Below, in pieces: positions 1 through 35,895 of a stretch of DNA of 35,895 bases. This stretch comes from an uncultured Clostridia bacterium. Its GTDB lineage: Bacteria; Bacillota; Clostridia; TANB77; CAG-508. Under the pieces are notes generated by a model. That model was not told the origin of the DNA. It saw only the letters and a program-made list of their open reading frames with translations, and did not search any database. The stretch lies in contig CALXWQ010000001.1 of the NCBI GenBank assembly GCA_944392435.1, forward strand, positions 1 through 35,895. The letters run 5' to 3'. Each line of letters starts with the position of its first letter. Positions within the stretch are counted from its first letter, which is position 1. Position numbers and translations under genes: made by a program.

Positions 1-128
1 TTTTGTGGTGATCTTTTATTTGTTACTCTTTTATTTCTTGAGTTATATCCATGTTGTAAAGCTGGTGCTGTAGATTTTGTTGTAGAACTTTTTCTTCCTT
101 TTCTTACTAATTGATTAATTGTTGGCAC
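1..128 (-). CDS. rpsL: 30S ribosomal protein S12, 5' part only (gene runs off the window start)
   Basis: Hand translation of the minus strand from GTG at 128-126 gives (M)[42 protein letters not shown], the conserved S12 N-terminus. A GAGGTG Shine-Dalgarno (137-142) lies 8 nt upstream. It is absent from the ORF track because it is truncated. Confidence 0.85.
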
Positions 129-152
129 TTAAATTTCACCTCTTTTCATATA

Positions 153-196
153 CAATAAAATTACCGTCAGTATAAGCATTTTATACTAACGGTAAT
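153..196 (-). terminator. Rho-independent terminator downstream of the DUF4160 gene
   Basis: Inverted repeat ATTACCGTCAGTATAA / TTATACTAACGGTAAT (160-175 / 181-196, one mismatch, 5-nt loop). On the minus strand it is followed by TTTTATTGT. Confidence 0.6.
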
Positions 197-270
197 ATTT
201 TATCACGTTTTGCCCTTCAAGTCAACATTTATTCGAACTTTTCTCATTATTAAGGCATTTATTTTTTTAT

Positions 271-576
271 TTAACAATAAAATTTTATTCCCTGATCCGG
301 AAAATGCTTTTTCCACTCCGCTATTATATAGAAATAATTATTAACTATAGTTTCCAGCAATTCTCCTAAATCTTTACTAGCAATTTTACTTTTGTTATTA
401 GCTAGAACACATCCTCCGCTTTTAGTCAACCAAACTTTAGTGGAATTCTGTATAGGTTTTCCTTTTGAAATATGTACGTGAATAGGTTCATAATTTTCGT
501 TTGACCAGAAATAAATCCTATATCCGCATAACTTCCAATATATTAGGCAATACGAATCCCTCCTTGCCTTGCCCAT
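271..576 (-). CDS. DUF4160-family small protein
   Basis: The GYRIYFWSNENYEPIHVHISKG...KVWL segment matches the DUF4160 signature (YRFYFxSNE..EPxHVHV) as I remember it. The start is uncertain: ATG 576 has no SD at normal distance and overlaps the upstream ORF by 34 nt. A strong AAGGAGGG lies inside the overlap with no in-frame start after it. Confidence 0.65.
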   Translation of the reverse strand: MGKARRDSYCLIYWKLCGYRIYFWSNENYEPIHVHISKGKPIQNSTKVWLTKSGGCVLANNKSKIASKDLGELLETIVNNYFYIIAEWKKHFPDQGIKFYC

Positions 577-818
577 CTATAAAATGATGGTAGCCCTCTT
601 TCTACTACTGTTCTAAATGTTTCTATTTCTTCATCTGCATAATTTCCATCTTTATATAGTATTCTACAGCTTGGTAATTCAAATCTTACACTATCAAATC
701 CATGTTCAGTTGTTCTTTCAAAATGTACATGTATAATCTCTTCTCCTTTATCATTTTTCATAATATGAGAAAAAACCACTTCTGTTTCATCAGCATATTT
801 ACAATAAGGATACATCAT
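543..818 (-). CDS. Hypothetical small protein (about 91 aa), translationally coupled to the upstream coiled-coil gene
   Basis: ORF-track ORF 543..827 starts at GTG only 1 nt after AGGAG. ATG at 818 lies 10 nt after that AGGAG (829-833), which overlaps the TAG stop of the 554-aa gene. I recognise no family. Confidence 0.5.
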   Translation of the reverse strand: MMYPYCKYADETEVVFSHIMKNDKGEEIIHVHFERTTEHGFDSVRFELPSCRILYKDGNYADEEIETFRTVVERGLPSFYRWARQGGIRIA

Positions 819-831
819 TTCAATCACACTC

Positions 832-2496
832 CTATCTACTCATTCCTTGTGTTTGATTGCTTTTGCTTTCTTGCATCTCTATTTTCTCTGAAATTTCAGT
901 AATTTCATTCTCAGATAATCCTTCTTCCCTTAGTTGTTGTAAGTATTCTGCTTTATTAGTTGCATTAATATCCTTTTCCTCAGTTTGCTCACCTCTTGTC
1001 ATGTACGCATTTACATAAGATGCTATCTCTGGATTACTATATTGATTAACTTTTATTCTACTTGAGAAAGCTTCTTTTTCGTCTAAATCTTTTGAAGGTA
1101 TTTCTTGTCCATTAACATCTTTAATACCATTATCGTGTACAGGTTGTTGTTCAGGACTTAGTAATGACTTAGTCTTTACTCTTTTAAACAAATCTTTAAT
1201 AGCTTTAGTAATTGCATTCTCATTTCTCTCAACTTTTGCCCCAATAAAATCTTCACTTCTTTTTGCCATTCTATTTTGTCTAAAATTGTTTATAATTCCT
1301 AAAGTTCTTTTTCCTTTTAAATTATAAGTAACATCTAAATTAGATTTACCATTTCCATCTAAGCTCTCAATATATTCACCTGCTCTGTTGGTTCCTGCAA
1401 CTTTATCATATTCTAATAGACAATTGTATAAATTAGCATCTATCATATTAGATATCTCAAAAGTGAACTCTTTACCTCTTTCGTCTTCTATCCTATCTAC
1501 TAATTCAGCTATGTTTTTCTTTTTTAATAGATTTTGATTTAATGTAAATTCTTGTTTATATTTTCTTATTTCATCTACTAACTCATATTTGTTTGACTCT
1601 CTATTGTATACAACCTTTAATTGTGACGTAATATTTATTGGTTGTTCAATTGGCTTTTCCACTGGTTTTGGTTTTTCAATCTTTTTAGCTTGCTCTTGAT
1701 CATTCCTTTTTTCTATGTCTGCATTAAATACAGATAATCTTTTAAGTTTAGCATTTACCTTATCTAATTGATTATGCTGTTCTCCTGATAAATATATACC
1801 ATTTACATCATTTTCGTCTATAGAATTTATTTTGTTTTCTAATTGTGATTTTTCTTGTTTTAATTTGTCTATTTCAACTATAGCTCTATCTATTTGTTGT
1901 TTTGTAAAGTTACCAGATTTTAAGATTGCTATTTGCTTATTTATATCATGCAATTCTGCTTGAAGATTTCCAAGCATATATTGTCCCATATAATCATTTT
2001 CGTCAGTTTTACTTTCAATTTCTTTTTCAAGTTCTTGCTTTCTAACTTCAAGTTTTGCTAACTCTTCAGCAATAATTTCCTTTTTTATTCCTACTAATTC
2101 TTCTCTTTCATTTTCTTTGTCGCTAATTTCTTTTATATTATTAATTTGTTCAGTTAATGTACTCACCTTAGTTTGTAATTCACCAACCAAATAAATAGAA
2201 TTATAATCTTCTGTATTTGATATTTTATCTTCTATTTCTTTTTCCAATTTGCTTTTTTCAGTTTCAAATTGTTTTAAAGAATCTTCTACAGTTTTATCAA
2301 ACTCTTCTTTTAATTTTTCAGGAGTATTAGCATTAGCTTTTGTAATTTCTTCTGTCTTTAAATATTGCTCTGTATAATCCATATTTTCATCTTCGATTTT
2401 AATCTCAGGTTCCTTATCAGCCTTTTCTTCAGCTATCTTAATTTTTTCAATCAATTCATTTAATTTTTTTACTACATCGTTATATTCCATATTCAT
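832..2496 (-). CDS. Coiled-coil protein with internal repeats and an unknown C-terminal domain
   Basis: 554-aa ORF. The N-terminal half is E/K/Q-rich heptad-like sequence with three copies of a (E/D)(D/N)(Y/D)xx(I/Q)Y(L/M)xG(E/N)(L/Q)(Q/H) module: EDYNSIYLVGELQ, NDYMGQYMLGNLQ, NDVNGIYLSGEQH. I do not recognise the C-terminal half. Confidence 0.75.
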   Translation of the reverse strand: MNMEYNDVVKKLNELIEKIKIAEEKADKEPEIKIEDENMDYTEQYLKTEEITKANANTPEKLKEEFDKTVEDSLKQFETEKSKLEKEIEDKISNTEDYNSIYLVGELQTKVSTLTEQINNIKEISDKENEREELVGIKKEIIAEELAKLEVRKQELEKEIESKTDENDYMGQYMLGNLQAELHDINKQIAILKSGNFTKQQIDRAIVEIDKLKQEKSQLENKINSIDENDVNGIYLSGEQHNQLDKVNAKLKRLSVFNADIEKRNDQEQAKKIEKPKPVEKPIEQPINITSQLKVVYNRESNKYELVDEIRKYKQEFTLNQNLLKKKNIAELVDRIEDERGKEFTFEISNMIDANLYNCLLEYDKVAGTNRAGEYIESLDGNGKSNLDVTYNLKGKRTLGIINNFRQNRMAKRSEDFIGAKVERNENAITKAIKDLFKRVKTKSLLSPEQQPVHDNGIKDVNGQEIPSKDLDEKEAFSSRIKVNQYSNPEIASYVNAYMTRGEQTEEKDINATNKAEYLQQLREEGLSENEITEISEKIEMQESKSNQTQGMSR

Positions 2497-2588
2497 TTGC
2501 CAACTTAATTATTGGCTTCCTCCCCTCACAAATTTATTACTAATTTAGTTTGTGATGTATTTCGTATCTTTAGTCAAACCTATATTTA

Positions 2589-2617
2589 ATTATACCACAA
2601 CATAGTATCAGTGTCAA
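2589..2617 (-). promoter_or_regulatory. Consensus sigma-A-type promoter of the accessory operon
   Basis: The minus strand reads TTGACA (2617-2612), a 17-nt spacer, then TATAAT (2594-2589), preceded by TGG (extended -10). Confidence 0.55.
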
Positions 2618-2726
2618 TTTTTTATGTACACTAACTGTTGTGTTTTTACATTTAAAGTTTAACAATAAATTTGAAATATTTCAACACTTTTCCCAAATGT
2701 CATAAAAATGTCATAATTTTGTAATA

Positions 2727-4304
2727 TTACTGTAATATTCCACTTAATTTATCTAATGCTCTATCTGCCAATTTTCCATATTTTAGTTTTTTATCTTTTA
2801 TTCTCTCAGGAAGTTCTGGTAATATTCCAAAATTCGCATTCATTGGTTGAAAGTTTTTGTTTTCGCTAGCAATATATTTTGATAAAGCACCTATCATTGT
2901 CTCTTTCGGAAATGTAATTTGTCGCATTAGGGACAGGCCTTTTCGCGACATATTTGTCGTTTTTATATTTGTCCTACTTTGCTCTTCTCTATTTAATCTT
3001 TCATACATTTCCACTGAATTTAATGCTGCAACTAATCCTGATGCTATTGATTCTACATATCCCTCTACACCAGTTATCTGTCCAGCGAAAAATATATTCC
3101 TATTTTTCTTTAGGTTATATGTTTCATCAAGTAATTCTGGTGAATTTATAAATGTATTTCTATGCATTACACCATATTTCGCAAAATCTGCATTTTGAAG
3201 TCCTGGTATTAAGCTAAATACTCTTTTTTGCTCTCCATATTTCAAATTTGTTTGAAAACCTACCATATTAAATAAATTTCCTTCACTATTGTCCTGTCTT
3301 AGCTGTACAATTGCATATGGTCTTTTACCTGTTCTAGGGTCTGTAAATCCAACTGGTTTTAGTGGGCCATATCTCAATGTGTCTATTCCTCTTTTTGCCA
3401 TTACTTCTATAGGCATACAACCTTCAAAAATCTCTCTTTTTTCAAAATTATGTAGTTCTACCACTTCTGCTTTTACAAGTTCATTCCAAAATTTCTCATA
3501 CTCTTCTTTATTCATTGGAAGATTTATATAGTTATTTTCATTACTATTTTTTATTCTTTCTTGCCACGTTTCTACATCTTCATCTTTACCTCTTTCTTGG
3601 CTATATCTATCTCCCCAAAAAGCAATACTCATATCTATGCTTTCTTTTTCTATTATAGGGGCTGCAGCATCATAGAAATGTAATCCCTCATCTCCTGTAA
3701 GCTTTACTATCTCCCAAGATAATGCATCTGAAGTTAGTGGACCTGTAGCAATAATTACTATTCCATCTTTTGAAAGTTGTTCTAATGAAATTACATCTTT
3801 TTGCTCAACACCGCATTCTATATTATTCTCTTTCGTTGATTTACTGTTTTCCATTTCTGTTGGCATAGACTTTATTTCATCATTATTATCTTTACTTTCC
3901 AAAAAATTTGTTTCTGTGTTTCTATCTCCACTTTTGCCTACTTCTTTCCTTATGATTTCCACATTTTCTAAACTTTCTAACTTTTTGGTTATCTCTTGTG
4001 AAAATCTTTCTCTATCTACAGCCAACGCTTGTCCTGCTGGAACAGCTACTTCATCCGCTGTTTTTATTAAAAGTGAATCCAACATGCGTAATTCTTCTTT
4101 TAACAATCCGCATGCATTTGTATGTAAATTTGATTTAAATGAATTGCTACATACAATTTCTGCTAAATTTGTATTACTATGTGCTGGTGAAAATTTATCT
4201 GGTTTCATTTCATAAAGCTTTACCTTTATTTCTCTTTTTGCAATTTGATATGCCGCTTCTGAGCCAGCTAATCCGCCACCTATTACTGTTATATATTCTT
4301 TCAT
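2727..4304 (-). CDS. trmFO: Methylenetetrahydrofolate--tRNA-(uracil54-C5)-methyltransferase TrmFO (Gid), with low-complexity insertions
   Basis: MKEYITVIGGGLAGSEAAYQIA (FAD dinucleotide fold), ...IATGPLTS..., FFAGQITGVEGYVESIASG, NFQPMNANFG. Start moved to ATG 4304 (GGAGG 4 nt upstream); the track's TTG 4322 contains that SD. Confidence 0.92.
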   Translation of the reverse strand: MKEYITVIGGGLAGSEAAYQIAKREIKVKLYEMKPDKFSPAHSNTNLAEIVCSNSFKSNLHTNACGLLKEELRMLDSLLIKTADEVAVPAGQALAVDRERFSQEITKKLESLENVEIIRKEVGKSGDRNTETNFLESKDNNDEIKSMPTEMENSKSTKENNIECGVEQKDVISLEQLSKDGIVIIATGPLTSDALSWEIVKLTGDEGLHFYDAAAPIIEKESIDMSIAFWGDRYSQERGKDEDVETWQERIKNSNENNYINLPMNKEEYEKFWNELVKAEVVELHNFEKREIFEGCMPIEVMAKRGIDTLRYGPLKPVGFTDPRTGKRPYAIVQLRQDNSEGNLFNMVGFQTNLKYGEQKRVFSLIPGLQNADFAKYGVMHRNTFINSPELLDETYNLKKNRNIFFAGQITGVEGYVESIASGLVAALNSVEMYERLNREEQSRTNIKTTNMSRKGLSLMRQITFPKETMIGALSKYIASENKNFQPMNANFGILPELPERIKDKKLKYGKLADRALDKLSGILQ

Positions 4305-4358
4305 ACTTCCTCCATTTTTCAAATCCTGCCTACAACTATTTACACAGCTATCGTTTTT

Positions 4359-4563
4359 AGTCTAGCAATGTATGTTTATAAATTCTCATTTGAGTGCTTA
4401 AGGTGGGGACCGACAAGTTACAGTCTGTAGAAAAAATACTCATGAATAAAAAACTTGTTTTTTATTCATGGTAGAAAGTATGCATATCTCTTGTGTTCTT
4501 TCTTACAGACTGTACGCAGCTTGGGGCCGAAAATGAGAATTTATAAACATACATTGCTAGACT
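4359..4563 (+). repeat. Family A nested-palindrome repeat, copy A1 (full length)
   Basis: Perfect 33-bp terminal inverted repeats AGTCTAGCAATGTATGTTTATAAATTCTCATTT (4359-4391 / 4531-4563). Left core TGAGTGCTTAAGGTGGGGACCGACAAG. Inner stem TACAGTCTGTA / TACAGACTGTA (4419-4429 / 4504-4514). Central 14-bp palindrome CATGAATAAAAAAC/GTTTTTTATTCATG (4441-4470). Right core GTACGCAGCTTGGGGCCGAAAA. Confidence 0.85.
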
Positions 4564-4583
4564 TTTATGAATAACTGTAGTAG

Positions 4584-4603
4584 AACAACGCCAAAATGCA
4601 ATT
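4584..4603 (+). repeat. Family B right-end relic
   Basis: AACAACGCCAAAATGCAATT is identical at 19 of 20 positions to the right end of copy B1 (13305-13324). Confidence 0.6.
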
Positions 4604-4615
4604 CTATTGCAACGG

Positions 4616-7588
4616 TTACTCAAACAATGCCATAATATCTTCCTTAGTAAGTTTATTTATAAATGTTTGCTCTGTAGAAAGCATTGCCTTTGCAAGGTTT
4701 GCTTTCTTTTGTTGCAATTCATAAATTCTCTCTTCTATAGAGTCCTTTGTAATTAGTTTGTACACTTGAACATTCTTTTTCTGTCCTATTCTGTATGTTC
4801 TATCTGTAGCCTGATTTTCTGCTGACAAATTCCACCATGGATCATAATGTATTACCATGTCAGCTCCTATTAAGTTGAGGCCTGTTCCACCTGCTTTAAG
4901 TGATATCAAAAACACTTTTATGTCGTCATTGTTGTTAAACTCCTCAACAAGTTTTATTCTATCTCCTACTTTGGTTTGTCCTGTTAATTTGAAGTACTTT
5001 ATATCTTCCTTTTTTAAGCTATTTTCTATGATTTCTAGCATGCTAGAATAACCTGAGAATAACAATATTTTGTGTCCAGATGCTATAGCATCTTTTAATA
5101 CTTCTATACATTGGTTTAGCTTGCTACTCTCTCCTTTATAGTTTGATATAAATAGAGATGGATGGCAACAAATTTGTCTTAATCTCATTAATAGTGACAA
5201 TATTTTGATTTGGCTTTTTTCAAATCCATTTTTGTTTAGTTCTTCTTTCACTTCTTGTCTAGCATTCGCCATATATGATTTATATATCTTTAATTGCTCA
5301 TCTTGCATTTCATTGTTAAGCACACTTATTGTTTTGTCTGGTAATTCAGTCAAAACTTGTTTTTTAGTTCTCCTTAAAATAAATGGCTCTATTAACATTT
5401 TTAATTTTTCCATAATAAAACTATCATTTTCTTTTACTATAGGAACTTCATAAGAGTCTTTAAATTTTTTGTAGCTAAATAAATAGCCTGGCATTATGAA
5501 GTCAAATATAGACCATAATTCTGATAATGAATTTTCAATAGGTGTACCGGTTAGTGCATACCTTGTCTCTGACCTTATTTCTTTAATTGCCTTTGCATTT
5601 TGAGTACTATTGTTCTTTATGTATTGGGCTTCATCTGCAATTATATACTTAAACTCATAATTTGCTTCTTTGTAATCTTCTATATCTCTTTTTAGCAAAT
5701 CATATGATGTAATTACTAAGTTGTATTTTTTTATACTTTTTATTTGATCTTTTCTCTCTTCTGCAGTCCCATGAATAACTAGTGTTTTTATACTTGGAGC
5801 AAATTTATCTATTTCACTCTTCCAATTCAATGAAAGTGAACTTGGGCAAACTACAATACTTGGTTTTGGATTTTTATTTTCTTTCAAATATGATAAGATA
5901 ACCGCTAATAACTGAACTGTTTTACCAAGTCCCATATCATCTGCAAGAATTCCTCCAAATTTGTAATTGTCCAATACTTTTAGCCATTCAAAACCTATTT
6001 TTTGATAATTTCTCAAACTTGTTTGCAAGCCTGCTGGAAGTTTTATCTCTTCCTCAATTTCCTTTTTGGATACTTGATTTACTATTTTCTTATATTCTTC
6101 ATTCTTAGAAACAGTAGTGTTCACTTTGTTCAATATCCTGTCTAAATACATGCTTCTAGAGATTGGAAGCCTAATTTCTCCTTTTTTTATTTCGTCATAA
6201 GTGATTTCCTCATTTTCAAGCAATCCTGTTATAAAGTCCATAGTCTCATTTTGCTCTAAATCTAGGAAGCTTCCATCTTTTAATCTATGATATTTCTTTT
6301 TTAGAGTGTACTTTTGCATTATATTTCTTATTTCTTTTATATCAAAATCCATATCTTGCAAATCTACTCTAAGCAAATCATTTTCTAGCTTAACACCTAT
6401 TGACCCAATTTTCGGCTTTCTTATTTCTCTTTTCTTAAAATTGTCTGTAGCTAAAACTTCAAATTTTTGCATATATTTTTCAATTTCTTCAGATAAAAAA
6501 TTGTAAATTTTCTCTTCATCAACTAAAATTAGTCTGCTATTTTCCTTATCTAGCATAAACCCTGTATTTACAAACACGTCTAGATACTCATTTTCTTTAG
6601 CAATATCTCTTGCAATAGTTATCTTCTCCTCTTTTAAAGGATTAAACTCGTACTCTCCATACACAAATTTTATATCAGCAGTTATATAGTTGTTTTTATC
6701 ATAGTCTAAATAAATTTTAACAAACAAATCCTCTGGTATATATTTATTAATTAAACTATCATCTAGTTTTTGCAATGATATTTTGCCCTTTAATTTAGGA
6801 TAAATCAATGAACAAAAATTAGGTAAATCTTCTCTTTTAAATCTTATTACTTCTGCATAATTTTCTTTATATATATCTAAAAGCTTTAATGTAGTATTTT
6901 CAAAATCCTTATCACATCTGTATAAAGATTTTCCTGTAAGTAAGTATATATATGATTTTCCTTTGAATATGTCATATGGAAAAACTTTTTTATTTGGAGT
7001 AATTTTATAGTTTCCATCTCTTTCTTGCTCTATAATAAAGTTTATATCTGGATTACTATTTTCAAAAGAAATTTTCTGCTCTACTGTATCTCTTTTGAAA
7101 AGGACTTTCTTTCCTTGCAATACATCAAATAGTTCGTCTAATCCAGTATTTGAAATAGTTATAAACTCATTACTCATAGTTCTATTATATTTGCTATAAC
7201 TTCCCACAGTTTCATTTGCATATTTAATTATTTCTGCATATTTCAAAACAAAGTTTAGCAATGGAAGACACTCTTTTTTGAAAGTTTCCTCTGTATGAAC
7301 GAACTCTAATTTGGGTCCATATTTATATACTTCTTTATTTAACATTCTTTCAAAAAATTCTGGTAAACTTTTTATTTGATATAACTGATTATCTCCAATC
7401 TTAAACTCTGCTTTCAATGTTTTATTAAATGTATCATATATTAATTTTGGCTCTATATTTAAATTATTTATTTTACTTTTTTCTTTCTCCTCTTGCTCTT
7501 TTTCATTATGATAAAAAGTATGCACAATCTGTTTAAATATCTTATATTGTTCTTCATTCCTATTCATTTTTAAGATATCCCTTCTCAT
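4616..7588 (-). CDS. SNF2-family DEAD/DEAH-box helicase with a long N-terminal accessory region (YwqA-like)
   Basis: Helicase motifs ADDMGLGKT (I), IADEAQYIKN (II), LTGTPIENS (III), and C-terminal ...LKAGGTGLNL...QATDRTYRIGQ. The first 520 aa or so are non-catalytic. The alternative ATG at 7567 has a better-placed AAGGGA. Confidence 0.9.
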   Translation of the reverse strand: MRRDILKMNRNEEQYKIFKQIVHTFYHNEKEQEEKEKSKINNLNIEPKLIYDTFNKTLKAEFKIGDNQLYQIKSLPEFFERMLNKEVYKYGPKLEFVHTEETFKKECLPLLNFVLKYAEIIKYANETVGSYSKYNRTMSNEFITISNTGLDELFDVLQGKKVLFKRDTVEQKISFENSNPDINFIIEQERDGNYKITPNKKVFPYDIFKGKSYIYLLTGKSLYRCDKDFENTTLKLLDIYKENYAEVIRFKREDLPNFCSLIYPKLKGKISLQKLDDSLINKYIPEDLFVKIYLDYDKNNYITADIKFVYGEYEFNPLKEEKITIARDIAKENEYLDVFVNTGFMLDKENSRLILVDEEKIYNFLSEEIEKYMQKFEVLATDNFKKREIRKPKIGSIGVKLENDLLRVDLQDMDFDIKEIRNIMQKYTLKKKYHRLKDGSFLDLEQNETMDFITGLLENEEITYDEIKKGEIRLPISRSMYLDRILNKVNTTVSKNEEYKKIVNQVSKKEIEEEIKLPAGLQTSLRNYQKIGFEWLKVLDNYKFGGILADDMGLGKTVQLLAVILSYLKENKNPKPSIVVCPSSLSLNWKSEIDKFAPSIKTLVIHGTAEERKDQIKSIKKYNLVITSYDLLKRDIEDYKEANYEFKYIIADEAQYIKNNSTQNAKAIKEIRSETRYALTGTPIENSLSELWSIFDFIMPGYLFSYKKFKDSYEVPIVKENDSFIMEKLKMLIEPFILRRTKKQVLTELPDKTISVLNNEMQDEQLKIYKSYMANARQEVKEELNKNGFEKSQIKILSLLMRLRQICCHPSLFISNYKGESSKLNQCIEVLKDAIASGHKILLFSGYSSMLEIIENSLKKEDIKYFKLTGQTKVGDRIKLVEEFNNNDDIKVFLISLKAGGTGLNLIGADMVIHYDPWWNLSAENQATDRTYRIGQKKNVQVYKLITKDSIEERIYELQQKKANLAKAMLSTEQTFINKLTKEDIMALFE

Positions 7589-7698
7589 TTTTTCTAGTAA
7601 GGTATTATATCACATTTTACTGGCTTGTGCAAGAGAAGGGCTGGCAATTTTTCGAACAAAGGTAACTATTTAAGGCTTTTTGATTTTTGCTTTTTTTT

Positions 7699-7927
7699 AT
7701 CTAGGCAATGTGTATGTTTTAAATTTTGCTTGAGTGCTTAAGGTGGGGACAGACAATTTTACATTTCTGAGACGTGAGATATGTGATGTGTGTTGTGAGA
7801 ACTTAGAATAAAGTATTTCACATATCTCATTTCTCACCTCTCACTTCTCATTTCCCATAATACAGTTTGTACGCAGTTGAGGACCGAAAGCAAATATTTA
7901 CAACATACATATTCATATTTCCTAGAT
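7699..7927 (+). repeat. Family A repeat, copy A2 (full length, large variable insert)
   Basis: Left end ATCTAGGCAATGTGTATGTTTTAAATTTTGCTTGAGTGCTTAAGGTGGGGACAGACAA. Right end ACAGTTTGTACGCAGTTGAGGACCGAAAGCAAATATTTACAACATACAT...CCTAGAT (imperfect TIR). The variable centre has its own 12-bp stem TGAGATATGTGA/TCACATATCTCA (7775-7786 / 7818-7829) and a TCTCA(C/T) run. A possible degenerate extra copy lies at about 7621-7655 (GTGCAAGAGAAGGGCTGGCAATTTTT). Confidence 0.8.
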
Positions 7928-7986
7928 TTTATTCAAAATCTTTAAATAGTAGCAAACTATTAAATGTAATTTCATATAACTCTAGA

Positions 7987-8023
7987 AAATGTCGCAAAAA
8001 GGGCTGTCCCTTTTGCGACATTT
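7987..8023 (-). terminator. Rho-independent terminator of topA
   Basis: AAATGTCGCAAAAAGGG / CCCTTTTGCGACATTT stem (one bulge) overlapping the topA stop. On the minus strand it is followed by TTTTCTAG. Confidence 0.7.
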
Positions 8024-9998
8024 ATTTCTTTGGTTTGTTCCATGAGATGTAATCACATGATTTTGGATTGTTTTCACAAATATAGAACTTTCTTTTTTTC
8101 TTAGATTTACGTACTTGTATTTTTCCTCCACATTTAGGGCATGGTACGTCAATTGTTTCTACAATAGGCTTTGTATTTTTGCATTCTGGGTATCCAGGAC
8201 ATGCTAAGAATTTTCCGAATCTTCCATATTTTACTACCATCATTCTTCCACATTTATCACATGGTACATCTGATACTTCTTCTACTAATTCTACGTGTTC
8301 TAATTCATTCTCAACTTTTTCTACTTCTTTTTCAAATGGTCCATAGAATTCACGTATTACTTGTTTCCACTGTTCTTTTCCTTCTGCTACTTCGTCAAAT
8401 TCTTCCTCTATTTTTGCTGTAAATTCTACATTTATTATATCTGAAAAGTTTTCTGTAAGCAGTTTATTTACAACCTTTCCAAGTTCTGTCGGTATTAATT
8501 GTTTTTGTTCTTTTTCTATATATCTTCTCTCTAGAATAGTTGTTATTGTTGGAGAATACGTACTTGGTCTACCAATCCCTTTCTCTTCCAATGCTTTTAC
8601 TAAGCTTGCCTCTGTATATCTTGGTGGTGGCTGTGTAAAGCTTTGCTTTGAATCTAACTTTTTCTTCTGTACCTCTTGATTTTCTTTTAAATCTGGTACA
8701 AAAGATTCTTCATCTTCACCACTTTGGTTATCTGATGTTTCTACATACAATGTCATAAAACCTTTAAATTTAAGCGATTGTCCACTTGCTCTAAAATTAT
8801 ATTCATTTACATCAATATTTGCAGAAATTGTATCATATACTGCTGATTGCATTTGACTTGCTAAAAATCTATTGTATATTAATTTATATAGCTTGTATTG
8901 GTCTTTGCTTAAACTATCCTTTATTTCTTCCGGATTTAAGTCCACATATGTTGGACGTATACCTTCATGAGCATCTTGAGAATTTTGCTTTGTTTTGTAA
9001 TATCTGTTTTCGTAGTATTCTTCTCCATATAGTTTTACTATTTCCTTTTTAGCTACTGCTCTTGCCTCATCAGATATTCTTGTCGAGTCTGTTCTCATAT
9101 ATGTTATTAAACCAACTGTTCCTCTTCCTTCAACCTTTACACCTTCATATAATCCTTGTGCAACTGACATTGTTTTCTTTAATGTAAATCCTAATTTTCT
9201 TGAAGCCTCTTGTTGCATTGTACTTGTTGTAAATGGTGGGGCTGGTGTTCTTTTCTTTTGACCTTTTTTTATTTCTGTTACAATATATTTTCCATTTTCA
9301 ATATTTTTTAATATCTCGTCTACTTCTTCTTTGGAATGCAATTCTATCTTCTTTTTATTCTTGCCATATAGCTTAGCTATAAATGTTTTGTTTGAATTTT
9401 CATCTAATAATGTAGCTATTATATTCCAGTACTCTTCTGGTATGAATTTTTCAATTTCTTCTTCACGGTCACAGATAAGCTTTACTGCCACAGACTGCAC
9501 TCTACCGGCAGACAATCCTCTTCTTACTTTTTTCCATAATACAGGGCTAATCTTATATCCCACAATTCTATCTAATACACGTCTTGCTTGTTGTGCATTT
9601 GTTAAGTTCATATCTATTTTTCTAGGATGTTTTATTGATTCTTGTACAGTTTCTTTTGTAATTTCATTAAAAGTTACTCTACAAACACTATCTTCTGGAA
9701 TTCCTAAAATATATGCTAAATGCCATGCAATAGCCTCTCCCTCACGGTCAGGGTCAGTTGCAAGATACACTTTTTTTGCTTTTTTAGCATCTGCCTTTAA
9801 AGATTTTATTAAATCTCCTTTTCCACGTATATTTATATATTCTGGTTCAAAATCATGTTCTATATCTATACCCATTTTTGACTTAGGTAAATCTCTTATA
9901 TGTCCCATTGATGCAACAACTTTTGTACTTCCACCAAGGAATTTTTTTATTGTATTTGCCTTTGCAGGTGACTCAACAATTATTAATTTATCTGCCAT
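8022..9998 (-). CDS. topA: DNA topoisomerase I
   Basis: Toprim motifs LIIVESPAKA and DPDREGE, active-site tyrosine context ITYMRTDS, and two C-terminal Cys4 zinc ribbons (CDKCGRMM...CPGYPEC; CPKCGG...CENNPKSC). Confidence 0.95.
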   Translation of the reverse strand: MADKLIIVESPAKANTIKKFLGGSTKVVASMGHIRDLPKSKMGIDIEHDFEPEYINIRGKGDLIKSLKADAKKAKKVYLATDPDREGEAIAWHLAYILGIPEDSVCRVTFNEITKETVQESIKHPRKIDMNLTNAQQARRVLDRIVGYKISPVLWKKVRRGLSAGRVQSVAVKLICDREEEIEKFIPEEYWNIIATLLDENSNKTFIAKLYGKNKKKIELHSKEEVDEILKNIENGKYIVTEIKKGQKKRTPAPPFTTSTMQQEASRKLGFTLKKTMSVAQGLYEGVKVEGRGTVGLITYMRTDSTRISDEARAVAKKEIVKLYGEEYYENRYYKTKQNSQDAHEGIRPTYVDLNPEEIKDSLSKDQYKLYKLIYNRFLASQMQSAVYDTISANIDVNEYNFRASGQSLKFKGFMTLYVETSDNQSGEDEESFVPDLKENQEVQKKKLDSKQSFTQPPPRYTEASLVKALEEKGIGRPSTYSPTITTILERRYIEKEQKQLIPTELGKVVNKLLTENFSDIINVEFTAKIEEEFDEVAEGKEQWKQVIREFYGPFEKEVEKVENELEHVELVEEVSDVPCDKCGRMMVVKYGRFGKFLACPGYPECKNTKPIVETIDVPCPKCGGKIQVRKSKKKRKFYICENNPKSCDYISWNKPKK

Positions 9999-10126
9999 AT
10001 ATAATTTTTTCCTTTCGTAATTTATATAGACTTATTATATGCAATATTTTGAAAAATAGTCTATATAGTATAATACAGCATATTTTTTATTTTTGCAAGC
10101 AATTTATAGAATTTTCACAATTACTC

Positions 10127-10161
10127 CAAAAAAATCAGTTTTGGTTTAATCCAAAACTGAT
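10127..10161 (-). terminator. Rho-independent terminator of the 103-aa gene
   Basis: ATCAGTTTTGG / CCAAAACTGAT (10134-10144 / 10151-10161) with the stop codon in the loop. On the minus strand it is followed by TTTTTTT. Confidence 0.7.
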
Positions 10162-10457
10162 ATATCTGAAATCACATCATCTACAGATATAGGTGTTACT
10201 TTGTTTAACATTAGAATTTTTAGTAAGCTTTTAATTTTATTTTCTTCATTAGATATATTGTTTACTATTTTTGATTCAATATTAAATTTTTCACTCTTTT
10301 CTTCTCTTTTTACAACTTCAATTCCGTATTTTCTATTATTCTTTCCTGCTATGTTGTGGGTTTCGTAATATTCAAGTTCAATATCATCAGAAACATCGTC
10401 ATAATCTGAACTTTCAATTACTGTTCTTCCAAAAAGGCTCTTTTTGTACTCCATCAT
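10146..10457 (-). CDS. Hypothetical acidic small protein (103 aa), likely Spo0A-controlled
   Basis: Strong SD AAAGGGGGAA 4-5 nt before ATGATG, plus its own promoter and terminator. I recognise no family. Confidence 0.7.
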   Translation of the reverse strand: MMEYKKSLFGRTVIESSDYDDVSDDIELEYYETHNIAGKNNRKYGIEVVKREEKSEKFNIESKIVNNISNEENKIKSLLKILMLNKVTPISVDDVISDISVLD

Positions 10458-10489
10458 TTGTTCCCCCTTTCTAAATAGCGTACTTCTTA

Positions 10490-10554
10490 ACTATAATACA
10501 AAAAGCTTTAAATAGCAAGGAAAATCGTATGCCATGTTTCGACACAATTCGACA
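10490..10554 (-). promoter_or_regulatory. Sigma-A-type promoter preceded by two perfect tandem Spo0A (0A) boxes
   Basis: The minus strand reads TGTCGAA-TTG-TGTCGAA (10554-10548 and 10544-10538, 10-bp period). TTGCTA (10518-10513), a 17-nt spacer and TATAGT (10495-10490) follow. Confidence 0.55.
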
Positions 10555-10574
10555 AAGCTCTTTTATCCCATTAC

Positions 10575-10703
10575 AGAAGATTATAAATTTTTTATTTGAG
10601 TGCTTAATGTGGGGACCGGCAAGTTTACAAACTGTTAAACGAAGTTTTTACAGTTTGTACGCAGTTGTGGCCGAAAATAAAAATAAAAAATTTATAATCT
10701 TCT
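10575..10703 (+). repeat. Family A repeat, copy A3 (compact full copy)
   Basis: Perfect 23-bp TIR AGAAGATTATAAATTTTTTATTT (10575-10597 / 10681-10703). Cores GAGTGCTTAATGTGGGGACCGGCAAG and GTACGCAGTTGTGGCCGAAAA. Inner stem TACAAACTGT / ACAGTTTGTA (10625-10634 / 10650-10659). Confidence 0.85.
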
Positions 10704-10728
10704 ATACCTACTAATAAAGAAAGGTACT

Positions 10729-11841
10729 TTATATTACCTTCCTTATTTCCTCATATATTTTTTCTTCTACATTAGGCATTGCTACTTTTGTAGCATTATT
10801 TCCCATTTGTTTTAATGTATTGGGATTACAAACTACTTCCTCAATAGTCTTCTCTAAACTTTCAGAATTCAAATCTTTATCTAAAATTATTTTTGCTGCT
10901 CCTACTTTTTCCAAAACTCTAGCATTATATTCTTGATGATTCTCTGTTGCGTATGGATATGGTATAAATATTGCAGGTTTGCCTACAACAGAAATTTCAG
11001 TAATTGTCATTGCTCCACTTCTACATACTACTAAATCACATGCATTCATTACTTCTTCCATATTATATATGTATGGGACAATTTTTACATTTTCTATATT
11101 GTTTATATTCATGTTTACTTCATCTAGCTTAATTTTTATCTCATCATATTGTCCTGGTCCTGCCGCCCAAATTATTTGATAATCTTTATTTTTTTTATTT
11201 ACTATTATTTCTAGGAAACTTCTATTTATGCTTTGTGCCCCTTGGCTTCCGCCAAAAACCAATACTACAGGCTTATTTTCTTTTATTCCTAACTTGGTTT
11301 TTATTTTCTTCTTTTCTTCTTCTGACAAATCTAGTTTCTTTATTTTTACTGGATTTCCTGTTACTACTACATTACTTGCTCCTTCTAATCTATCTTTTGC
11401 ATCCTGAAACCCTACCAATATTTTATTTACTTTTTTCTTAAATAATTTTACTGCAATTCCAGGAAATGCGTTACTTTCATGAAGTACAACTGGTATTCTC
11501 ATTTTCTTTGCTGCTAGAACTGTTGGTACACAAATATATCCGCCCATTCCTATAACTACATTTGGTCTAAAGTTATCCAAAAATCTTTGTGCTTCCCCTA
11601 TTGACTTAAAAGTAGCATATAAATTTTTAAAATTTTGTACTGTAAATTTTCTTTCAATTCCATGGGCATCAATTGTCCAAAGAGGAAAACCTGCTCTAGG
11701 AACTAAATCGTTTTCTAATCCTCTATTTGTTCCTATAAAAATGATCTCTGACTTTGGTTCTTTTTCTTTAATTTTATTTGCTATAGCTATTCCAGGATTT
11801 ATATGTCCTCCTGTACCTGCAGCTGCAATTATAACTTTCAT
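10729..11841 (-). CDS. murG: UDP-N-acetylglucosamine--N-acetylmuramyl-(pentapeptide) pyrophosphoryl-undecaprenol GlcNAc transferase
   Basis: MKVIIAAAGTGGHINPGIAIA N-terminus, GGSQGA motif and dcw context. Start moved to ATG 11841 because the AGGAAGGA SD abuts the track's ATG 11850. Confidence 0.93.
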   Translation of the reverse strand: MKVIIAAAGTGGHINPGIAIANKIKEKEPKSEIIFIGTNRGLENDLVPRAGFPLWTIDAHGIERKFTVQNFKNLYATFKSIGEAQRFLDNFRPNVVIGMGGYICVPTVLAAKKMRIPVVLHESNAFPGIAVKLFKKKVNKILVGFQDAKDRLEGASNVVVTGNPVKIKKLDLSEEEKKKIKTKLGIKENKPVVLVFGGSQGAQSINRSFLEIIVNKKNKDYQIIWAAGPGQYDEIKIKLDEVNMNINNIENVKIVPYIYNMEEVMNACDLVVCRSGAMTITEISVVGKPAIFIPYPYATENHQEYNARVLEKVGAAKIILDKDLNSESLEKTIEEVVCNPNTLKQMGNNATKVAMPNVEEKIYEEIRKVI

Positions 11842-11873
11842 TTTTATCATTCCTTCCTATAAGCTTAGAAAAG

Positions 11874-11975
11874 AATTGACGTTTCAGCTATGTGAACAAG
11901 CAGTAAAATCAGAAGCGTGCTTTTTGCCACTTCGAAGTCTTTCTCTTTTCAGTTCAATAGTTTCAAAGCTCAATT
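11874..11975 (+). repeat. Family B palindromic repeat, copy B3 (most diverged)
   Basis: AATTGACGTTTCAGCTATGTGAACAAGCAGTAAAATC aligns to B1 AATTGTTGTTTTGGCTAAGCAAACAAGCAAGAAAACC. Central imperfect hairpin GAAGCGTGC-TTTTT-GCCACTTC. The right end is ...AGCTCAATT. Length 102 bp. Confidence 0.65.
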
Positions 11976-11990
11976 ATTTTCCAGCTACTT

Positions 11991-13154
11991 TTACACTTTA
12001 CTTCTAGATCTAGATATATTTAGCAAAATACCACACATTCCCATTAAAACCACAAGAGCAGTACCTCCTGCACTAAAGAATGGTAGTGACATTCCTGTAT
12101 TTGGTATTGTGTTTGTAACAACTCCTATATTGATTGCAACTTGGACCATTACTAATGTTGTAATTCCTGTAGCTATTAAACTTCCAAACATATCTGGTGC
12201 CTTCATTGCAATTATTATTCCTCTCCAAATAAATAATGCAAATAATATAATTACAACTATGCAACCTACAAATCCAAGTTCTTCTGCTAATATTGAAAAT
12301 ATAAAGTCATTTTGTGGTTCTGATACATAAAGATATTTTTGTTTGCTCTCTCCAAGTCCTACTCCGAAAAGACCTCCTGAACCTATTGCATATAAACTTT
12401 GAATAGTCTGCCAACCAGTGCCAGTTGGGTCTTGCCAAGGATCCATATAGTTTAATATTCTTCCAATCCTAAAGTTTGCATCTCCAGCACTATCTCCTGC
12501 CATAGAGAAATATGCCATAAGAGCTGTTATTCCACTTCCTCCTACGACCAATCCAGTTATTACAAAATATAATAATCTGCATCCTGCCATAAGCATCATC
12601 ACAACTGTAATAGCACTCATAACTACACCAACACTTAAGTGGTTTTGAATAAATAACGCAATTGCTACAGGTGGAATTATATATAAAAGAGGAATTACAA
12701 AGCCCTTTTTAAAACTTCTTAAGTCTGCTTTATGATCTGTCAAATAGCCTGCATAAAATATAATCATTCCTATTTTAGTAAGCTCTGAAGGTTGAAATTG
12801 TCCAAATCCTAAACTAATCCACCTTCTAGCGCCTCCACCAGATGAGCCTAATCCTGGTATTAAAACTAATAATAGCACTCCTATAGAAAGCCAATATATT
12901 GGCCAATATATTTTCTTAAAATATTTATAATCAAATCTAGAAGCAACCCACATTACAAATAATCCTAGAAGCGCAAATGCAATTTGCCTTGTAACATATG
13001 TATAACTATCACCTGTTTCTGCAAGCGCAGAAGGTGCACTTGCAGATAATACCATTACAATTCCAAATGATAGAAGTATTATTATTATTATTACTAATAT
13101 AAAGTCTACTTGACCATTTTTTGTCTTTTTCATTCCTTTTACTTTATTTTGCAT
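11991..13154 (-). CDS. ftsW: SEDS-family peptidoglycan glycosyltransferase FtsW/SpoVE
   Basis: Polytopic membrane protein with RWISLGFGQFQPSE, GLGESKQKYLYVSEPQNDFIF and LPFFSAGGT motifs, in dcw context. ATG 13154 is preferred over the track's TTG 13166. Confidence 0.92.
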   Translation of the reverse strand: MQNKVKGMKKTKNGQVDFILVIIIIILLSFGIVMVLSASAPSALAETGDSYTYVTRQIAFALLGLFVMWVASRFDYKYFKKIYWPIYWLSIGVLLLVLIPGLGSSGGGARRWISLGFGQFQPSELTKIGMIIFYAGYLTDHKADLRSFKKGFVIPLLYIIPPVAIALFIQNHLSVGVVMSAITVVMMLMAGCRLLYFVITGLVVGGSGITALMAYFSMAGDSAGDANFRIGRILNYMDPWQDPTGTGWQTIQSLYAIGSGGLFGVGLGESKQKYLYVSEPQNDFIFSILAEELGFVGCIVVIILFALFIWRGIIIAMKAPDMFGSLIATGITTLVMVQVAINIGVVTNTIPNTGMSLPFFSAGGTALVVLMGMCGILLNISRSRSKV

Positions 13155-13211
13155 TTTGTAAATCAATCCTTTCCGAATTGAACAATTTTATATATTCTTA
13201 TTCTCTTATAC

Positions 13212-13336
13212 AAGTTTGAAAAAAATTGTTGTTTTGGCTAAGCAAACAAGCAAGAAAACCAAAGATGTACTTTGTAACATCAAAGGATTTTCGCAGTGCA
13301 GTTCAACAACGCCAAAATACAATTATTATTCAAACT
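13212..13336 (+). repeat. Family B palindromic repeat, copy B1
   Basis: The 101-bp core 13224-13324 runs AATTG...CAATT. Outer stem TTTTGGC/GCCAAAA, middle stem GAAAACC/GGATTTTC, central hairpin GATGT...ACATC. Flanking AGTTTGAA / TTCAAACT (13212-13219 / 13329-13336) extends the palindrome. Confidence 0.8.
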
Positions 13337-13434
13337 AAAAATAGCAGACTATGCATTTTTTTAGTTTGTCAAAACTTAAAACAATTTAAGTTTTTTAGCA
13401 TCTTTTAAAATAAAACACACTATTTTATACACTT

Positions 13435-14412
13435 TCAAATAGCATATAGTCCTATAATGCAGAAAACCAAAGTAATTAAACTAAATACTGACACAATTTT
13501 GTTTTCTTTCCAACCAGATAATTCAAAATGATGATGTATTGGCGTCATTTTAAATACTCTATTTCCTGTTTTCTTAAAATATGCTACTTGTATCATTACA
13601 GACAATGTTTCTATTATTGGTATTATAGCTATAATTAATAGTAATAGTGGCATTTTTAAATAAAGTGCAATACCTGCTATAGCACCTCCAAGCATCAAAG
13701 AGCCTGTGTCTCCCATCATTACTTTTGCAGGATTTAGATTAAATAGTAAAAATCCTAAACATGCACCAATTAAAATAGTTCCTACTACTGTTACTTCTTT
13801 TATTCCAAATAATATTGATATAACCGTTAAGCAAGCAAGTATTATTGTTGTAACACTTGTAGATAATCCATCTATTCCATCAGTTAAATTAATTGCATTT
13901 GTTGCAGCTAACATTACTAGCACTGCAAATGGCACATATAACCAAATTGGTAATGTTACATATGTTTTAGCAAATGGTATATATATATCTGTCCCTATAT
14001 TAAATACTTTTACTAAAATTATTGTATAAACTACTGACACTATTAAAAGTCCAAACATTTTGGATTTTGGGCTTAATCCTTTTGTGTTTTTTAATACAAG
14101 TTTTTTAAAATCGTCTATGAATCCTATAAACCCAAAGCCTACAGCTACGCCTATTAATGGTAATATAGCTTGCGCAGTCTCAAGCTGATCCACTTTATAA
14201 TCCATATATACAAATATTCCAACTGCTATTAAAACTAATATTATTATTATACCGCCCATTGTTGGCGTTCCTTGTTTTTTTAGATGAGATTGTGGCCCCT
14301 CTTGCCTCTCTATTTGACCCACTTTTAATTTTCTTAATATTGGTACAATTATTAAAGCTAATATTACACTTACTACAAATGACAGTATTAATATTTTATT
14401 TTGATACTGCAT
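13435..14412 (-). CDS. mraY: Phospho-N-acetylmuramoyl-pentapeptide transferase
   Basis: Ten-TM-type protein with GTPTMGG, FIDDFKK, NAINLTDGIDGL and PIHHHFE motifs. GGAGG lies 8 nt before ATG 14412. Confidence 0.95.
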   Translation of the reverse strand: MQYQNKILILSFVVSVILALIIVPILRKLKVGQIERQEGPQSHLKKQGTPTMGGIIIILVLIAVGIFVYMDYKVDQLETAQAILPLIGVAVGFGFIGFIDDFKKLVLKNTKGLSPKSKMFGLLIVSVVYTIILVKVFNIGTDIYIPFAKTYVTLPIWLYVPFAVLVMLAATNAINLTDGIDGLSTSVTTIILACLTVISILFGIKEVTVVGTILIGACLGFLLFNLNPAKVMMGDTGSLMLGGAIAGIALYLKMPLLLLIIAIIPIIETLSVMIQVAYFKKTGNRVFKMTPIHHHFELSGWKENKIVSVFSLITLVFCIIGLYAI

Positions 14413-14511
14413 ACATTTTTCCTCCTTCGTCCTTCTATGAATGAAATATAATTGATTTTGTTGCTGTTAAAAATGTTTTTTCTTCAACTACTATCTCGTA
14501 GATTTTAATAG

Positions 14512-14612
14512 AATTGTATTTTGGCTATGCAAACGAGCAAAAAAACTGGAGGCGTACTTGGTGTACGCTGAGGATTTTTCGCATGCGAAGTTTAACAACG
14601 CCAAAATCAATT
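14512..14612 (+). repeat. Family B palindromic repeat, copy B2
   Basis: 101 bp, AATTGTATTTTGGCTATGCAAACGAGC...TTTAACAACGCCAAAATCAATT. Central perfect hairpin GCGTAC-TTGGT-GTACGC (14552-14568) flanked by A-run/T-run. Confidence 0.8.
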
Positions 14613-14629
14613 ATATTAAGAGCTTTCAT

Positions 14630-16108
14630 TCAGCTGATTTCGTTTATTATACTGTTTACTATCTCAACCTCATCAAAAGGATATCGTTTTTTATTTATTT
14701 CTTGATATTGTTCATGACCTTTTCCTGCAAGAACAATTATATCTTTCTTGTTAGCCATGTTTATTGCTCTTTTTATAGCTGCTTTTCTATCTACAATACA
14801 TACATATTTTCCTTTTGTCTTTTTTATTCCTTTTTCTATCTCTTTTACTATTTCTTTTGGTTCTTCTGTCCTTGGGTTATCTGACGTAATAATTGTATAA
14901 TCAGCTACTCTTCCAGACACTTCGCCCATCATAGGTCTTTTATTTTTGTCTCTGTCTCCACCACATCCAAAAACAGAAATTACTCTTCCTTTAGTATATA
15001 TTTTTACTGAGTTTAATATTTTTTCTAAACTCTCTGGTGTATGTGCATAATCAATCATTATTGTAAGTCCTAATTTATTATCAACTAACTCGCTTCGTCC
15101 TGGTACTCTTATATTTATTAAAGCATCCTTTATATTGTCGCTTGTGCATCCAAAATTAAGTGCTACGGCTATAGCCGCTAAAGAATTGTATACACTAAAT
15201 CTTCCTGGAATTGAAACTTTTACTCTTTCATTTTTATCTCCAATTTTTACTTTGAAATCAACATATTGATTTGTAACAGTAATGTCTTTTGCAAGTAAAT
15301 CACAATGATTGTCTATTCCATATGTTGAGATTTGGCATTCTGGAACAAGTTTTGGTATTGTAATAGCATATACATCATCCGCATTTATAAAGCCTTTTTT
15401 GCACATTTTAAATAATTTTACTTTTGAATTAAAATAGTCTTCCATATTTGGATGTTCCTTAGTGCTTATATGATCTTCAGACAAATTTGTAAAAACTCCA
15501 ATATCAAAATCACATCCGGCTACTCTTTCTAGTTTTAAACTTTGAGAAGACACCTCCATTACAACAACTTCACATTTTTCTTCCAGCATTTTGCTAAATA
15601 TTTCTTGTAACTTTAAGCTCTCAGGTGTTGTATTCTCATTGTTAGCAATCTTTCTGTCTCCTACATAAGAGGCAACTGTGCCAATTAAACCAACTTTTAT
15701 TCCTTTTTTTTCAAGTATATCTCTTATCATATATGTTGTTGTAGTTTTGCCCTTTGTTCCTGTTACTCCTACAAGCTTAAATTTTTGAGATGGATTTTTA
15801 TAGAAATTGCATGCACAAATTGCTAATGAATATCTTGTATCTTTAGCTAAAATTAATGTCACATCATCTTTAATCTCTTTTATAATTTTTTTATCTATTA
15901 TATCCTCTTGTGCCATAATCACTTTAGCTCCATTATTCATTGCTTCCTCAATATGTTCATGCCCATCAACATCAAATCCCTTTACTGCAACAAACATATC
16001 ATCAGGTCCTACATTCTTAGAATTGTTTCTAATATTTTTTACATCTATATCTAGGCTTCCTTTTACTTTTAAGCCTTCTAATCCAGCTAATATTTTTTTT
16101 AATTCCAT
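14630..16108 (-). CDS. murE: UDP-N-acetylmuramoyl-L-alanyl-D-glutamate--2,6-diaminopimelate ligase
   Basis: P-loop GVTGTKGKTTT. The DNPR motif (ITSDNPRTE) is typical of meso-DAP-adding MurE. GAGAGGGGAG SD 8 nt before the ATG. Confidence 0.94.
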   Translation of the reverse strand: MELKKILAGLEGLKVKGSLDIDVKNIRNNSKNVGPDDMFVAVKGFDVDGHEHIEEAMNNGAKVIMAQEDIIDKKIIKEIKDDVTLILAKDTRYSLAICACNFYKNPSQKFKLVGVTGTKGKTTTTYMIRDILEKKGIKVGLIGTVASYVGDRKIANNENTTPESLKLQEIFSKMLEEKCEVVVMEVSSQSLKLERVAGCDFDIGVFTNLSEDHISTKEHPNMEDYFNSKVKLFKMCKKGFINADDVYAITIPKLVPECQISTYGIDNHCDLLAKDITVTNQYVDFKVKIGDKNERVKVSIPGRFSVYNSLAAIAVALNFGCTSDNIKDALINIRVPGRSELVDNKLGLTIMIDYAHTPESLEKILNSVKIYTKGRVISVFGCGGDRDKNKRPMMGEVSGRVADYTIITSDNPRTEEPKEIVKEIEKGIKKTKGKYVCIVDRKAAIKRAINMANKKDIIVLAGKGHEQYQEINKKRYPFDEVEIVNSIINEIS

Positions 16109-16244
16109 AGCTTAGATTCTCCCCTCTCTTAATTTTAAAATATGCCTTTTACATTATATAACTAAATTTAACTTTTGTACATACTTTTTCAAAATTTACT
16201 TTTTATCGACTTATTATTTAAAAATTTTTGATTTTTGCTTTTTT

Positions 16245-16325
16245 ATCTAGGAAATATGTATGTTTTAAATTTTGCCTAAAGTGCTTAAGGTGAGGGCTGG
16301 AAATAAAAATAAAAAACATATACTT
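16245..16325 (+). repeat. Family A repeat, copy A4 (internally deleted; right boundary approximate)
   Basis: ATCTAGGAAATATGTATGTTTTAAATTTTGCCTAAAGTGCTTAAGGTGAGGGCTGGAAATAAAAATAAAAAAC. The left arm and the preceding TTTTTGATTTTTGCTTTTTT closely match A2 (7678-7745). The single hybrid GGTGAGGGCTGG replaces both cores and everything between them. Confidence 0.7.
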
Positions 16326-16344
16326 CTTTGCTAAAACTTAGCCA

Positions 16345-18573
16345 TTACTTGTACTCCACCACCACTTTTGTTCCTTCATAAATTTCAATTCCACTAACAG
16401 GAACTTGAACTGTAACAGTCTTATCCGCTACATTCTCCTCTGTTTCTTCATAGCTTATTTCAAGTCCTACATCCTCCAATATTTTCTTTGCCTCACTAAC
16501 CGTTAAACCCGTTACATTTGGAACTTCTACTTCTTCTTTTATATCATCTTCTGTTAGATTATCTTTTTGAACTTCTAAATATGGAAGAACTTCTCCCAAT
16601 ACTTGTGAGCCTATTGGTGCTGCAACACCTCCTCCTTGGTGTCCTCCTTCTCCTGTTGGATTATACAATGTTATTAGTACTACTACTTGTGGGTCAGATA
16701 CTGGTGCTACTCCTACAAATGAAGTTACGTATTTCCCTGTATTTACTCCATCTTCTGAAGTTCCTGTTTTTCCTCCTATTGAATATCCTTGTACTCTAGC
16801 ATTTTTTCCTGTTCCTTCAGCAACAACTGTCCCCATCATGCTAAGTACATCTTCTGCAGTTTTTTGTGATATTACTCCTTCTGTCTCTTCTATTGGTATA
16901 TCTGTAATTTCTCCAGTCACACTATTTATGATTTGTTTTACAATGCGTGGTTTTACATATGTTCCTTTGTTCGCAATTGTACTTACAGCTGTTATCATTT
17001 GTATTGGTGTTATTTCAAATCTCTGTCCAAATGATATAGTCGCAAGTTCTACCGGTCCCACTTTATCTTCCTTTAAGAAAATACTTCCTGCTTCTCCTGG
17101 AAGATCAATCCCCGTTCTTTTTAATAATCCAAACTTTTCAAGATAATCATAATACTTGCTTACTCCAATTTCTTGACCTAATCCTATAAAAACAGGATTA
17201 CATGAATTCATAAGAGCCTGCCTTAAACTTTCTGAACCATGTGGGTTATAGTATCTCCAACAACTTATACGTACTCCTGCTACTGTTATTCCTCCTGTAC
17301 AGCAAAATTCACCTTGTTTATCTGTTGTAGTTATTCCTTCCTCTAGTGCTGCTGATGCAGTAATCAATTTGAATGTAGAGCCTGGCTCATATGTATCTGC
17401 AACAGCTTTATTTCTCCAAACTTTTTGCATCTCTGCAACTTGTTCAGTTTCCGATAAGTTATCCCAACTTTCTCGTAACTCTTCTATAGTAGTCTCATAT
17501 GGCGTATTCAAGTTATAATCTGGATATCCAGCCATTGCCAAAATATCTCCAGTTTTTGGGTTCATAACAATTATGTTTCCCCCATCTGTACATTTATTGT
17601 CAATACATGCCTCTTTCAGGTATTTTTCAGCTATTCCCTGTATTGTCGCATCAATACTTAAAACTAAATCATTGCCATCTACTGCGGAAGTGTAACTTTC
17701 TCCTTCATTCTCTATTTCGCCTCCATTTGCATCTGTGACCTTAGTAATTCTACCCTTTTCTCCTTGCAATTCATCTTCATAAATTGCTTCTATTCCATCT
17801 AATCCCTGATTGTCGGAGCCACAAAACCCTATTACCTGAGATGCTAAACTATTATATGGATAATATCTTTTCGTATCTTCATCTATATTTATTCCAGTTT
17901 CTATATTGTTAGCCTCCATCCAAACTCTAAGCTCATCAGTTTTTTCTTTTTCTACTTTTCTAGCTATATTTTCAATAGATGTTTTTTTGTTTACCTTTTT
18001 TAATACAGTCTCATAGTCTAAGTCAAATATATTGCTAAGTGCTTCTGCCACCTTTTCTTTATTTTCTTTAGAGATATTAGTTGGATTTACAGTTACTGTA
18101 TTTACAGTACTACTCACTGCCAAAATAGTTTTTCCTGTAGCATCATATATAGTTCCCCTTCTTGGATTTACTGCTCTTTCCAAACTCTGTTGCTCATAAG
18201 CCATCCTCTTTAATTCATCACCCATTACAAATTGTATCCAAGCAATTCTTCCAATAAATACAGTAAATATTAAACAAACTGCAACTATTGCCACTTTAAA
18301 TCTTTTTCTTCTACTAATCTCGCTATATTTTTCTTCTGCTTTTACCTTATCTTCTTTTATCTGTTTTCTATACTTCTTATTTTGTTTTTTTTCAAATTTC
18401 TTTTTCAATCTTTCTACATTCTCTATCTTTTCAGCTTTTTCTTTTTTTATATTCATTATTTCTTTTCTATCAAATCTTGGTATTATCTTTTTTCTCTCTT
18501 TCTCTCTATAAAATCCTCTTTTGGTTTTTCTTTTGTTCCCCTTTCTTTTTCCTGTATTCATTCTTAATCTCAT
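16345..18573 (-). CDS. Class B penicillin-binding protein (PBP2B/SpoVD type) with one PASTA domain and a long Lys-rich cytoplasmic tail
   Basis: Transpeptidase motifs STFK (EPGSTFKLITA), SCN (MNSCNP) and KTGT, plus C-terminal PASTA (VPNVTGLTVSEAKKILEDVGL). About 90 K/R/E-rich residues precede the TM helix. ATG 18561 is the alternative start. Confidence 0.92.
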   Translation of the reverse strand: MRLRMNTGKRKGNKRKTKRGFYREKERKKIIPRFDRKEIMNIKKEKAEKIENVERLKKKFEKKQNKKYRKQIKEDKVKAEEKYSEISRRKRFKVAIVAVCLIFTVFIGRIAWIQFVMGDELKRMAYEQQSLERAVNPRRGTIYDATGKTILAVSSTVNTVTVNPTNISKENKEKVAEALSNIFDLDYETVLKKVNKKTSIENIARKVEKEKTDELRVWMEANNIETGINIDEDTKRYYPYNSLASQVIGFCGSDNQGLDGIEAIYEDELQGEKGRITKVTDANGGEIENEGESYTSAVDGNDLVLSIDATIQGIAEKYLKEACIDNKCTDGGNIIVMNPKTGDILAMAGYPDYNLNTPYETTIEELRESWDNLSETEQVAEMQKVWRNKAVADTYEPGSTFKLITASAALEEGITTTDKQGEFCCTGGITVAGVRISCWRYYNPHGSESLRQALMNSCNPVFIGLGQEIGVSKYYDYLEKFGLLKRTGIDLPGEAGSIFLKEDKVGPVELATISFGQRFEITPIQMITAVSTIANKGTYVKPRIVKQIINSVTGEITDIPIEETEGVISQKTAEDVLSMMGTVVAEGTGKNARVQGYSIGGKTGTSEDGVNTGKYVTSFVGVAPVSDPQVVVLITLYNPTGEGGHQGGGVAAPIGSQVLGEVLPYLEVQKDNLTEDDIKEEVEVPNVTGLTVSEAKKILEDVGLEISYEETEENVADKTVTVQVPVSGIEIYEGTKVVVEYK

Positions 18574-18667
18574 TCCTCCCTAAAAGCACAAATTTCGCTC
18601 AAAAAAAATAATACTTTTACAATTTAATAAGTATCTTTTATACCTAAATTAATTGTATTCATATTAT

Positions 18668-18710
18668 CCAAAAAAAATGATAAATTAGGTCTTTCCCCAA
18701 TTTATCATTT
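18668..18710 (-). terminator. Strong Rho-independent terminator between ftsL and the PBP gene
   Basis: 12-bp stem AAATGATAAATT / AATTTATCATTT (18675-18686 / 18699-18710) overlapping the ftsL stop. On the minus strand it is followed by a run of 7-8 T. Confidence 0.7.
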
Positions 18711-19214
18711 TCCTAATAATGTATTTAATAATTTTTCTAACCAATTTTGACTATCATCCATTACAACCTCTTCACTTGCTGGTTCTACATAATCTTGCTT
18801 ATCTAGACTCACATATACTTTTTGGCTATTATCCAATTTTTGCATTCCCAATTTTTTCTCTGCAAGTTCTTCTATGTTGCTTAGATTTAAACTATTTTCT
18901 AAATTTACTTTTAACTGTTCATTTTCTTTTTGTATAGCAGCTAAATTAGCTTTTAGTGATTCTCCTTTATTAAAACTTTCATTTATTAGTGAATTTCTAT
19001 AACTTATAACAAATAAACTAGCAAATATTAATAATACATAAACCATTGCTTTAAAATGAGATTTGAGCTGTCTTTTGGGCTGTGTCTTTTCAGCTTTTCT
19101 ACTCACTGCTGCCTTTTTCTTTTTTATATATGGATTTTTTAATGGCTCATATTCTGGTTCTAATTTTCTAGGGCTAGTTTCATATTGGTATCTACTATAC
19201 CTGTAGTTTGCCAT
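18705..19214 (-). CDS. ftsL: Cell division protein FtsL (septum formation initiator type)
   Basis: Basic N-terminus, a single TM (AMVYVLLIFASLFVI), a coiled-coil and an IEELAEKKLGM motif. It sits between rsmH and the PBP gene. Confidence 0.8.
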   Translation of the reverse strand: MANYRYSRYQYETSPRKLEPEYEPLKNPYIKKKKAAVSRKAEKTQPKRQLKSHFKAMVYVLLIFASLFVISYRNSLINESFNKGESLKANLAAIQKENEQLKVNLENSLNLSNIEELAEKKLGMQKLDNSQKVYVSLDKQDYVEPASEEVVMDDSQNWLEKLLNTLLGK

Positions 19215-19285
19215 AAGTTACTTTCACCTCTTTTCTTTAATATCGTTTGTTTCTTTATCTACTTTTTCTACTGAGATTTTATAAT

Positions 19286-20234
19286 TTATCCATTGTTTTT
19301 CTTTTCTATTCTTTCAAAAATTCTTAATTTTGCACTTTTGCTTCTGCTATTTTCTTCTTGCTCTTCTTTGCTTGGGAGTATTGGTTTTCTAGTTATTATC
19401 TTTCCATAAGATTTATAATTGCATACACAATATGGCAAATCTTTTGGACATGTACACTTTCCTTGTGCTTCAATAAATGCTTCTTTAACTGCTCTATCTT
19501 CTAACGAATGAAAAGTAATAACTGCAAGTCTGCCATTTTCTTTTAGGCACTCTATAGAGTTTAAAATTGTATTATATAATGGCTCCAATTCATTATTTAC
19601 TTCTATTCGGATTGCTTGAAAGGTTCTTTTTGCAGGATGTCCATTATTTTGTTTTGACTTTGGTATTGAATTTCTTATAATATCTACCAATTCTTCAGTA
19701 GTTTCTATTCGCTTTTTTTGTCTTTCTTTGCAAATATTTTTTGCAATAATCCTTGAAAATTTTTCTTCCCCATATTTGTAAATTATATTTGATAATTCTT
19801 CTTCTGTATATTCATTAATTACATCTTCTGCTGTAAGTTCTTGGGTTTTATCCATTCTCATATCTAATTTTGCATTTTCCATATAGCTAAACCCTCTAGT
19901 TTTTTCATCTAACTGATATGAAGAAACTCCTAAATCGAGTAAAATCCCATCTACTTTGTCTATTCCAATATTCTCTAGTATTCTATTTATATCATCATGG
20001 TTTCCATGAATGTATTTTACGTTTTTATATTTTTCTAATCTATGTTTTGCTGCTAATAATGCCTCTTCATCTCTGTCTATTCCTATAAGTAATCCTCTAT
20101 CAGACAATCTTTTAACTATTTCTTCACTATGACCTGCTCCTCCGCATTGTTCCATCTACATATATTCCGTCTGTTTTTATGTTCAATCCTTCTATACATT
20201 CATTTAATAAAACGCTCTTATGTTTGAATTCCAA
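19286..20234 (-). pseudogene. rsmH: 16S rRNA (cytosine1402-N4)-methyltransferase RsmH, interrupted by a 1-nt frameshift near the SAM-binding motif
   Basis: TTG 20234 (GAGGTG 6 nt upstream) opens (M)[28 protein letters not shown], then runs MRRSRS-stop (TAG 20129-20127). The track ORF 19286..20155 starts in the +1 frame at ..[14 protein letters not shown]. Removing one nt within 20143-20147 restores VDGT(C/M)GGAGHS. Confidence 0.8.
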
Positions 20235-20390
20235 TTGTTACACCTCATAGTACAAATTTTTATGATAGCATAAGCAGTTGGCATAAAAATATACCAACTG
20301 TATGCATGTCTTCAATTACTTATATTTCAGCAATTTTATCATATGTATGTTAACATTCCTTTGTTTTTATATTTCCTTTTCTTTAGATAA

Positions 20391-20750
20391 TCTTATCTTT
20401 TTTCTTCTGTGCATTATTATTTTTTCTTTTGTAAATGTCTATGTATAAACAATAAACATTTTATCTTTAGAAATTCAAAAATCTTTTGTTTTATTGTTTT
20501 ATTAGTGCTTTTGTTTTAATATATATTTAAATTTATCTTTTGTATTAATTTAAAATTTTTTCTTTAGATTATTAAAATTAGCTTGTCTTTTGTATTTTCA
20601 ACTCATTTTACTTAGCTTGTCTTTTGTTAAAATTTTTATCAATTTTTATCTTTTGTTCACATAATTATCTTTTGTTTTACTTTGTACCATTTTCTTTTGT
20701 TATCAAATGAGGATTAAAATCTTTTGTGCTTTTATTATTTTTATCTTTAG
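20391..20750 (-). repeat. Array of short direct repeats (minus strand ACAAAAGA / CTAAAGA) in the mraZ-rsmH spacer
   Basis: CTTTTGT on the + strand starts at 20426, 20483, 20508, 20537, 20587, 20621, 20650, 20669, 20694 and 20721. CTTTAG starts at 20391, 20465, 20572 and 20745. A 16-nt subrepeat TTAGCTTGTCTTTTGT occurs at 20578-20593 and 20612-20627. Confidence 0.75.
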
Positions 20751-20772
20751 TTTTTATATAAACTTTTTAAAG

Positions 20773-21204
20773 TTATATACCTAACATAGTCATATTTTCT
20801 GCTATTTCATCTGCCGAAATATTTTCTTCACTATTGTATTCTTTCCATTTGTCTTTGTTCCAAATTTCTATTCTAGTACCTACACCTATTATTGCAACTT
20901 CTTTTTCAAGATGTGCATATTCTCTTAGGTTACCTGTTAATAGAAATCTACCTTGTTTGTCCAATTCGCATTCGATTGCTCCTGATAAAAACAATCTCAC
21001 GAAATCTCTTGCGTTTTTGTTTGTAAGTGGAAGTGATTTTAATTTTTCTTGAAAATTATTCCATTCATTTTGAGAGAAACCAAATAATGAACCATCTAAT
21101 CCTTTTGTTACTATGAACTTTTCACCTATGTCTTCTCTAAGCTTTGCTGGCATTATAAGTCTTCCTTTTGCATCTAGAGAATGTTCATATTCACCAATTA
21201 GCAC
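20773..21204 (-). CDS. mraZ: Transcriptional regulator MraZ
   Basis: (M)[22 protein letters not shown] and a second DKQGRFLL repeat (the duplicated MraZ/SpoVT-AbrB fold signature). GTG start 21204 with AGAGGTGA 6 nt upstream. Confidence 0.93.
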
Positions 21205-21231
21205 TTTGTTTCACCTCTCTAACATTTTATA

Positions 21232-21293
21232 CCACTTTTTACCACTTCTCTCCACTTCACTTAAATTTTAATACAAGTATTTATAAATTGCAA
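21232..21293 (-). promoter_or_regulatory. Pmra promoter with three MraZ boxes
   Basis: The minus strand reads TTGCAA (21293-21288), a 17-nt spacer, TAAAAT (21270-21265), then GTGAAGTGGAGAGAAGTGGTAAAAAGTGGT. These are three AAGTGG repeats at an exact 10-bp period (+ strand CCACTT at 21252, 21242, 21232). Confidence 0.65.
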
Positions 21294-21387
21294 GTGTTTT
21301 TTGAAAATTTTTCAAAAAATTTTTTTCAAAATGCTTGTGCCTCTATGGTTTGCGAACATTGGTTTTGTATTGTAAACATAATAAGAG

Positions 21388-21430
21388 CAGAATAATGCTT
21401 GCTTTTACAGTATTCTAAACATTATTCTGC
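21388..21430 (-). terminator. Terminator downstream of fic
   Basis: GCAGAATAATG / CATTATTCTGC 11-bp stem (21388-21398 / 21420-21430). On the minus strand it is followed by TCTTATTATGTTT. Confidence 0.5.
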
Positions 21431-21435
21431 CTTAT

Positions 21436-22035
21436 TTACGCTTTTTTTGTTAAACATTCATACAAAATCTTTGTTAAATCTTCTGTATCTACAATTGACT
21501 TTAAACATGCATCTAGGAATTCTTTAGGTGACACTTTTCTTAAATCTAATACATACTCATTTTTTAAAGCTAGCTCACGAATAAATTCCCTCGTTGTCCT
21601 TCCATTTCCCTCTCTATATGGATGTAGCACATTTAGTTCTGACAAATAGTACGCTAACCTTTCAGCAAGCTTTTCTTTTGATAAATTCTCTAAATAATTT
21701 TCTTTTTTTAATTCATCTAATAATCTTTCTAGCTCTGGCTCTATATATTCCCATTCTGCAAATCTGAATACTCCTTTCGCAATATTCTCGGTTCTATATT
21801 TCCCTGCAAAAGGATATATATCTTCAAATAAATATTTGTGAATTGAATTTATATGGTTTACATCAAAATTACCTATAATACCTTTTTGCATCAAAGCTAA
21901 AAGCTTTGCAGCTGTAATTTTTGCTTCATACTTTTGTAAAACCTTACTATCTCTTATATTTAATTTATTTATTAAAGTATTTGTATTTTCATAACAATAC
22001 TTTGAATCTCTTTCTTCATAAATATCTTTTCCCAT
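21436..22035 (-). CDS. fic: Fic-domain protein (class-I-like toxin of the FicT/VbhT type; no internal inhibitory motif seen)
   Basis: Active-site loop HPYREGNGRTTREF (HxFx(D/E)GNGRxxR with F to Y). N-terminal YCYENTNTLINKLNI resembles the VbhT/FicT start. Own promoter TTTCAA-17-TATAAT with TGG extension (22103-22075). No (S/T)xxxE(G/N) motif found by eye. Confidence 0.85.
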   Translation of the reverse strand: MGKDIYEERDSKYCYENTNTLINKLNIRDSKVLQKYEAKITAAKLLALMQKGIIGNFDVNHINSIHKYLFEDIYPFAGKYRTENIAKGVFRFAEWEYIEPELERLLDELKKENYLENLSKEKLAERLAYYLSELNVLHPYREGNGRTTREFIRELALKNEYVLDLRKVSPKEFLDACLKSIVDTEDLTKILYECLTKKA

Positions 22036-22139
22036 GTACTTTTCCTCTAATTATTGTCAATATGTGTTTTTGACATTATACCATATAATAAAATACTTTG
22101 AAATATTATTTTAAAAAATTGTTAATTTTTAGGTTACAG

Positions 22140-22233
22140 GATGTTAGAATTCACGGCTTTCCGATTTATAATTTAATAGAGAAAGAAACATCATTTTATA
22201 AAATGCAATCGGCAAGCCGTGAATTCTAACATC
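22140..22233. repeat. 27-bp inverted repeat with 40-nt spacer
   Basis: GATGTTAGAATTCACGGCTTTCCGATT (22140-22166) and AATCGGCAAGCCGTGAATTCTAACATC (22207-22233) are complementary at 26 of 27 positions. There is no adjacent T-run on either strand. Confidence 0.7.
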
Positions 22234-22263
22234 ACTTTAAAGCCATTAAATAATAGTAAAATT

Positions 22264-22944
22264 TTAATCAATTGTAGTACTTGTTCTTCCTGTACCAACC
22301 ACTGCTTCTTGTAATGCTCTCCAAGTATTGCATCCAATAATTCCATCTGCTGCAAGACCAACCCTTGTTTGATAACTTCTTACCGCATTTTGAGTTGCTG
22401 TTCCAAAAATCCCGTCTAGTCCACCAGTTCTATATCCTAATGTGTTCAAATCATCTTGAGCAATAAGTACATAAGTACTGATGCTTCCTCTTTTTAATAG
22501 AGGGAATCCTCCAGTTGAACAAGCTGGAGTTCCAAATCTTTTATCAAAGTGCACCCAAGTCGGCGTTAACGAAATTGGTTCTACAAACGACCACACTCCT
22601 GAATTATTTGCAGAATTCCATAACCTTGTTCTTTGTGCCTGAGAGAGTCTTTGCCCCACATCAAAAGCAGTTCCTGCATAATGTTGACTCTGATTTCCGT
22701 GTCCACCTTCCCATGGTCTTTTAAATGCAAAACCTACTGGAATAGCAGAACCATAAATGTATCTTTGGCTATTCCAACTCTGCATTGTTCTTTTGGTAGT
22801 CCATAAAGTAGATGAATTACTAGATCCCCTAAACTCTCTTACCTTTAGAGTTCCATTAGCATTATATGGCATCGGCTCATTTTCTCCTCTATAATATGTC
22901 TCCATACGGTCACTGTCATTATTAAATACTATTATTTTCGCCAT
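22264..22944 (-). CDS. M15-family (D-Ala-D-Ala carboxypeptidase fold) peptidase with a C-terminal PG_binding_1 domain
   Basis: GGHGNQSQHYAGTAFDV ... WVHFD resembles the H-x-D / H zinc ligands of peptidase M15. The C-terminal LGYRTGGLDGIFGTATQNAVRSYQTRVGLAADGIIG is a peptidoglycan-binding repeat. Start moved to ATG 22944 (GGAGG 9 nt upstream). No signal peptide is seen. Confidence 0.8.
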   Translation of the reverse strand: MAKIIVFNNDSDRMETYYRGENEPMPYNANGTLKVREFRGSSNSSTLWTTKRTMQSWNSQRYIYGSAIPVGFAFKRPWEGGHGNQSQHYAGTAFDVGQRLSQAQRTRLWNSANNSGVWSFVEPISLTPTWVHFDKRFGTPACSTGGFPLLKRGSISTYVLIAQDDLNTLGYRTGGLDGIFGTATQNAVRSYQTRVGLAADGIIGCNTWRALQEAVVGTGRTSTTID

Positions 22945-23016
22945 AAAAATAATCCTCCCCAAATATTCTGTTTTTTATATATTATGGTAAAATTATTTTT
23001 TTGTTACAAATTCCAA

Positions 23017-23125
23017 ATTATATGTTGCCAAATAATAGTTTTATTAGCTTTCATATGCTAAAATGCTGGTAGTCGGCATTTTAGTACAGCAAAACTAATA
23101 AAGCCATTATATAGCAACGTAATAT
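23017..23125. repeat. About 109-bp imperfect palindrome in the divergent promoter region
   Basis: The arms 23017-23066 and 23076-23125 are largely complementary, for example GTTGCCAAATAATAGTTTTATTAG vs CTAATAAAGCCATTATATAGCAAC. The centre is CTAAAATGC-TGGTAGTCG-GCATTTTAG. Confidence 0.6.
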
Positions 23126-23224
23126 ATAATGTTTTTCGCTATTTTACTGGACTTTTTGCTGTTTTTGTGGTATAATATATATGTAAATGGTTTTTAATCA
23201 TTAAAAAATTTGGAGGATAAAAAT

Positions 23225-23389
23225 ATGTTTAATGAAGATATTTTTAATTTTAATATAGATAATATAAAAAATGATTTAGCAATAGAAGGTATGACAATTA
23301 GTGATGAAGATGTGAATTTGTTTAAACAATTTGCAAACGAAGAAATTGACATGCCTAATTTGATTCAAACTATAAAAAATGAAATTTAA
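23225..23389 (+). CDS. VbhA-like small antitoxin (54 aa), not in the supplied ORF track
   Basis: Hand translation: MFNEDIFNFNIDNIKNDLAIEGMTISDEDVNLFKQFANEEIDMPNLIQTIKNEI. GGAGG lies 8 nt before the ATG. Promoter TGGACT-17-TATAAT with TGG extension (23148-23176); terminator follows. LAIEG plus downstream helix resembles VbhA as I remember it (...ASQRLEGLEP...IKDLMERIKREEI). Confidence 0.6.
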   Translation: MFNEDIFNFNIDNIKNDLAIEGMTISDEDVNLFKQFANEEIDMPNLIQTIKNEI

Positions 23390-23416
23390 TGTTTTAAAAC
23401 TCCTTTTTATTTTTAT

Positions 23417-23447
23417 AAAAGCCCTTAGATTTTTTCTAAGAGCTTTT
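23417..23447. terminator. Bidirectional terminator between the vbhA-like gene and the sortase gene
   Basis: AAAAGCCCTTAGA / TCTAAGAGCTTTT (one mismatch, 5-nt loop), flanked by T-runs in both reading directions. Confidence 0.65.
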
Positions 23448-23467
23448 ATATTATATATTTTTCTATT

Positions 23468-24205
23468 CTATACTTCTCTACATTTTACAACTAATCTTTG
23501 AGTTCCATAATTTGTACAAGTTATTAAAGTAAGTTCCCTAAATGTTAGAGGCCTTCCATTTGCCATCTGGCTAGTACAACTTGTATCAGTAGGGTCTACT
23601 ACATATTTATAATATACTTCATATTCTACAGTTCTTCCAGTCATATCTTGAAGTTCTACTATATCTCCTGTTTCTAATTCTGACAATCTTCCAAACATCT
23701 TTCCATTTCTATAATTATGCCCTACTATACAATAATTTCCAACATCATTTGGTTTCATTTTATCATGCTCTGGCCAATATCTATTTACAGAAATCTCTAG
23801 CAATTCGTCTGATGTTTCAGATAATACTGGATATGTAATTCCTATCTTCGGAATAGATATTATTGCTTCTGTTGTATATGTAATGTCTCCGACTGTACTA
23901 CTTACTATTTCATTTGTAAAATCTTCTTGTTGTGTCTGTTCATCCGCTTTCTCCTCATTTAAAACAATAATTATTGCATCATCAGCAGTATTTTTTTTGG
24001 TAGTATTATCATCAGACTTTACTTCTGATAAAAGTACTTGAGAAACTTCCTCACTTTTATTTCTATCATATTCAGCATATATATAATAAGAAGAAAGTAA
24101 GCATACTAAAAGAATAGAAATGAAAAATACTATTTTATATAATTTTCTTTTCTTTTTAAAACCTGGTGTCATGTATAATTTTTCTGTAACCAAAATTTGG
24201 TTCAT
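23468..24205 (-). CDS. Sortase (class A/D-like) with N-terminal membrane anchor
   Basis: N-terminal TM (IVFFISILLVCLLSSYYIY), catalytic His context IVGHNYRNGKMFGRL, catalytic Cys in LTLITC, and a C-terminal Arg (RLVVKC). GGAGAGGAAAA SD. Confidence 0.85.
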   Translation of the reverse strand: MNQILVTEKLYMTPGFKKKRKLYKIVFFISILLVCLLSSYYIYAEYDRNKSEEVSQVLLSEVKSDDNTTKKNTADDAIIIVLNEEKADEQTQQEDFTNEIVSSTVGDITYTTEAIISIPKIGITYPVLSETSDELLEISVNRYWPEHDKMKPNDVGNYCIVGHNYRNGKMFGRLSELETGDIVELQDMTGRTVEYEVYYKYVVDPTDTSCTSQMANGRPLTFRELTLITCTNYGTQRLVVKCREV

Positions 24206-24399
24206 ATGCTTTTCCTCTCCTTCCTCATTTTTTCACACTAATACATCTTTATTATAACATATTTTCTTTAATTTTGGAATGGATGAACAAAATTTTTTTT
24301 ACTTTTATGGTTACTAAATAGTTGCAATTCATGGTTTGCCTATTTATATTTATAAGAACACTCCCAAAAAGCTAAAAACTTGAACAAATAGGAGTACAC

Positions 24400-25269
24400 C
24401 TAATGTCCAAGTTTTAAATTAGCTAGTTCTGCAAATTGTTCTATTGTAAGTTTTTCACCTCTTATTTGAGGATTTAAATTCATTTTGTCTAATATTTCTA
24501 ATATTTCTTCCTTGTTATCAAATAATTTTGAATTTATTAAACCATTTAATAAAGTTTTCCTTCTTTGCATAAAACTTGCTTTTATTATATCAAAGAATAA
24601 CTTTTCATTCTTTACTTTTACTTTTGGCTCTTTTCTTATTTTTAATTTTATTACTTCTGAGTCGACTTCTGGTGAAGGTATAAATGAGTCTTTACTTACA
24701 AATATTTCTGACGTTGCTTCTGAATAGTAGTCTACACTATATGTAATTGCTCCTGAAAGTTTATCCCCTGGAGTAGCAGTAATTCTATCTGCTACTTCTT
24801 TTTGTACCATAACAGTTATGCTTTCTATATCCAATTTATTTTCGAGTAATTTCATTATAATCGGTGTTGTAATATAGTAAGGAAGATTTGCAATTATTTT
24901 TGTGTTAACTAGATCTTGTTTGTTTTTACTTATTAATTCTTGTAAATTTACTTTTAACACATCTTCGTTTAGAAGTACAAAATTATCATAAAATTTGAAT
25001 CTGTCTTCCAATATGTTAATCATTTTTTCATCAAGTTCTATTGCTATTACTTTACCTGCATTTTCAAGTAATTTTGAGGTAAGTGTTCCAAGGCCTGGTC
25101 CTATTTCTATGACCAAGTCTTGCTTACTTGTATCGGCTATTTTAACTATGTTCTCTATTGTATTGTCATCAATCAAAAAGTTCTGCCCTAGCCTTTTATT
25201 TGCAGTTATATTATATTTTTTTAATATGTACTTTGTCTCCTCTAAACTACTTTGCATATTTACACTCAT
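24400..25269 (-). CDS. rsmA: 16S rRNA (adenine1518/1519-N6)-dimethyltransferase
   Basis: RLGQNFLID, VIEIGPGLGTLT (SAM motif) and IANLPYYITTPI. Confidence 0.93.
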   Translation of the reverse strand: MSVNMQSSLEETKYILKKYNITANKRLGQNFLIDDNTIENIVKIADTSKQDLVIEIGPGLGTLTSKLLENAGKVIAIELDEKMINILEDRFKFYDNFVLLNEDVLKVNLQELISKNKQDLVNTKIIANLPYYITTPIIMKLLENKLDIESITVMVQKEVADRITATPGDKLSGAITYSVDYYSEATSEIFVSKDSFIPSPEVDSEVIKLKIRKEPKVKVKNEKLFFDIIKASFMQRRKTLLNGLINSKLFDNKEEILEILDKMNLNPQIRGEKLTIEQFAELANLKLGH

Positions 25270-25271
25270 TC

Positions 25272-27557
25272 CTATTCTTCTATTTCTTCTTGCAATACAA
25301 CATCAATTACAGTTCCCTCTTCCACAGATGTACCTGCTGTTATGCTTTGGGTAATAACTTTTCCTGCTCCTGAATATTTTATATTCAAGTTTTTATTTCT
25401 TAACGCTGCTTTAGCTTCTGATAAACTCATACCCTTTAAGTTTGGAACAGATTGAGATACTTTTGTATCATTATCTGCTGAATAAAGTTTGACTATAGAG
25501 CCCTCAATTAATGAAGTTCCTGCCACCGGCATTTGCTCACTTACTAGGTCTTCAGAATCACCTGATACTTCACAAGTAAATCCTTGCTTTTCTAGGATTT
25601 TCTTTGCTTCTGCAATAGTCTTATTCTTAACATTTGGTAATGATATAGTCTCTGCAGTCGAATCACTATCTGTTGTATCTGATTGTATACCTAAATATGG
25701 TAATACTTCTGATAAAATTTGATGTACAACTGGTCCTGCAACACTGCTACCACTATGTTTTTCTCCATTAAGTCCATATAAAGTTACAAGAATTACTACT
25801 TCTGGGCTTTCTACTGGAGATATTGCAGCAAAAGAAGCTACAAATCCAGCATCCTCACTAGAATAATCTGGTTCTGATGTTCCAGTTTTACCAGCTATAC
25901 TATATCCCTTAACTTGTGCATAACTTCCAGTTCCACTGTCTACAACGGTTTCTAACATATCTAGCATAGTCTCAGACGTTTCCTTAGAAATAACTTGTCT
26001 TACCTTTACTGGTTCTATTGTTGTTATTGCCCCTGTTTCAGTATTTTTTATTTCTTTTGCAATTCGTGGTTGCATTAAAATTCCATCATTTGCTACAGCA
26101 GAAACTGCTGTAATCATTTGAAGTGGTGTAATTCTAAATCTTTGTCCAAAAGACATAGTAGCTAATTCTACATCTTTTACATCACTTAAATTCCAGAAAA
26201 TTCCACTTCTTTCTCCCGAACTTCCAGAGTCTCCAATATCTCCAAAATCTGTCGTATTGAAGAAGCCAAATGCATCATAATATTTATATAATGTTTCTGC
26301 ACCAATTTTTTGTCCCAATTGGATAAAGGCTGGATTACATGAATATTTAAGTGCATCTCTAAGGCTCAACTTACCATGTCCACTTCTATCTGAGCAAGCT
26401 ATTTTTACTCCAGATACTACTTCTACCCCCTCACATGTAAAAGTTCCTGGTTCATCTGGAGAAACTAAGTCTTCTTCTAATGCAGTAGCAGCTGTAACTA
26501 TTTTAAAAACAGATCCTGGCTCATATGTGTACGTTATAGCTTTATTATTCCAGGTTTCTTGTAATTTAGTATTTTGCTCCTCTGACGACATTTTCTTCCA
26601 TTCTTTTTCTGGTATATAGTCTAATGTATATGGATTATTTAGATTATAGTCTGGATATGTTGCCATTGCCAAAATATCTCCATTATTTGGATTCATTATA
26701 ATTACATTTCCACCTTCTTGACAATCATATTCTTCACATGCCTGTTTTAAATATTTTTCTGCAACTTGTTGAATATTTGCATCTATTGTAAGTGTTATAT
26801 CATTTCCATTTTGTGGTGCTATATATGTACCATTTTCATATGGTATAAGATCTTGAACGGCATCCTGAGCTGATGTAACTTTTCCAGGTGTACCTGTCAA
26901 AATATCGTTCCACTTAGATTCTAAGCCCCATAAGCCTTGATTATCTGTTCCACAAAATCCAATCAAATTAGAAGCTAGATTATTATATGGGTAATACCTT
27001 TTTGTATCTTCATCTATATTTATCCCACTATATACTTTATTTTCTTTCATCCAATTTTCTAGCTTTTCTATTTTGTCGTTTTCAACTTTTCTAGCAATTG
27101 TTACATTTGTACTATCACTAGACACTTTTTTCAAAGTCTCGTCATAATCTAATTCAAATATGTCTGAAAACGCTTTTGCTACTTTCTCTCTAAGTTGTTG
27201 AGTTAATAACTTTGCAGCTTCCTCATCTTCATTTTTTACTACTATTTGCGTTGGGTCAACACTTACAGTATCAACCTGTGCACTAATTGCCAAAGCCTTT
27301 CCTGTAGAATCATAAATTGTACCTCTCTTTGGGCTAATTACTTTGCTTGTTGTAAGTTGTCTATACATATCTTCTTTAAGTTCAGCCCCTTGTACAATTT
27401 GCAACCATCCTATTCTAAATACTAATAATACAAATACCACGAAAAAAACTATTAATATTCTTCCTAATCTTTCATTTAAAGTAAGTATTTTTTTTACTTT
27501 ACTTGAATTTTTATTCTTTTTAAATTTATATACATTTGTATTTTTATTATTATTCAA
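25272..27557 (-). CDS. Second class B penicillin-binding protein (SpoVD/PBP2B paralogue) with two PASTA domains
   Basis: SVFK (EPGSVFKIVTA), SCN (KYSCNP) and KTGTS. Two PASTA repeats (LPNVKNKTIAEAKKILEKQGF; VPNLKGMSLSEAKAALRNKNL). Long stretches parallel the 16345..18573 PBP, for example NIDEDTKRYYPYN(S/N)LAS. TTG start 27557 with GAAAGGAAG upstream. Confidence 0.92.
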   Translation of the reverse strand: MNNNKNTNVYKFKKNKNSSKVKKILTLNERLGRILIVFFVVFVLLVFRIGWLQIVQGAELKEDMYRQLTTSKVISPKRGTIYDSTGKALAISAQVDTVSVDPTQIVVKNEDEEAAKLLTQQLREKVAKAFSDIFELDYDETLKKVSSDSTNVTIARKVENDKIEKLENWMKENKVYSGINIDEDTKRYYPYNNLASNLIGFCGTDNQGLWGLESKWNDILTGTPGKVTSAQDAVQDLIPYENGTYIAPQNGNDITLTIDANIQQVAEKYLKQACEEYDCQEGGNVIIMNPNNGDILAMATYPDYNLNNPYTLDYIPEKEWKKMSSEEQNTKLQETWNNKAITYTYEPGSVFKIVTAATALEEDLVSPDEPGTFTCEGVEVVSGVKIACSDRSGHGKLSLRDALKYSCNPAFIQLGQKIGAETLYKYYDAFGFFNTTDFGDIGDSGSSGERSGIFWNLSDVKDVELATMSFGQRFRITPLQMITAVSAVANDGILMQPRIAKEIKNTETGAITTIEPVKVRQVISKETSETMLDMLETVVDSGTGSYAQVKGYSIAGKTGTSEPDYSSEDAGFVASFAAISPVESPEVVILVTLYGLNGEKHSGSSVAGPVVHQILSEVLPYLGIQSDTTDSDSTAETISLPNVKNKTIAEAKKILEKQGFTCEVSGDSEDLVSEQMPVAGTSLIEGSIVKLYSADNDTKVSQSVPNLKGMSLSEAKAALRNKNLNIKYSGAGKVITQSITAGTSVEEGTVIDVVLQEEIEE

Positions 27558-27671
27558 CCTTTGTATCTTCCTTTCGAAAATATTTTTTACTCATTTCAAG
27601 TAAAATATTCCCATTTTATTGTTAATATTCTAACTCACTTCACACAAAAAATCAAGCTTTATTCGAAAAAT

Positions 27672-27711
27672 AAGAACTGCTTTTGTTACTATAGTAACAA
27701 AAGCAGTTCTT
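27672..27711 (-). terminator. Rho-independent terminator of ftsH
   Basis: Perfect 19-bp arms AAGAACTGCTTTTGTTACT / AGTAACAAAAGCAGTTCTT. On the minus strand it is followed by ATTTTTCG. Confidence 0.8.
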
Positions 27712-27716
27712 GTTTT

Positions 27717-29525
27717 TTAACTATTAAAAATTGCATCAAATTCGTCTCCATCAATTTTCTCTTTTTCAAGTAGAACTCCCGCAACACTGTGAAGTTTATC
27801 TATATGCTCTCTCAAAATTGATTCTGCCTTTTGGTATGCACCATCTATAATGCTTTTTACTTCCTCATCTATAATTCCTGCTGTTTCTTCTGAGTATTCC
27901 TTAGATTGTGCAAAGTCTCTTCCTAAAAATACTTCTTCTTGATTTTGACCAAGTGTAATTGTTCCTACTCTATCACTCATTCCATATTTAGTAACCATCG
28001 CTCTGGCAATTTTTGTAGCTCTTTCTATATCGTTGCTTGCTCCTGTAGAAATATCATCTAATATTAATTTTTCTGCTACTCTACCACCTAAAAGTGATAC
28101 TATATTTTCAAGCATTTCTGTTTTTGACATAAATGACTTGTCTTCTGTTGGTCTATACATTGTGTAGCCACCAGCCATACCCCTTGGTACAATTGATATT
28201 TGATGTACTGGGTCTTGGGTTGGTAAAAATCTACTTACTACAGCATGACCTGCTTCATGATATGCAACTAATTTTTGCTCTTTATCACTTCTTACTCTTG
28301 TTCTCTTTTCTGGTCCCATTGTAACTTTTACCATTGCATCTTCTATTTCTTGCATTCCTATTTCTCTTAAATTTCTTCTTGCAGCTAAAAGTGCAGCTTC
28401 ATTTAATACATTTTCTAGGTCTGCTCCAGAAAAGCCTGATGTGTTTTTAGCAATTGTTTTTAAATCTACATCTATAGATAATTTTTTCTTTCTACTATGA
28501 ACTTCTAGTATTTGCTCTCTTGCTTTAACATCTGGACTAGATACTACAATTTGTCTATCAAATCTTCCTGGTCTTAACAATGCTTTATCCAATACGTCTG
28601 GTCTGTTTGTAGCTGCCAGTACTATTACGCCTTCATTAGCTGAGAAACCATCCATTTCTACAAGTAATTGGTTTAATGTTTGTTCTCTTTCATCATGTCC
28701 CCCACCAAGTCCTGCACCTCTTTGACGTCCTACTGCATCAATTTCATCTATAAATACTATACAAGGTGCTTTTCTTTTAGCTTCTTCAAACAAATCTCTT
28801 ACTCTTGATGCACCAACACCAACAAACATTTCAACAAAGTCAGAACCACTTATTATAAAAAATGGTACTCCTGCTTCTCCAGCGACTGCCTTTGCTAAAA
28901 GTGTTTTACCAGTACCAGGTTGACCAACAAGTAATACACCTTTTGGAATTCTTGCTCCCATATCTGTAAATTTCTTTGGATTTTTTAAGAACTCTACAAT
29001 TTCTTCTAATTCTTCTTTTTCTTCATCTACACCAGCAACATCATCAAATGTAACTTTATCTTTATCTGCTGGATTCATCATTCTTGCTCTACTTTTTCCA
29101 AATGACATAGTCTTGCTTCCACCAGCATTTCCTTGACTTCCACTCATAAATAGGAACCAGAAAATTAAGAAAATAATTAAAATTCCAAATGGTGTAAGTA
29201 GACTTAAAATAAACATCCATATAGATTCTGAAGCTTCTGTTACTGTAATAGTTCCAGCTGTCATCCTGTCTTGTAAATTATCCATTAAATTGTCTATACT
29301 AGGAATATTTACTTGTTTTACAAAGTTTTCATCTTTAAGCTTTACTTCTGCAGTTGTTCCATCTGAAGAAATTTCTATTCCTGCCACATTTCCAGCTTCA
29401 ATTTCACTTAGTAATTCTGAATATGCCAGTTTATTGCTATCACTATCTAAAATTGAGGTTAAAACAACTACAAATATTATACCTATAATTAGCCACATAG
29501 CTAACGTTTTTATTCCACTTTTCAA
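27717..29525 (-). CDS. ftsH: ATP-dependent zinc metalloprotease FtsH
   Basis: Two TM segments, Walker [14 protein letters not shown], Walker [32 protein letters not shown] and zinc site HEAGHA. TTG start 29525 with GGAGG 8 nt upstream. Confidence 0.96.
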
Positions 29526-29620
29526 ATTTCAATTCCTCCTTTTTTCGTTTTAGAACATATCTAAAAGACATTTTGTAAATAATTACATTCCTTTTTCAAG
29601 GCACAATATGGTTGAATAAG

Positions 29621-29722
29621 AATTAAATTTTAACTAAAAGACGAATTTGAAATTTATAAGGCGTACCCCTTTGTACGTTGATTAAAATTCAAATAAAGTT
29701 TGGCATAGTTAAAATTATAATT
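29621..29722 (+). repeat. Family B palindromic repeat, copy B4 (AT-shifted)
   Basis: 102 bp, AATTAAATTTTAACT...AGTTAAAATTATAATT. Central AAGGCGTAC-CCCTTT-GTACGTTGA parallels B2 GAGGCGTAC-TTGGT-GTACGCTGA. Confidence 0.6.
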
Positions 29723-29889
29723 AATTTTCAATCCTTCACCTTTGAAATATACCATATAAATGTACTTATTTCAAGGCTTTTTTTAAAAGTTTTTTATTCC
29801 AATCAGTAATCTTCTACGGAAAGTCAAGTTTAGAGTTATAAATTTTTTTATATTAATTTTTACAATTCACATCAATCCAAAAGAAATAT

Positions 29890-29940
29890 ATATTTTTTAT
29901 TTTTATTTGAGTACTTATGTTTGGGCTGGAATTAAAAAGA
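29890..29940 (+). repeat. Family A repeat, copy A5 (short, diverged; boundaries approximate)
   Basis: TTTTTATTTTTATTTGAGTACTTATGTTTGGGCTGGAATTAAAAAG parallels A3/A4: TTTTTTATTTGAGTGCTTAA.GT.GGG and GGGCTGGAAATAAAAA. Confidence 0.5.
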
Positions 29941-30068
29941 ACAAAGCGACGAACGTCGCCCTTTGTTCGTGCTGATTTGAGTTTCCGAGCGAAGTGAGGA
30001 AATCTCAAAGGCAATAGCGATTTCAGCTCTAATTTAAGTTATAGGAAATGCAATTTCCTATAACTTAA
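29939..30068. repeat. Three consecutive hairpins in the tilS-ftsH spacer
   Basis: GAACAAAGCGACG-AA-CGTCGCCCTTTGTTC (29939-29968). TTTGAGTTTCC...GGAAATCTCAAA (about 29976-30009). A perfect 16-bp stem TTAAGTTATAGGAAAT / ATTTCCTATAACTTAA (30034-30049 / 30053-30068). Confidence 0.7.
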
Positions 30069-30100
30069 AAAACAATATTTCTTTTGGATTATAAGGCTAA

Positions 30101-31198
30101 CTATACATTTTGTGAACTAACATATATTTTTCCTTTTCTTACATATATTTTTATTCCAGCTTTTGGAGTTAAATATTTATTTCCAATATTGTTGTTACAC
30201 AATTTTACTATATCATCTATATGTATTTTTTCTATACCATTTGTGCTTCCATATACTTTTGATATAGTATAAAGAATTAATTTCGATTTAATTACGCCAT
30301 CTAATTTATTAAATTCTTTCAAATCTAAAATCACTGTATTTTGGTTATTATTTAAAATACTATCAGCCTTTTTTGTATTTTTTAAAAGATTCGACTTTTT
30401 CTCAATTTCTCTATTTACATGATTTTCGCTTATACTTTTGTCAATGCAATTATTTGCATTTATTAATAACCTCTTATACTCTTTTTCCACAATTGTGTTT
30501 ATAAATTGTTCTTCTTCTGTTGCAATTTGAGATAATCTGTTAATTCCTTCTATAATATTGGAATTAAACTCTTGTTTTATAAATGGAATTAACATGTTTC
30601 TTATTTTATTTCTTGTATAAATGTTTTCTGAATTTGATTTATCATACTTGGGATTTAGCCTTTTTTCTTTGCAATATTCTTCAATTTCATCTCGAGAACA
30701 TTCTATTATAGGTCTTATTAACCTTCCATCTCTGACCTTTTCAATTCCTTTTAACCCAGATACAGACGTTCCTCTAATAATATTCATAAGCACTGTCTCA
30801 GCATTATCATTGCTATTATGTGCTGTTGCAATTCTATTTGCTCCAACTTTTTTAGCAACCTCTTCAAAAAACTCATAGCGTATATTTCGTCCAGCTTCTT
30901 CTGTACCTATTTTTTGTTCTTTGGCTATTTCTTCAACTTTTACTTTCTTAAAAAAGAATTCCACATTAATTTTAGCACAAAATTCTTTAACATATTCCGT
31001 TTCTTCATCAGCTTCTTCTCTTATCATATGATTAATATGTGCCACATATAAATTTATATTCAATTTTTCCTTCAAATCATTTAATATATTTAAAAGTGTC
31101 ATTGAGTCTGGTCCACCAGACACACCAATTACAACTTTGTCTCCATCTTCTAACATGTTGTACCTTTGAATTGTTTTTAAAACCTTTTCCTCAAGCAT
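30101..31198 (-). CDS. tilS: tRNA(Ile)-lysidine synthase (short form)
   Basis: PP-loop VIGVSGGPDSM, then HINHMIREEADEE and RPII..SRDEIEEYC. ATG 31198 (MLEEKVLKTI) is preferred; AAGGGA lies 11 nt upstream. Confidence 0.9.
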   Translation of the reverse strand: MLEEKVLKTIQRYNMLEDGDKVVIGVSGGPDSMTLLNILNDLKEKLNINLYVAHINHMIREEADEETEYVKEFCAKINVEFFFKKVKVEEIAKEQKIGTEEAGRNIRYEFFEEVAKKVGANRIATAHNSNDNAETVLMNIIRGTSVSGLKGIEKVRDGRLIRPIIECSRDEIEEYCKEKRLNPKYDKSNSENIYTRNKIRNMLIPFIKQEFNSNIIEGINRLSQIATEEEQFINTIVEKEYKRLLINANNCIDKSISENHVNREIEKKSNLLKNTKKADSILNNNQNTVILDLKEFNKLDGVIKSKLILYTISKVYGSTNGIEKIHIDDIVKLCNNNIGNKYLTPKAGIKIYVRKGKIYVSSQNV

Positions 31199-31545
31199 AA
31201 TTACTCTCATCCCTTCTAAATTCATAAATCTAAAAACAAATTTAAGAATTGCTTAACGTTATTCTTCGTTTAGCAATTCTAAGTTTTCTAATCAATTTTA
31301 TTTTTCATTTATATATTTTTCTACAAAACTCCATAATTCCTCTGCTGTTTTTATTTGTGTTTCTGTTTCTTCGTATAGACAATTGTTTTGATATTTTAGC
31401 ATTCACTTAACACAACTCCCTCTTTTTGAACATTCATATAAAAAGGTAATGCCACTAACCAATAAATAAATTTATTTATATTTTCTGGTATTTTTTTCAT
31501 AACATCTACACTTTCTTCCATACTTTATTTTAATTAATAATATTT

Positions 31546-32877
31546 TTACTCTCTATATTTTTCTAAATTTACAAATTTTGTATAGTTACCTAGCCAACGT
31601 AATTCTACAGTTCCAGTTGAACCTGCTCTATGCTTAGCAAGAATTACTTCCGCAATATCCTTTTTTTCACTATCCTCATTATAATAATCGTCCCTATAAA
31701 GGAATATAACTATATCTGCATCTTGCTCAATAGAACCAGATTCACGAAGATCCGAAAGCATTGGTCTGTGGTCAGGTCTTTGTTCTGGAGCTCTTGATAG
31801 CTGTGATAAAGCTATTACTGGTACTTTAATCTCTTTTGCCAAAATCTTAAGTGAACGGCTTATCTCAGCAATTTCTTGCTCACGGCTAGAGCCTCTTTTT
31901 GCACTTCCCTGTACTAATTGCAAATAGTCAATAACTACTAGACCAATATTTTTTTCCATTTTCATTTTTCTACATTTTGCTCTAATTTCCATAATTGAAA
32001 TTCCAGGTGTATCATCTATGTATATTTGTGATTCAGATAATATACCTGATGCTTCTGCAAGTTTTACCCAGTCTTCATCTTCTAGTGTACCAGTTCTAAC
32101 CTTGTTGCTATCAACCATCGCCTCTGAACACAAAATTCTATTTACCATTTGTTCTTTTGACATCTCCAAGCTAAATATAACCACTGGTGTATTTGCTCTT
32201 ACAGCAGCATTTGAAGCTATGTTTAACGCAAAAGCTGATTTACCCATAGCAGGTCTTGCTGCAACTAAAATCAAATCCGATTTATGAAGTCCTGCTGTTT
32301 TGTAGTCTAAGTCTGCAAATCCTGTTGGAATACCTGTAATATGTTGTTTTCTATTATATAACTGCTCTAGTTCTGTAAATGTATCTACAAGTATGTCCTT
32401 TATTGAGCTGTAACCAGTTTGGTTCTTTTTTTGCATTACCTCAAATATCTTTCTTTCTGAATTATCAATAATATCTTCTACTTCCTGAGTAGGATCATAC
32501 CCTAAAGTTATAATATCATTTGCTGTCTTAATAAGATTTCTTAAAATTGATTTTTCCTCAACAATTTTTATATACTGCTCAACATTGGATGTAGTTGGAA
32601 CTTTATCAGGAAGTTCTGCTATATACTCTAAGCCCCCTACAGCATCTAATTTTCCCATAGAGGAAAGCTCTGACCTTAATGTAATAATATCAATTGGCTC
32701 ATTTCTATTGTATAAATTTAAAATAGCCATAAAAATAATCCTATTGTCTTCTCTATAAAAGTCTTCTTCTTTTAAAACTTCAATAGCTGCAAAAACAGCA
32801 TCTTTATCAGTTAGCATACTTCCAATAACTGCTTGCTCAGCTTCTGTATCATTTGGTGGTACTTTTCCTATCTCCAT
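31546..32877 (-). CDS. dnaB: Replicative DNA helicase
   Basis: PPNDTEAEQAVIGSML N-terminus, Walker A ARPAMGKSAFALN, Walker B VVIDYLQL, and ALSQLSR / SDLRESGSIEQDAD. Confidence 0.96.
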   Translation of the reverse strand: MEIGKVPPNDTEAEQAVIGSMLTDKDAVFAAIEVLKEEDFYREDNRIIFMAILNLYNRNEPIDIITLRSELSSMGKLDAVGGLEYIAELPDKVPTTSNVEQYIKIVEEKSILRNLIKTANDIITLGYDPTQEVEDIIDNSERKIFEVMQKKNQTGYSSIKDILVDTFTELEQLYNRKQHITGIPTGFADLDYKTAGLHKSDLILVAARPAMGKSAFALNIASNAAVRANTPVVIFSLEMSKEQMVNRILCSEAMVDSNKVRTGTLEDEDWVKLAEASGILSESQIYIDDTPGISIMEIRAKCRKMKMEKNIGLVVIDYLQLVQGSAKRGSSREQEIAEISRSLKILAKEIKVPVIALSQLSRAPEQRPDHRPMLSDLRESGSIEQDADIVIFLYRDDYYNEDSEKKDIAEVILAKHRAGSTGTVELRWLGNYTKFVNLEKYRE

Positions 32878-33072
32878 TTATATTCACATTCCTTCCTATT
32901 TTGATTATACTCAGTGTTAAATTATATATTTTATTAGATTCTTAAAGCAAATCAAGCAAAATTATAAACTGTTAAGCAAAACTTTAATTTTCTGTCTTAT
33001 AGTTTTTATGAACAAAAATAAAAATATATAATCTAATACTGTCAGTATAAAATAGTATTCTTGATAATCATA

Positions 33073-33516
33073 TTACCCTATTACTTCAACCTTTAAATTT
33101 GCTATTACACCTTCAAATAATTTAATAGGAACATTAAATTCTCCCAATGTTTTAATTGTCTCCTTAAGTTCAACTTTTTTCTTATCAATATCAAATTTAT
33201 ATTGACTTTTTAGATTCTCAGAAATTTCCTTTGCTGTTACCCCACCAAATATTTTTCCATTTTCTCCTGCTTTCACTTTAATTTTTAGCATAATACCTTT
33301 TAGTTTTTTTGCCATTTCTTCTGCAGATTGTCTTTCTACATCTTTTTTATAGCTTGCAGATTCTTTTTTATTATTTAATTTGCTCATATTTTCTGCATTT
33401 GCTTCTACAGCAAGTTTTTTAGGGAAAAGATAATTTCTTGCATACCCATCTGCTGCATTTATAACCTCATCTTTTTTTCCTACCCCTTTTATATTATCTA
33501 ACAAAATCACTTTCAT
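33073..33516 (-). CDS. rplI: 50S ribosomal protein L9
   Basis: MKVILLDNIKGVGKKDEVINAADGYARNYLFPKKLA is the canonical L9 N-domain. GGAGG SD. Confidence 0.96.
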   Translation of the reverse strand: MKVILLDNIKGVGKKDEVINAADGYARNYLFPKKLAVEANAENMSKLNNKKESASYKKDVERQSAEEMAKKLKGIMLKIKVKAGENGKIFGGVTAKEISENLKSQYKFDIDKKKVELKETIKTLGEFNVPIKLFEGVIANLKVEVIG

Positions 33517-33699
33517 AGCTGTTTCCTCCTTCTTTTATTTGGTTAATTTTAATTTTACTGTGTTTTTTATAACTAATTTATATTTTTTCTTTTTTAATCG
33601 TGTATATATTTTATACTAAATTTACCAATTTTTCAAGTTGTTTTAGACCAATGTGCTAGTTTTTTTGTAGCTACACAAGATGTATTCCAAAGTGTAAAA

Positions 33700-33733
33700 A
33701 ATTGACAAAAGGTAGTAGTCCCCTTTGTCAATT
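33700..33733 (-). terminator. Terminator of gdpP overlapping its stop codon
   Basis: AATTGACAAAAGG / CCTTTGTCAATT (one bulge). On the minus strand it is followed by TTTTTAC. Confidence 0.65.
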
Positions 33734-35713
33734 TTGCTCACTAAAATATTCATTAATCCTATTTATCAATTCTTGTTTTGCCTCTTCTATGGTCATTCCT
33801 TCAACTTGAGCTCCGGCAAGAGTTATATGTCCTCCGCCTCCAAGCTTTTCTAGTATTACCTGTACATTTATGTCTCCAATTGAACGTCCACTTATGCATA
33901 CTTTATCATTTAATCTTCCTATTACAAATGATGCTGTAATATTACTTATTGTAAGTAATTCATCTGCTGCTTTTGCACATACTACATTTGAGTCTTTATC
34001 CTCTTCATCATATATAGAAATTGCTATTGTGTCATACACAAGCTCTGCTCTTCCTATTATGTTTGAAATCTTGTTATATGTGTCTAAATCACTTTGGAAC
34101 CATTTCTTTACTTTAATTATATCAACACCGCATTTACGCAAGTATGCTGCTGCTTCAAATGTTCTTACACCTGTTTTGAATGTAAATGTTTTTGTGTCCA
34201 TCATTATGCCAGAGTATAGTGCCTCTGCCTCTAAGCTTGTTAAGTTAACCTCTTTTTGAGCATATTCTACCAATTCTGTAACCAATTCTGATGCTGACGA
34301 AGCATATACTTCATGGAATGTTAGTGTTGCATTTTCTATATAGTCTGGGCTTCTTCTATGGTGGTCTACAACCATAATCTTTTTGGCTGAACTTAATAGT
34401 TCTGGTGATTCAACATAATTTTTTTTGTTTGTATCAACAACAACCAATAAAGTGTCATCATCTAATATACCTAAAGCAGTATTTGAATCTATTACAATGC
34501 CATTGTATTCTTCATTTTGATTTAATTCATTCAAGAACGCTGAAAGATTATCTCCTCTAGGATTTAAAACTATATATGCATCTTTTTCTAAAGTTTTAGC
34601 TAGTCTATATATTCCCATACTAGAACCAACACAGTCCATGTCTGAATTGCTATGCCCCATTATAATTACTTTGGATGACTCCAAAATTAGTCCTTCTAAC
34701 GCATGAGATACTATCCTTGCCTTAACTTTAGTCCTTTTCTCTAACTCTTGAGTTCTTCCGCCAAAGAACTTGTACTTATCTCCTTCATGTATAACAGCTT
34801 GGTCACCGCCACGTCCTAAAACAATATCTAGTGCTGCCTGAGCGGTTTTGTATTTTTCTAAGTTAGTTGCTCCATCATTTGAAATAGCTATACTTAATGT
34901 AAATTGCATTCTATCTGATGGTTGTATATCTTTTATAATATCCAATATATCAAATTTTTTATCTTCAATCTCTTTAATATATTGCTTTTCAAATATACAT
35001 ACAAAAGTATCTCTTTCTGATTTTAATATAATTCCTTTATAATCAGATGCCCAGTCATATAGCTTTTTCTCTATTTCTGCCATTAGCTGAGTCTTTTCAC
35101 TATCTTCAAGCCTTTGTATAATCTCCTCATAGTTATCTATCATAACTAGTCCAATATACATATCTTTGTTATCAAATAAATCTTCAAGTTCTACTAGTTT
35201 AGTATCATCAACAAAATATATGATAATTATATATTCATCTTTTAAAGGCATATAATCCCCATAAAGCTTATATGTCTTTTTGTCTATTTTTATTTCGTCA
35301 TATATCTTCTCTTTTTTGTTGTTATTTTTTATTTGCAATTTTACATCATTAACTATATTAGTAAGATAATTGTTAATATCAATATTTGCAAATTCTTGAT
35401 TAAATTTTGTATTTCTAAATATCAAATTACCATTTGTCTCAGCAATAACTAGTGGAAATGGCGAATTTACAAGTGCAATTTTTGCTACTTTGTCTAAGCT
35501 AAATGTTAAATTCTTTATGTGCTCTGTTAGTTCCTCTTGCCTTTTATTGTTTGTCCAATATGCATACATTACAATTAATATAAATATAACTACAGATGGT
35601 ATTATAAAGTATGGATTATATATGCATATTACAACCATAAGCAATGCTATTATTGCTAAATATATTTTTGTTTTTGATATTATTTTATCTAAAACTTTTT
35701 TACTATGGTTCAT
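33728..35713 (-). CDS. gdpP: Cyclic-di-AMP phosphodiesterase GdpP (YybT-type DHH/DHHA1 protein)
   Basis: Two N-terminal TM helices, a PAS-like and degenerate GGDEF region, DHH motifs (GHSNSDMDCVGS, VVDTN, VDHHR) and DHHA1 GGGGH. The gdpP-rplI-dnaB order matches B. subtilis yybT-rplI-dnaC. Confidence 0.9.
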   Translation of the reverse strand: MNHSKKVLDKIISKTKIYLAIIALLMVVICIYNPYFIIPSVVIFILIVMYAYWTNNKRQEELTEHIKNLTFSLDKVAKIALVNSPFPLVIAETNGNLIFRNTKFNQEFANIDINNYLTNIVNDVKLQIKNNNKKEKIYDEIKIDKKTYKLYGDYMPLKDEYIIIIYFVDDTKLVELEDLFDNKDMYIGLVMIDNYEEIIQRLEDSEKTQLMAEIEKKLYDWASDYKGIILKSERDTFVCIFEKQYIKEIEDKKFDILDIIKDIQPSDRMQFTLSIAISNDGATNLEKYKTAQAALDIVLGRGGDQAVIHEGDKYKFFGGRTQELEKRTKVKARIVSHALEGLILESSKVIIMGHSNSDMDCVGSSMGIYRLAKTLEKDAYIVLNPRGDNLSAFLNELNQNEEYNGIVIDSNTALGILDDDTLLVVVDTNKKNYVESPELLSSAKKIMVVDHHRRSPDYIENATLTFHEVYASSASELVTELVEYAQKEVNLTSLEAEALYSGIMMDTKTFTFKTGVRTFEAAAYLRKCGVDIIKVKKWFQSDLDTYNKISNIIGRAELVYDTIAISIYDEEDKDSNVVCAKAADELLTISNITASFVIGRLNDKVCISGRSIGDINVQVILEKLGGGGHITLAGAQVEGMTIEEAKQELINRINEYFSEQN

Positions 35714-35760
35714 AAAACCTCCTAAAAACAGTATCTATTGTACTATTTTTAGGAGGTTTT
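35714..35760 (-). promoter_or_regulatory. Hairpin pairing the gdpP Shine-Dalgarno with an upstream anti-SD (also terminator-like)
   Basis: The minus strand reads AAAACCTCCTAAAAA-T-AGTA-CAATAGA-TACT-G-TTTTTAGGAGGTTTT and is immediately followed by the ATG. It has perfect 15-bp outer arms (35746-35760 / 35714-35728) plus a 4-bp inner stem. Confidence 0.6.
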
Positions 35761-35813
35761 GTCAAGGTTACATAATATTGTGTGGAATATTTAAAAATTT
35801 GTTTCTACTTGTT

Positions 35814-35895
35814 TCAATTCACACCTTTTCCACATATACCTTATCATTTACTGCTACTACTGTATATTTGTATAAGTTTGGAATTTCTTTTATCT
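35814..35895 (-). CDS. 3' end of an unidentified upstream gene (partial, enters from the window end)
   Basis: Open minus-strand frame ...DKRNSNLYKYTVVAVNDKVYVEKVWN, stop TGA at 35816-35814. Only 26 codons are visible; no identification is possible. Confidence 0.3.

Follow-up and report, generated by a model that had tools for sequence, protein, structure and literature searches.

A candidate MITE-like repeat family with a nested-palindrome architecture in uncultured gut Clostridia

Family A is a set of short repeats dispersed in the intergenic DNA of uncultured gut Clostridia. We consider it probable that these repeats are the conserved interior of a non-autonomous, MITE-like DNA transposon with a nested-palindrome structure and a length of 190-290 bp. 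From the outside to the inside, such an element would consist of ~15-bp terminal inverted repeats (TIRs), mismatched T- or A-rich loops, arms of ~31 bp, an asymmetric core (TTGAGTGCTTAAGGTGGGGACCGACAAG ... CG[A/C][T/A]GTTGGGGGCCGAAAA) and an inner stem whose tip accepts inserts of differing length. Apart from an autonomous partner, which did not turn up in the flanks searched, each of the features expected from a MITE was tested for and observed: the units are short, within the ~100-500 bp of MITEs, and non-coding, they have TIRs and target duplications of ~8 bp, and their copies are dispersed, polymorphic between genomes and in part decaying or truncated. The sequence-only reading of the DNA that first noted the family had listed a MITE among several options, and these data support that option. 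As far as our tools show, family A is undescribed and restricted to a small clade of these bacteria.

The copies of the window

The window, the whole stretch of DNA analysed here, is 35,895 nucleotides long and comes from an uncultured Clostridia bacterium (contig CALXWQ010000001.1, positions 1 to 35,895, forward strand). The repeat is real. The left core TTGAGTGCTTAAGGTGGGGAC lies on the + strand at 4390, 7730 and 10596 (with one mismatch at 10596), and the right core motif on the same strand at 4511, 7868 and 10656 and nowhere else in the window; neither motif has other matches in the window, and 100 shuffles gave 0 matches to either. A repeat finder groups the left core at 4377, 7717, 10583, 16264 and 29894, which bears out the five copies first proposed. 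Three copies are full (A1, A2 and A3) and two are minimal (A4 and A5); all are on the + strand and all are intergenic. Their parts are as follows.

4330..4587, +, A1, whole unit as delimited here by reading the sequence from outer to outer inverted repeat
~4330-4349 and ~4570-4587, +, A1 outer inverted repeat, degenerate (CTACAACTATTTACACAGCT and its partner GAATAACTGTAGTAGAAC)
4359..4389, +, A1 5′ arm AGTCTAGCAATGTATGTTTATAAATTCTCAT, complementary to 4533-4563 (31/31)
4390..4417, +, A1 left core TTGAGTGCTTAAGGTGGGGACCGACAAG
4418..4514, +, A1 inner stem TTACAGTCTGTAG / CTTACAGACTGTA with an apical insert of ~70 nt
4515..4532, +, A1 right core CGCAGCTTGGGGCCGAAA
4533..4563, +, A1 3′ arm, pairs with the 5′ arm
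7662..7953, +, A2, whole unit, with recognisable outer TIRs
7662-7676 and 7939-7953, +, A2 outer TIRs GTAACTATTTAAGGC and TCTTTAAATAGTAGC
7699-7729 and 7890-7927, +, A2 arms, enclosing the core at 7730-7889
10575..10703, +, A3 arms and short-type core (core at 10596-10676)
16209..16325, +, A4, truncated minimal copy
16209-16223, +, A4 5′ outer repeat-like sequence CTTATTATTTAAAAA
16278-16302, +, A4 left core fused to CTGGAAA, followed by a degenerate 3′ arm
29859..30090, +, A5, composite unit
29859-29873, +, A5 5′ outer repeat TTTACAATTCACATC
29874-29898 and 30067-30090, +, A5 arms
29906-29932, +, A5 minimal A core

A1 occupies the spacer between the stop of the SNF2-helicase gene (4616) and the start of trmFO/gid (~4304). 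Its outer repeat is weak (local score 16), while its arms are complementary over 31 of 31 positions; counting the core's TT and AA as well gives the 33 of 33 originally noted. The apical insert of A1 is an A/T-rich hairpin of its own (CATGAATAAAAAAC-TTG-TTTTTTATTCATG), and inserts of this type are also present in L017, L020, L029, L038, L041, L050 and L086. In A2, T-rich mismatched loops separate the TIRs from the arms and the core holds a GA-rich hairpin insert of ~100 nt. A3 has a 6-nt deletion in its 5′ arm and three substitutions at otherwise invariant core positions; a possible degenerate outer repeat lies on its 5′ side (~10541-10559) and none on its 3′ side.

In the minimal copies A4 and A5, AGTGCTTAAGGTG(A)GGG is joined directly to CTGGAA, and no minimal core of the A4 type was found at other loci at useful stringency. 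The 5′ arm of A4 (16245-16275) is 95% identical to that of A2, and the interior of A5 is made of unrelated hairpin modules of higher G+C. The window also contains, at 22143-22230, an outer shell of the GTTAC type described below, with arms but almost no interior. By contrast, the putative relic at 7621-7655 was not recovered: the element profile has no match there and the segment overlaps a promoter-like site of the SNF2 gene.

Distribution of the family

Further copies are numerous, and the family amounts to 89 copies at 71 distinct loci. A scan of one genome per species returned 51 exact left-core loci in about 11 uncultured Clostridia/Clostridium MAGs, plus 2 chance matches. Searching the fetched loci with a profile brought in 8 more copies, which differ in the first core bases, and a metagenome scan yielded another 27 in metagenome contigs. 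All copies lie outside ORFs and no ORF lies inside the element.

Searches for a known family agree with the initial reading, which recognised no named repeat or RNA family. Rfam 15 gave no relevant match: in gathering mode there were 0 matches in the window and 0 to the elements of 12 other loci, in E-value mode A1 had only sub-threshold matches to plant and animal miRNA hairpins, and neither the IS605-associated RNA motifs nor HEARO matched. BLAST of the arms and core against plasmids and phages found no match, a scan of viral contigs gave 0 matches, and a literature search by core sequence returned only a chance match.

Outer repeats and target duplications

The arms had been taken for the terminal inverted repeats of the element. 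They prove to be an inner layer of a longer nested palindrome, which was exposed by aligning the 5′ flank of each copy with the reverse complement of its 3′ flank. In the best-preserved copies, inverted 15-bp outer repeats of a GTTAC type lie on both sides, 46-62 nt outside the core and 35-45 bp beyond the arms. Their consensus is 5′-GTTAC[A/T]ATT[C/T]A[C/A]AGC or a near variant; the left repeat occurs as GTTACAATTCACAGC, GTTACTATTTAAAGC and GTTACTGGATAATGG, and the right one is the complement, ending in GTAAC-3′. The loop between outer repeat and arm is short, mismatched and T-rich on both sides, except in one subfamily where it is A-rich, and the unit measures 190-292 bp between outer repeats. 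Among the 75 complete copies, 18 have the outer repeat at both ends and 15 at one end; in 34, the three variants recognise no outer repeat and there is no clear duplication, many of these copies having degenerate versions.

Direct repeats of 7-10 bp, whose sequence differs from site to site, abut the outer ends. The 8-mers abutting the unit are at least 7/8 identical in 8 of 20 copies, against 0.59 expected when partners were permuted 5000 times, with a maximum of 4 copies in any permutation. Examples are ACCCGATTC/ACCCGATTTC in L010 and its orthologue L028, AAGATATA in L034, TTTTACAC in L053 and TATTTAG in L015, together with octamers with one mismatch in L004, L033 and L044. In the youngest-looking subfamily, four of five complete copies (L010, L015, L040 and L043) carry direct repeats, at different genomic sites.

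Presence, absence and decay

Presence/absence at orthologous spacers, which the sequence-only reading had put forward as a check, was found for A1, for A2 and for four further filled and empty pairs. We compared ten contigs from strains whose DUF6514 protein is identical to that of the window. A2, A3 and A4 are fixed in all ten, and A1 is present in only two (L054/L055, one of them being the contig of the window). In strains L056-L059, a 139-aa ORF occupies the SNF2-trmFO spacer in place of A1. A1 is also found, 97% identical, in CAKNQJ (L050), the closest MAG, which in turn lacks A2 from the orthologous spacer: the flanks there are ~95% identical and the site holds a different palindrome.

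The other filled and empty orthologous spacers are L034 versus L016/L035, L044 versus L022, L039 versus L051 and L010 versus L033; these comparisons are between species, and the spacers align too poorly to yield base-exact footprints. The empty orthologues of L034 and L044 have just one copy of the octamer region that is duplicated at the filled sites.

Copies also decay. The A3 arms, described initially as 23/23 perfect, lack in the window copy 6 left-arm nt that other strains of the species retain, and these strains have the consensus at the three substituted core positions. A3 is thus a decaying copy, since the other strains keep both a perfect 29-bp stem and the consensus core bases. In L012 and L047 the left core runs into other sequence, as plain truncations, and deletion derivatives with the outer repeats only are found at L015:6741-6790 and L040:1577-1635.

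Covariation of stems and arms

The description of conserved asymmetric cores within variable yet complementary stems proved correct. Three central blocks hardly vary among the 41 short-type copies, namely the two cores, left and right (the latter CG(A/C)(T/A)GTTGGGGGCCGAAAA), and the inner stem TACAAACTGT/ACAGTTTGTA; the arms vary, as does the tip of this stem. Inner-stem covariation is borne out as well: pairing is kept in 99% of cells over these 41 copies and 10 pairs have changed on both sides, versus 3.7 in shuffles (0 of 500 shuffles reach 10). When partner columns are slid, pairing falls to 36-52%. As for the arms, each left arm is 91% complementary to its own right arm over a fixed 31 nt (95% with gaps) versus 68% to the arms of other copies, and the best match of an arm is its own partner in 34 of 47 copies.

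Identity between copies is ~70-74% in the arms and 86% in the core, its variable tip included. The core is also better conserved than the ends of the element, the opposite of a typical MITE.

Such a near-invariant core within covarying stems could suggest that the arms and core are a structured RNA, either a multicopy small RNA or a cis-acting element that RNase III processes once it is transcribed. In that case, an internal loop formed by the core would bind a protein or an RNA, and the MITE layers would be only a vehicle. We regard this explanation as unlikely, though the next most probable after the transposon. The + strand is predicted to fold at -63 kcal/mol against -55.8 for its complement, and the predicted core helices use, on the + strand only, invariant U.G pairs and one position that is G.U, A-U or G-C. 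Conserved tandem GA/GA at the arm junction and a 10-nt purine bulge AAGGUGGGGA are predicted too. Moreover, the same core sits in two outer types and the same outer type holds other cores, as cargo would. There is also a precedent in bcr1 of B. cereus, which is mobile, shows compensatory changes and is transcribed (PMC3184786).

Several observations speak against it, one of which comes from the orthologous loci L019, L026 and L052, whose flanks are 93-97% identical. Here the arms differ by two substitutions, each mirrored in the partner (GTGAGCA/TGCTCAC versus GCGAACA/TGTTCGC), and by a homopolymer indel that is mirrored as well (T7/A7 versus T6/A6). A mirrored indel is an outcome of DNA templating: it points to copying of one arm from the other and would be improbable under selection on an RNA helix. 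Thus, most of the covariation could arise at the DNA level. Furthermore, G.T mismatches in the arms (21) versus A.C mismatches (11) give no significant strand signal, Rfam is without a match, there is no conserved promoter in or beside the element in the A1-A3 region, single copies decay or vanish without replacement, and the core can point either way with respect to both the outer layers and the genes.

The core itself carries signs of exchange between loci. A variant of the right-core block, GCCAAAGG(G/T)CC, is scattered across unrelated arm subfamilies, which argues for conversion between dispersed copies; its state differs between the orthologues L003 and L011, the 150-nt upstream flanks of which are identical.

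A related proposal sees the arms and core as a self-contained RNA or ssDNA hairpin module, with an invariant bulge AAGGTGGGGA and a tandem-GA junction, selected for an activity of its own (a protein-binding small RNA, say, or the recognition site of a structure-specific recombinase) and moving between unrelated MITE shells through palindrome centres. It would explain why the core is more conserved than the TIRs and why one shell can hold alternative cores; we nevertheless give it rather little credit.

Interchangeable shells and cores

The same arms and core are also enclosed by a second outer repeat type, unrelated to the first (GGGGACGGGC... or (A)GCAAAAGGGGACGGGC..., that is (A)GCAA(AA/TT)GGGGACGGGCTTGTTTTGTAAAAA), in L038, L035, L051, L039 and several metagenome contigs. 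Conversely, the GTTAC shell and arms enclose other cores at L019:7721-7988 and L007:924-1083. New material always appears at the centre of symmetry, as do the apical inserts of A1 and A2. In addition, the asymmetric outer layers enclose the core in either orientation (L005/L010/L015/L028/L043 versus L040/L051), and the junctions are identical.

We read the two orientations as an inversion by recombination between the 31-bp arms, and ascribe the second shell type, alternative cores and central inserts to related palindromic repeats that recombined or inserted into one another. One could go further and propose that the arms and core are themselves the mobile unit: they would preferentially enter the middle of other palindromic repeats or hairpins, duplicating 3 bp (TTT/AAA), and the outer repeats would be older host elements. 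The unit does occur in two unrelated outer types and also without a recognisable outer repeat, both orientations share identical junctions in the same outer element, and additions are always central. Direct repeats of 3-4 nt (TTT/TTT or AAA/AAA) also abut the arms in 19 of 41 copies versus 9.5 expected. However, these repeats were inherited within subfamilies and so do not represent independent insertions, and a mismatched internal loop would explain them equally well. We found neither arms alone nor outer repeats alone that could be an empty precursor sharing this junction, every arm match being attached to a core. The youngest subfamily has its 7-10-bp duplication around the whole unit, outer repeats included, and recombination between 31-bp arms is a simpler source of two orientations. 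We therefore judge nested insertion of the arms and core improbable.

Genomic context and orientation

The credible genes of the window are all on the - strand, and the five + copies are consequently antisense to their neighbours. These are housekeeping genes (dcw cluster, topA, SNF2 helicase, trmFO, ftsH, tilS, dnaB, gdpP). Uniform orientation had been reported as a property of the element; it holds within the window (5/5), where it partly reflects the uniformly oriented gene block, but not across the family. As divergent and convergent spacers carry no orientation information, only tandem contexts were counted, with one locus per orthologue group: 23 are antisense and 10 sense (p = 0.035). 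The 54 classified loci further include 16 divergent versus 5 convergent spacers (p = 0.027). The antisense bias across the family is real but modest. Selection may have removed copies that point in the direction in which they would terminate a transcription unit.

Two regulatory roles were considered and rejected. The genes next to the copies are unrelated (trmFO, SNF2 helicase, topA, DUF6514, murG, murE, PBP, ftsH, tilS), which argues against a riboswitch or leader. An element-borne promoter was discarded as well, as the copies have no match to the consensus and the promoter-like site adjacent to A2 lies between element and gene; in the region 4200-10900, which spans A1-A3, there are 25 promoter-like sites versus 36 in shuffles, none of them within an element.

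In the + orientation the strong hairpin is usually followed by TTTAT or TTTTA, as would be the case in an immobile, SPRITE-like family of intrinsic terminators. This is nonetheless very unlikely to be what family A is. Indeed, only 5 of the 54 classified loci are convergent and most are antisense to flanking genes or in divergent promoter regions; the T-run has a counterpart 5′ of the hairpin, and in one subfamily it is A-rich instead; and the family shows insertion polymorphism with target duplications. A terminator scan found none at the elements, a simple scan of this kind being blind to hairpins with such large loops.

The search for a transposase

An autonomous partner with the same ends was not found in ~0.7 Mb of 8-kb flanks. 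Within these flanks there was likewise no transposase, a Y1 enzyme included, and no repeated tnpA-, tnpB- or RAYT-like gene, no intragenomic repeat of at least 300 bp and no recurrent flank protein, ORFs of at least 100 aa clustering into orthologue groups only. No copy has a long insert between its cores.

The least credible of the explanations is that family A derives from IS200/IS605 (as a PATE) or is REP/REPIN-like and moves as single-stranded DNA by a Y1 (HUH) transposase, both options of the sequence-only reading. The long hairpins and the asymmetric conserved core recall such elements, and a partial orientation bias could follow replication, the window lying in an origin-proximal block of co-oriented genes. 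However, IS200/IS605 and REP elements lack terminal inverted repeats and target duplications, having subterminal hairpins instead and inserting beside a fixed tetra- or pentanucleotide, so the proposal fails on its defining feature, given the TIRs and the ~8-bp duplications of variable sequence of family A. Nor did the 8-kb flanks hold a Y1 transposase or TnpB, or Rfam a matching IS605 motif or HEARO; the orientation bias is just 70:30, and the better-folding strand would be expected on the leading-strand, not the lagging-strand, template.

A proposed mechanism and its implications

Returning to the MITE-like transposon, we propose that a DDE-type transposase, encoded at another place in the genome and cutting with a stagger of ~8 bp, mobilises its copies in trans. 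Once inserted, a copy would keep its arms complementary mainly through correction at the DNA level, by template switching or gene conversion within the palindrome, rather than through selection on an RNA. Conversion between dispersed copies may account in part for the uniformity of the core, and recombination between the arms would make the core invertible relative to the outer layers. Finally, the excess of antisense copies and the small number in convergent spacers would reflect the purging of insertions that disturb transcription.

For annotation, it matters that a sizeable fraction of the long structured spacers of these gut Clostridia is explained by such elements. Searches for riboswitches or small RNAs in the clade should mask them first, as the covariation of their stems is strong but misleading. 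The family also offers a clear case, in nature, of a palindrome whose perfection is probably maintained by correction of one arm against the other, mirrored indel included, and of a layered repeat whose most conserved part is at the centre and whose outer shells are interchangeable. If the core were active in itself, it would illustrate how small structured modules can spread genome-wide inside transposon shells.

Comparison with known repeats

A close parallel is bcr1, an intergenic repeat of ~155 bp from the B. cereus group, a low-GC Firmicute, with short flanking direct repeats and no known transposase (PMC3184786). Its distribution varies between strains, and its strongly folded hairpin or cruciform is kept by compensatory changes, some copies having lost the structure (PMC3184786). 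Family A resembles it in that it is intergenic, flanked by direct repeats and strain-variable, with a compensatory fold that some copies have lost. On the other hand, bcr1 has a fixed 5-bp duplication (TTTAT) and is confined to the B. cereus group, whereas the duplications of family A are variable, of 7-10 bp (~8), and its hosts are uncultured Clostridia. The two have no sequence similarity, and family A is nested in three to four layers with a central asymmetric core as its best conserved part.

The Correia elements (NEMIS) of Neisseria are, like family A, gene-adjacent MITEs with TIRs and with long and internally deleted forms. They are 104-157 bp long, and their transcribed long hairpins are RNase III substrates. 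Their conserved part is the 26-bp terminal repeats and their target duplication is TA. Correia elements also carry an IHF-binding site and functional promoters (PMC3184786). In family A, on the contrary, the ends (GTTAC...) are the least conserved part, the duplication is of ~8 bp and no promoter was found.

The BOX elements of Streptococcus pneumoniae are modular and intergenic, with conserved end modules that pair, a variable middle and cargo in some copies, and are thought to be mobilised in trans (PMC3184786). They are linear boxA-boxB(n)-boxC arrays, in contrast to the nested palindrome of family A, and share no sequence with it.

Like family A, the BIMEs and REP clusters of enterobacteria are mosaics of palindromic units in intergenic DNA. 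REPs are GC-rich hairpins of ~35 bp that are moved or maintained by RAYT Y1 transposases and make no target duplication, unlike the AT-rich family A with its ~200 bp, terminal repeats and duplications, features foreign to REP elements. BIME and REP palindromes are also preferred insertion sites of IS elements such as IS1397. IS621 is another IS element that targets palindromes (PMC3184786).

Finally, terminator repeats of the SPRITE type are biased towards 3′ ends and convergent spacers, whereas family A has 5 convergent, 16 divergent, 23 tandem-antisense and 10 tandem-sense loci.

Other repeats besides family A

In addition to family A, a second family of palindromic repeats, whose ends are (A)GCAA(AA/TT)GGGGACGGGCTTGTTTTGTAAAAA...GCCCGTCCCC, was found at loci fetched from other genomes and metagenomes (handles beginning with L), and at several of them it bears the arms and core A. 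In the topA-SNF2 spacer of MAG CAKNQJ, a version of this family without core A lies exactly at the position of copy A2 in the window.

L050 (MAG CAKNQJ) 654-770; L035 1640-1745; L051 6733-6828; L038, L065, L067, L076 and L085: second palindromic family
Window 29933-30066 (within copy A5); L019 7721-7988; L007 924-1083: hairpin modules of higher G+C
Window 22143-22230: 88-bp palindromic unit, ends GTTAGAATTCACGGC...GCCGTGAATTCTAAC

The G+C-richer hairpin modules, exemplified by AACAAAGCGACGAACGTCGCCCTTTGTT and GATTTGAGTTTCCGAGCGAAGTGAGGAAATCTCAAAG, occupy the middle of shells like that of family A, either replacing core A or beside it, and probably represent at least one additional repeat family. 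The 88-bp unit, located in the spacer between a Fic-domain gene and a peptidoglycan-binding-domain gene, has ends of the type seen in the family-A outer repeats and lacks both arms and core. Window 17497-17974 and 26628-27105 (72-73% identity) are parts of two paralogous penicillin-binding-protein genes and do not constitute a mobile repeat.

Window 16345-18573 and 25272-27557: paralogous penicillin-binding-protein genes

Surroundings of the copies

L056 15902-16321 (likewise L057-L059): 139-aa ORF followed by hairpin GACGGACATATATTAC...GTAACATATGTCCGTC
L010 4747-5115: RNase P RNA gene (Rfam RF00010, 280 bits)
Window 10134-10161, - strand: terminator-like hairpin with T-run

In these four strains of the window's species, the ORF and hairpin occupy the A1 site of the SNF2-trmFO spacer; the ORF had no match in Pfam. 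The family-A copy on L010, 64 nt from the RNase P RNA gene, displays the clearest target duplication, ACCCGATTC. The terminator-like hairpin, the sole clean site of this kind close to family-A elements, overlaps the DUF6514 stop codon immediately upstream of topA.

Genome position of the window

Window 31546-35713, all one strand: gdpP, a small gene (33073-33516) and dnaB

The small gene would be rplI if the order matches that of Bacillus. The resemblance of this gene set to the origin-proximal region of Bacillus suggests a position close to oriC for the window, whose genes would then run in the same direction as replication.

Follow-up and report, generated by a model that had tools for sequence, protein, structure and literature searches.

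Why do the junctions of a dcw cluster, from the PBP gene to murG, measure 140, 268, 217 and 236 nt, and what are the palindromes that occupy three of them? The question arises from the window, i.e., the whole stretch of DNA analyzed here, 35,895 nt from an uncultured Clostridia bacterium. A preliminary description had noticed the expanded junctions, identified the adjoining genes (murG, ftsW/spoVE, mraY, murE and PBP, as well as ftsH and tilS, all confirmed here) and attributed the expansion of three of them to one palindromic repeat family, family B, envisaged as attenuators, RNase III sites or stabilizers that set the stoichiometry of the encoded enzymes. Our results support a single palindromic family enlarging otherwise tight dcw junctions, and leave the proposed role in stoichiometry unsupported. 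Family B consists of lineage-specific, noncoding imperfect palindromes of ~125 nt, and is probably a nonautonomous mobile element of the MITE/REPIN kind whose copies ride along as passengers within the dcw operon.

RESULTS

Family B copies in the window

The four copies already described were recovered at the same coordinates, B1–B3 with a sequence profile built from 70 independent copies and B1–B4 with a covariance model (CM) (Table 1). All four lie antisense to the adjoining genes, and on the minus strand of these elements the CM scores only 12–25 bits. B2 and B3 are near-consensus copies, 84% and 97% identical to their orthologues L069:2979-3079 and L069:4175-4274, respectively. The core of B1 has an identity of 0.71 with the intact orthologue L069:1628-1728, equal to that of third codon positions, and its fold has a z-score of merely -1.45; judged by these sequences, B1 is a copy in decay, at neutral rate. 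B4 was missed by the sequence profile alone and was detected by the CM on the + strand only. It has the same outer frame as the other copies (GGTTGAATAAG, AATTA...TAATT, AATTTTCAATCC) and is linked to them by the intermediates L022:5048-5171 (E 7e-11) and L033:6829-6960 (E 3e-10).

Table 1. Family B copies and relics, with their scores by sequence profile and covariance model
Feature	Position	Strand	Type and location	Parts	nhmmer E	CM
B1	11861..11988	+	Degenerate copy, ftsW/murG junction	Core 11874-11975	2e-16	49.5 bits, E 1.5e-9
B2	13211..13336	+	Intact copy, mraY/ftsW junction	Core 13224-13324; arms AGTTTGAAAAA / ATTATTCAAACT	3e-30	108 bits
B0 relic	14439..14471	-	Right end and arm remaining of an older copy in opposite orientation		6 (relic alone, weak)	
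B3	14499..14624	+	Intact copy, murE/mraY junction	Left arm 14499-14511; AATTG 14512-14516; core; apical hairpin 14551-14569; CAATT 14608-14612; right arm 14613-14624	3e-32	120 bits
B4	29603..29740	+	Distant-subfamily member, ftsH-tilS spacer	Core 29621-29722		36.5 bits, E 2e-6
Relic	4576..4616	+	Right ~40 nt of a copy	Model positions 92-132	1.4e-5	

A right-end relic formerly placed at 4584-4603 was borne out and extended (Table 1). It abuts the stop codon of a gene for an SNF2-family helicase and is in direct contact with a family-A element (4344-4578); the spacer of the near-identical strain L001 differs from the window at this relic. The B0 relic was absent from the preliminary description. 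In an alignment with L014 and L069 its orthologue is the right end of the complete copy L014:9866-9964, and with the right end of B3 it forms the inverted repeat I18, which is 89% complementary.

Structure of the element

The fold and covariation anticipated for an alignment of all copies are found in the 70 copies, which fit one long hairpin of 44 pairs with 95.7% of cells paired and compensatory changes, on both sides, in 26 of these pairs. None of 500 shuffles reached the observed values, and slid controls were paired in 35–48% of cells. Helix 1, made of the arms and AATTG/CAATT, is paired in 96.6% of cells, and the apical hairpin, seen before as variable yet paired, remains so across the 70 copies, its stem co-varying. 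The palindrome extends 10–14 nt beyond AATTG/CAATT, and therefore the unit is ~125 nt long, not ~101 bp as first proposed. The consensus ends read ..AAAAG AATTG / CAATT ATTTT.., and the outer arms are copy-specific in sequence and mutually complementary. The two internal loops, GCTAGGCAAACGAGCAAG / CGCAGCGAAGTTTAACAACGC, are asymmetric and nearly invariant across the family; the nonpairing core hardly varies among paralogues and orthologues, whereas paired positions drift. The strands are not equivalent: 170 G.T cells against 32 A.C cells occur on the model strand, which has a mean folding energy of -47.5 kcal/mol versus -40.3 kcal/mol for the other strand and is the more stable one in 68/70 copies. 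In 72 copies that were checked, no ORF of at least 90 aa runs across the element.

Distribution and placement

The further copies expected from a census were found, as 68 exact pattern matches in 25 MAGs, all of uncultured Clostridia, among 185,579 species genomes scanned, the pattern having no match outside this clade. Related MAGs have from 1 to ~19 matches (~19 in one of them and 12 in another), and 25 more stretches carrying family B were obtained from metagenomes. A phage or plasmid origin was rejected, since viral contigs, phages and plasmid collections gave zero matches. Membership of a known RNA family was likewise rejected, because Rfam 15 gave no match at gathering score in the window and only chance-level ones (E above 2) in 11800-14700. 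A full-text literature search found no description of family B.

The copies are found strictly between genes, with none inside an ORF, and the same element adjoins unrelated genes across 25 species. Among copies between co-directional genes, 49 are (-,-) and 4 are (+,+), so that 49/53 are antisense to their flanking genes. In 45 of 60 copies (75%), the stop codon of the gene upstream falls in or at the arm, at most 18 nt from the CAATT end.

Filled and empty junctions

Empty sites were found at the same dcw junctions of relatives, which measure 32/10/30 nt in L081, 18/129/13 nt in L011, 25/81/21 nt in L079 and 94/53/14 nt in L012. Since these junctions are tight and empty, the elements are insertions and not conserved leaders, a reading that would have undone the preliminary description and is thereby ruled out. 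The clearest comparison is that of L081 with the filled L069, 97% identical over 1.6 kb (murE-mraY), in which L081 is without exactly the 186-nt block at AGCTGAAAGAA / ATAGAAGG. As L081 lacks the insert and other relatives have junctions of 10–32 nt, the operon does not need the elements. Two more filled/empty pairs were found at other loci, and a metagenome scan gave no closer pair except L069/L081. Turnover is also seen between L014 and the window, which have oppositely oriented copies in the same junction, with the relic of the older copy present, and in L074, in which a family-A-like element is nested within a B copy and is absent from the 97%-identical L034.

Single copies can nevertheless be well conserved: the B3 orthologues share 97% identity against ~70% for third codon positions between the window and L069, although the latter are a limited neutral yardstick because element-free spacer DNA of the same pair is also 89–96% conserved. 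The L017/L038 orthologues have 1 difference in 66 core positions. The high identity of both pairs points to a probable constraint on single copies, which is unexpected for a purely selfish element.

Ends, target site and partner enzyme

The 70 copies have no target-site duplication of at least 5 nt and no fixed-offset repeat, and a duplication of at most 3 nt could be present; the longest direct repeat in the flanks is on average 4.87 nt long, versus 4.74 nt in shuffled pairs. Direct repeats of 6–10 nt beside three copies, considered as a target duplication, vanished in the 70-copy test. Because there is no duplication of at least 5 nt, a classical cut-and-paste DDE MITE is unsupported. Other attributes of a MITE were found, namely a size below ~400 bp without coding capacity, dispersed multiple copies, presence/absence polymorphism and terminal inverted repeats. 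Insertion into existing palindromes or terminator loops was rejected, given that the empty sites are without the downstream arm.

In ~0.7 Mb of loci (MAG fragments), no multi-copy ORF was found near the copies and tblastn gave no IS200/RAYT-like ORF, the latter being a weak test, with an IS200 TnpA sequence as query. The sole IS seen, beside murG in L080 (DDE_Tnp_1), was rejected as parent, its ends being unrelated to family B. The sense strand holds GTTAAAC, which fits the attC motif GTTRRRY; the copies lie between housekeeping genes, with no integrase among the annotated ORFs of the window. The stronger hairpin falls on the expected leading-strand template, as assigned from GC skew, and the strand used by IS608-type elements is not the leading-strand template.

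DISCUSSION

Family B is a new repeat family, its kind being familiar among bacterial "junk" elements, and any regulatory role is unproven. We propose that it spread through the chromosomes of an uncultured gut Clostridia clade, its active unit being presumably a strand-specific, single-stranded DNA hairpin whose conserved loops would be recognized by a protein acting in trans, which would mobilize it. The hairpin would land downstream of a stop codon, no more than a few nucleotides away, beside a TTGAAAA-like sequence and without a long target duplication, and its arms would afterwards be kept or made complementary through hairpin-templated copying. The copies in the window would thus be passengers of the dcw operon, co-transcribed in the orientation of the weaker RNA hairpin and tolerated by selection, rather than a device that belongs to the operon for controlling murE-mraY-ftsW-murG. 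Against this reading stand the absence of a transposase partner from the MAG fragments searched, the lack of a target duplication of at least 5 nt, the probable constraint on single copies and the strand on which the stronger hairpin falls.

The single unusual feature of the family is its mirrored, copy-specific arms. Copies identical at all 66 core columns have arms that are unrelated between copies yet self-complementary, indels in the arms are mirrored, and five filled/empty comparisons show a resemblance to one arm in the empty site itself. A tentative explanation, which we hold to be possible but rather doubtful, is that the outer 6–12 nt of the arms are written at or soon after insertion as the inverted complement of the landing-site flank, often including the upstream stop codon; target choice would then depend on pairing of one arm of the element with a TTGAAAA-like sequence of the host, or else the arms would come from hairpin-templated synthesis. 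To our knowledge, no arm-rewriting mechanism has been reported for any bacterial MITE or REP element.

The copies could have been domesticated as cis-acting RNA hairpins, i.e., RNase III or processing sites, 3' stabilizers or weak attenuators tuning the amounts of MurE, MraY, FtsW and MurG. The sense RNA still folds with ~-40 kcal/mol on average (-30.6 kcal/mol and a z-score of -5.2 for B3), the stems co-vary, 75% of copies directly follow the upstream stop codon with a strong orientation bias, and the cores of B3 and B2 are better conserved between species than third codon positions. We nevertheless consider this role unlikely, as the near-conspecific L081 and several relatives run the operon with junctions of 10–32 nt, B1 appears to decay at neutral rate, wobble pairs and energy favor the non-mRNA strand, and the element also stands beside unrelated genes in 25 species. 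The termination variant, based on the U-run after the apical hairpin, was rejected: the mRNA strand has no terminator of canonical form, its U-run beginning 5–6 nt after the apical stem, and a terminator scan flags only the apical hairpin of B3, on the + (non-mRNA) strand. A scan for promoters within the element did no better than shuffles. A hairpin predicted at ~-40 kcal/mol may still affect mRNA processing or stability as a side effect.

Use by the host at the DNA level, with the loops bound by gyrase, a nucleoid protein or a recombinase and the copies kept for chromosome organization, has its model in the REP/BIME of enterobacteria and would agree with the strand-specific hairpin, the strictly intergenic location and a nonpairing core that stays nearly invariant while paired positions drift. 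This seems less probable still, because close relatives differ by gains and losses of copies, B1 is apparently decaying, pattern matches vary from 1 to ~19 among related MAGs and no candidate protein was identified. As for vertically inherited dcw leader or spacer sequences, or chance similarity in AT-rich DNA, the 89–96% conservation of spacer DNA between the window and L069 is the one point in their favor, and they are hardly tenable in view of junctions empty in relatives, 68 copies at unrelated loci, E-values down to 1e-32 and a scan pattern confined to the clade. A mobile element carried along by the operon is, therefore, the reading that we prefer.

With this family, a defined repeat and a model of its structure become available for gut Clostridia that are poorly known and represented by MAGs alone. 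Such repeats break assemblies, mark strain-level variation and can pass for regulatory RNAs, and the present locus shows four hairpin insertions of 90–125 nt taken up by an operon that is essential and normally compact. If the arms are truly rewritten to match the landing site, family B would allow target pairing or hairpin-templated repair to be studied readily in a miniature element. Should the copies affect mRNA processing, natural alleles of this operon, both filled and empty, already exist for comparison.

Among known systems, MITEs co-transcribed as hairpin RNA include Correia/NEMIS in Neisseria, ERIC/IRU in enterobacteria, RUP and BOX in S. pneumoniae, and bcr1 in the Bacillus cereus group; their target duplications are defined (e.g., TA or TTTAT), and a parent IS has been identified for several of them. 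Family B resembles them in being noncoding, in the 100–170 bp size range, with terminal inverted repeats, in its location in operon spacers near gene ends, in the insertion polymorphism between strains and in possible orientation-dependent effects on mRNA. It differs from them in having no duplication of at least 5 nt, no parent IS found and no sequence similarity.

The arms recall quasi-palindrome template-switch correction, an error of replication in which one arm of an imperfect inverted repeat serves as template for the other, homogenizing the arms and in some cases inverting the spacer (PMC7202029, PMC8604942). It would give the mirrored substitutions and indels seen in the arms of family B, although it is a mutational process and not an element family, its action here would be inferred, and the conserved mismatches of the core persist. 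There is also a likeness to REPINs, REP doublets that form hairpins and that RAYT/TnpA-REP mobilizes, as in Pseudomonas fluorescens SBW25 (PMC3116915). Family B departs from them in having a low-GC Firmicute host, no GTAG/CGTC tag conserved in its consensus ends, halves that are not short palindromes, outer arms that vary where the ends of REPINs are invariant, and no RAYT gene found in the MAG fragments searched. Both are, however, extragenic, multi-copy hairpins of ~100 nt made of two inverted halves, with conserved blocks, compensatory changes elsewhere and no target duplication, and in both the single-stranded hairpin is the presumed active form (PMC3116915).

Family B copies and hairpin structure

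The window has about 30% G+C and all its long ORFs lie on the minus strand; its genes, whose identities were checked with NCBIfam, are listed below with the repeats.

Features of the window (locus prefixes mark positions elsewhere)
Feature	Position	Strand	Basis or remark
SpoVD-type PBP	16345-18573	minus	NCBIfam
murE	14630-16108	minus	NCBIfam
mraY	13435-14412	minus	NCBIfam
ftsW/spoVE	11991-13166	minus	NCBIfam
murG	10729-11850	minus	NCBIfam
SNF2 helicase gene	4616-7588	minus	NCBIfam
ftsH	27717-29525	minus	NCBIfam
tilS	30101-31225	minus	NCBIfam
rsmH, ftsL, topA, trmFO			NCBIfam
B2	13224-13324	plus	family B
B3	14512-14612	plus	family B
Relic	4576-4616		family B
Second relic	14439-14471	minus	family B
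Family A copies	4344-4578, 7694-7903, 10560-10706, 16239-16329, 29874-30090		
Family-A-like element	L074:4350-4470		

Scoring with a sequence profile and a covariance model upheld the preliminary description of family B as a palindromic hairpin repeat; the second relic (14439-14471) is new to its list. The likeness is obvious between B2 and B3 and weaker for B1 and B4. With a profile built from 70 independent copies of other genomes, E-values were 3e-32 (B3), 3e-30 (B2), 2e-16 (B1) and 1.4e-5 (relic 4576-4616), while the covariance model, which combines sequence and structure, gave 120, 108, 49.5 and 36.5 bits (E 2e-6) for B3, B2, B1 and B4, all on the plus strand, the minus strand at the same sites reaching just 12-25 bits. 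B4, missed by the sequence profiles and reached through intermediate copies in other genomes (L022:5048-5171 and L033:6829-6960), therefore belongs to a distant subfamily. The length of about 101 bp previously assigned to the element holds for the AATTG/CAATT frame and not for the full unit of about 125 nt, as complementarity continues 10-14 nt outside that frame.

In the model (plus) orientation, alignment A2 of 70 unique copies reads as an outer arm of 10-14 nt, commonly (T)AG(T)TTG(G/A)AAAAG; AATTG, 2-3 variable nucleotides and TTTTGGC; the nearly invariant GCTAGGCAAACGAGCAAG; the stem GAAAACC; an apical hairpin, e.g., GGCGTAC-loop-GTACGYT; GGATTTTC and the nearly invariant CGCAGCGAAGTTTAACAACGC; and finally GCCAAAA, CAATT and ATTTTTCAA(A)CT(A). 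RNAalifold folded it into a single long hairpin with compensatory change in 21 of 36 pairs. The proposed pairing was supported by covariation, since in the structure completed by hand to 44 pairs 95.7% of cells are paired and 26 pairs (195 cells) changed on both sides, values matched by 0/500 column shuffles; sliding the partners by 1-3 columns lowered pairing to 35-48%.

The two strands are not equivalent: G.T cells number 170 and A.C cells 32 in the 70-copy alignment, and the model strand folds more stably in 68/70 copies (mean -47.5 vs -40.3 kcal/mol for the complement; Wilcoxon p 1e-12). Between co-directional ORFs this strand is antisense to the genes in 49 copies and sense in 4, so that the mRNA usually has the weaker hairpin, as it does at all four window copies. 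None of the copies checked lies inside an ORF. In 45/60 copies the upstream ORF stops no more than 18 nt from the CAATT end, which puts the stop codon in the arm or at its edge; in 11 copies the element itself supplies this codon, as the TAA of TAATTG. Downstream start codons lie at widely varying distances, commonly 25-100 nt or more.

Distribution

The pattern GCTANGNNAACNAGCAN{45,75}GTTYAAYARYKYCAAA, matched by all of B1-B3 and with a chance expectation well below one match by a back-of-envelope estimate, was scanned against one genome for each of 185,579 species. As had been anticipated, further copies exist: 68 matches fell in 63 stretches of 25 MAGs, all titled uncultured Clostridium, Clostridia or Clostridiales, with about 19 matches in CAMOBD01, 12 in CAKNQJ01 and 6 in CALXJO01. 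A metagenome collection yielded 25 additional stretches, several with human gut metagenome in the contig name. The pattern had no match in viral contigs, GenBank phages or PLSDB plasmids, Rfam returned no family, and full-text literature searches found no description. Family B is restricted to a clade of Clostridia from the gut, all uncultured.

Filled and empty dcw junctions

Within 10729-16108 the dcw order is murE-mraY-ftsW-murG, murF and murD not being among these genes, and murG is followed by a DUF6514 gene and topA. The window junctions measure 236 (PBP/murE), 217 (murE/mraY), 268 (mraY/ftsW) and 140 nt (ftsW/murG). The empty sites sought in relatives were found as tight syntenic junctions; the last three measure 32, 10 and 30 nt in L081 (MraY 95% identical to the window), 18, 129 and 13 nt in L011 (91%), 25, 81 and 21 nt in L079 (90%), and 94, 53 and 14 nt in L012 (87%). 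The family B sequences in the window junctions are insertions, not leaders. Filled/empty pairs also occur outside dcw (L017/L038 vs L073; L034/L074 vs L040).

L069, a locus of CAKNQJ01, matches the window at 83-90% identity in its flanks and is filled at each of the three junctions; all three copies are intact, including the orthologue of the degenerate B1. L081 shares 96.8-97.6% identity with L069 across the 3' half of murE and the whole of mraY, yet the complete 186-nt block (B3, a 45-nt spacer and the older relic) is missing from it, its site reading AGCTGAAAGAA joined to ATAGAAGGACGAAGGAGG. Because L069 and the more distant window share this block, L081 most likely lost it cleanly or gained an empty allele through recombination. 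Its ftsW-murG part is just about 70% identical to L069, with the break at the mraY/ftsW junction, which makes the contig a mosaic, recombinant or chimeric; its ftsW was called in two pieces (269 and 65 aa). L014 (MraY identity 85%) has a single full copy in the murE/mraY junction in opposite orientation, and since the window relic 14439-14471 is the orthologue of its right end, this junction was struck at least twice. It attracts other hairpin elements too: L012:9907-10000 holds a different palindrome (GGAGACCTGTCCCAGAAACGACAACTTTGTCGTTTTCAGGCCTGTCCC).

Other repeats and variable spots

Family A is a second palindromic repeat, unrelated to family B and also recently mobile. Its copy at 16239-16329 is missing from L069, where the spacer is otherwise 96% identical, and an element of about 118 nt resembling it is nested in a family B copy in L074 and not in the 97%-identical L034. 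Another copy directly abuts the family B relic at 4576. Strain-level variation affects the spacer that separates the SNF2 helicase gene from trmFO: a near-identical strain (L001:19791-20409) has a 139-aa ORF there instead of the relic and the family A copy of window 4323-4615. The stretch of about 92 nt that separates B2 from the stop codon of mraY (13338-13434) has no counterpart in L069; it contains two small hairpins (CTAAAAA..TTTTTAG and AAACTTAAA..TTTAAGTTT) and could represent a third type of small insertion. Strong inverted repeats at 27666-27717, 22140-22233 and 23021-23121 (arms 26-46 nt, 78-96% complementary) score alike on both strands with the family B covariance model and are therefore generic hairpins outside family B, possibly terminators or more repeat families.

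Discussion

The preliminary description had proposed that the hairpins could set the stoichiometry of the dcw enzymes. The window and L069 share 67-73% identity at third codon positions and 97%, 84% and 71% in the cores of B3, B2 and B1, by which B3 looks constrained and B1 dead, although this yardstick is weak because element-free spacers (14413-14498 and 16109-16218) are also 89-96% identical, unusually strong conservation beside the third positions. A terminator scan flagged only the apical hairpin of B3, on the non-mRNA strand, and promoter-like sites showed no excess over shuffles. A required role in stoichiometry is unlikely, since in near-conspecifics the operon functions with the elements absent; the regulatory reading is unproven, and a predicted hairpin of about -40 kcal/mol may possibly affect mRNA processing incidentally.

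Where two paralogues differ at 0-1 of 66 core columns, their outer arms often match at just 1-4 of 9 positions, and within each copy both arms are still complementary, with mirrored length differences (e.g., GGAAAAAG with ATTTTTTC in L028). The orthologues L017_7502 and L038_687 differ at 1/66 core and 3/9 arm positions, the arm changes being compensated. Selection for pairing in old copies with constrained cores could possibly account for mirrored arms, as could homogenisation through quasi-palindrome template switching, a known process (PMC7202029, PMC8604942). The arms are partly heritable, as some recur at different loci (GAGTGAAA in both L014 and L071) and are tied to core subtypes. A third possible reading is that one arm pairs with the target during insertion. 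Five filled/empty comparisons show an arm look-alike at the empty site, directly after the stop codon (TTTTGAAAATA, TTTTAAAAATAAAT, TGAAAGAA, TATGAAAGGAATGA and CATTGAAAATG). Direct target duplication was not found, the best fixed-offset score lying inside the shuffled-control range and the longest flanking direct repeat averaging 4.87 nt vs 4.74 nt in shuffled pairs.

The search for a mobilising enzyme yielded none. No repeated ORF accompanies the copies, and no IS200/RAYT-like ORF was seen in about 0.7 Mb of loci, a weak test. The IS beside murG in L080 was rejected as a parent, its ends being unrelated. Family B is real, had not been described before and belongs to the familiar MITE/REPIN kind. 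Its copy-specific mirrored arms are the sole feature that might lead somewhere new; REPINs likewise combine conserved blocks with compensated positions, and a pairing step has been proposed for them as well (PMC3116915).

Follow-up and report, generated by a model that had tools for sequence, protein, structure and literature searches.

An array of short same-strand repeats between mraZ and rsmH is conserved in Clostridia and is most likely an RNA control element

What is the role of a 538-nt stretch without an open reading frame that separates mraZ from rsmH at the head of a dcw cluster and repeats a short word on one strand, and is it read as DNA or as RNA? The window analysed here is an entire contig (C1) of 35.9 kb. 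It belongs to a 1.1-Mb genome in 99 contigs that is 69.6% complete and has 29% GC. The relatives of this genome are uncultured gut Clostridia, Clostridium sp. CAG:571 among them. The dcw cluster lies on the minus strand in the order mraZ, spacer, rsmH, ftsL, a gene for a class B PBP with a PASTA domain, a Mur ligase gene, mraY, ftsW/spoVE and murG. Upstream of mraZ there is a promoter match, TTGCAA-17-TAAAAT, followed by three AAGTGG MraZ boxes with a 10-nt period (21232-21257). The gap between mraZ and rsmH (20235-20772) has the length given in the first-pass annotation of this DNA, and its sense strand holds no ORF of at least 30 aa. The reading frame of rsmH is broken close to its start, so that positions 1-29 of the Pfam MraW methylase family fall in a 35-aa ORF and positions 30-309 in a 289-aa ORF; a break like this one is seen in 24 of 99 distinct loci. 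No terminator-like site was found on the sense strand of the spacer, including the part between mraZ and the array. Gene order and this absence of a terminator point to transcription of the spacer. The features are collected in Table 1.

Table 1. Features of the mraZ-rsmH spacer and its flanks, with positions in the window
Feature	Positions	Strand	Description
mraZ	20773-21204	minus	ORF with Pfam PF02381 (MraZ) match, E 7.1e-41; gene upstream of the module
Hairpin 1	20755-20780	minus	AU-rich stem-loop of low stability that spans the stop codon of mraZ; GUAUAUAA-CUUUAAAAAG-UUUAUAUA, predicted MFE fold
Motif array	20380-20751	minus	13 sense copies of N-C-(A/T)-AAAGA: 9 ACAAAAGA, 1 ACTAAAGA, 3 TCTAAAGA; start-to-start distance 18-54 nt
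Degenerate copies in and after the array	20357-20514	minus	ACAAAAGC (20507-20514), ACAGAAGA (20403-20410), ACAAAGGA (20357-20364)
Genus-conserved block within the array	20437-20475	minus	AAUUUCUAAAGAUAAAAUGUUUAUUGUUUAUACAUAGAC; near-identical AATTCTCAAAAGATAAAATGTTGATTGTTTATACATA in L003-L012; pairs locally in the predicted fold
Promoter-like match	20288-20315	minus	TTGAAG-16-TATATT, TG-extended; 9/12 matches; overlaps 5' arm and loop of hairpin 2
Hairpin 2	20268-20305	minus	Strong, before the rsmH SD; GCAUA-CAGUUGGUAU-loop-AUGCCAACUG-CU-UAUGC, predicted -20 kcal/mol
Second promoter-like element	20262-20270	minus	TGCTATCAT, extended -10 type, directly after hairpin 2; read from sequence
rsmH ribosome-binding site and start	20241-20246; 20232-20234	minus	GAGGTG; TTG start; read from sequence and ORF list, relatives compared
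rsmH	19286-20234	minus	Pfam MraW methylase; gene that follows the module; an additional C behind codon 30 (~20144) breaks the frame

The array is real, under selection and far above chance. Nine exact copies of ACAAAAGA stand on the sense strand of the spacer, and not ten as first counted; the supposed tenth reads ACAAAAGC. The other repeat features were found as the first-pass annotation had described them: four copies of CTAAAGA, irregular gaps of 19-57 nt between exact copies, and a 16-mer, ACAAAAGACAAGCTAA, present twice at a distance of 34 nt. All copies have one orientation, with 0 on the opposite strand of the spacer. Growth by tandem duplication also gives same-strand orientation within one array. 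In 5000 dinucleotide-preserving shuffles of the spacer ACAAAAGA occurred 0.16 times on average (maximum 3) against the 9 observed, in agreement with the rough estimate of well under one chance copy, and C-N-AAAGA occurred 0.42 times (maximum 4) against 13.

One concern raised with the first description was that the motif might be equally dense in other AT-rich spacers, as a pure effect of composition. This is not borne out. The density of ACAAAAGA over the whole genome is 0.093 per kb per strand, and elsewhere in the 1.1 Mb no 600-nt window has more than two exact copies. With the looser pattern AC-N-AAAGA the sole other cluster consists of three copies (C87), which we put down to chance as they lie within coding sequence. 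Since the other AT-rich spacers of the genome are without the motif, the enrichment is not a composition effect. Outside the boxes the spacer has an ordinary A/(A+T) of 0.586, compared with 0.557 +/- 0.059 in other co-directional spacers, and for this reason we dropped the argument that the spacer is simply an A-rich unstructured RNA.

The region is matched in 24 of 24 genomes of the same genus, and a complete genome of that genus, G024, has an array of 462 nt. When the mraZ-rsmH junction is compared among relatives, spacer and motif are kept in all 80 distinct spacers. The spacer measures 195-780 nt in the 90 fetched loci (MraZ 76-98% identical), with the exception of one locus (L091) where it is 16 nt. 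Relatives carry 1-12 exact copies of ACAAAAGA and up to 19 of C-N-AAAGA in varying number and spacing, and 0 antisense copies of C-N-AAAGA were found in the 90 loci. CAAAAGA is present in 80/80 distinct spacers and was counted 526 times where a first-order Markov model expects 17.5, a 30-fold excess, although such statistics overstate the case because related sequences are not independent. In a 15-species alignment the motif columns are 68% identical, against 47% between motifs; this difference is indicative, as the motif itself may anchor the alignment.

For the search beyond the genus we used a strict pattern, in which three exact copies follow each other at 8-38 nt; it under-counts arrays built of variant boxes. 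Within the family the pattern was found in 104 of 151 genomes, covering 44 of 50 genera, and a reversed control matches almost nothing. All 19 loci that we fetched from further genera of the family have a sense-strand array at the mraZ-rsmH junction. Four of the five families of the order are matched; the fifth has 3-5 copies of CTAAAGA, CAAAAGA or CGAAAGA together with hairpins of its own. In family f2, close relatives with and without the array occur, G037 with its 32-nt spacer being of the latter kind. Together with the shuffles, this conservation supports the earlier view of a selected multi-site recognition array rather than slippage-type DNA. That the spacer is a functionless A-rich minisatellite, expanding in tandem and tolerated between genes, is most improbable. 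Local tandem amplification does occur, with periods of 16-17, 24 and 39 nt in G137, G449 and G280, but the same 8-mer, on the same strand and in the same operon neighbourhood, is shared by families with only 27-60% identity between their MraZ proteins, and the stretches that separate the boxes are not shared.

The form of the box says something about what may read it. Over 871 AAAGA sites in the 80 distinct spacers of relatives, it is A(83%)-C(84%)-(A 69%/T 18%)-A-A-A-G-A-(T 49%/A 39%)-A-A. The C at position -2 thus precedes AAAGA in 84% of the sites, and position -1 is variable, being A, T, C or G. Start-to-start distances in relatives have a floor of about 14 nt, which suggests a footprint, and a median of 24 nt. 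No periodicity of 10-10.5 nt was found in the box spacing of relatives, and this rules out DNA bending or binding on the same face of the helix. In the predicted folds the boxes tend to be single-stranded. The motif bases of the window have an unpaired probability of 0.72 compared with 0.55 between motifs; in relatives the values are 0.74 for boxes and 0.58 between boxes, with the same direction in 40/40 spacers. We also considered whether the conserved AAUCCUCAUUUG could pair over a distance with the rsmH SD (AUGAGG), a pairing that is ruled out as the SD is unchanged in relatives with CCCAUUUG.

Boxes that are multivalent, predicted to be single-stranded and on the sense strand could also serve as a sponge for a base-pairing sRNA. 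In such a case they would pair with a UCUUUUGU seed of some sRNA or other RNA and titrate this partner. We regard a sponge of this kind as very unlikely. It has no known partner RNA, we know of no bacterial sponge with 10-20 sites, and the freedom at position -1 suits a protein better than a contiguous duplex. Hfq (PF17209) was not found in G000 or in the complete same-genus genome G024. There is nevertheless a precedent in the dcw leader of Rhodobacter, which interacts with sRNAs (PMC8266604).

A predicted hairpin stands on either side of the array. Hairpin 1 is predicted in 96 distinct sequences of relatives, with a mean of -5.6 kcal/mol, and is more stable in sense than in antisense in 68 cases against 27. 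Other families have different small hairpins at its position. Hairpin 2 is conserved, with a mean identity of 91% in the 15-species alignment. All 44 aligned relatives have its inner stem GTTGG/CCAAC unchanged; its loop has 4-14 nt, and its outer stem GCAUA/UAUGC varies on both sides (GCACA/UGUGC, ACAUA/UAUGU, ACACAA/UUGUGU). The sense RNA is the more stable one in 54 of 77 distinct sequences and the antisense RNA in 22, with a mean difference of 2.1 kcal/mol. Such a bias between predicted folds is characteristic of G-U pairs in the transcribed strand. A mobile repeat is ruled out, as hairpin 2 is single-copy in the genome. It is also unlikely to be the palindromic operator of a dimer, given that the loop varies between 4 and 14 nt and that G-U pairs favour the sense RNA. 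An intrinsic terminator would have a GC-rich stem and a direct U run. Hairpin 2 continues into UAUCAUAAAAAUUUG; lacking a U tail, it does not qualify as a canonical terminator in the window. Other lineages have unrelated GC-rich hairpins instead, often U-tailed, and hairpins with a U run stand at the equivalent place in L093, L119, L120, L125 and L126.

The end of the spacer next to rsmH contains two promoter-like elements, which overlap or adjoin hairpin 2. The -10 of TTGAAG-16-TATATT falls within the conserved arm of the hairpin (TGGTATATT), of which TGGTA is invariant; the -35 and the remainder of the -10 vary among relatives. Where the window has TGCTATCAT, relatives mostly carry TGCTATAAT, TGCTACAAT or TGCTATTAA. 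Both the invariant TGGTA and the element resembling TGCTATAAT may serve as promoters, and if so, part of the conservation would be at the DNA level.

To see how far the array extends we sampled 401 Clostridia genomes, of which 43 match the strict pattern, and fetched 31 places outside the order. In 19 of these 31 loci the array lies between rsmH and ftsL, and one of them, L124, repeats the box 23 times, once every 24 nt or so. In five (L130-L132, L139, L144) it lies in the 5' UTR of mraZ, where it follows both the Pmra -10 and the MraZ boxes. L138 has four copies in frame inside rsmH and two more 3' of it. Of the other six places, L133, L134, L145, L146 and L147 have flanks outside the dcw head; the sixth is L149. 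Every fetched array is on the sense strand of its flanking genes. A GC-rich, U-tailed hairpin separates the array from the next gene in L125, L126 and L141, and inside the order in L093, L119 and L120.

The places away from the dcw head are varied. Three species of one genus (G568, G741, G752) have a c-di-GMP-I aptamer with its terminator, then 9-17 boxes, a second intrinsic terminator and spoIVA, and no conserved ORF was found between aptamer and spoIVA. Three boxes follow the 6S RNA gene of G390 (L147) and are themselves followed by a terminator, three stand between a T-box leader and the ileS start in G628 (L146), and three surround the SD and start codon of sepF in G469 (L145). In G637 five boxes come after a good promoter match, TTGATT-17-TGATAATAT, between rluD and pyrR. 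Across the sampled class, as far as gene order and motif searches can tell, motif, strand and genomic neighbourhood are conserved, and the arrays lie within regions that appear to be transcribed, in association with predicted hairpins or terminators. What is conserved is the word, its strand and its residence inside presumed transcription units, and not its position relative to a promoter.

These observations bear directly on the question whether the array acts as DNA. It had been likened to an iteron or operator array or a protein-coating site. The idea of a multi-site recognition array holds, but the DNA-level framing as iteron or operator finds no support, as there is no helical phasing and every copy is on the strand that is transcribed, within transcription units. 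Iterons are regularly spaced near a rep gene or origin; the spacing here is irregular (18-57 nt) and the flanking genes are mraZ and rsmH. An array of DNA operators or roadblocks, in which SpoIIID, MraZ or another DNA-binding protein coats the repeats and blocks or activates transcription of rsmH-ftsL, seems unlikely to us. Direct repeats with a defined core of 8-11 bp are typical of monomer-binding regulators, and promoter-like elements are present at the 3' end of the spacer. However, besides the lack of helical phasing and the 0 antisense copies of the motif, arrays come after promoters, riboswitch aptamers and stable-RNA genes, positions at which it is hard to see what an operator would do. 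The first-pass annotation was right that this is not an array of MraZ, 0A or DnaA boxes. The GTGG-type repeats bound by MraZ have a 10-bp period at the mra promoter, and the word found here is different, lies downstream of mraZ and has no such period.

SpoIIID deserves a separate comment, since a GACAAG core had been taken as a speculative link to it. The consensus of SpoIIID is WWRRACAR-Y or GGACAAG, and spoVD, in the dcw cluster of Bacillus subtilis, is repressed by SpoIIID. The protein is encoded in the genome of the window, one array lies upstream of spoIVA, and the box resembles the consensus in its RRACAA part. But the conserved G of the box stands two bases further on, an A takes the place of the final Y, and only two copies read GACAAGC. 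The distribution of the protein does not support the link. Nine of the 43 array-bearing genomes are without a PF12116 match, among them G076 (100% complete) and G389 (99%), and the 79% that are positive compare with a background of 75% (298/399). Two of the nine, G659 and G586, from a family with rsmH-ftsL arrays, also have no match to Spo0A. With no SpoIIID match in nine and no Spo0A match in two, the array is not a sporulation-specific SpoIIID device.

The absence of helical phasing, the boxes predicted to be unpaired, the sense-biased hairpin and the location of arrays within transcription units therefore favour an element that acts at the RNA level. The riboswitch-preceded arrays point the same way, because a riboswitch governs only what is transcribed after it. 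We conclude that the array is most likely an RNA control element. More specifically, it may be a multivalent single-stranded docking array for a putative RNA-binding protein, a reading to which we give a probability of roughly 0.45. The spacer would then be a cis-acting RNA module in the mra (dcw) transcript, made up of a weak hairpin, the single-stranded A-C-(A/T)-AAAGA boxes, a strong hairpin and the ribosome-binding site of rsmH. One putative sequence-specific single-strand RNA-binding protein would dock on the boxes in several copies at once. The load of protein on the array, together with the 3' hairpin, would set how far the transcript from Pmra continues into rsmH-ftsL-pbp, or how stable or translatable it is there. 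In some Clostridia the array would be made as a separate, riboswitch-gated non-coding RNA and act as a decoy that titrates the same protein. We infer the action as RNA, the reading by a protein and the regulatory outcome from the layout and distribution described above.

The chief alternative takes the hairpin-array-hairpin layout as an entry cassette for an endoribonuclease, which we consider possible though doubtful. The boxes would be redundant cleavage sites of the RNase Y type, each with a single G in an A/U-rich context, while both fragments would keep a protecting hairpin on the side of the cut, the mraZ RNA hairpin 1 at its 3' end and the rsmH-ftsL-pbp RNA hairpin 2 at its 5' end, so that the two halves differ in stability. 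In Staphylococcus aureus RNase Y cuts preferentially 3' of a G in an A/U-rich region, and nearby structure is thought to add specificity (PMC4608709). The context of the boxes is compatible with this preference, RNase Y is encoded in G024, the copy number of the boxes is free to vary, and arrays adjoin RNAs that are processed or turned over, such as 6S RNA, the T-box leader and riboswitch leaders. The strongly conserved A-C 5-6 bases upstream of the G is, however, absent from the published preference of RNase Y, and an ORF-free array that is gated by a riboswitch and has its own terminator is hard to explain by cleavage sites only. The maturation sites of B. subtilis cggR-gapA and S. aureus saePQRS (PMC4608709, PMC5449607) are likewise intercistronic and combine an A/U-rich single strand and a G with adjacent structure. 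They give operon halves different fates (PMC4608709, PMC5449607), as the spacer would on this reading. The sites known so far occur singly and, apart from the G, lack a strong consensus, unlike a defined box repeated 4-23 times.

If the array is a docking platform for a protein, it can be compared with known regulatory RNAs that work by repeated words. We found no match in Rfam at gathering score in the window, and between 20000 and 21400 there were only chance-level matches to snoRNA and miRNA families at E up to 10. The mraW RNA motif of Actinobacteria (RF01746) is also a conserved non-coding element upstream of mraW (rsmH), but it is a structured motif of another phylum, and with the E limit raised to 10 it was still not matched in this DNA. 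No paper describing repeats between mraZ and rsmH was found in the literature searched, where the 8-mer gives only primers and unrelated matches and the mraZ-rsmH junction yields only a preprint on B. subtilis MraZ. We would file the array as a repeat-word RNA platform.

In the trp and hut leaders of B. subtilis, repeated RNA words stand before a hairpin or terminator and one oligomeric protein, TRAP or HutP, decides on read-through. The array shares with them the short repeated words upstream of a hairpin. Their triplets are 2-4 nt apart and fixed in number, while the words here are of 8-11 nt, lie 14-57 nt apart and occur in 1-12 exact copies. Riboswitch-controlled RNAs that act as protein sponges are known from EutX and Rli55, in which a B12 riboswitch is combined with ANTAR sites. 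The arrays of G568, G741 and G752 are similar in that aptamer and terminator directly precede an ORF-free array RNA with its own terminator, but the riboswitch class and the binding element are others, and the arrangement is absent from the window.

CsrB and RsmZ, which bind CsrA, and CrcZ, with Hfq/Crc, resemble the array in having many copies of a short motif in a non-coding RNA, in a number that varies between species. In the one genus just named the array is, like them, a separate terminated RNA. In the window it is part of an mRNA, and neither Hfq nor CsrA was found in the genus: CsrA (PF02599) gave no match in G000 or G024, while three larger Clostridia and the controls have it. The A-N-GGA words of CsrB and RsmZ are mostly in hairpin loops, whereas the box AC(A/T)AAAGA is predicted to be unpaired and outside such loops, and GGA occurs in one degenerate copy only.

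For this operon, the functional precedent that comes closest is UpsM of Rhodobacteraceae, a long non-coding segment at the dcw head. In Rhodobacter it is a terminator-bounded leader RNA, a structured sRNA that depends on Hfq and RNase E and acts with the sRNA StsR (PMC5089854, PMC8266604). At the hairpin or terminator that closes UpsM only some transcripts read on, and division genes are tuned after transcription start (PMC5089854, PMC8266604), and some Clostridia carry the array in the same place, the mraZ 5' UTR. There is no sequence relation, and the element of the window differs in being a repeat array between mraZ and rsmH in a genus where Hfq was not found.

As to the protein that might read the boxes, every array genome tested encodes KhpA, KhpB, Rho and RNase Y, and because these are near-universal their presence is uninformative. 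KhpA and KhpB reportedly affect division and the dependence on PBP2b in streptococci, and as readers of the array they are an attractive guess. A study of KhpB in Clostridioides difficile makes no mention of the motif, mraZ or ftsL. The array itself offers a concrete bait for a search for its reader by RNA pull-down.

A wider hypothesis, which we put forward tentatively and hold to be rather less probable than not, is that the ACAAAAGA-box arrays form a Clostridia-wide class of multivalent RNA elements. Their reader would be one global RNA-binding regulator of division and envelope genes at the dcw head and sepF, with decoy arrays controlling the regulator itself. If this is true, decoys such as the c-di-GMP-gated array RNA by spoIVA and the array at 6S RNA would link second-messenger and growth-phase signals to division. 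Because the element is unstructured, RNA searches based on covariation are expected to miss it, and arrays of repeated words may be an under-sampled signal among bacterial RNAs. Little is known about control of the dcw operon after transcription start in Gram positive anaerobes. One short word at the head of this operon, shared by dozens of clostridial genera from several families, would be a control point that is in no catalogue, and the riboswitch-gated arrays suggest a route from c-di-GMP to genes of cell division or sporulation.

One setting of the ACAAAAGA box outside the mraZ-rsmH spacer lies just upstream of spoIVA. At three loci from other genomes (L133, L155 and L156, from G568, G752 and G741 respectively) a c-di-GMP-I riboswitch aptamer and its terminator are directly followed by an array of 9-17 copies of the box, which ends in a terminator of its own. 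No conserved open reading frame was found in the array at any of these three loci. The arrangement is a candidate for a non-coding array RNA that would be gated by the riboswitch.

Smaller groups of boxes are found at other genes (see table). Three boxes, together with ACAGAAGA variants, lie about 235 nt after the 6S RNA gene of L147 and are followed by a terminator. At the ylmE-sepF junction of L145 three boxes flank the sepF Shine-Dalgarno sequence, the third overlapping the ATG. Boxes can also lie within a coding sequence, as in L138, where an in-frame insertion of about 46 aa in rsmH carries four copies and translates as T-K-D/E repeats; two further copies are found between the rsmH stop and ftsL. 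In L134, whose gene order ylyA-lspA-rluD-pyrR is the same in B. subtilis, the first box lies about 12 nt 3' of a promoter-like match, TTGATT-17-TGATAATAT, and downstream of the group come the promoter and leader of pyrR.

Coordinates of features in the window, in its own genome (G000), in a complete genome of the same genus (G024) and in loci of other genomes (L, genome in brackets; C, contig)
Feature	Position	Remarks
Canonical mra promoter region	window 21232-21293	TTGCAA-17-TAAAAT match, then MraZ-type boxes
Genus-conserved block within array	window 20437-20475	AATTTCTAAAGATAAAATGTTTATTGTTTATACATAGAC
rsmH break, extra C	~20144, within window 20127-20155	between codon 30 and GGAGHS glycines
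Class B PBP N-terminal tail	window 18270-18573	PBP after ftsL
spoIIID matches	G024:C1:419249-419371 and 431225-431368
spoIIID matches	G000 C45:2-109 and C87:2-208
6S RNA gene and boxes	L147 (G390) 2073-2650	same strand; Rfam match, 66.9 bits
sepF boxes	L145 (G469) 2500-2560	ylmE-sepF junction
rsmH-internal boxes	L138 (G382) 2518-2600
rluD-pyrR boxes	L134 (G637) 2440-2700	five boxes

Within the window, the MraZ-type boxes after the mra promoter match read AAGTGG three times with a 10-nt period. One block of the array is near-invariant throughout the genus, whereas the neighbouring inter-box sequence is not. The class B PBP has a tail of about 100 aa, extremely rich in Lys and Arg, preceding its membrane segment.

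In both G024 and the window's genome the match to the spoIIID profile is split in two, one half covering positions 1-41 of the profile and the other positions 34-81. As these halves lie 12 kb apart in the former and at two contig ends in the latter, an intervening element inside the gene is suggested.

A single extra C divides the window's rsmH, and 24 of 99 distinct loci from relatives carry it at the identical site. The flanking codons differ among relatives (ATG, CTT, ATT, TTG or ATA before the C; GGA, GGT or GGG after it), and the frame downstream stays conserved. The 0-frame codon arising at the C is CGG, which long ORFs of the window's genome use less than any other Arg codon (0.21 per 1000); the codon after it in the sequence is AGG. 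The pattern resembles a conserved +1 frameshift at a hungry codon, perhaps a programmed one; the enzyme encoded by rsmH methylates C1402, a base of the ribosomal P site.

Follow-up and report, generated by a model that had tools for sequence, protein, structure and literature searches.

Class I Fic systems are defined in part by an antitoxin gene that lies directly upstream of the toxin gene. The inhibitory motif of the FicA antitoxins has been described at the end of helix 1 (PMC8401265), and in the known complexes its Ser or Thr residue and its Glu both contact the Fic residue R2, the Ser or Thr through a hydrogen bond (PMC5033356). For the Fic-1/AntF pair, it has been reported that the complex reverses the AMPylation of GyrB through the antitoxin Glu, and that Glu28 of AntF is required for this deAMPylation (PMC13327609). 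Here, we analyze a stretch of 35,895 nucleotides from an uncultured Clostridia bacterium (the window), in which a fic gene and the gene of a 54-aa protein lie on opposite strands with another gene between them. Our results indicate that the two genes probably constitute a class I FicT/FicA (VbhT/VbhA) pair that was separated by chromosomal rearrangements, now fixed, and that would act in trans. This variation on a well-known toxin-antitoxin system is modest and does not amount to a new system.

The fic gene (21436..22035, minus strand) and the small gene (23225..23389, plus strand) were recovered as open reading frames exactly where the sequence-only reading had placed them. According to its Pfam, NCBIfam, and PDB matches, the 199-aa product of fic is a predicted class I-type, FicT/VbhT-like AMP-transferase. 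It matches the Pfam Fic family (9.8e-19; 68.4 bits against a cut-off of 24), the NCBIfam VbhT family NF045983 (1.7e-43, with 149.3 bits, below the equivalog cut-off of 800), and the NCBIfam E. coli Fic family NF007672 (5.5e-40, with 137.2 bits, below the equivalog cut-off of 181); by these scores, it is a relative of both NCBIfam families and an equivalog of neither. Its top PDB match is VbhT (3zcb_A, 1.9e-34), EcFicT (5jfz) is also matched (2.2e-26), and Fic-1 ranks high in both the sequence and the fold comparisons. The Fic signature HPYREGNGRTTR, found by regular expression from His138 to Arg149 (21589..21624, minus strand), conforms to HxFx(D/E)GNGRxxR with Tyr in the place of Phe, which is the state of the Fic proteins of the window lineage. 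Arg149 corresponds to R2, the second arginine of the signature and the partner of the inhibitory Glu in the known complexes (PMC5033356, PMC3667792). The intact catalytic loop and the VbhT/FicT likeness that had been noted from the sequence are thus borne out.

The same reading had seen no inhibitory motif within the Fic protein, and our pattern search of the whole protein found no strict (S/T)xxxE(G/N) either. The relaxed pattern occurs only as ELKKEN and ENYLEN, at residues 108-117, and the counterpart stretch of VbhT has no such motif. In an alignment with the class III Fic of Enterococcus faecalis (EfFic), the window protein shows no C-terminal extension. Since the FIC domain of VbhT aligns over residues 6-191 of the 199, there is no room for an internal inhibitory helix, the feature whose absence sets class I apart from classes II and III. 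The AlphaFold2 model is poor in the N-terminal half (pLDDT 69, rmsd of about 13 Å to VbhT); its best fold matches are class I toxins solved with their antitoxins, and it adds nothing beyond the sequence alignment. The VbhT alignment, the intact signature, and the absence of an internal inhibitory motif support the assignment of this protein as class I-like.

The small gene, whose product is MFNEDIFNFNIDNIKNDLAIEGMTISDEDVNLFKQFANEEIDMPNLIQTIKNEI, lies on the strand opposite to fic and 1,189 nt (about 1.2 kb) from its start. It has 193 close homologues, is called as a gene on more than 100 contigs, and shows dN/dS values of 0.02-0.07 within the split lineage, and it is therefore a real gene. All long non-nested open reading frames of the window are on the minus strand, in agreement with the earlier description of the small gene as the only one on the plus strand. 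It had also been stated that no candidate antitoxin abuts fic, and we found no open reading frame with the strict motif in that position. When a profile of the small family was compared with all 883 stop-to-stop open reading frames, it selected only 23198-23386 (E 1.6e-25, the next best being 0.29), so that the window holds no other VbhA-like frame.

The relation of the small protein to VbhA is weak when the window protein is considered alone, and sequence profiles support it transitively. The window protein reaches 13.5 bits (E 0.075) against the Pfam VbhA family (PF18495), below the gathering threshold of 25.9 bits, and this counts against a FicT/FicA pair, as do the Asp that stands at the Ser/Thr position of its motif and, on the toxin side, the Tyr of the Fic signature. 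A profile of the small family, searched against 1.8 billion proteins, retrieves P0221 (E 1.5e-5) and P0231 (E 1.8e-4), which pass the VbhA threshold with 26.6 and 26.9 bits, respectively, and VbhA is matched by 14 of 40 representatives of the small family. The profile search that had been proposed as a check thus gives a weak link in the direct comparison and a link that holds through these two intermediates, and it does not refute the idea. Among PDB entries, neither phmmer nor a profile of close homologues reached the solved antitoxins VbhA, FicA, and BiaA; a broader family profile did reach BiaA (5eu0_B), as its second-best PDB match (E 0.033). A word-based search from a distant member of the family added little. 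VbhA/FicA antitoxins are proteins of about 55-65 aa whose three helices run up and down. The AlphaFold2 model of the 54-aa protein has three helices (residues 11-20, 27-36, and 43-53; mean pLDDT 65), with the motif at the end of helix 1 as in FicA; a Foldseek search with this low-confidence model gave nothing significant, VbhA appearing at rank 4 with an E of 6.

The inhibitory-motif equivalent, D17-L-A-I-E21-G22 (23273..23290, plus strand), was located by its register with VbhA and by its conservation. The hhalign comparison with VbhA (P 0.021) places E21-G22 on VbhA E24-G25, directly after the predicted helix 11-20, and Glu21 is invariant across 156 loci, which upholds the VbhA-like layout with a retained Glu-Gly that the sequence-only reading had described. 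Four positions before this Glu, where VbhA and FicA have Ser or Thr, the window protein has Asp17, as had been noticed. This residue is not an oddity of the gene, since 122 of the 156 loci have D there, against 32 with S and 2 with T; directly after the Glu, 92 loci have G, 36 have N, and 26 have D. Canonical antitoxin motifs (SLAIEG, SMAMEG, or SMEMEN) accompany more distant Fic relatives in the same register. Across loci, the Phe-to-Tyr substitution of the Fic signature and the Ser-to-Asp substitution of the antitoxin are not associated. These alignments suggest that the inhibitory motif should be widened to (S/T/D)xxxE(G/N/D) in a large group of gut Clostridia.

The small gene is preceded by a near-consensus promoter, TGGACT-17 nt-TATAAT with TGTGG directly before the -10 hexamer (23148..23176, plus strand), and by a GGAGG ribosome-binding site 8 nt before its ATG (23212..23216, plus strand), as had been reported for this gene together with a terminator. 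The promoter, which the scan identified by its consensus match, is kept in all layouts, and the element ..T.GA.TTTT......TTTTGTGGTATAATA recurs before the small gene at almost every locus, even at distant ones set in other contexts. As for the terminator, a hairpin does fold between the convergent small gene and the sortase gene (23414..23450; -16.2 kcal/mol, z -4.6) and is likely a two-way terminator, although it failed the terminator scan. The intervening gene (22264..22944, minus strand), called as 226 aa in public assemblies, had been described as an M15/PG-binding peptidase; its C-terminal PG_binding_1 domain is clear (Pfam, 2.7e-15) and is the only part with a PDB match, whereas the M15 part found no covering Pfam or PDB match on the N-terminal domain.

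Between this gene and fic there is a long hairpin with 27-nt arms that are 96% complementary (22140..22233, minus strand); the 228-nt intergenic RNA that contains it folds with -54 kcal/mol (z -5.4), and the hairpin is confined to the window species. A candidate promoter for fic alone, TTCAAA-16 nt-TATAAT with TG (22075..22102, minus strand), is a consensus match in an AT-rich region where the promoter scan reports 19 sites and 13 are expected by chance. An imperfect hairpin with 27-nt arms, 74% complementary, spans the fic stop codon and the positions just downstream, before the mraZ region (21374..21443, minus strand). Rfam and tRNA scans of the window returned nothing.

In the window, the inhibitor is not encoded immediately upstream of the toxin in the same operon, as it is in the orthologous loci of about 40 related species and as the definition of class I describes, nor do the two genes form the two-gene operon that is part of the definition of type II toxin-antitoxin systems. 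Comparison with relatives supplies the decisive evidence. In loci L001-L004, an orthologue of the small gene, 85% identical, shares its strand with the fic orthologue and overlaps the beginning of that gene, and the pair lies within the same FtsH-PBP-RsmA-sortase ... MraZ-RsmH synteny as in the window. By this orthology, the small gene is the counterpart of the gene that, in most relatives, directly precedes fic in the same orientation. Among 77 species loci, the small gene is followed by an adjacent Fic gene in about 40, the Fic gene is followed by an adjacent small gene in about 20, and the two are split in 4. In metagenome loci anchored on Fic, an open reading frame of the small family is directly upstream in about 65 of the approximately 70 that have enough upstream DNA, in unrelated contexts. 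In addition, strain variants L173, L178, and L179 carry an inserted island next to a truncated PG-binding gene, and their contigs end before any fic gene is reached.

These data bear on the other alternative that had been offered for the locus, an uninhibited Fic protein and another partner for the small one, and on its wider form, in which Fic is controlled in some other way or the 54-aa protein acts by itself. In about 13 species, the small gene persists under purifying selection (omega of approximately 0.1-0.3) with no Fic within 6 kb, and at loci L107 and L164 an apparently intact Fic lacks an upstream small gene; both observations count against the pairing and in favor of this alternative, as does the weak direct link of the window protein to VbhA. 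The small protein may accordingly have a further partner or role in the 13 species, or fic may have moved further away there, and the BiaA antitoxins of Bartonella are known to be promiscuous, acting on several Fic proteins (PMC8401265). However, the two families lie side by side at more than 100 loci from several unrelated contexts, the Glu that aligns with the inhibitory motif never varies, and the window offers neither another VbhA-like frame nor an inhibitory motif inside the Fic protein. An uninhibited Fic with a canonical motif would also be expected to be harmful, like other class I toxins (PMC3667792), yet the window gene has a dN/dS of about 0.08 (0.075-0.094 against the sister species L013 and L014). 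We therefore regard independent roles for the two proteins as improbable. A split pair acting in trans, the first of the two alternatives originally proposed, is the one that gains from the orthology, the invariant Glu, and the transitive VbhA profile link.

The phylogeny indicates that the order with the small gene first is ancestral, that the reversed order, with Fic first, defines a derived clade, and that the split of the window is nested within that clade. The split is thus a derived rearrangement that passed through a reversed-order stage and not a primitive layout. Relative to L001, the segment 22266-23386 of the window is inverted and its flanks are collinear. A single inversion of the block formed by the PG-binding gene and the small gene, starting from the L001 layout, was considered and rejected because the window lineage falls inside the reversed-order clade; for the same reason, the real path must have had more than one step.

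That inverted segment, together with the repeated rearrangement of the locus across species, could also suggest a misassembly or one of the two orientations of a phase-variable segment that inverts reversibly. It had been asked whether the split is conserved in relatives, and the same layout indeed recurs in six or more independent metagenome assemblies, as well as in the sister species L013 and L014 (dS 0.4-0.75). None of the 22 contigs read for the window species has the opposite orientation, the rearranged segment is not bordered by inverted repeats in the window, L001, L013, L024, or L047, and there is no recombinase gene near the split locus. An invertible switch was discarded on the lack of flanking repeats and of orientation polymorphism among the contigs of the species. 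An artefactual or phase-variable origin is already largely refuted, and we give it almost no weight.

For a class I pair acting in trans, we infer the following course, in which binding, inhibition, target, and promoter strengths are extrapolated from the known complexes and from the promoter sequences. The 54-aa protein would be a three-helix inhibitor of the FicA type; its most likely binding site is helix alpha1 of the toxin, from where it would set Glu21 against Arg149 of the signature. This contact would keep the gamma-phosphate of ATP out of its productive position and block AMP transfer, and Asp17 most likely provides the contact to R2 that comes from Ser or Thr in the known complexes. 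By analogy with Fic-1-AntF, the complex may also strip AMP from its target, probably GyrB or ParE, which class I toxins AMPylate, with inhibition of growth, when their antitoxin is missing. With respect to expression, the antitoxin gene appears to have retained the conserved and presumably strong promoter that drives the ancestral two-gene operon, and the toxin gene would now rely on its own weaker promoter or on read-through from the PG-binding gene. We propose that, the promoters being separate and that of the antitoxin stronger, the supply of inhibitor should exceed that of toxin, and hence the split is tolerated. The inhibitor has no DNA-binding domain, so autoregulation of an operon is not needed, which fits the long survival of the pair when split.

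Selection and position raise a further question, which is whether the pair still behaves as an addiction module. Some 60 species of a single clade carry the module in the interval from the sortase gene to mraZ, where it follows the phylogeny of the flanking genes; both genes are under strong purifying selection, no mobile-element genes were found beside the pairs inspected, and three different gene orders are tolerated. The pair might then be a vertically inherited housekeeping switch, in which free Fic would AMPylate gyrase or topoisomerase IV, the complex would remove the AMP, and a ratio set by the two promoters would tune topology or division, which would give meaning to the constant position of the module at the start of the mraZ/dcw cluster; where it occurs alone, the DxxxEG inhibitor could even be independent of Fic. 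For the E. coli FicTA, which is likewise inherited vertically, a specific physiological role has been proposed (PMC5033356). Against such a switch, related Fic/small pairs are also present at other chromosomal sites, which makes the position beside mraZ lineage-specific, and the loss of Fic from the locus in about 13 species argues against an essential role. We consider it unlikely that the pair has become a tunable switch on a housekeeping target, and this proposal would refine the interpretation of a split class I pair and not exclude it.

The succession of layouts at the head of the mraZ cluster in these small-genome gut Clostridia describes a stepwise uncoupling, from an operon to the reversed order, then to placement on opposite strands around an intervening gene, and, in some species, to the inhibitor alone. 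It follows that such a pair can persist for a long time as separate transcription units under strong purifying selection, and the four gene arrangements at one chromosomal site provide a natural series for asking how the toxin-to-antitoxin ratio is kept safe. Searches based on adjacency would label this Fic protein as orphan or uninhibited and leave the 54-aa gene without a function; the main practical gain is therefore better annotation and not a new mechanism.

Among the described systems, the class III Fic proteins (NmFic and that of Enterococcus faecalis, 5nv5) have a core like that of the window protein (E 3e-23 to 3e-16) and a similar length, but their inhibitory helix is part of the same chain, at its C-terminal end; the EfFic alignment stops at residue 179 of 207, where the window protein ends with no motif. 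The BiaA antitoxins and Bep effectors of Bartonella (5eu0, 5nh2) are a precedent for FicA-type action in trans, as several Fic-domain proteins there share one or two BiaA proteins (PMC8401265). In contrast, the Beps are effectors that act on the host after secretion and contain OB and BID domains, and the window has a single chromosomal Fic with no secretion context. EcFicT/EcFicA (Fic/YhfG; 5jff, 5jfz) likewise consists of a Fic protein of about 200 aa that stands alone and a small antitoxin (about 55 aa) and is inherited vertically at a fixed site (PMC5033356), as the window module is next to mraZ across its clade. It differs in that EcFicT-like proteins have a hydrophobic residue where R1 would stand and are regarded as incompetent for adenylylation (PMC5033356), whereas the window protein keeps the full HPxREGNGRxxR, and in that ecficA is always directly upstream of its toxin gene, which the small gene of the window is not.

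The VbhT/VbhA pair of Bartonella schoenbuchensis (3shg, 3zc7, 3zcb) is a class I FicTA system and supplies the best PDB match of the window Fic. VbhA and the 54-aa protein are alike in their size, in their three helices, predicted for the latter, and in the Glu-Gly at the end of helix 1. They differ at the first motif position, where VbhA has Ser and the window protein Asp, and the direct similarity between the antitoxins is marginal. VbhT has an additional C-terminal BID domain and the window protein consists of the FIC domain alone; vbhA is directly upstream in the operon, while the candidate antitoxin gene of the window is read from the other strand, at a distance of 1.2 kb and beyond an intervening gene. 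Finally, Fic-1/AntF from Pseudomonas (8wt0) is a class I pair whose toxin is close to the window Fic, and by this analogy its deAMPylation mechanism may also apply to the pair described here.

Both open reading frames lie where the sequence-only reading had placed them: fic at 21436-22035 on the minus strand (199 aa) and the small ORF, the candidate antitoxin gene, at 23225-23389 on the plus strand (54 aa). There is no second ORF of the small family in the window; the family profile, run against all 883 ORFs, picks the 54-aa ORF alone (1.6e-25; next 0.29). The intervening minus-strand gene (22264-22944/22962), initially described as M15/PG-binding, possesses a C-terminal PG_binding_1 domain and matches nothing elsewhere in the protein; the M15 label received no supporting match. 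The gene after the small ORF encodes a sortase, and that after fic is mraZ. All the long non-nested ORFs of the window (1-35895) are on the minus strand (dcw cluster, ftsH, dnaB, rplI, and others), and neither tRNA genes nor Rfam families were matched anywhere in it.

The Fic signature HPYREGNGRTTR occupies residues 138-149 of the window Fic protein. Among solved structures, the protein is matched best by class I toxins, namely the VbhT FIC domain (1.9e-34, residues 6-191 aligned) and E. coli EcFicT (2.2e-26). The protein contains no strict (S/T)xxxE(G/N) motif, in agreement with the first inspection, which had found no internal inhibitory motif. Class III Fic proteins carry the inhibitory helix in the C-terminal part of their own chain. 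The alignment of the window protein to the class III Enterococcus Fic stops at residue 179 of the 207-residue chain, indicating that the window protein lacks the C-terminal part where such a helix resides.

The small protein had been called VbhA-like, with the Glu-Gly of the inhibitory motif retained. Compared directly with Pfam VbhA, the 54-aa protein is marginal (13.5 bits, E 0.075, threshold 25.9), and a profile of its close homologues found no PDB antitoxins. The link to VbhA appears when the family is widened. A search of 1.84 billion representative proteins with the family profile gave 111 matches; when 40 of these, with 22-59% identity to the window protein, are aligned, Glu21 is the sole invariant column. 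The most distant members have Ser or Thr four positions before this Glu (SMSFEG, SLAIEG, SFAVEG, TFAIEG, TLAMEG, and TMAIEN); two of these, P0221 and P0231, at 26.6 and 26.9 bits, exceed the Pfam VbhA gathering score, and two more fall short of it by about 1 bit or less. When a broader profile was searched against the PDB, the Bartonella antitoxin BiaA (5eu0_B) was second-best (E 0.033), with an alignment spanning the Glu-Gly, and hhalign placed E21-G22 of the family on E24-G25 of a verified VbhA sequence (P 0.021). The register of the Glu-Gly is thus that of VbhA, but the direct match remains below threshold. AlphaFold2 predicts, with low confidence (pLDDT 65), three helices at residues 11-20, 27-36, and 43-53, the first closed by E21-G22; this topology has been described for FicA proteins (PMC8401265). 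A Foldseek search with this low-confidence model returned no significant match.

Across 156 loci this Glu never varies. It is followed by Gly (92), Asn (36), or Asp (26), and four residues ahead of it stands Asp (122), Ser (32), or Thr (2). The Asp noted in place of Ser/Thr is therefore real but is no oddity, since it is the majority state of the clade. In three cases the small-protein domain appears to be part of a larger protein: it forms the C-terminus of a 314-aa RHS/YD-repeat-like protein (P0141), is attached to the C-terminal half of a Fic domain in P0197 (159 aa), and is attached to unrelated sequence in P0132 (232 aa). Real fusions, deletions, or gene-call chimeras could account for these.

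The decisive evidence for the small gene as the antitoxin partner is its genomic context. The gene for P0119, an 85%-identical orthologue, directly precedes a 198-aa Fic gene, on the same strand and with an 11-base overlap with its start, in a locus whose synteny matches the window (FtsH, PBP, RsmA, sortase, and PG-binding gene, then small, Fic, MraZ, and RsmH). Scanning one genome per species yielded 77 loci, every one of them in uncultured gut Clostridia; these loci were assigned to four layouts by mapping six neighbouring proteins onto them. In layout A, the small gene and then Fic are adjacent on the same strand (~40 species loci, including all the most distant relatives); in layout B their order is reversed, also adjacent and on the same strand (~20 species loci); layout W is the split arrangement of the window (L013, L014, and the variant L024); and in layout C the small gene has no Fic within 6 kb (~13 species loci). 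When the search was started from Fic, 80 metagenome loci emerged, and in ~65 of the ~70 with enough upstream DNA a small-family ORF immediately precedes Fic on the same strand. These pairs occupy other chromosomal contexts, such as beside metK or a DHH phosphoesterase gene, and next to Fic relatives of only 48-51% identity the upstream ORFs carry the canonical SLAIEG or SMAMEG. The proposal of a split toxin-antitoxin pair is supported by these orthologues directly upstream of Fic in ~40 species and ~65 metagenome loci.

Two Fic genes 64-65% identical to that of the window (L107 4531-5124 and L164 5959-6408) have no small-family ORF upstream, and a different large ORF ends just before each; antitoxin loss or relocation is possible there. 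Orphan small genes, with no Fic within 6 kb (L051, L055-L058, L062-L064, L066, L071, L074, and L076), keep DLAIEG intact and are under purifying selection (pairwise dN/dS ~0.1-0.3); that of L062 (6001-6174) lies between TrmL-like and glutamyl-tRNA synthetase-like genes.

Relative to the canonical locus L001, window positions 22266-23386, comprising the PG-binding and small genes, are inverted between collinear flanks. A single inversion of this block is ruled out as the historical route because the window lineage is nested inside B. Neighbour-joining trees of MraZ, RsmH, sortase, and RsmA, computed both with Fic and without it, show layout A as the ancestral, paraphyletic state; B and W form one clade (99-100% bootstrap), and the window lineage with L013 and L014 is monophyletic (100%) inside B, which is monophyletic without it in just 0-8% of replicates. 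The order was thus operon, reversed order, split. L024 reached a split layout on its own: at 3209-5091, ~1.9 kb holding a 250-aa ORF (4136-4888) separates fic from the PG-binding gene, which is in tandem with the small gene. The rearranged segments are not flanked by inverted repeats, no recombinase gene lies near, and every contig of the window species that includes both genes has the same orientation. The splits are fixed rearrangements, with a reversible switch or an assembly error largely ruled out. In three samples of this species (L173 1-8312, L178 3-3775, and L179 82-8868), from the equivalent of window ~22640 leftwards, the PG-binding gene is cut to 102 aa and abuts an island that stands where fic and mraZ would be expected, encoding Lactamase_B, DUF3006, an MmeI-type restriction-modification enzyme, a HATPase_c_3 protein, and an HNH protein. 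These contigs stop short of the DNA beyond the island, where fic may or may not persist; both the small gene and its promoter are undamaged.

Species of the split lineage differ from one another by a dS of 0.33-0.75; fic has a dN/dS of 0.075-0.094 and the small gene one of 0.02-0.07, values comparable to those of neighbouring housekeeping genes. All four split-layout species retain an intact Fic signature.

Upstream of the small gene, a 40-nt element shows 85-97% DNA identity in nearly all loci L001-L169, even in lineages whose proteins are just ~50% identical, an unusually strong conservation for non-coding DNA. Once aligned, it is a near-consensus sigma-A promoter, T.GA.TTTT......TTTTGTGGTATAATA, followed by TGTAG; in the window, the promoter scan places it at 23148-23176 on the plus strand (conserved stretch 23145-23185). 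The candidate fic promoter from the scan (22102-22075, minus strand) is species-specific. In the canonical layout the conserved promoter would drive both the small gene and fic, and in layouts B and W the inhibitor alone, so that rearrangement would have taken the strong promoter from the toxin and not from the inhibitor, the safe direction. FicA proteins have no DNA-binding domain and hence probably no tie to operon autoregulation. Between the PG-binding gene and fic, the window species alone has a strong minus-strand hairpin (22140-22233; 27-nt arms, 96% complementary, 40-nt loop) with no run of T directly after it; the intergenic RNA containing it has a z of -5.4. The divergent region between the PG-binding and small genes contains a species-specific imperfect palindrome (23021-23121; 46 nt, 78% complementary), and each of the two candidate promoters lies downstream of it.

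In known complexes, R2, the second arginine of the Fic motif, is bound both by the Glu of the inhibitory helix, through a salt bridge, and by the Ser/Thr, through a hydrogen bond (PMC5033356). This Glu outcompetes the ATP gamma-phosphate for R2, so that the alpha-phosphate is oriented beyond attack by the target hydroxyl (PMC3667792). For the window pair, homology predicts contacts of both Glu21 and Asp17 with Arg149, the R2 of its Fic protein. Class I toxins AMPylate GyrB and ParE (PMC5033356, PMC8401265), and one class I toxin-antitoxin complex is a deAMPylase that requires the antitoxin Glu (PMC13327609).

Taken at the level of sequence and gene order, the comparisons support a window pair that would work like, and descend from, a class I FicTA module. 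The gain is a better annotation and a neat evolutionary series rather than a new mechanism. Compared with class I FicTA, the window pair lacks two formal features, the operon layout and the Ser/Thr of the motif, and for a FicA acting in trans Bartonella BiaA provides a precedent (PMC8401265).
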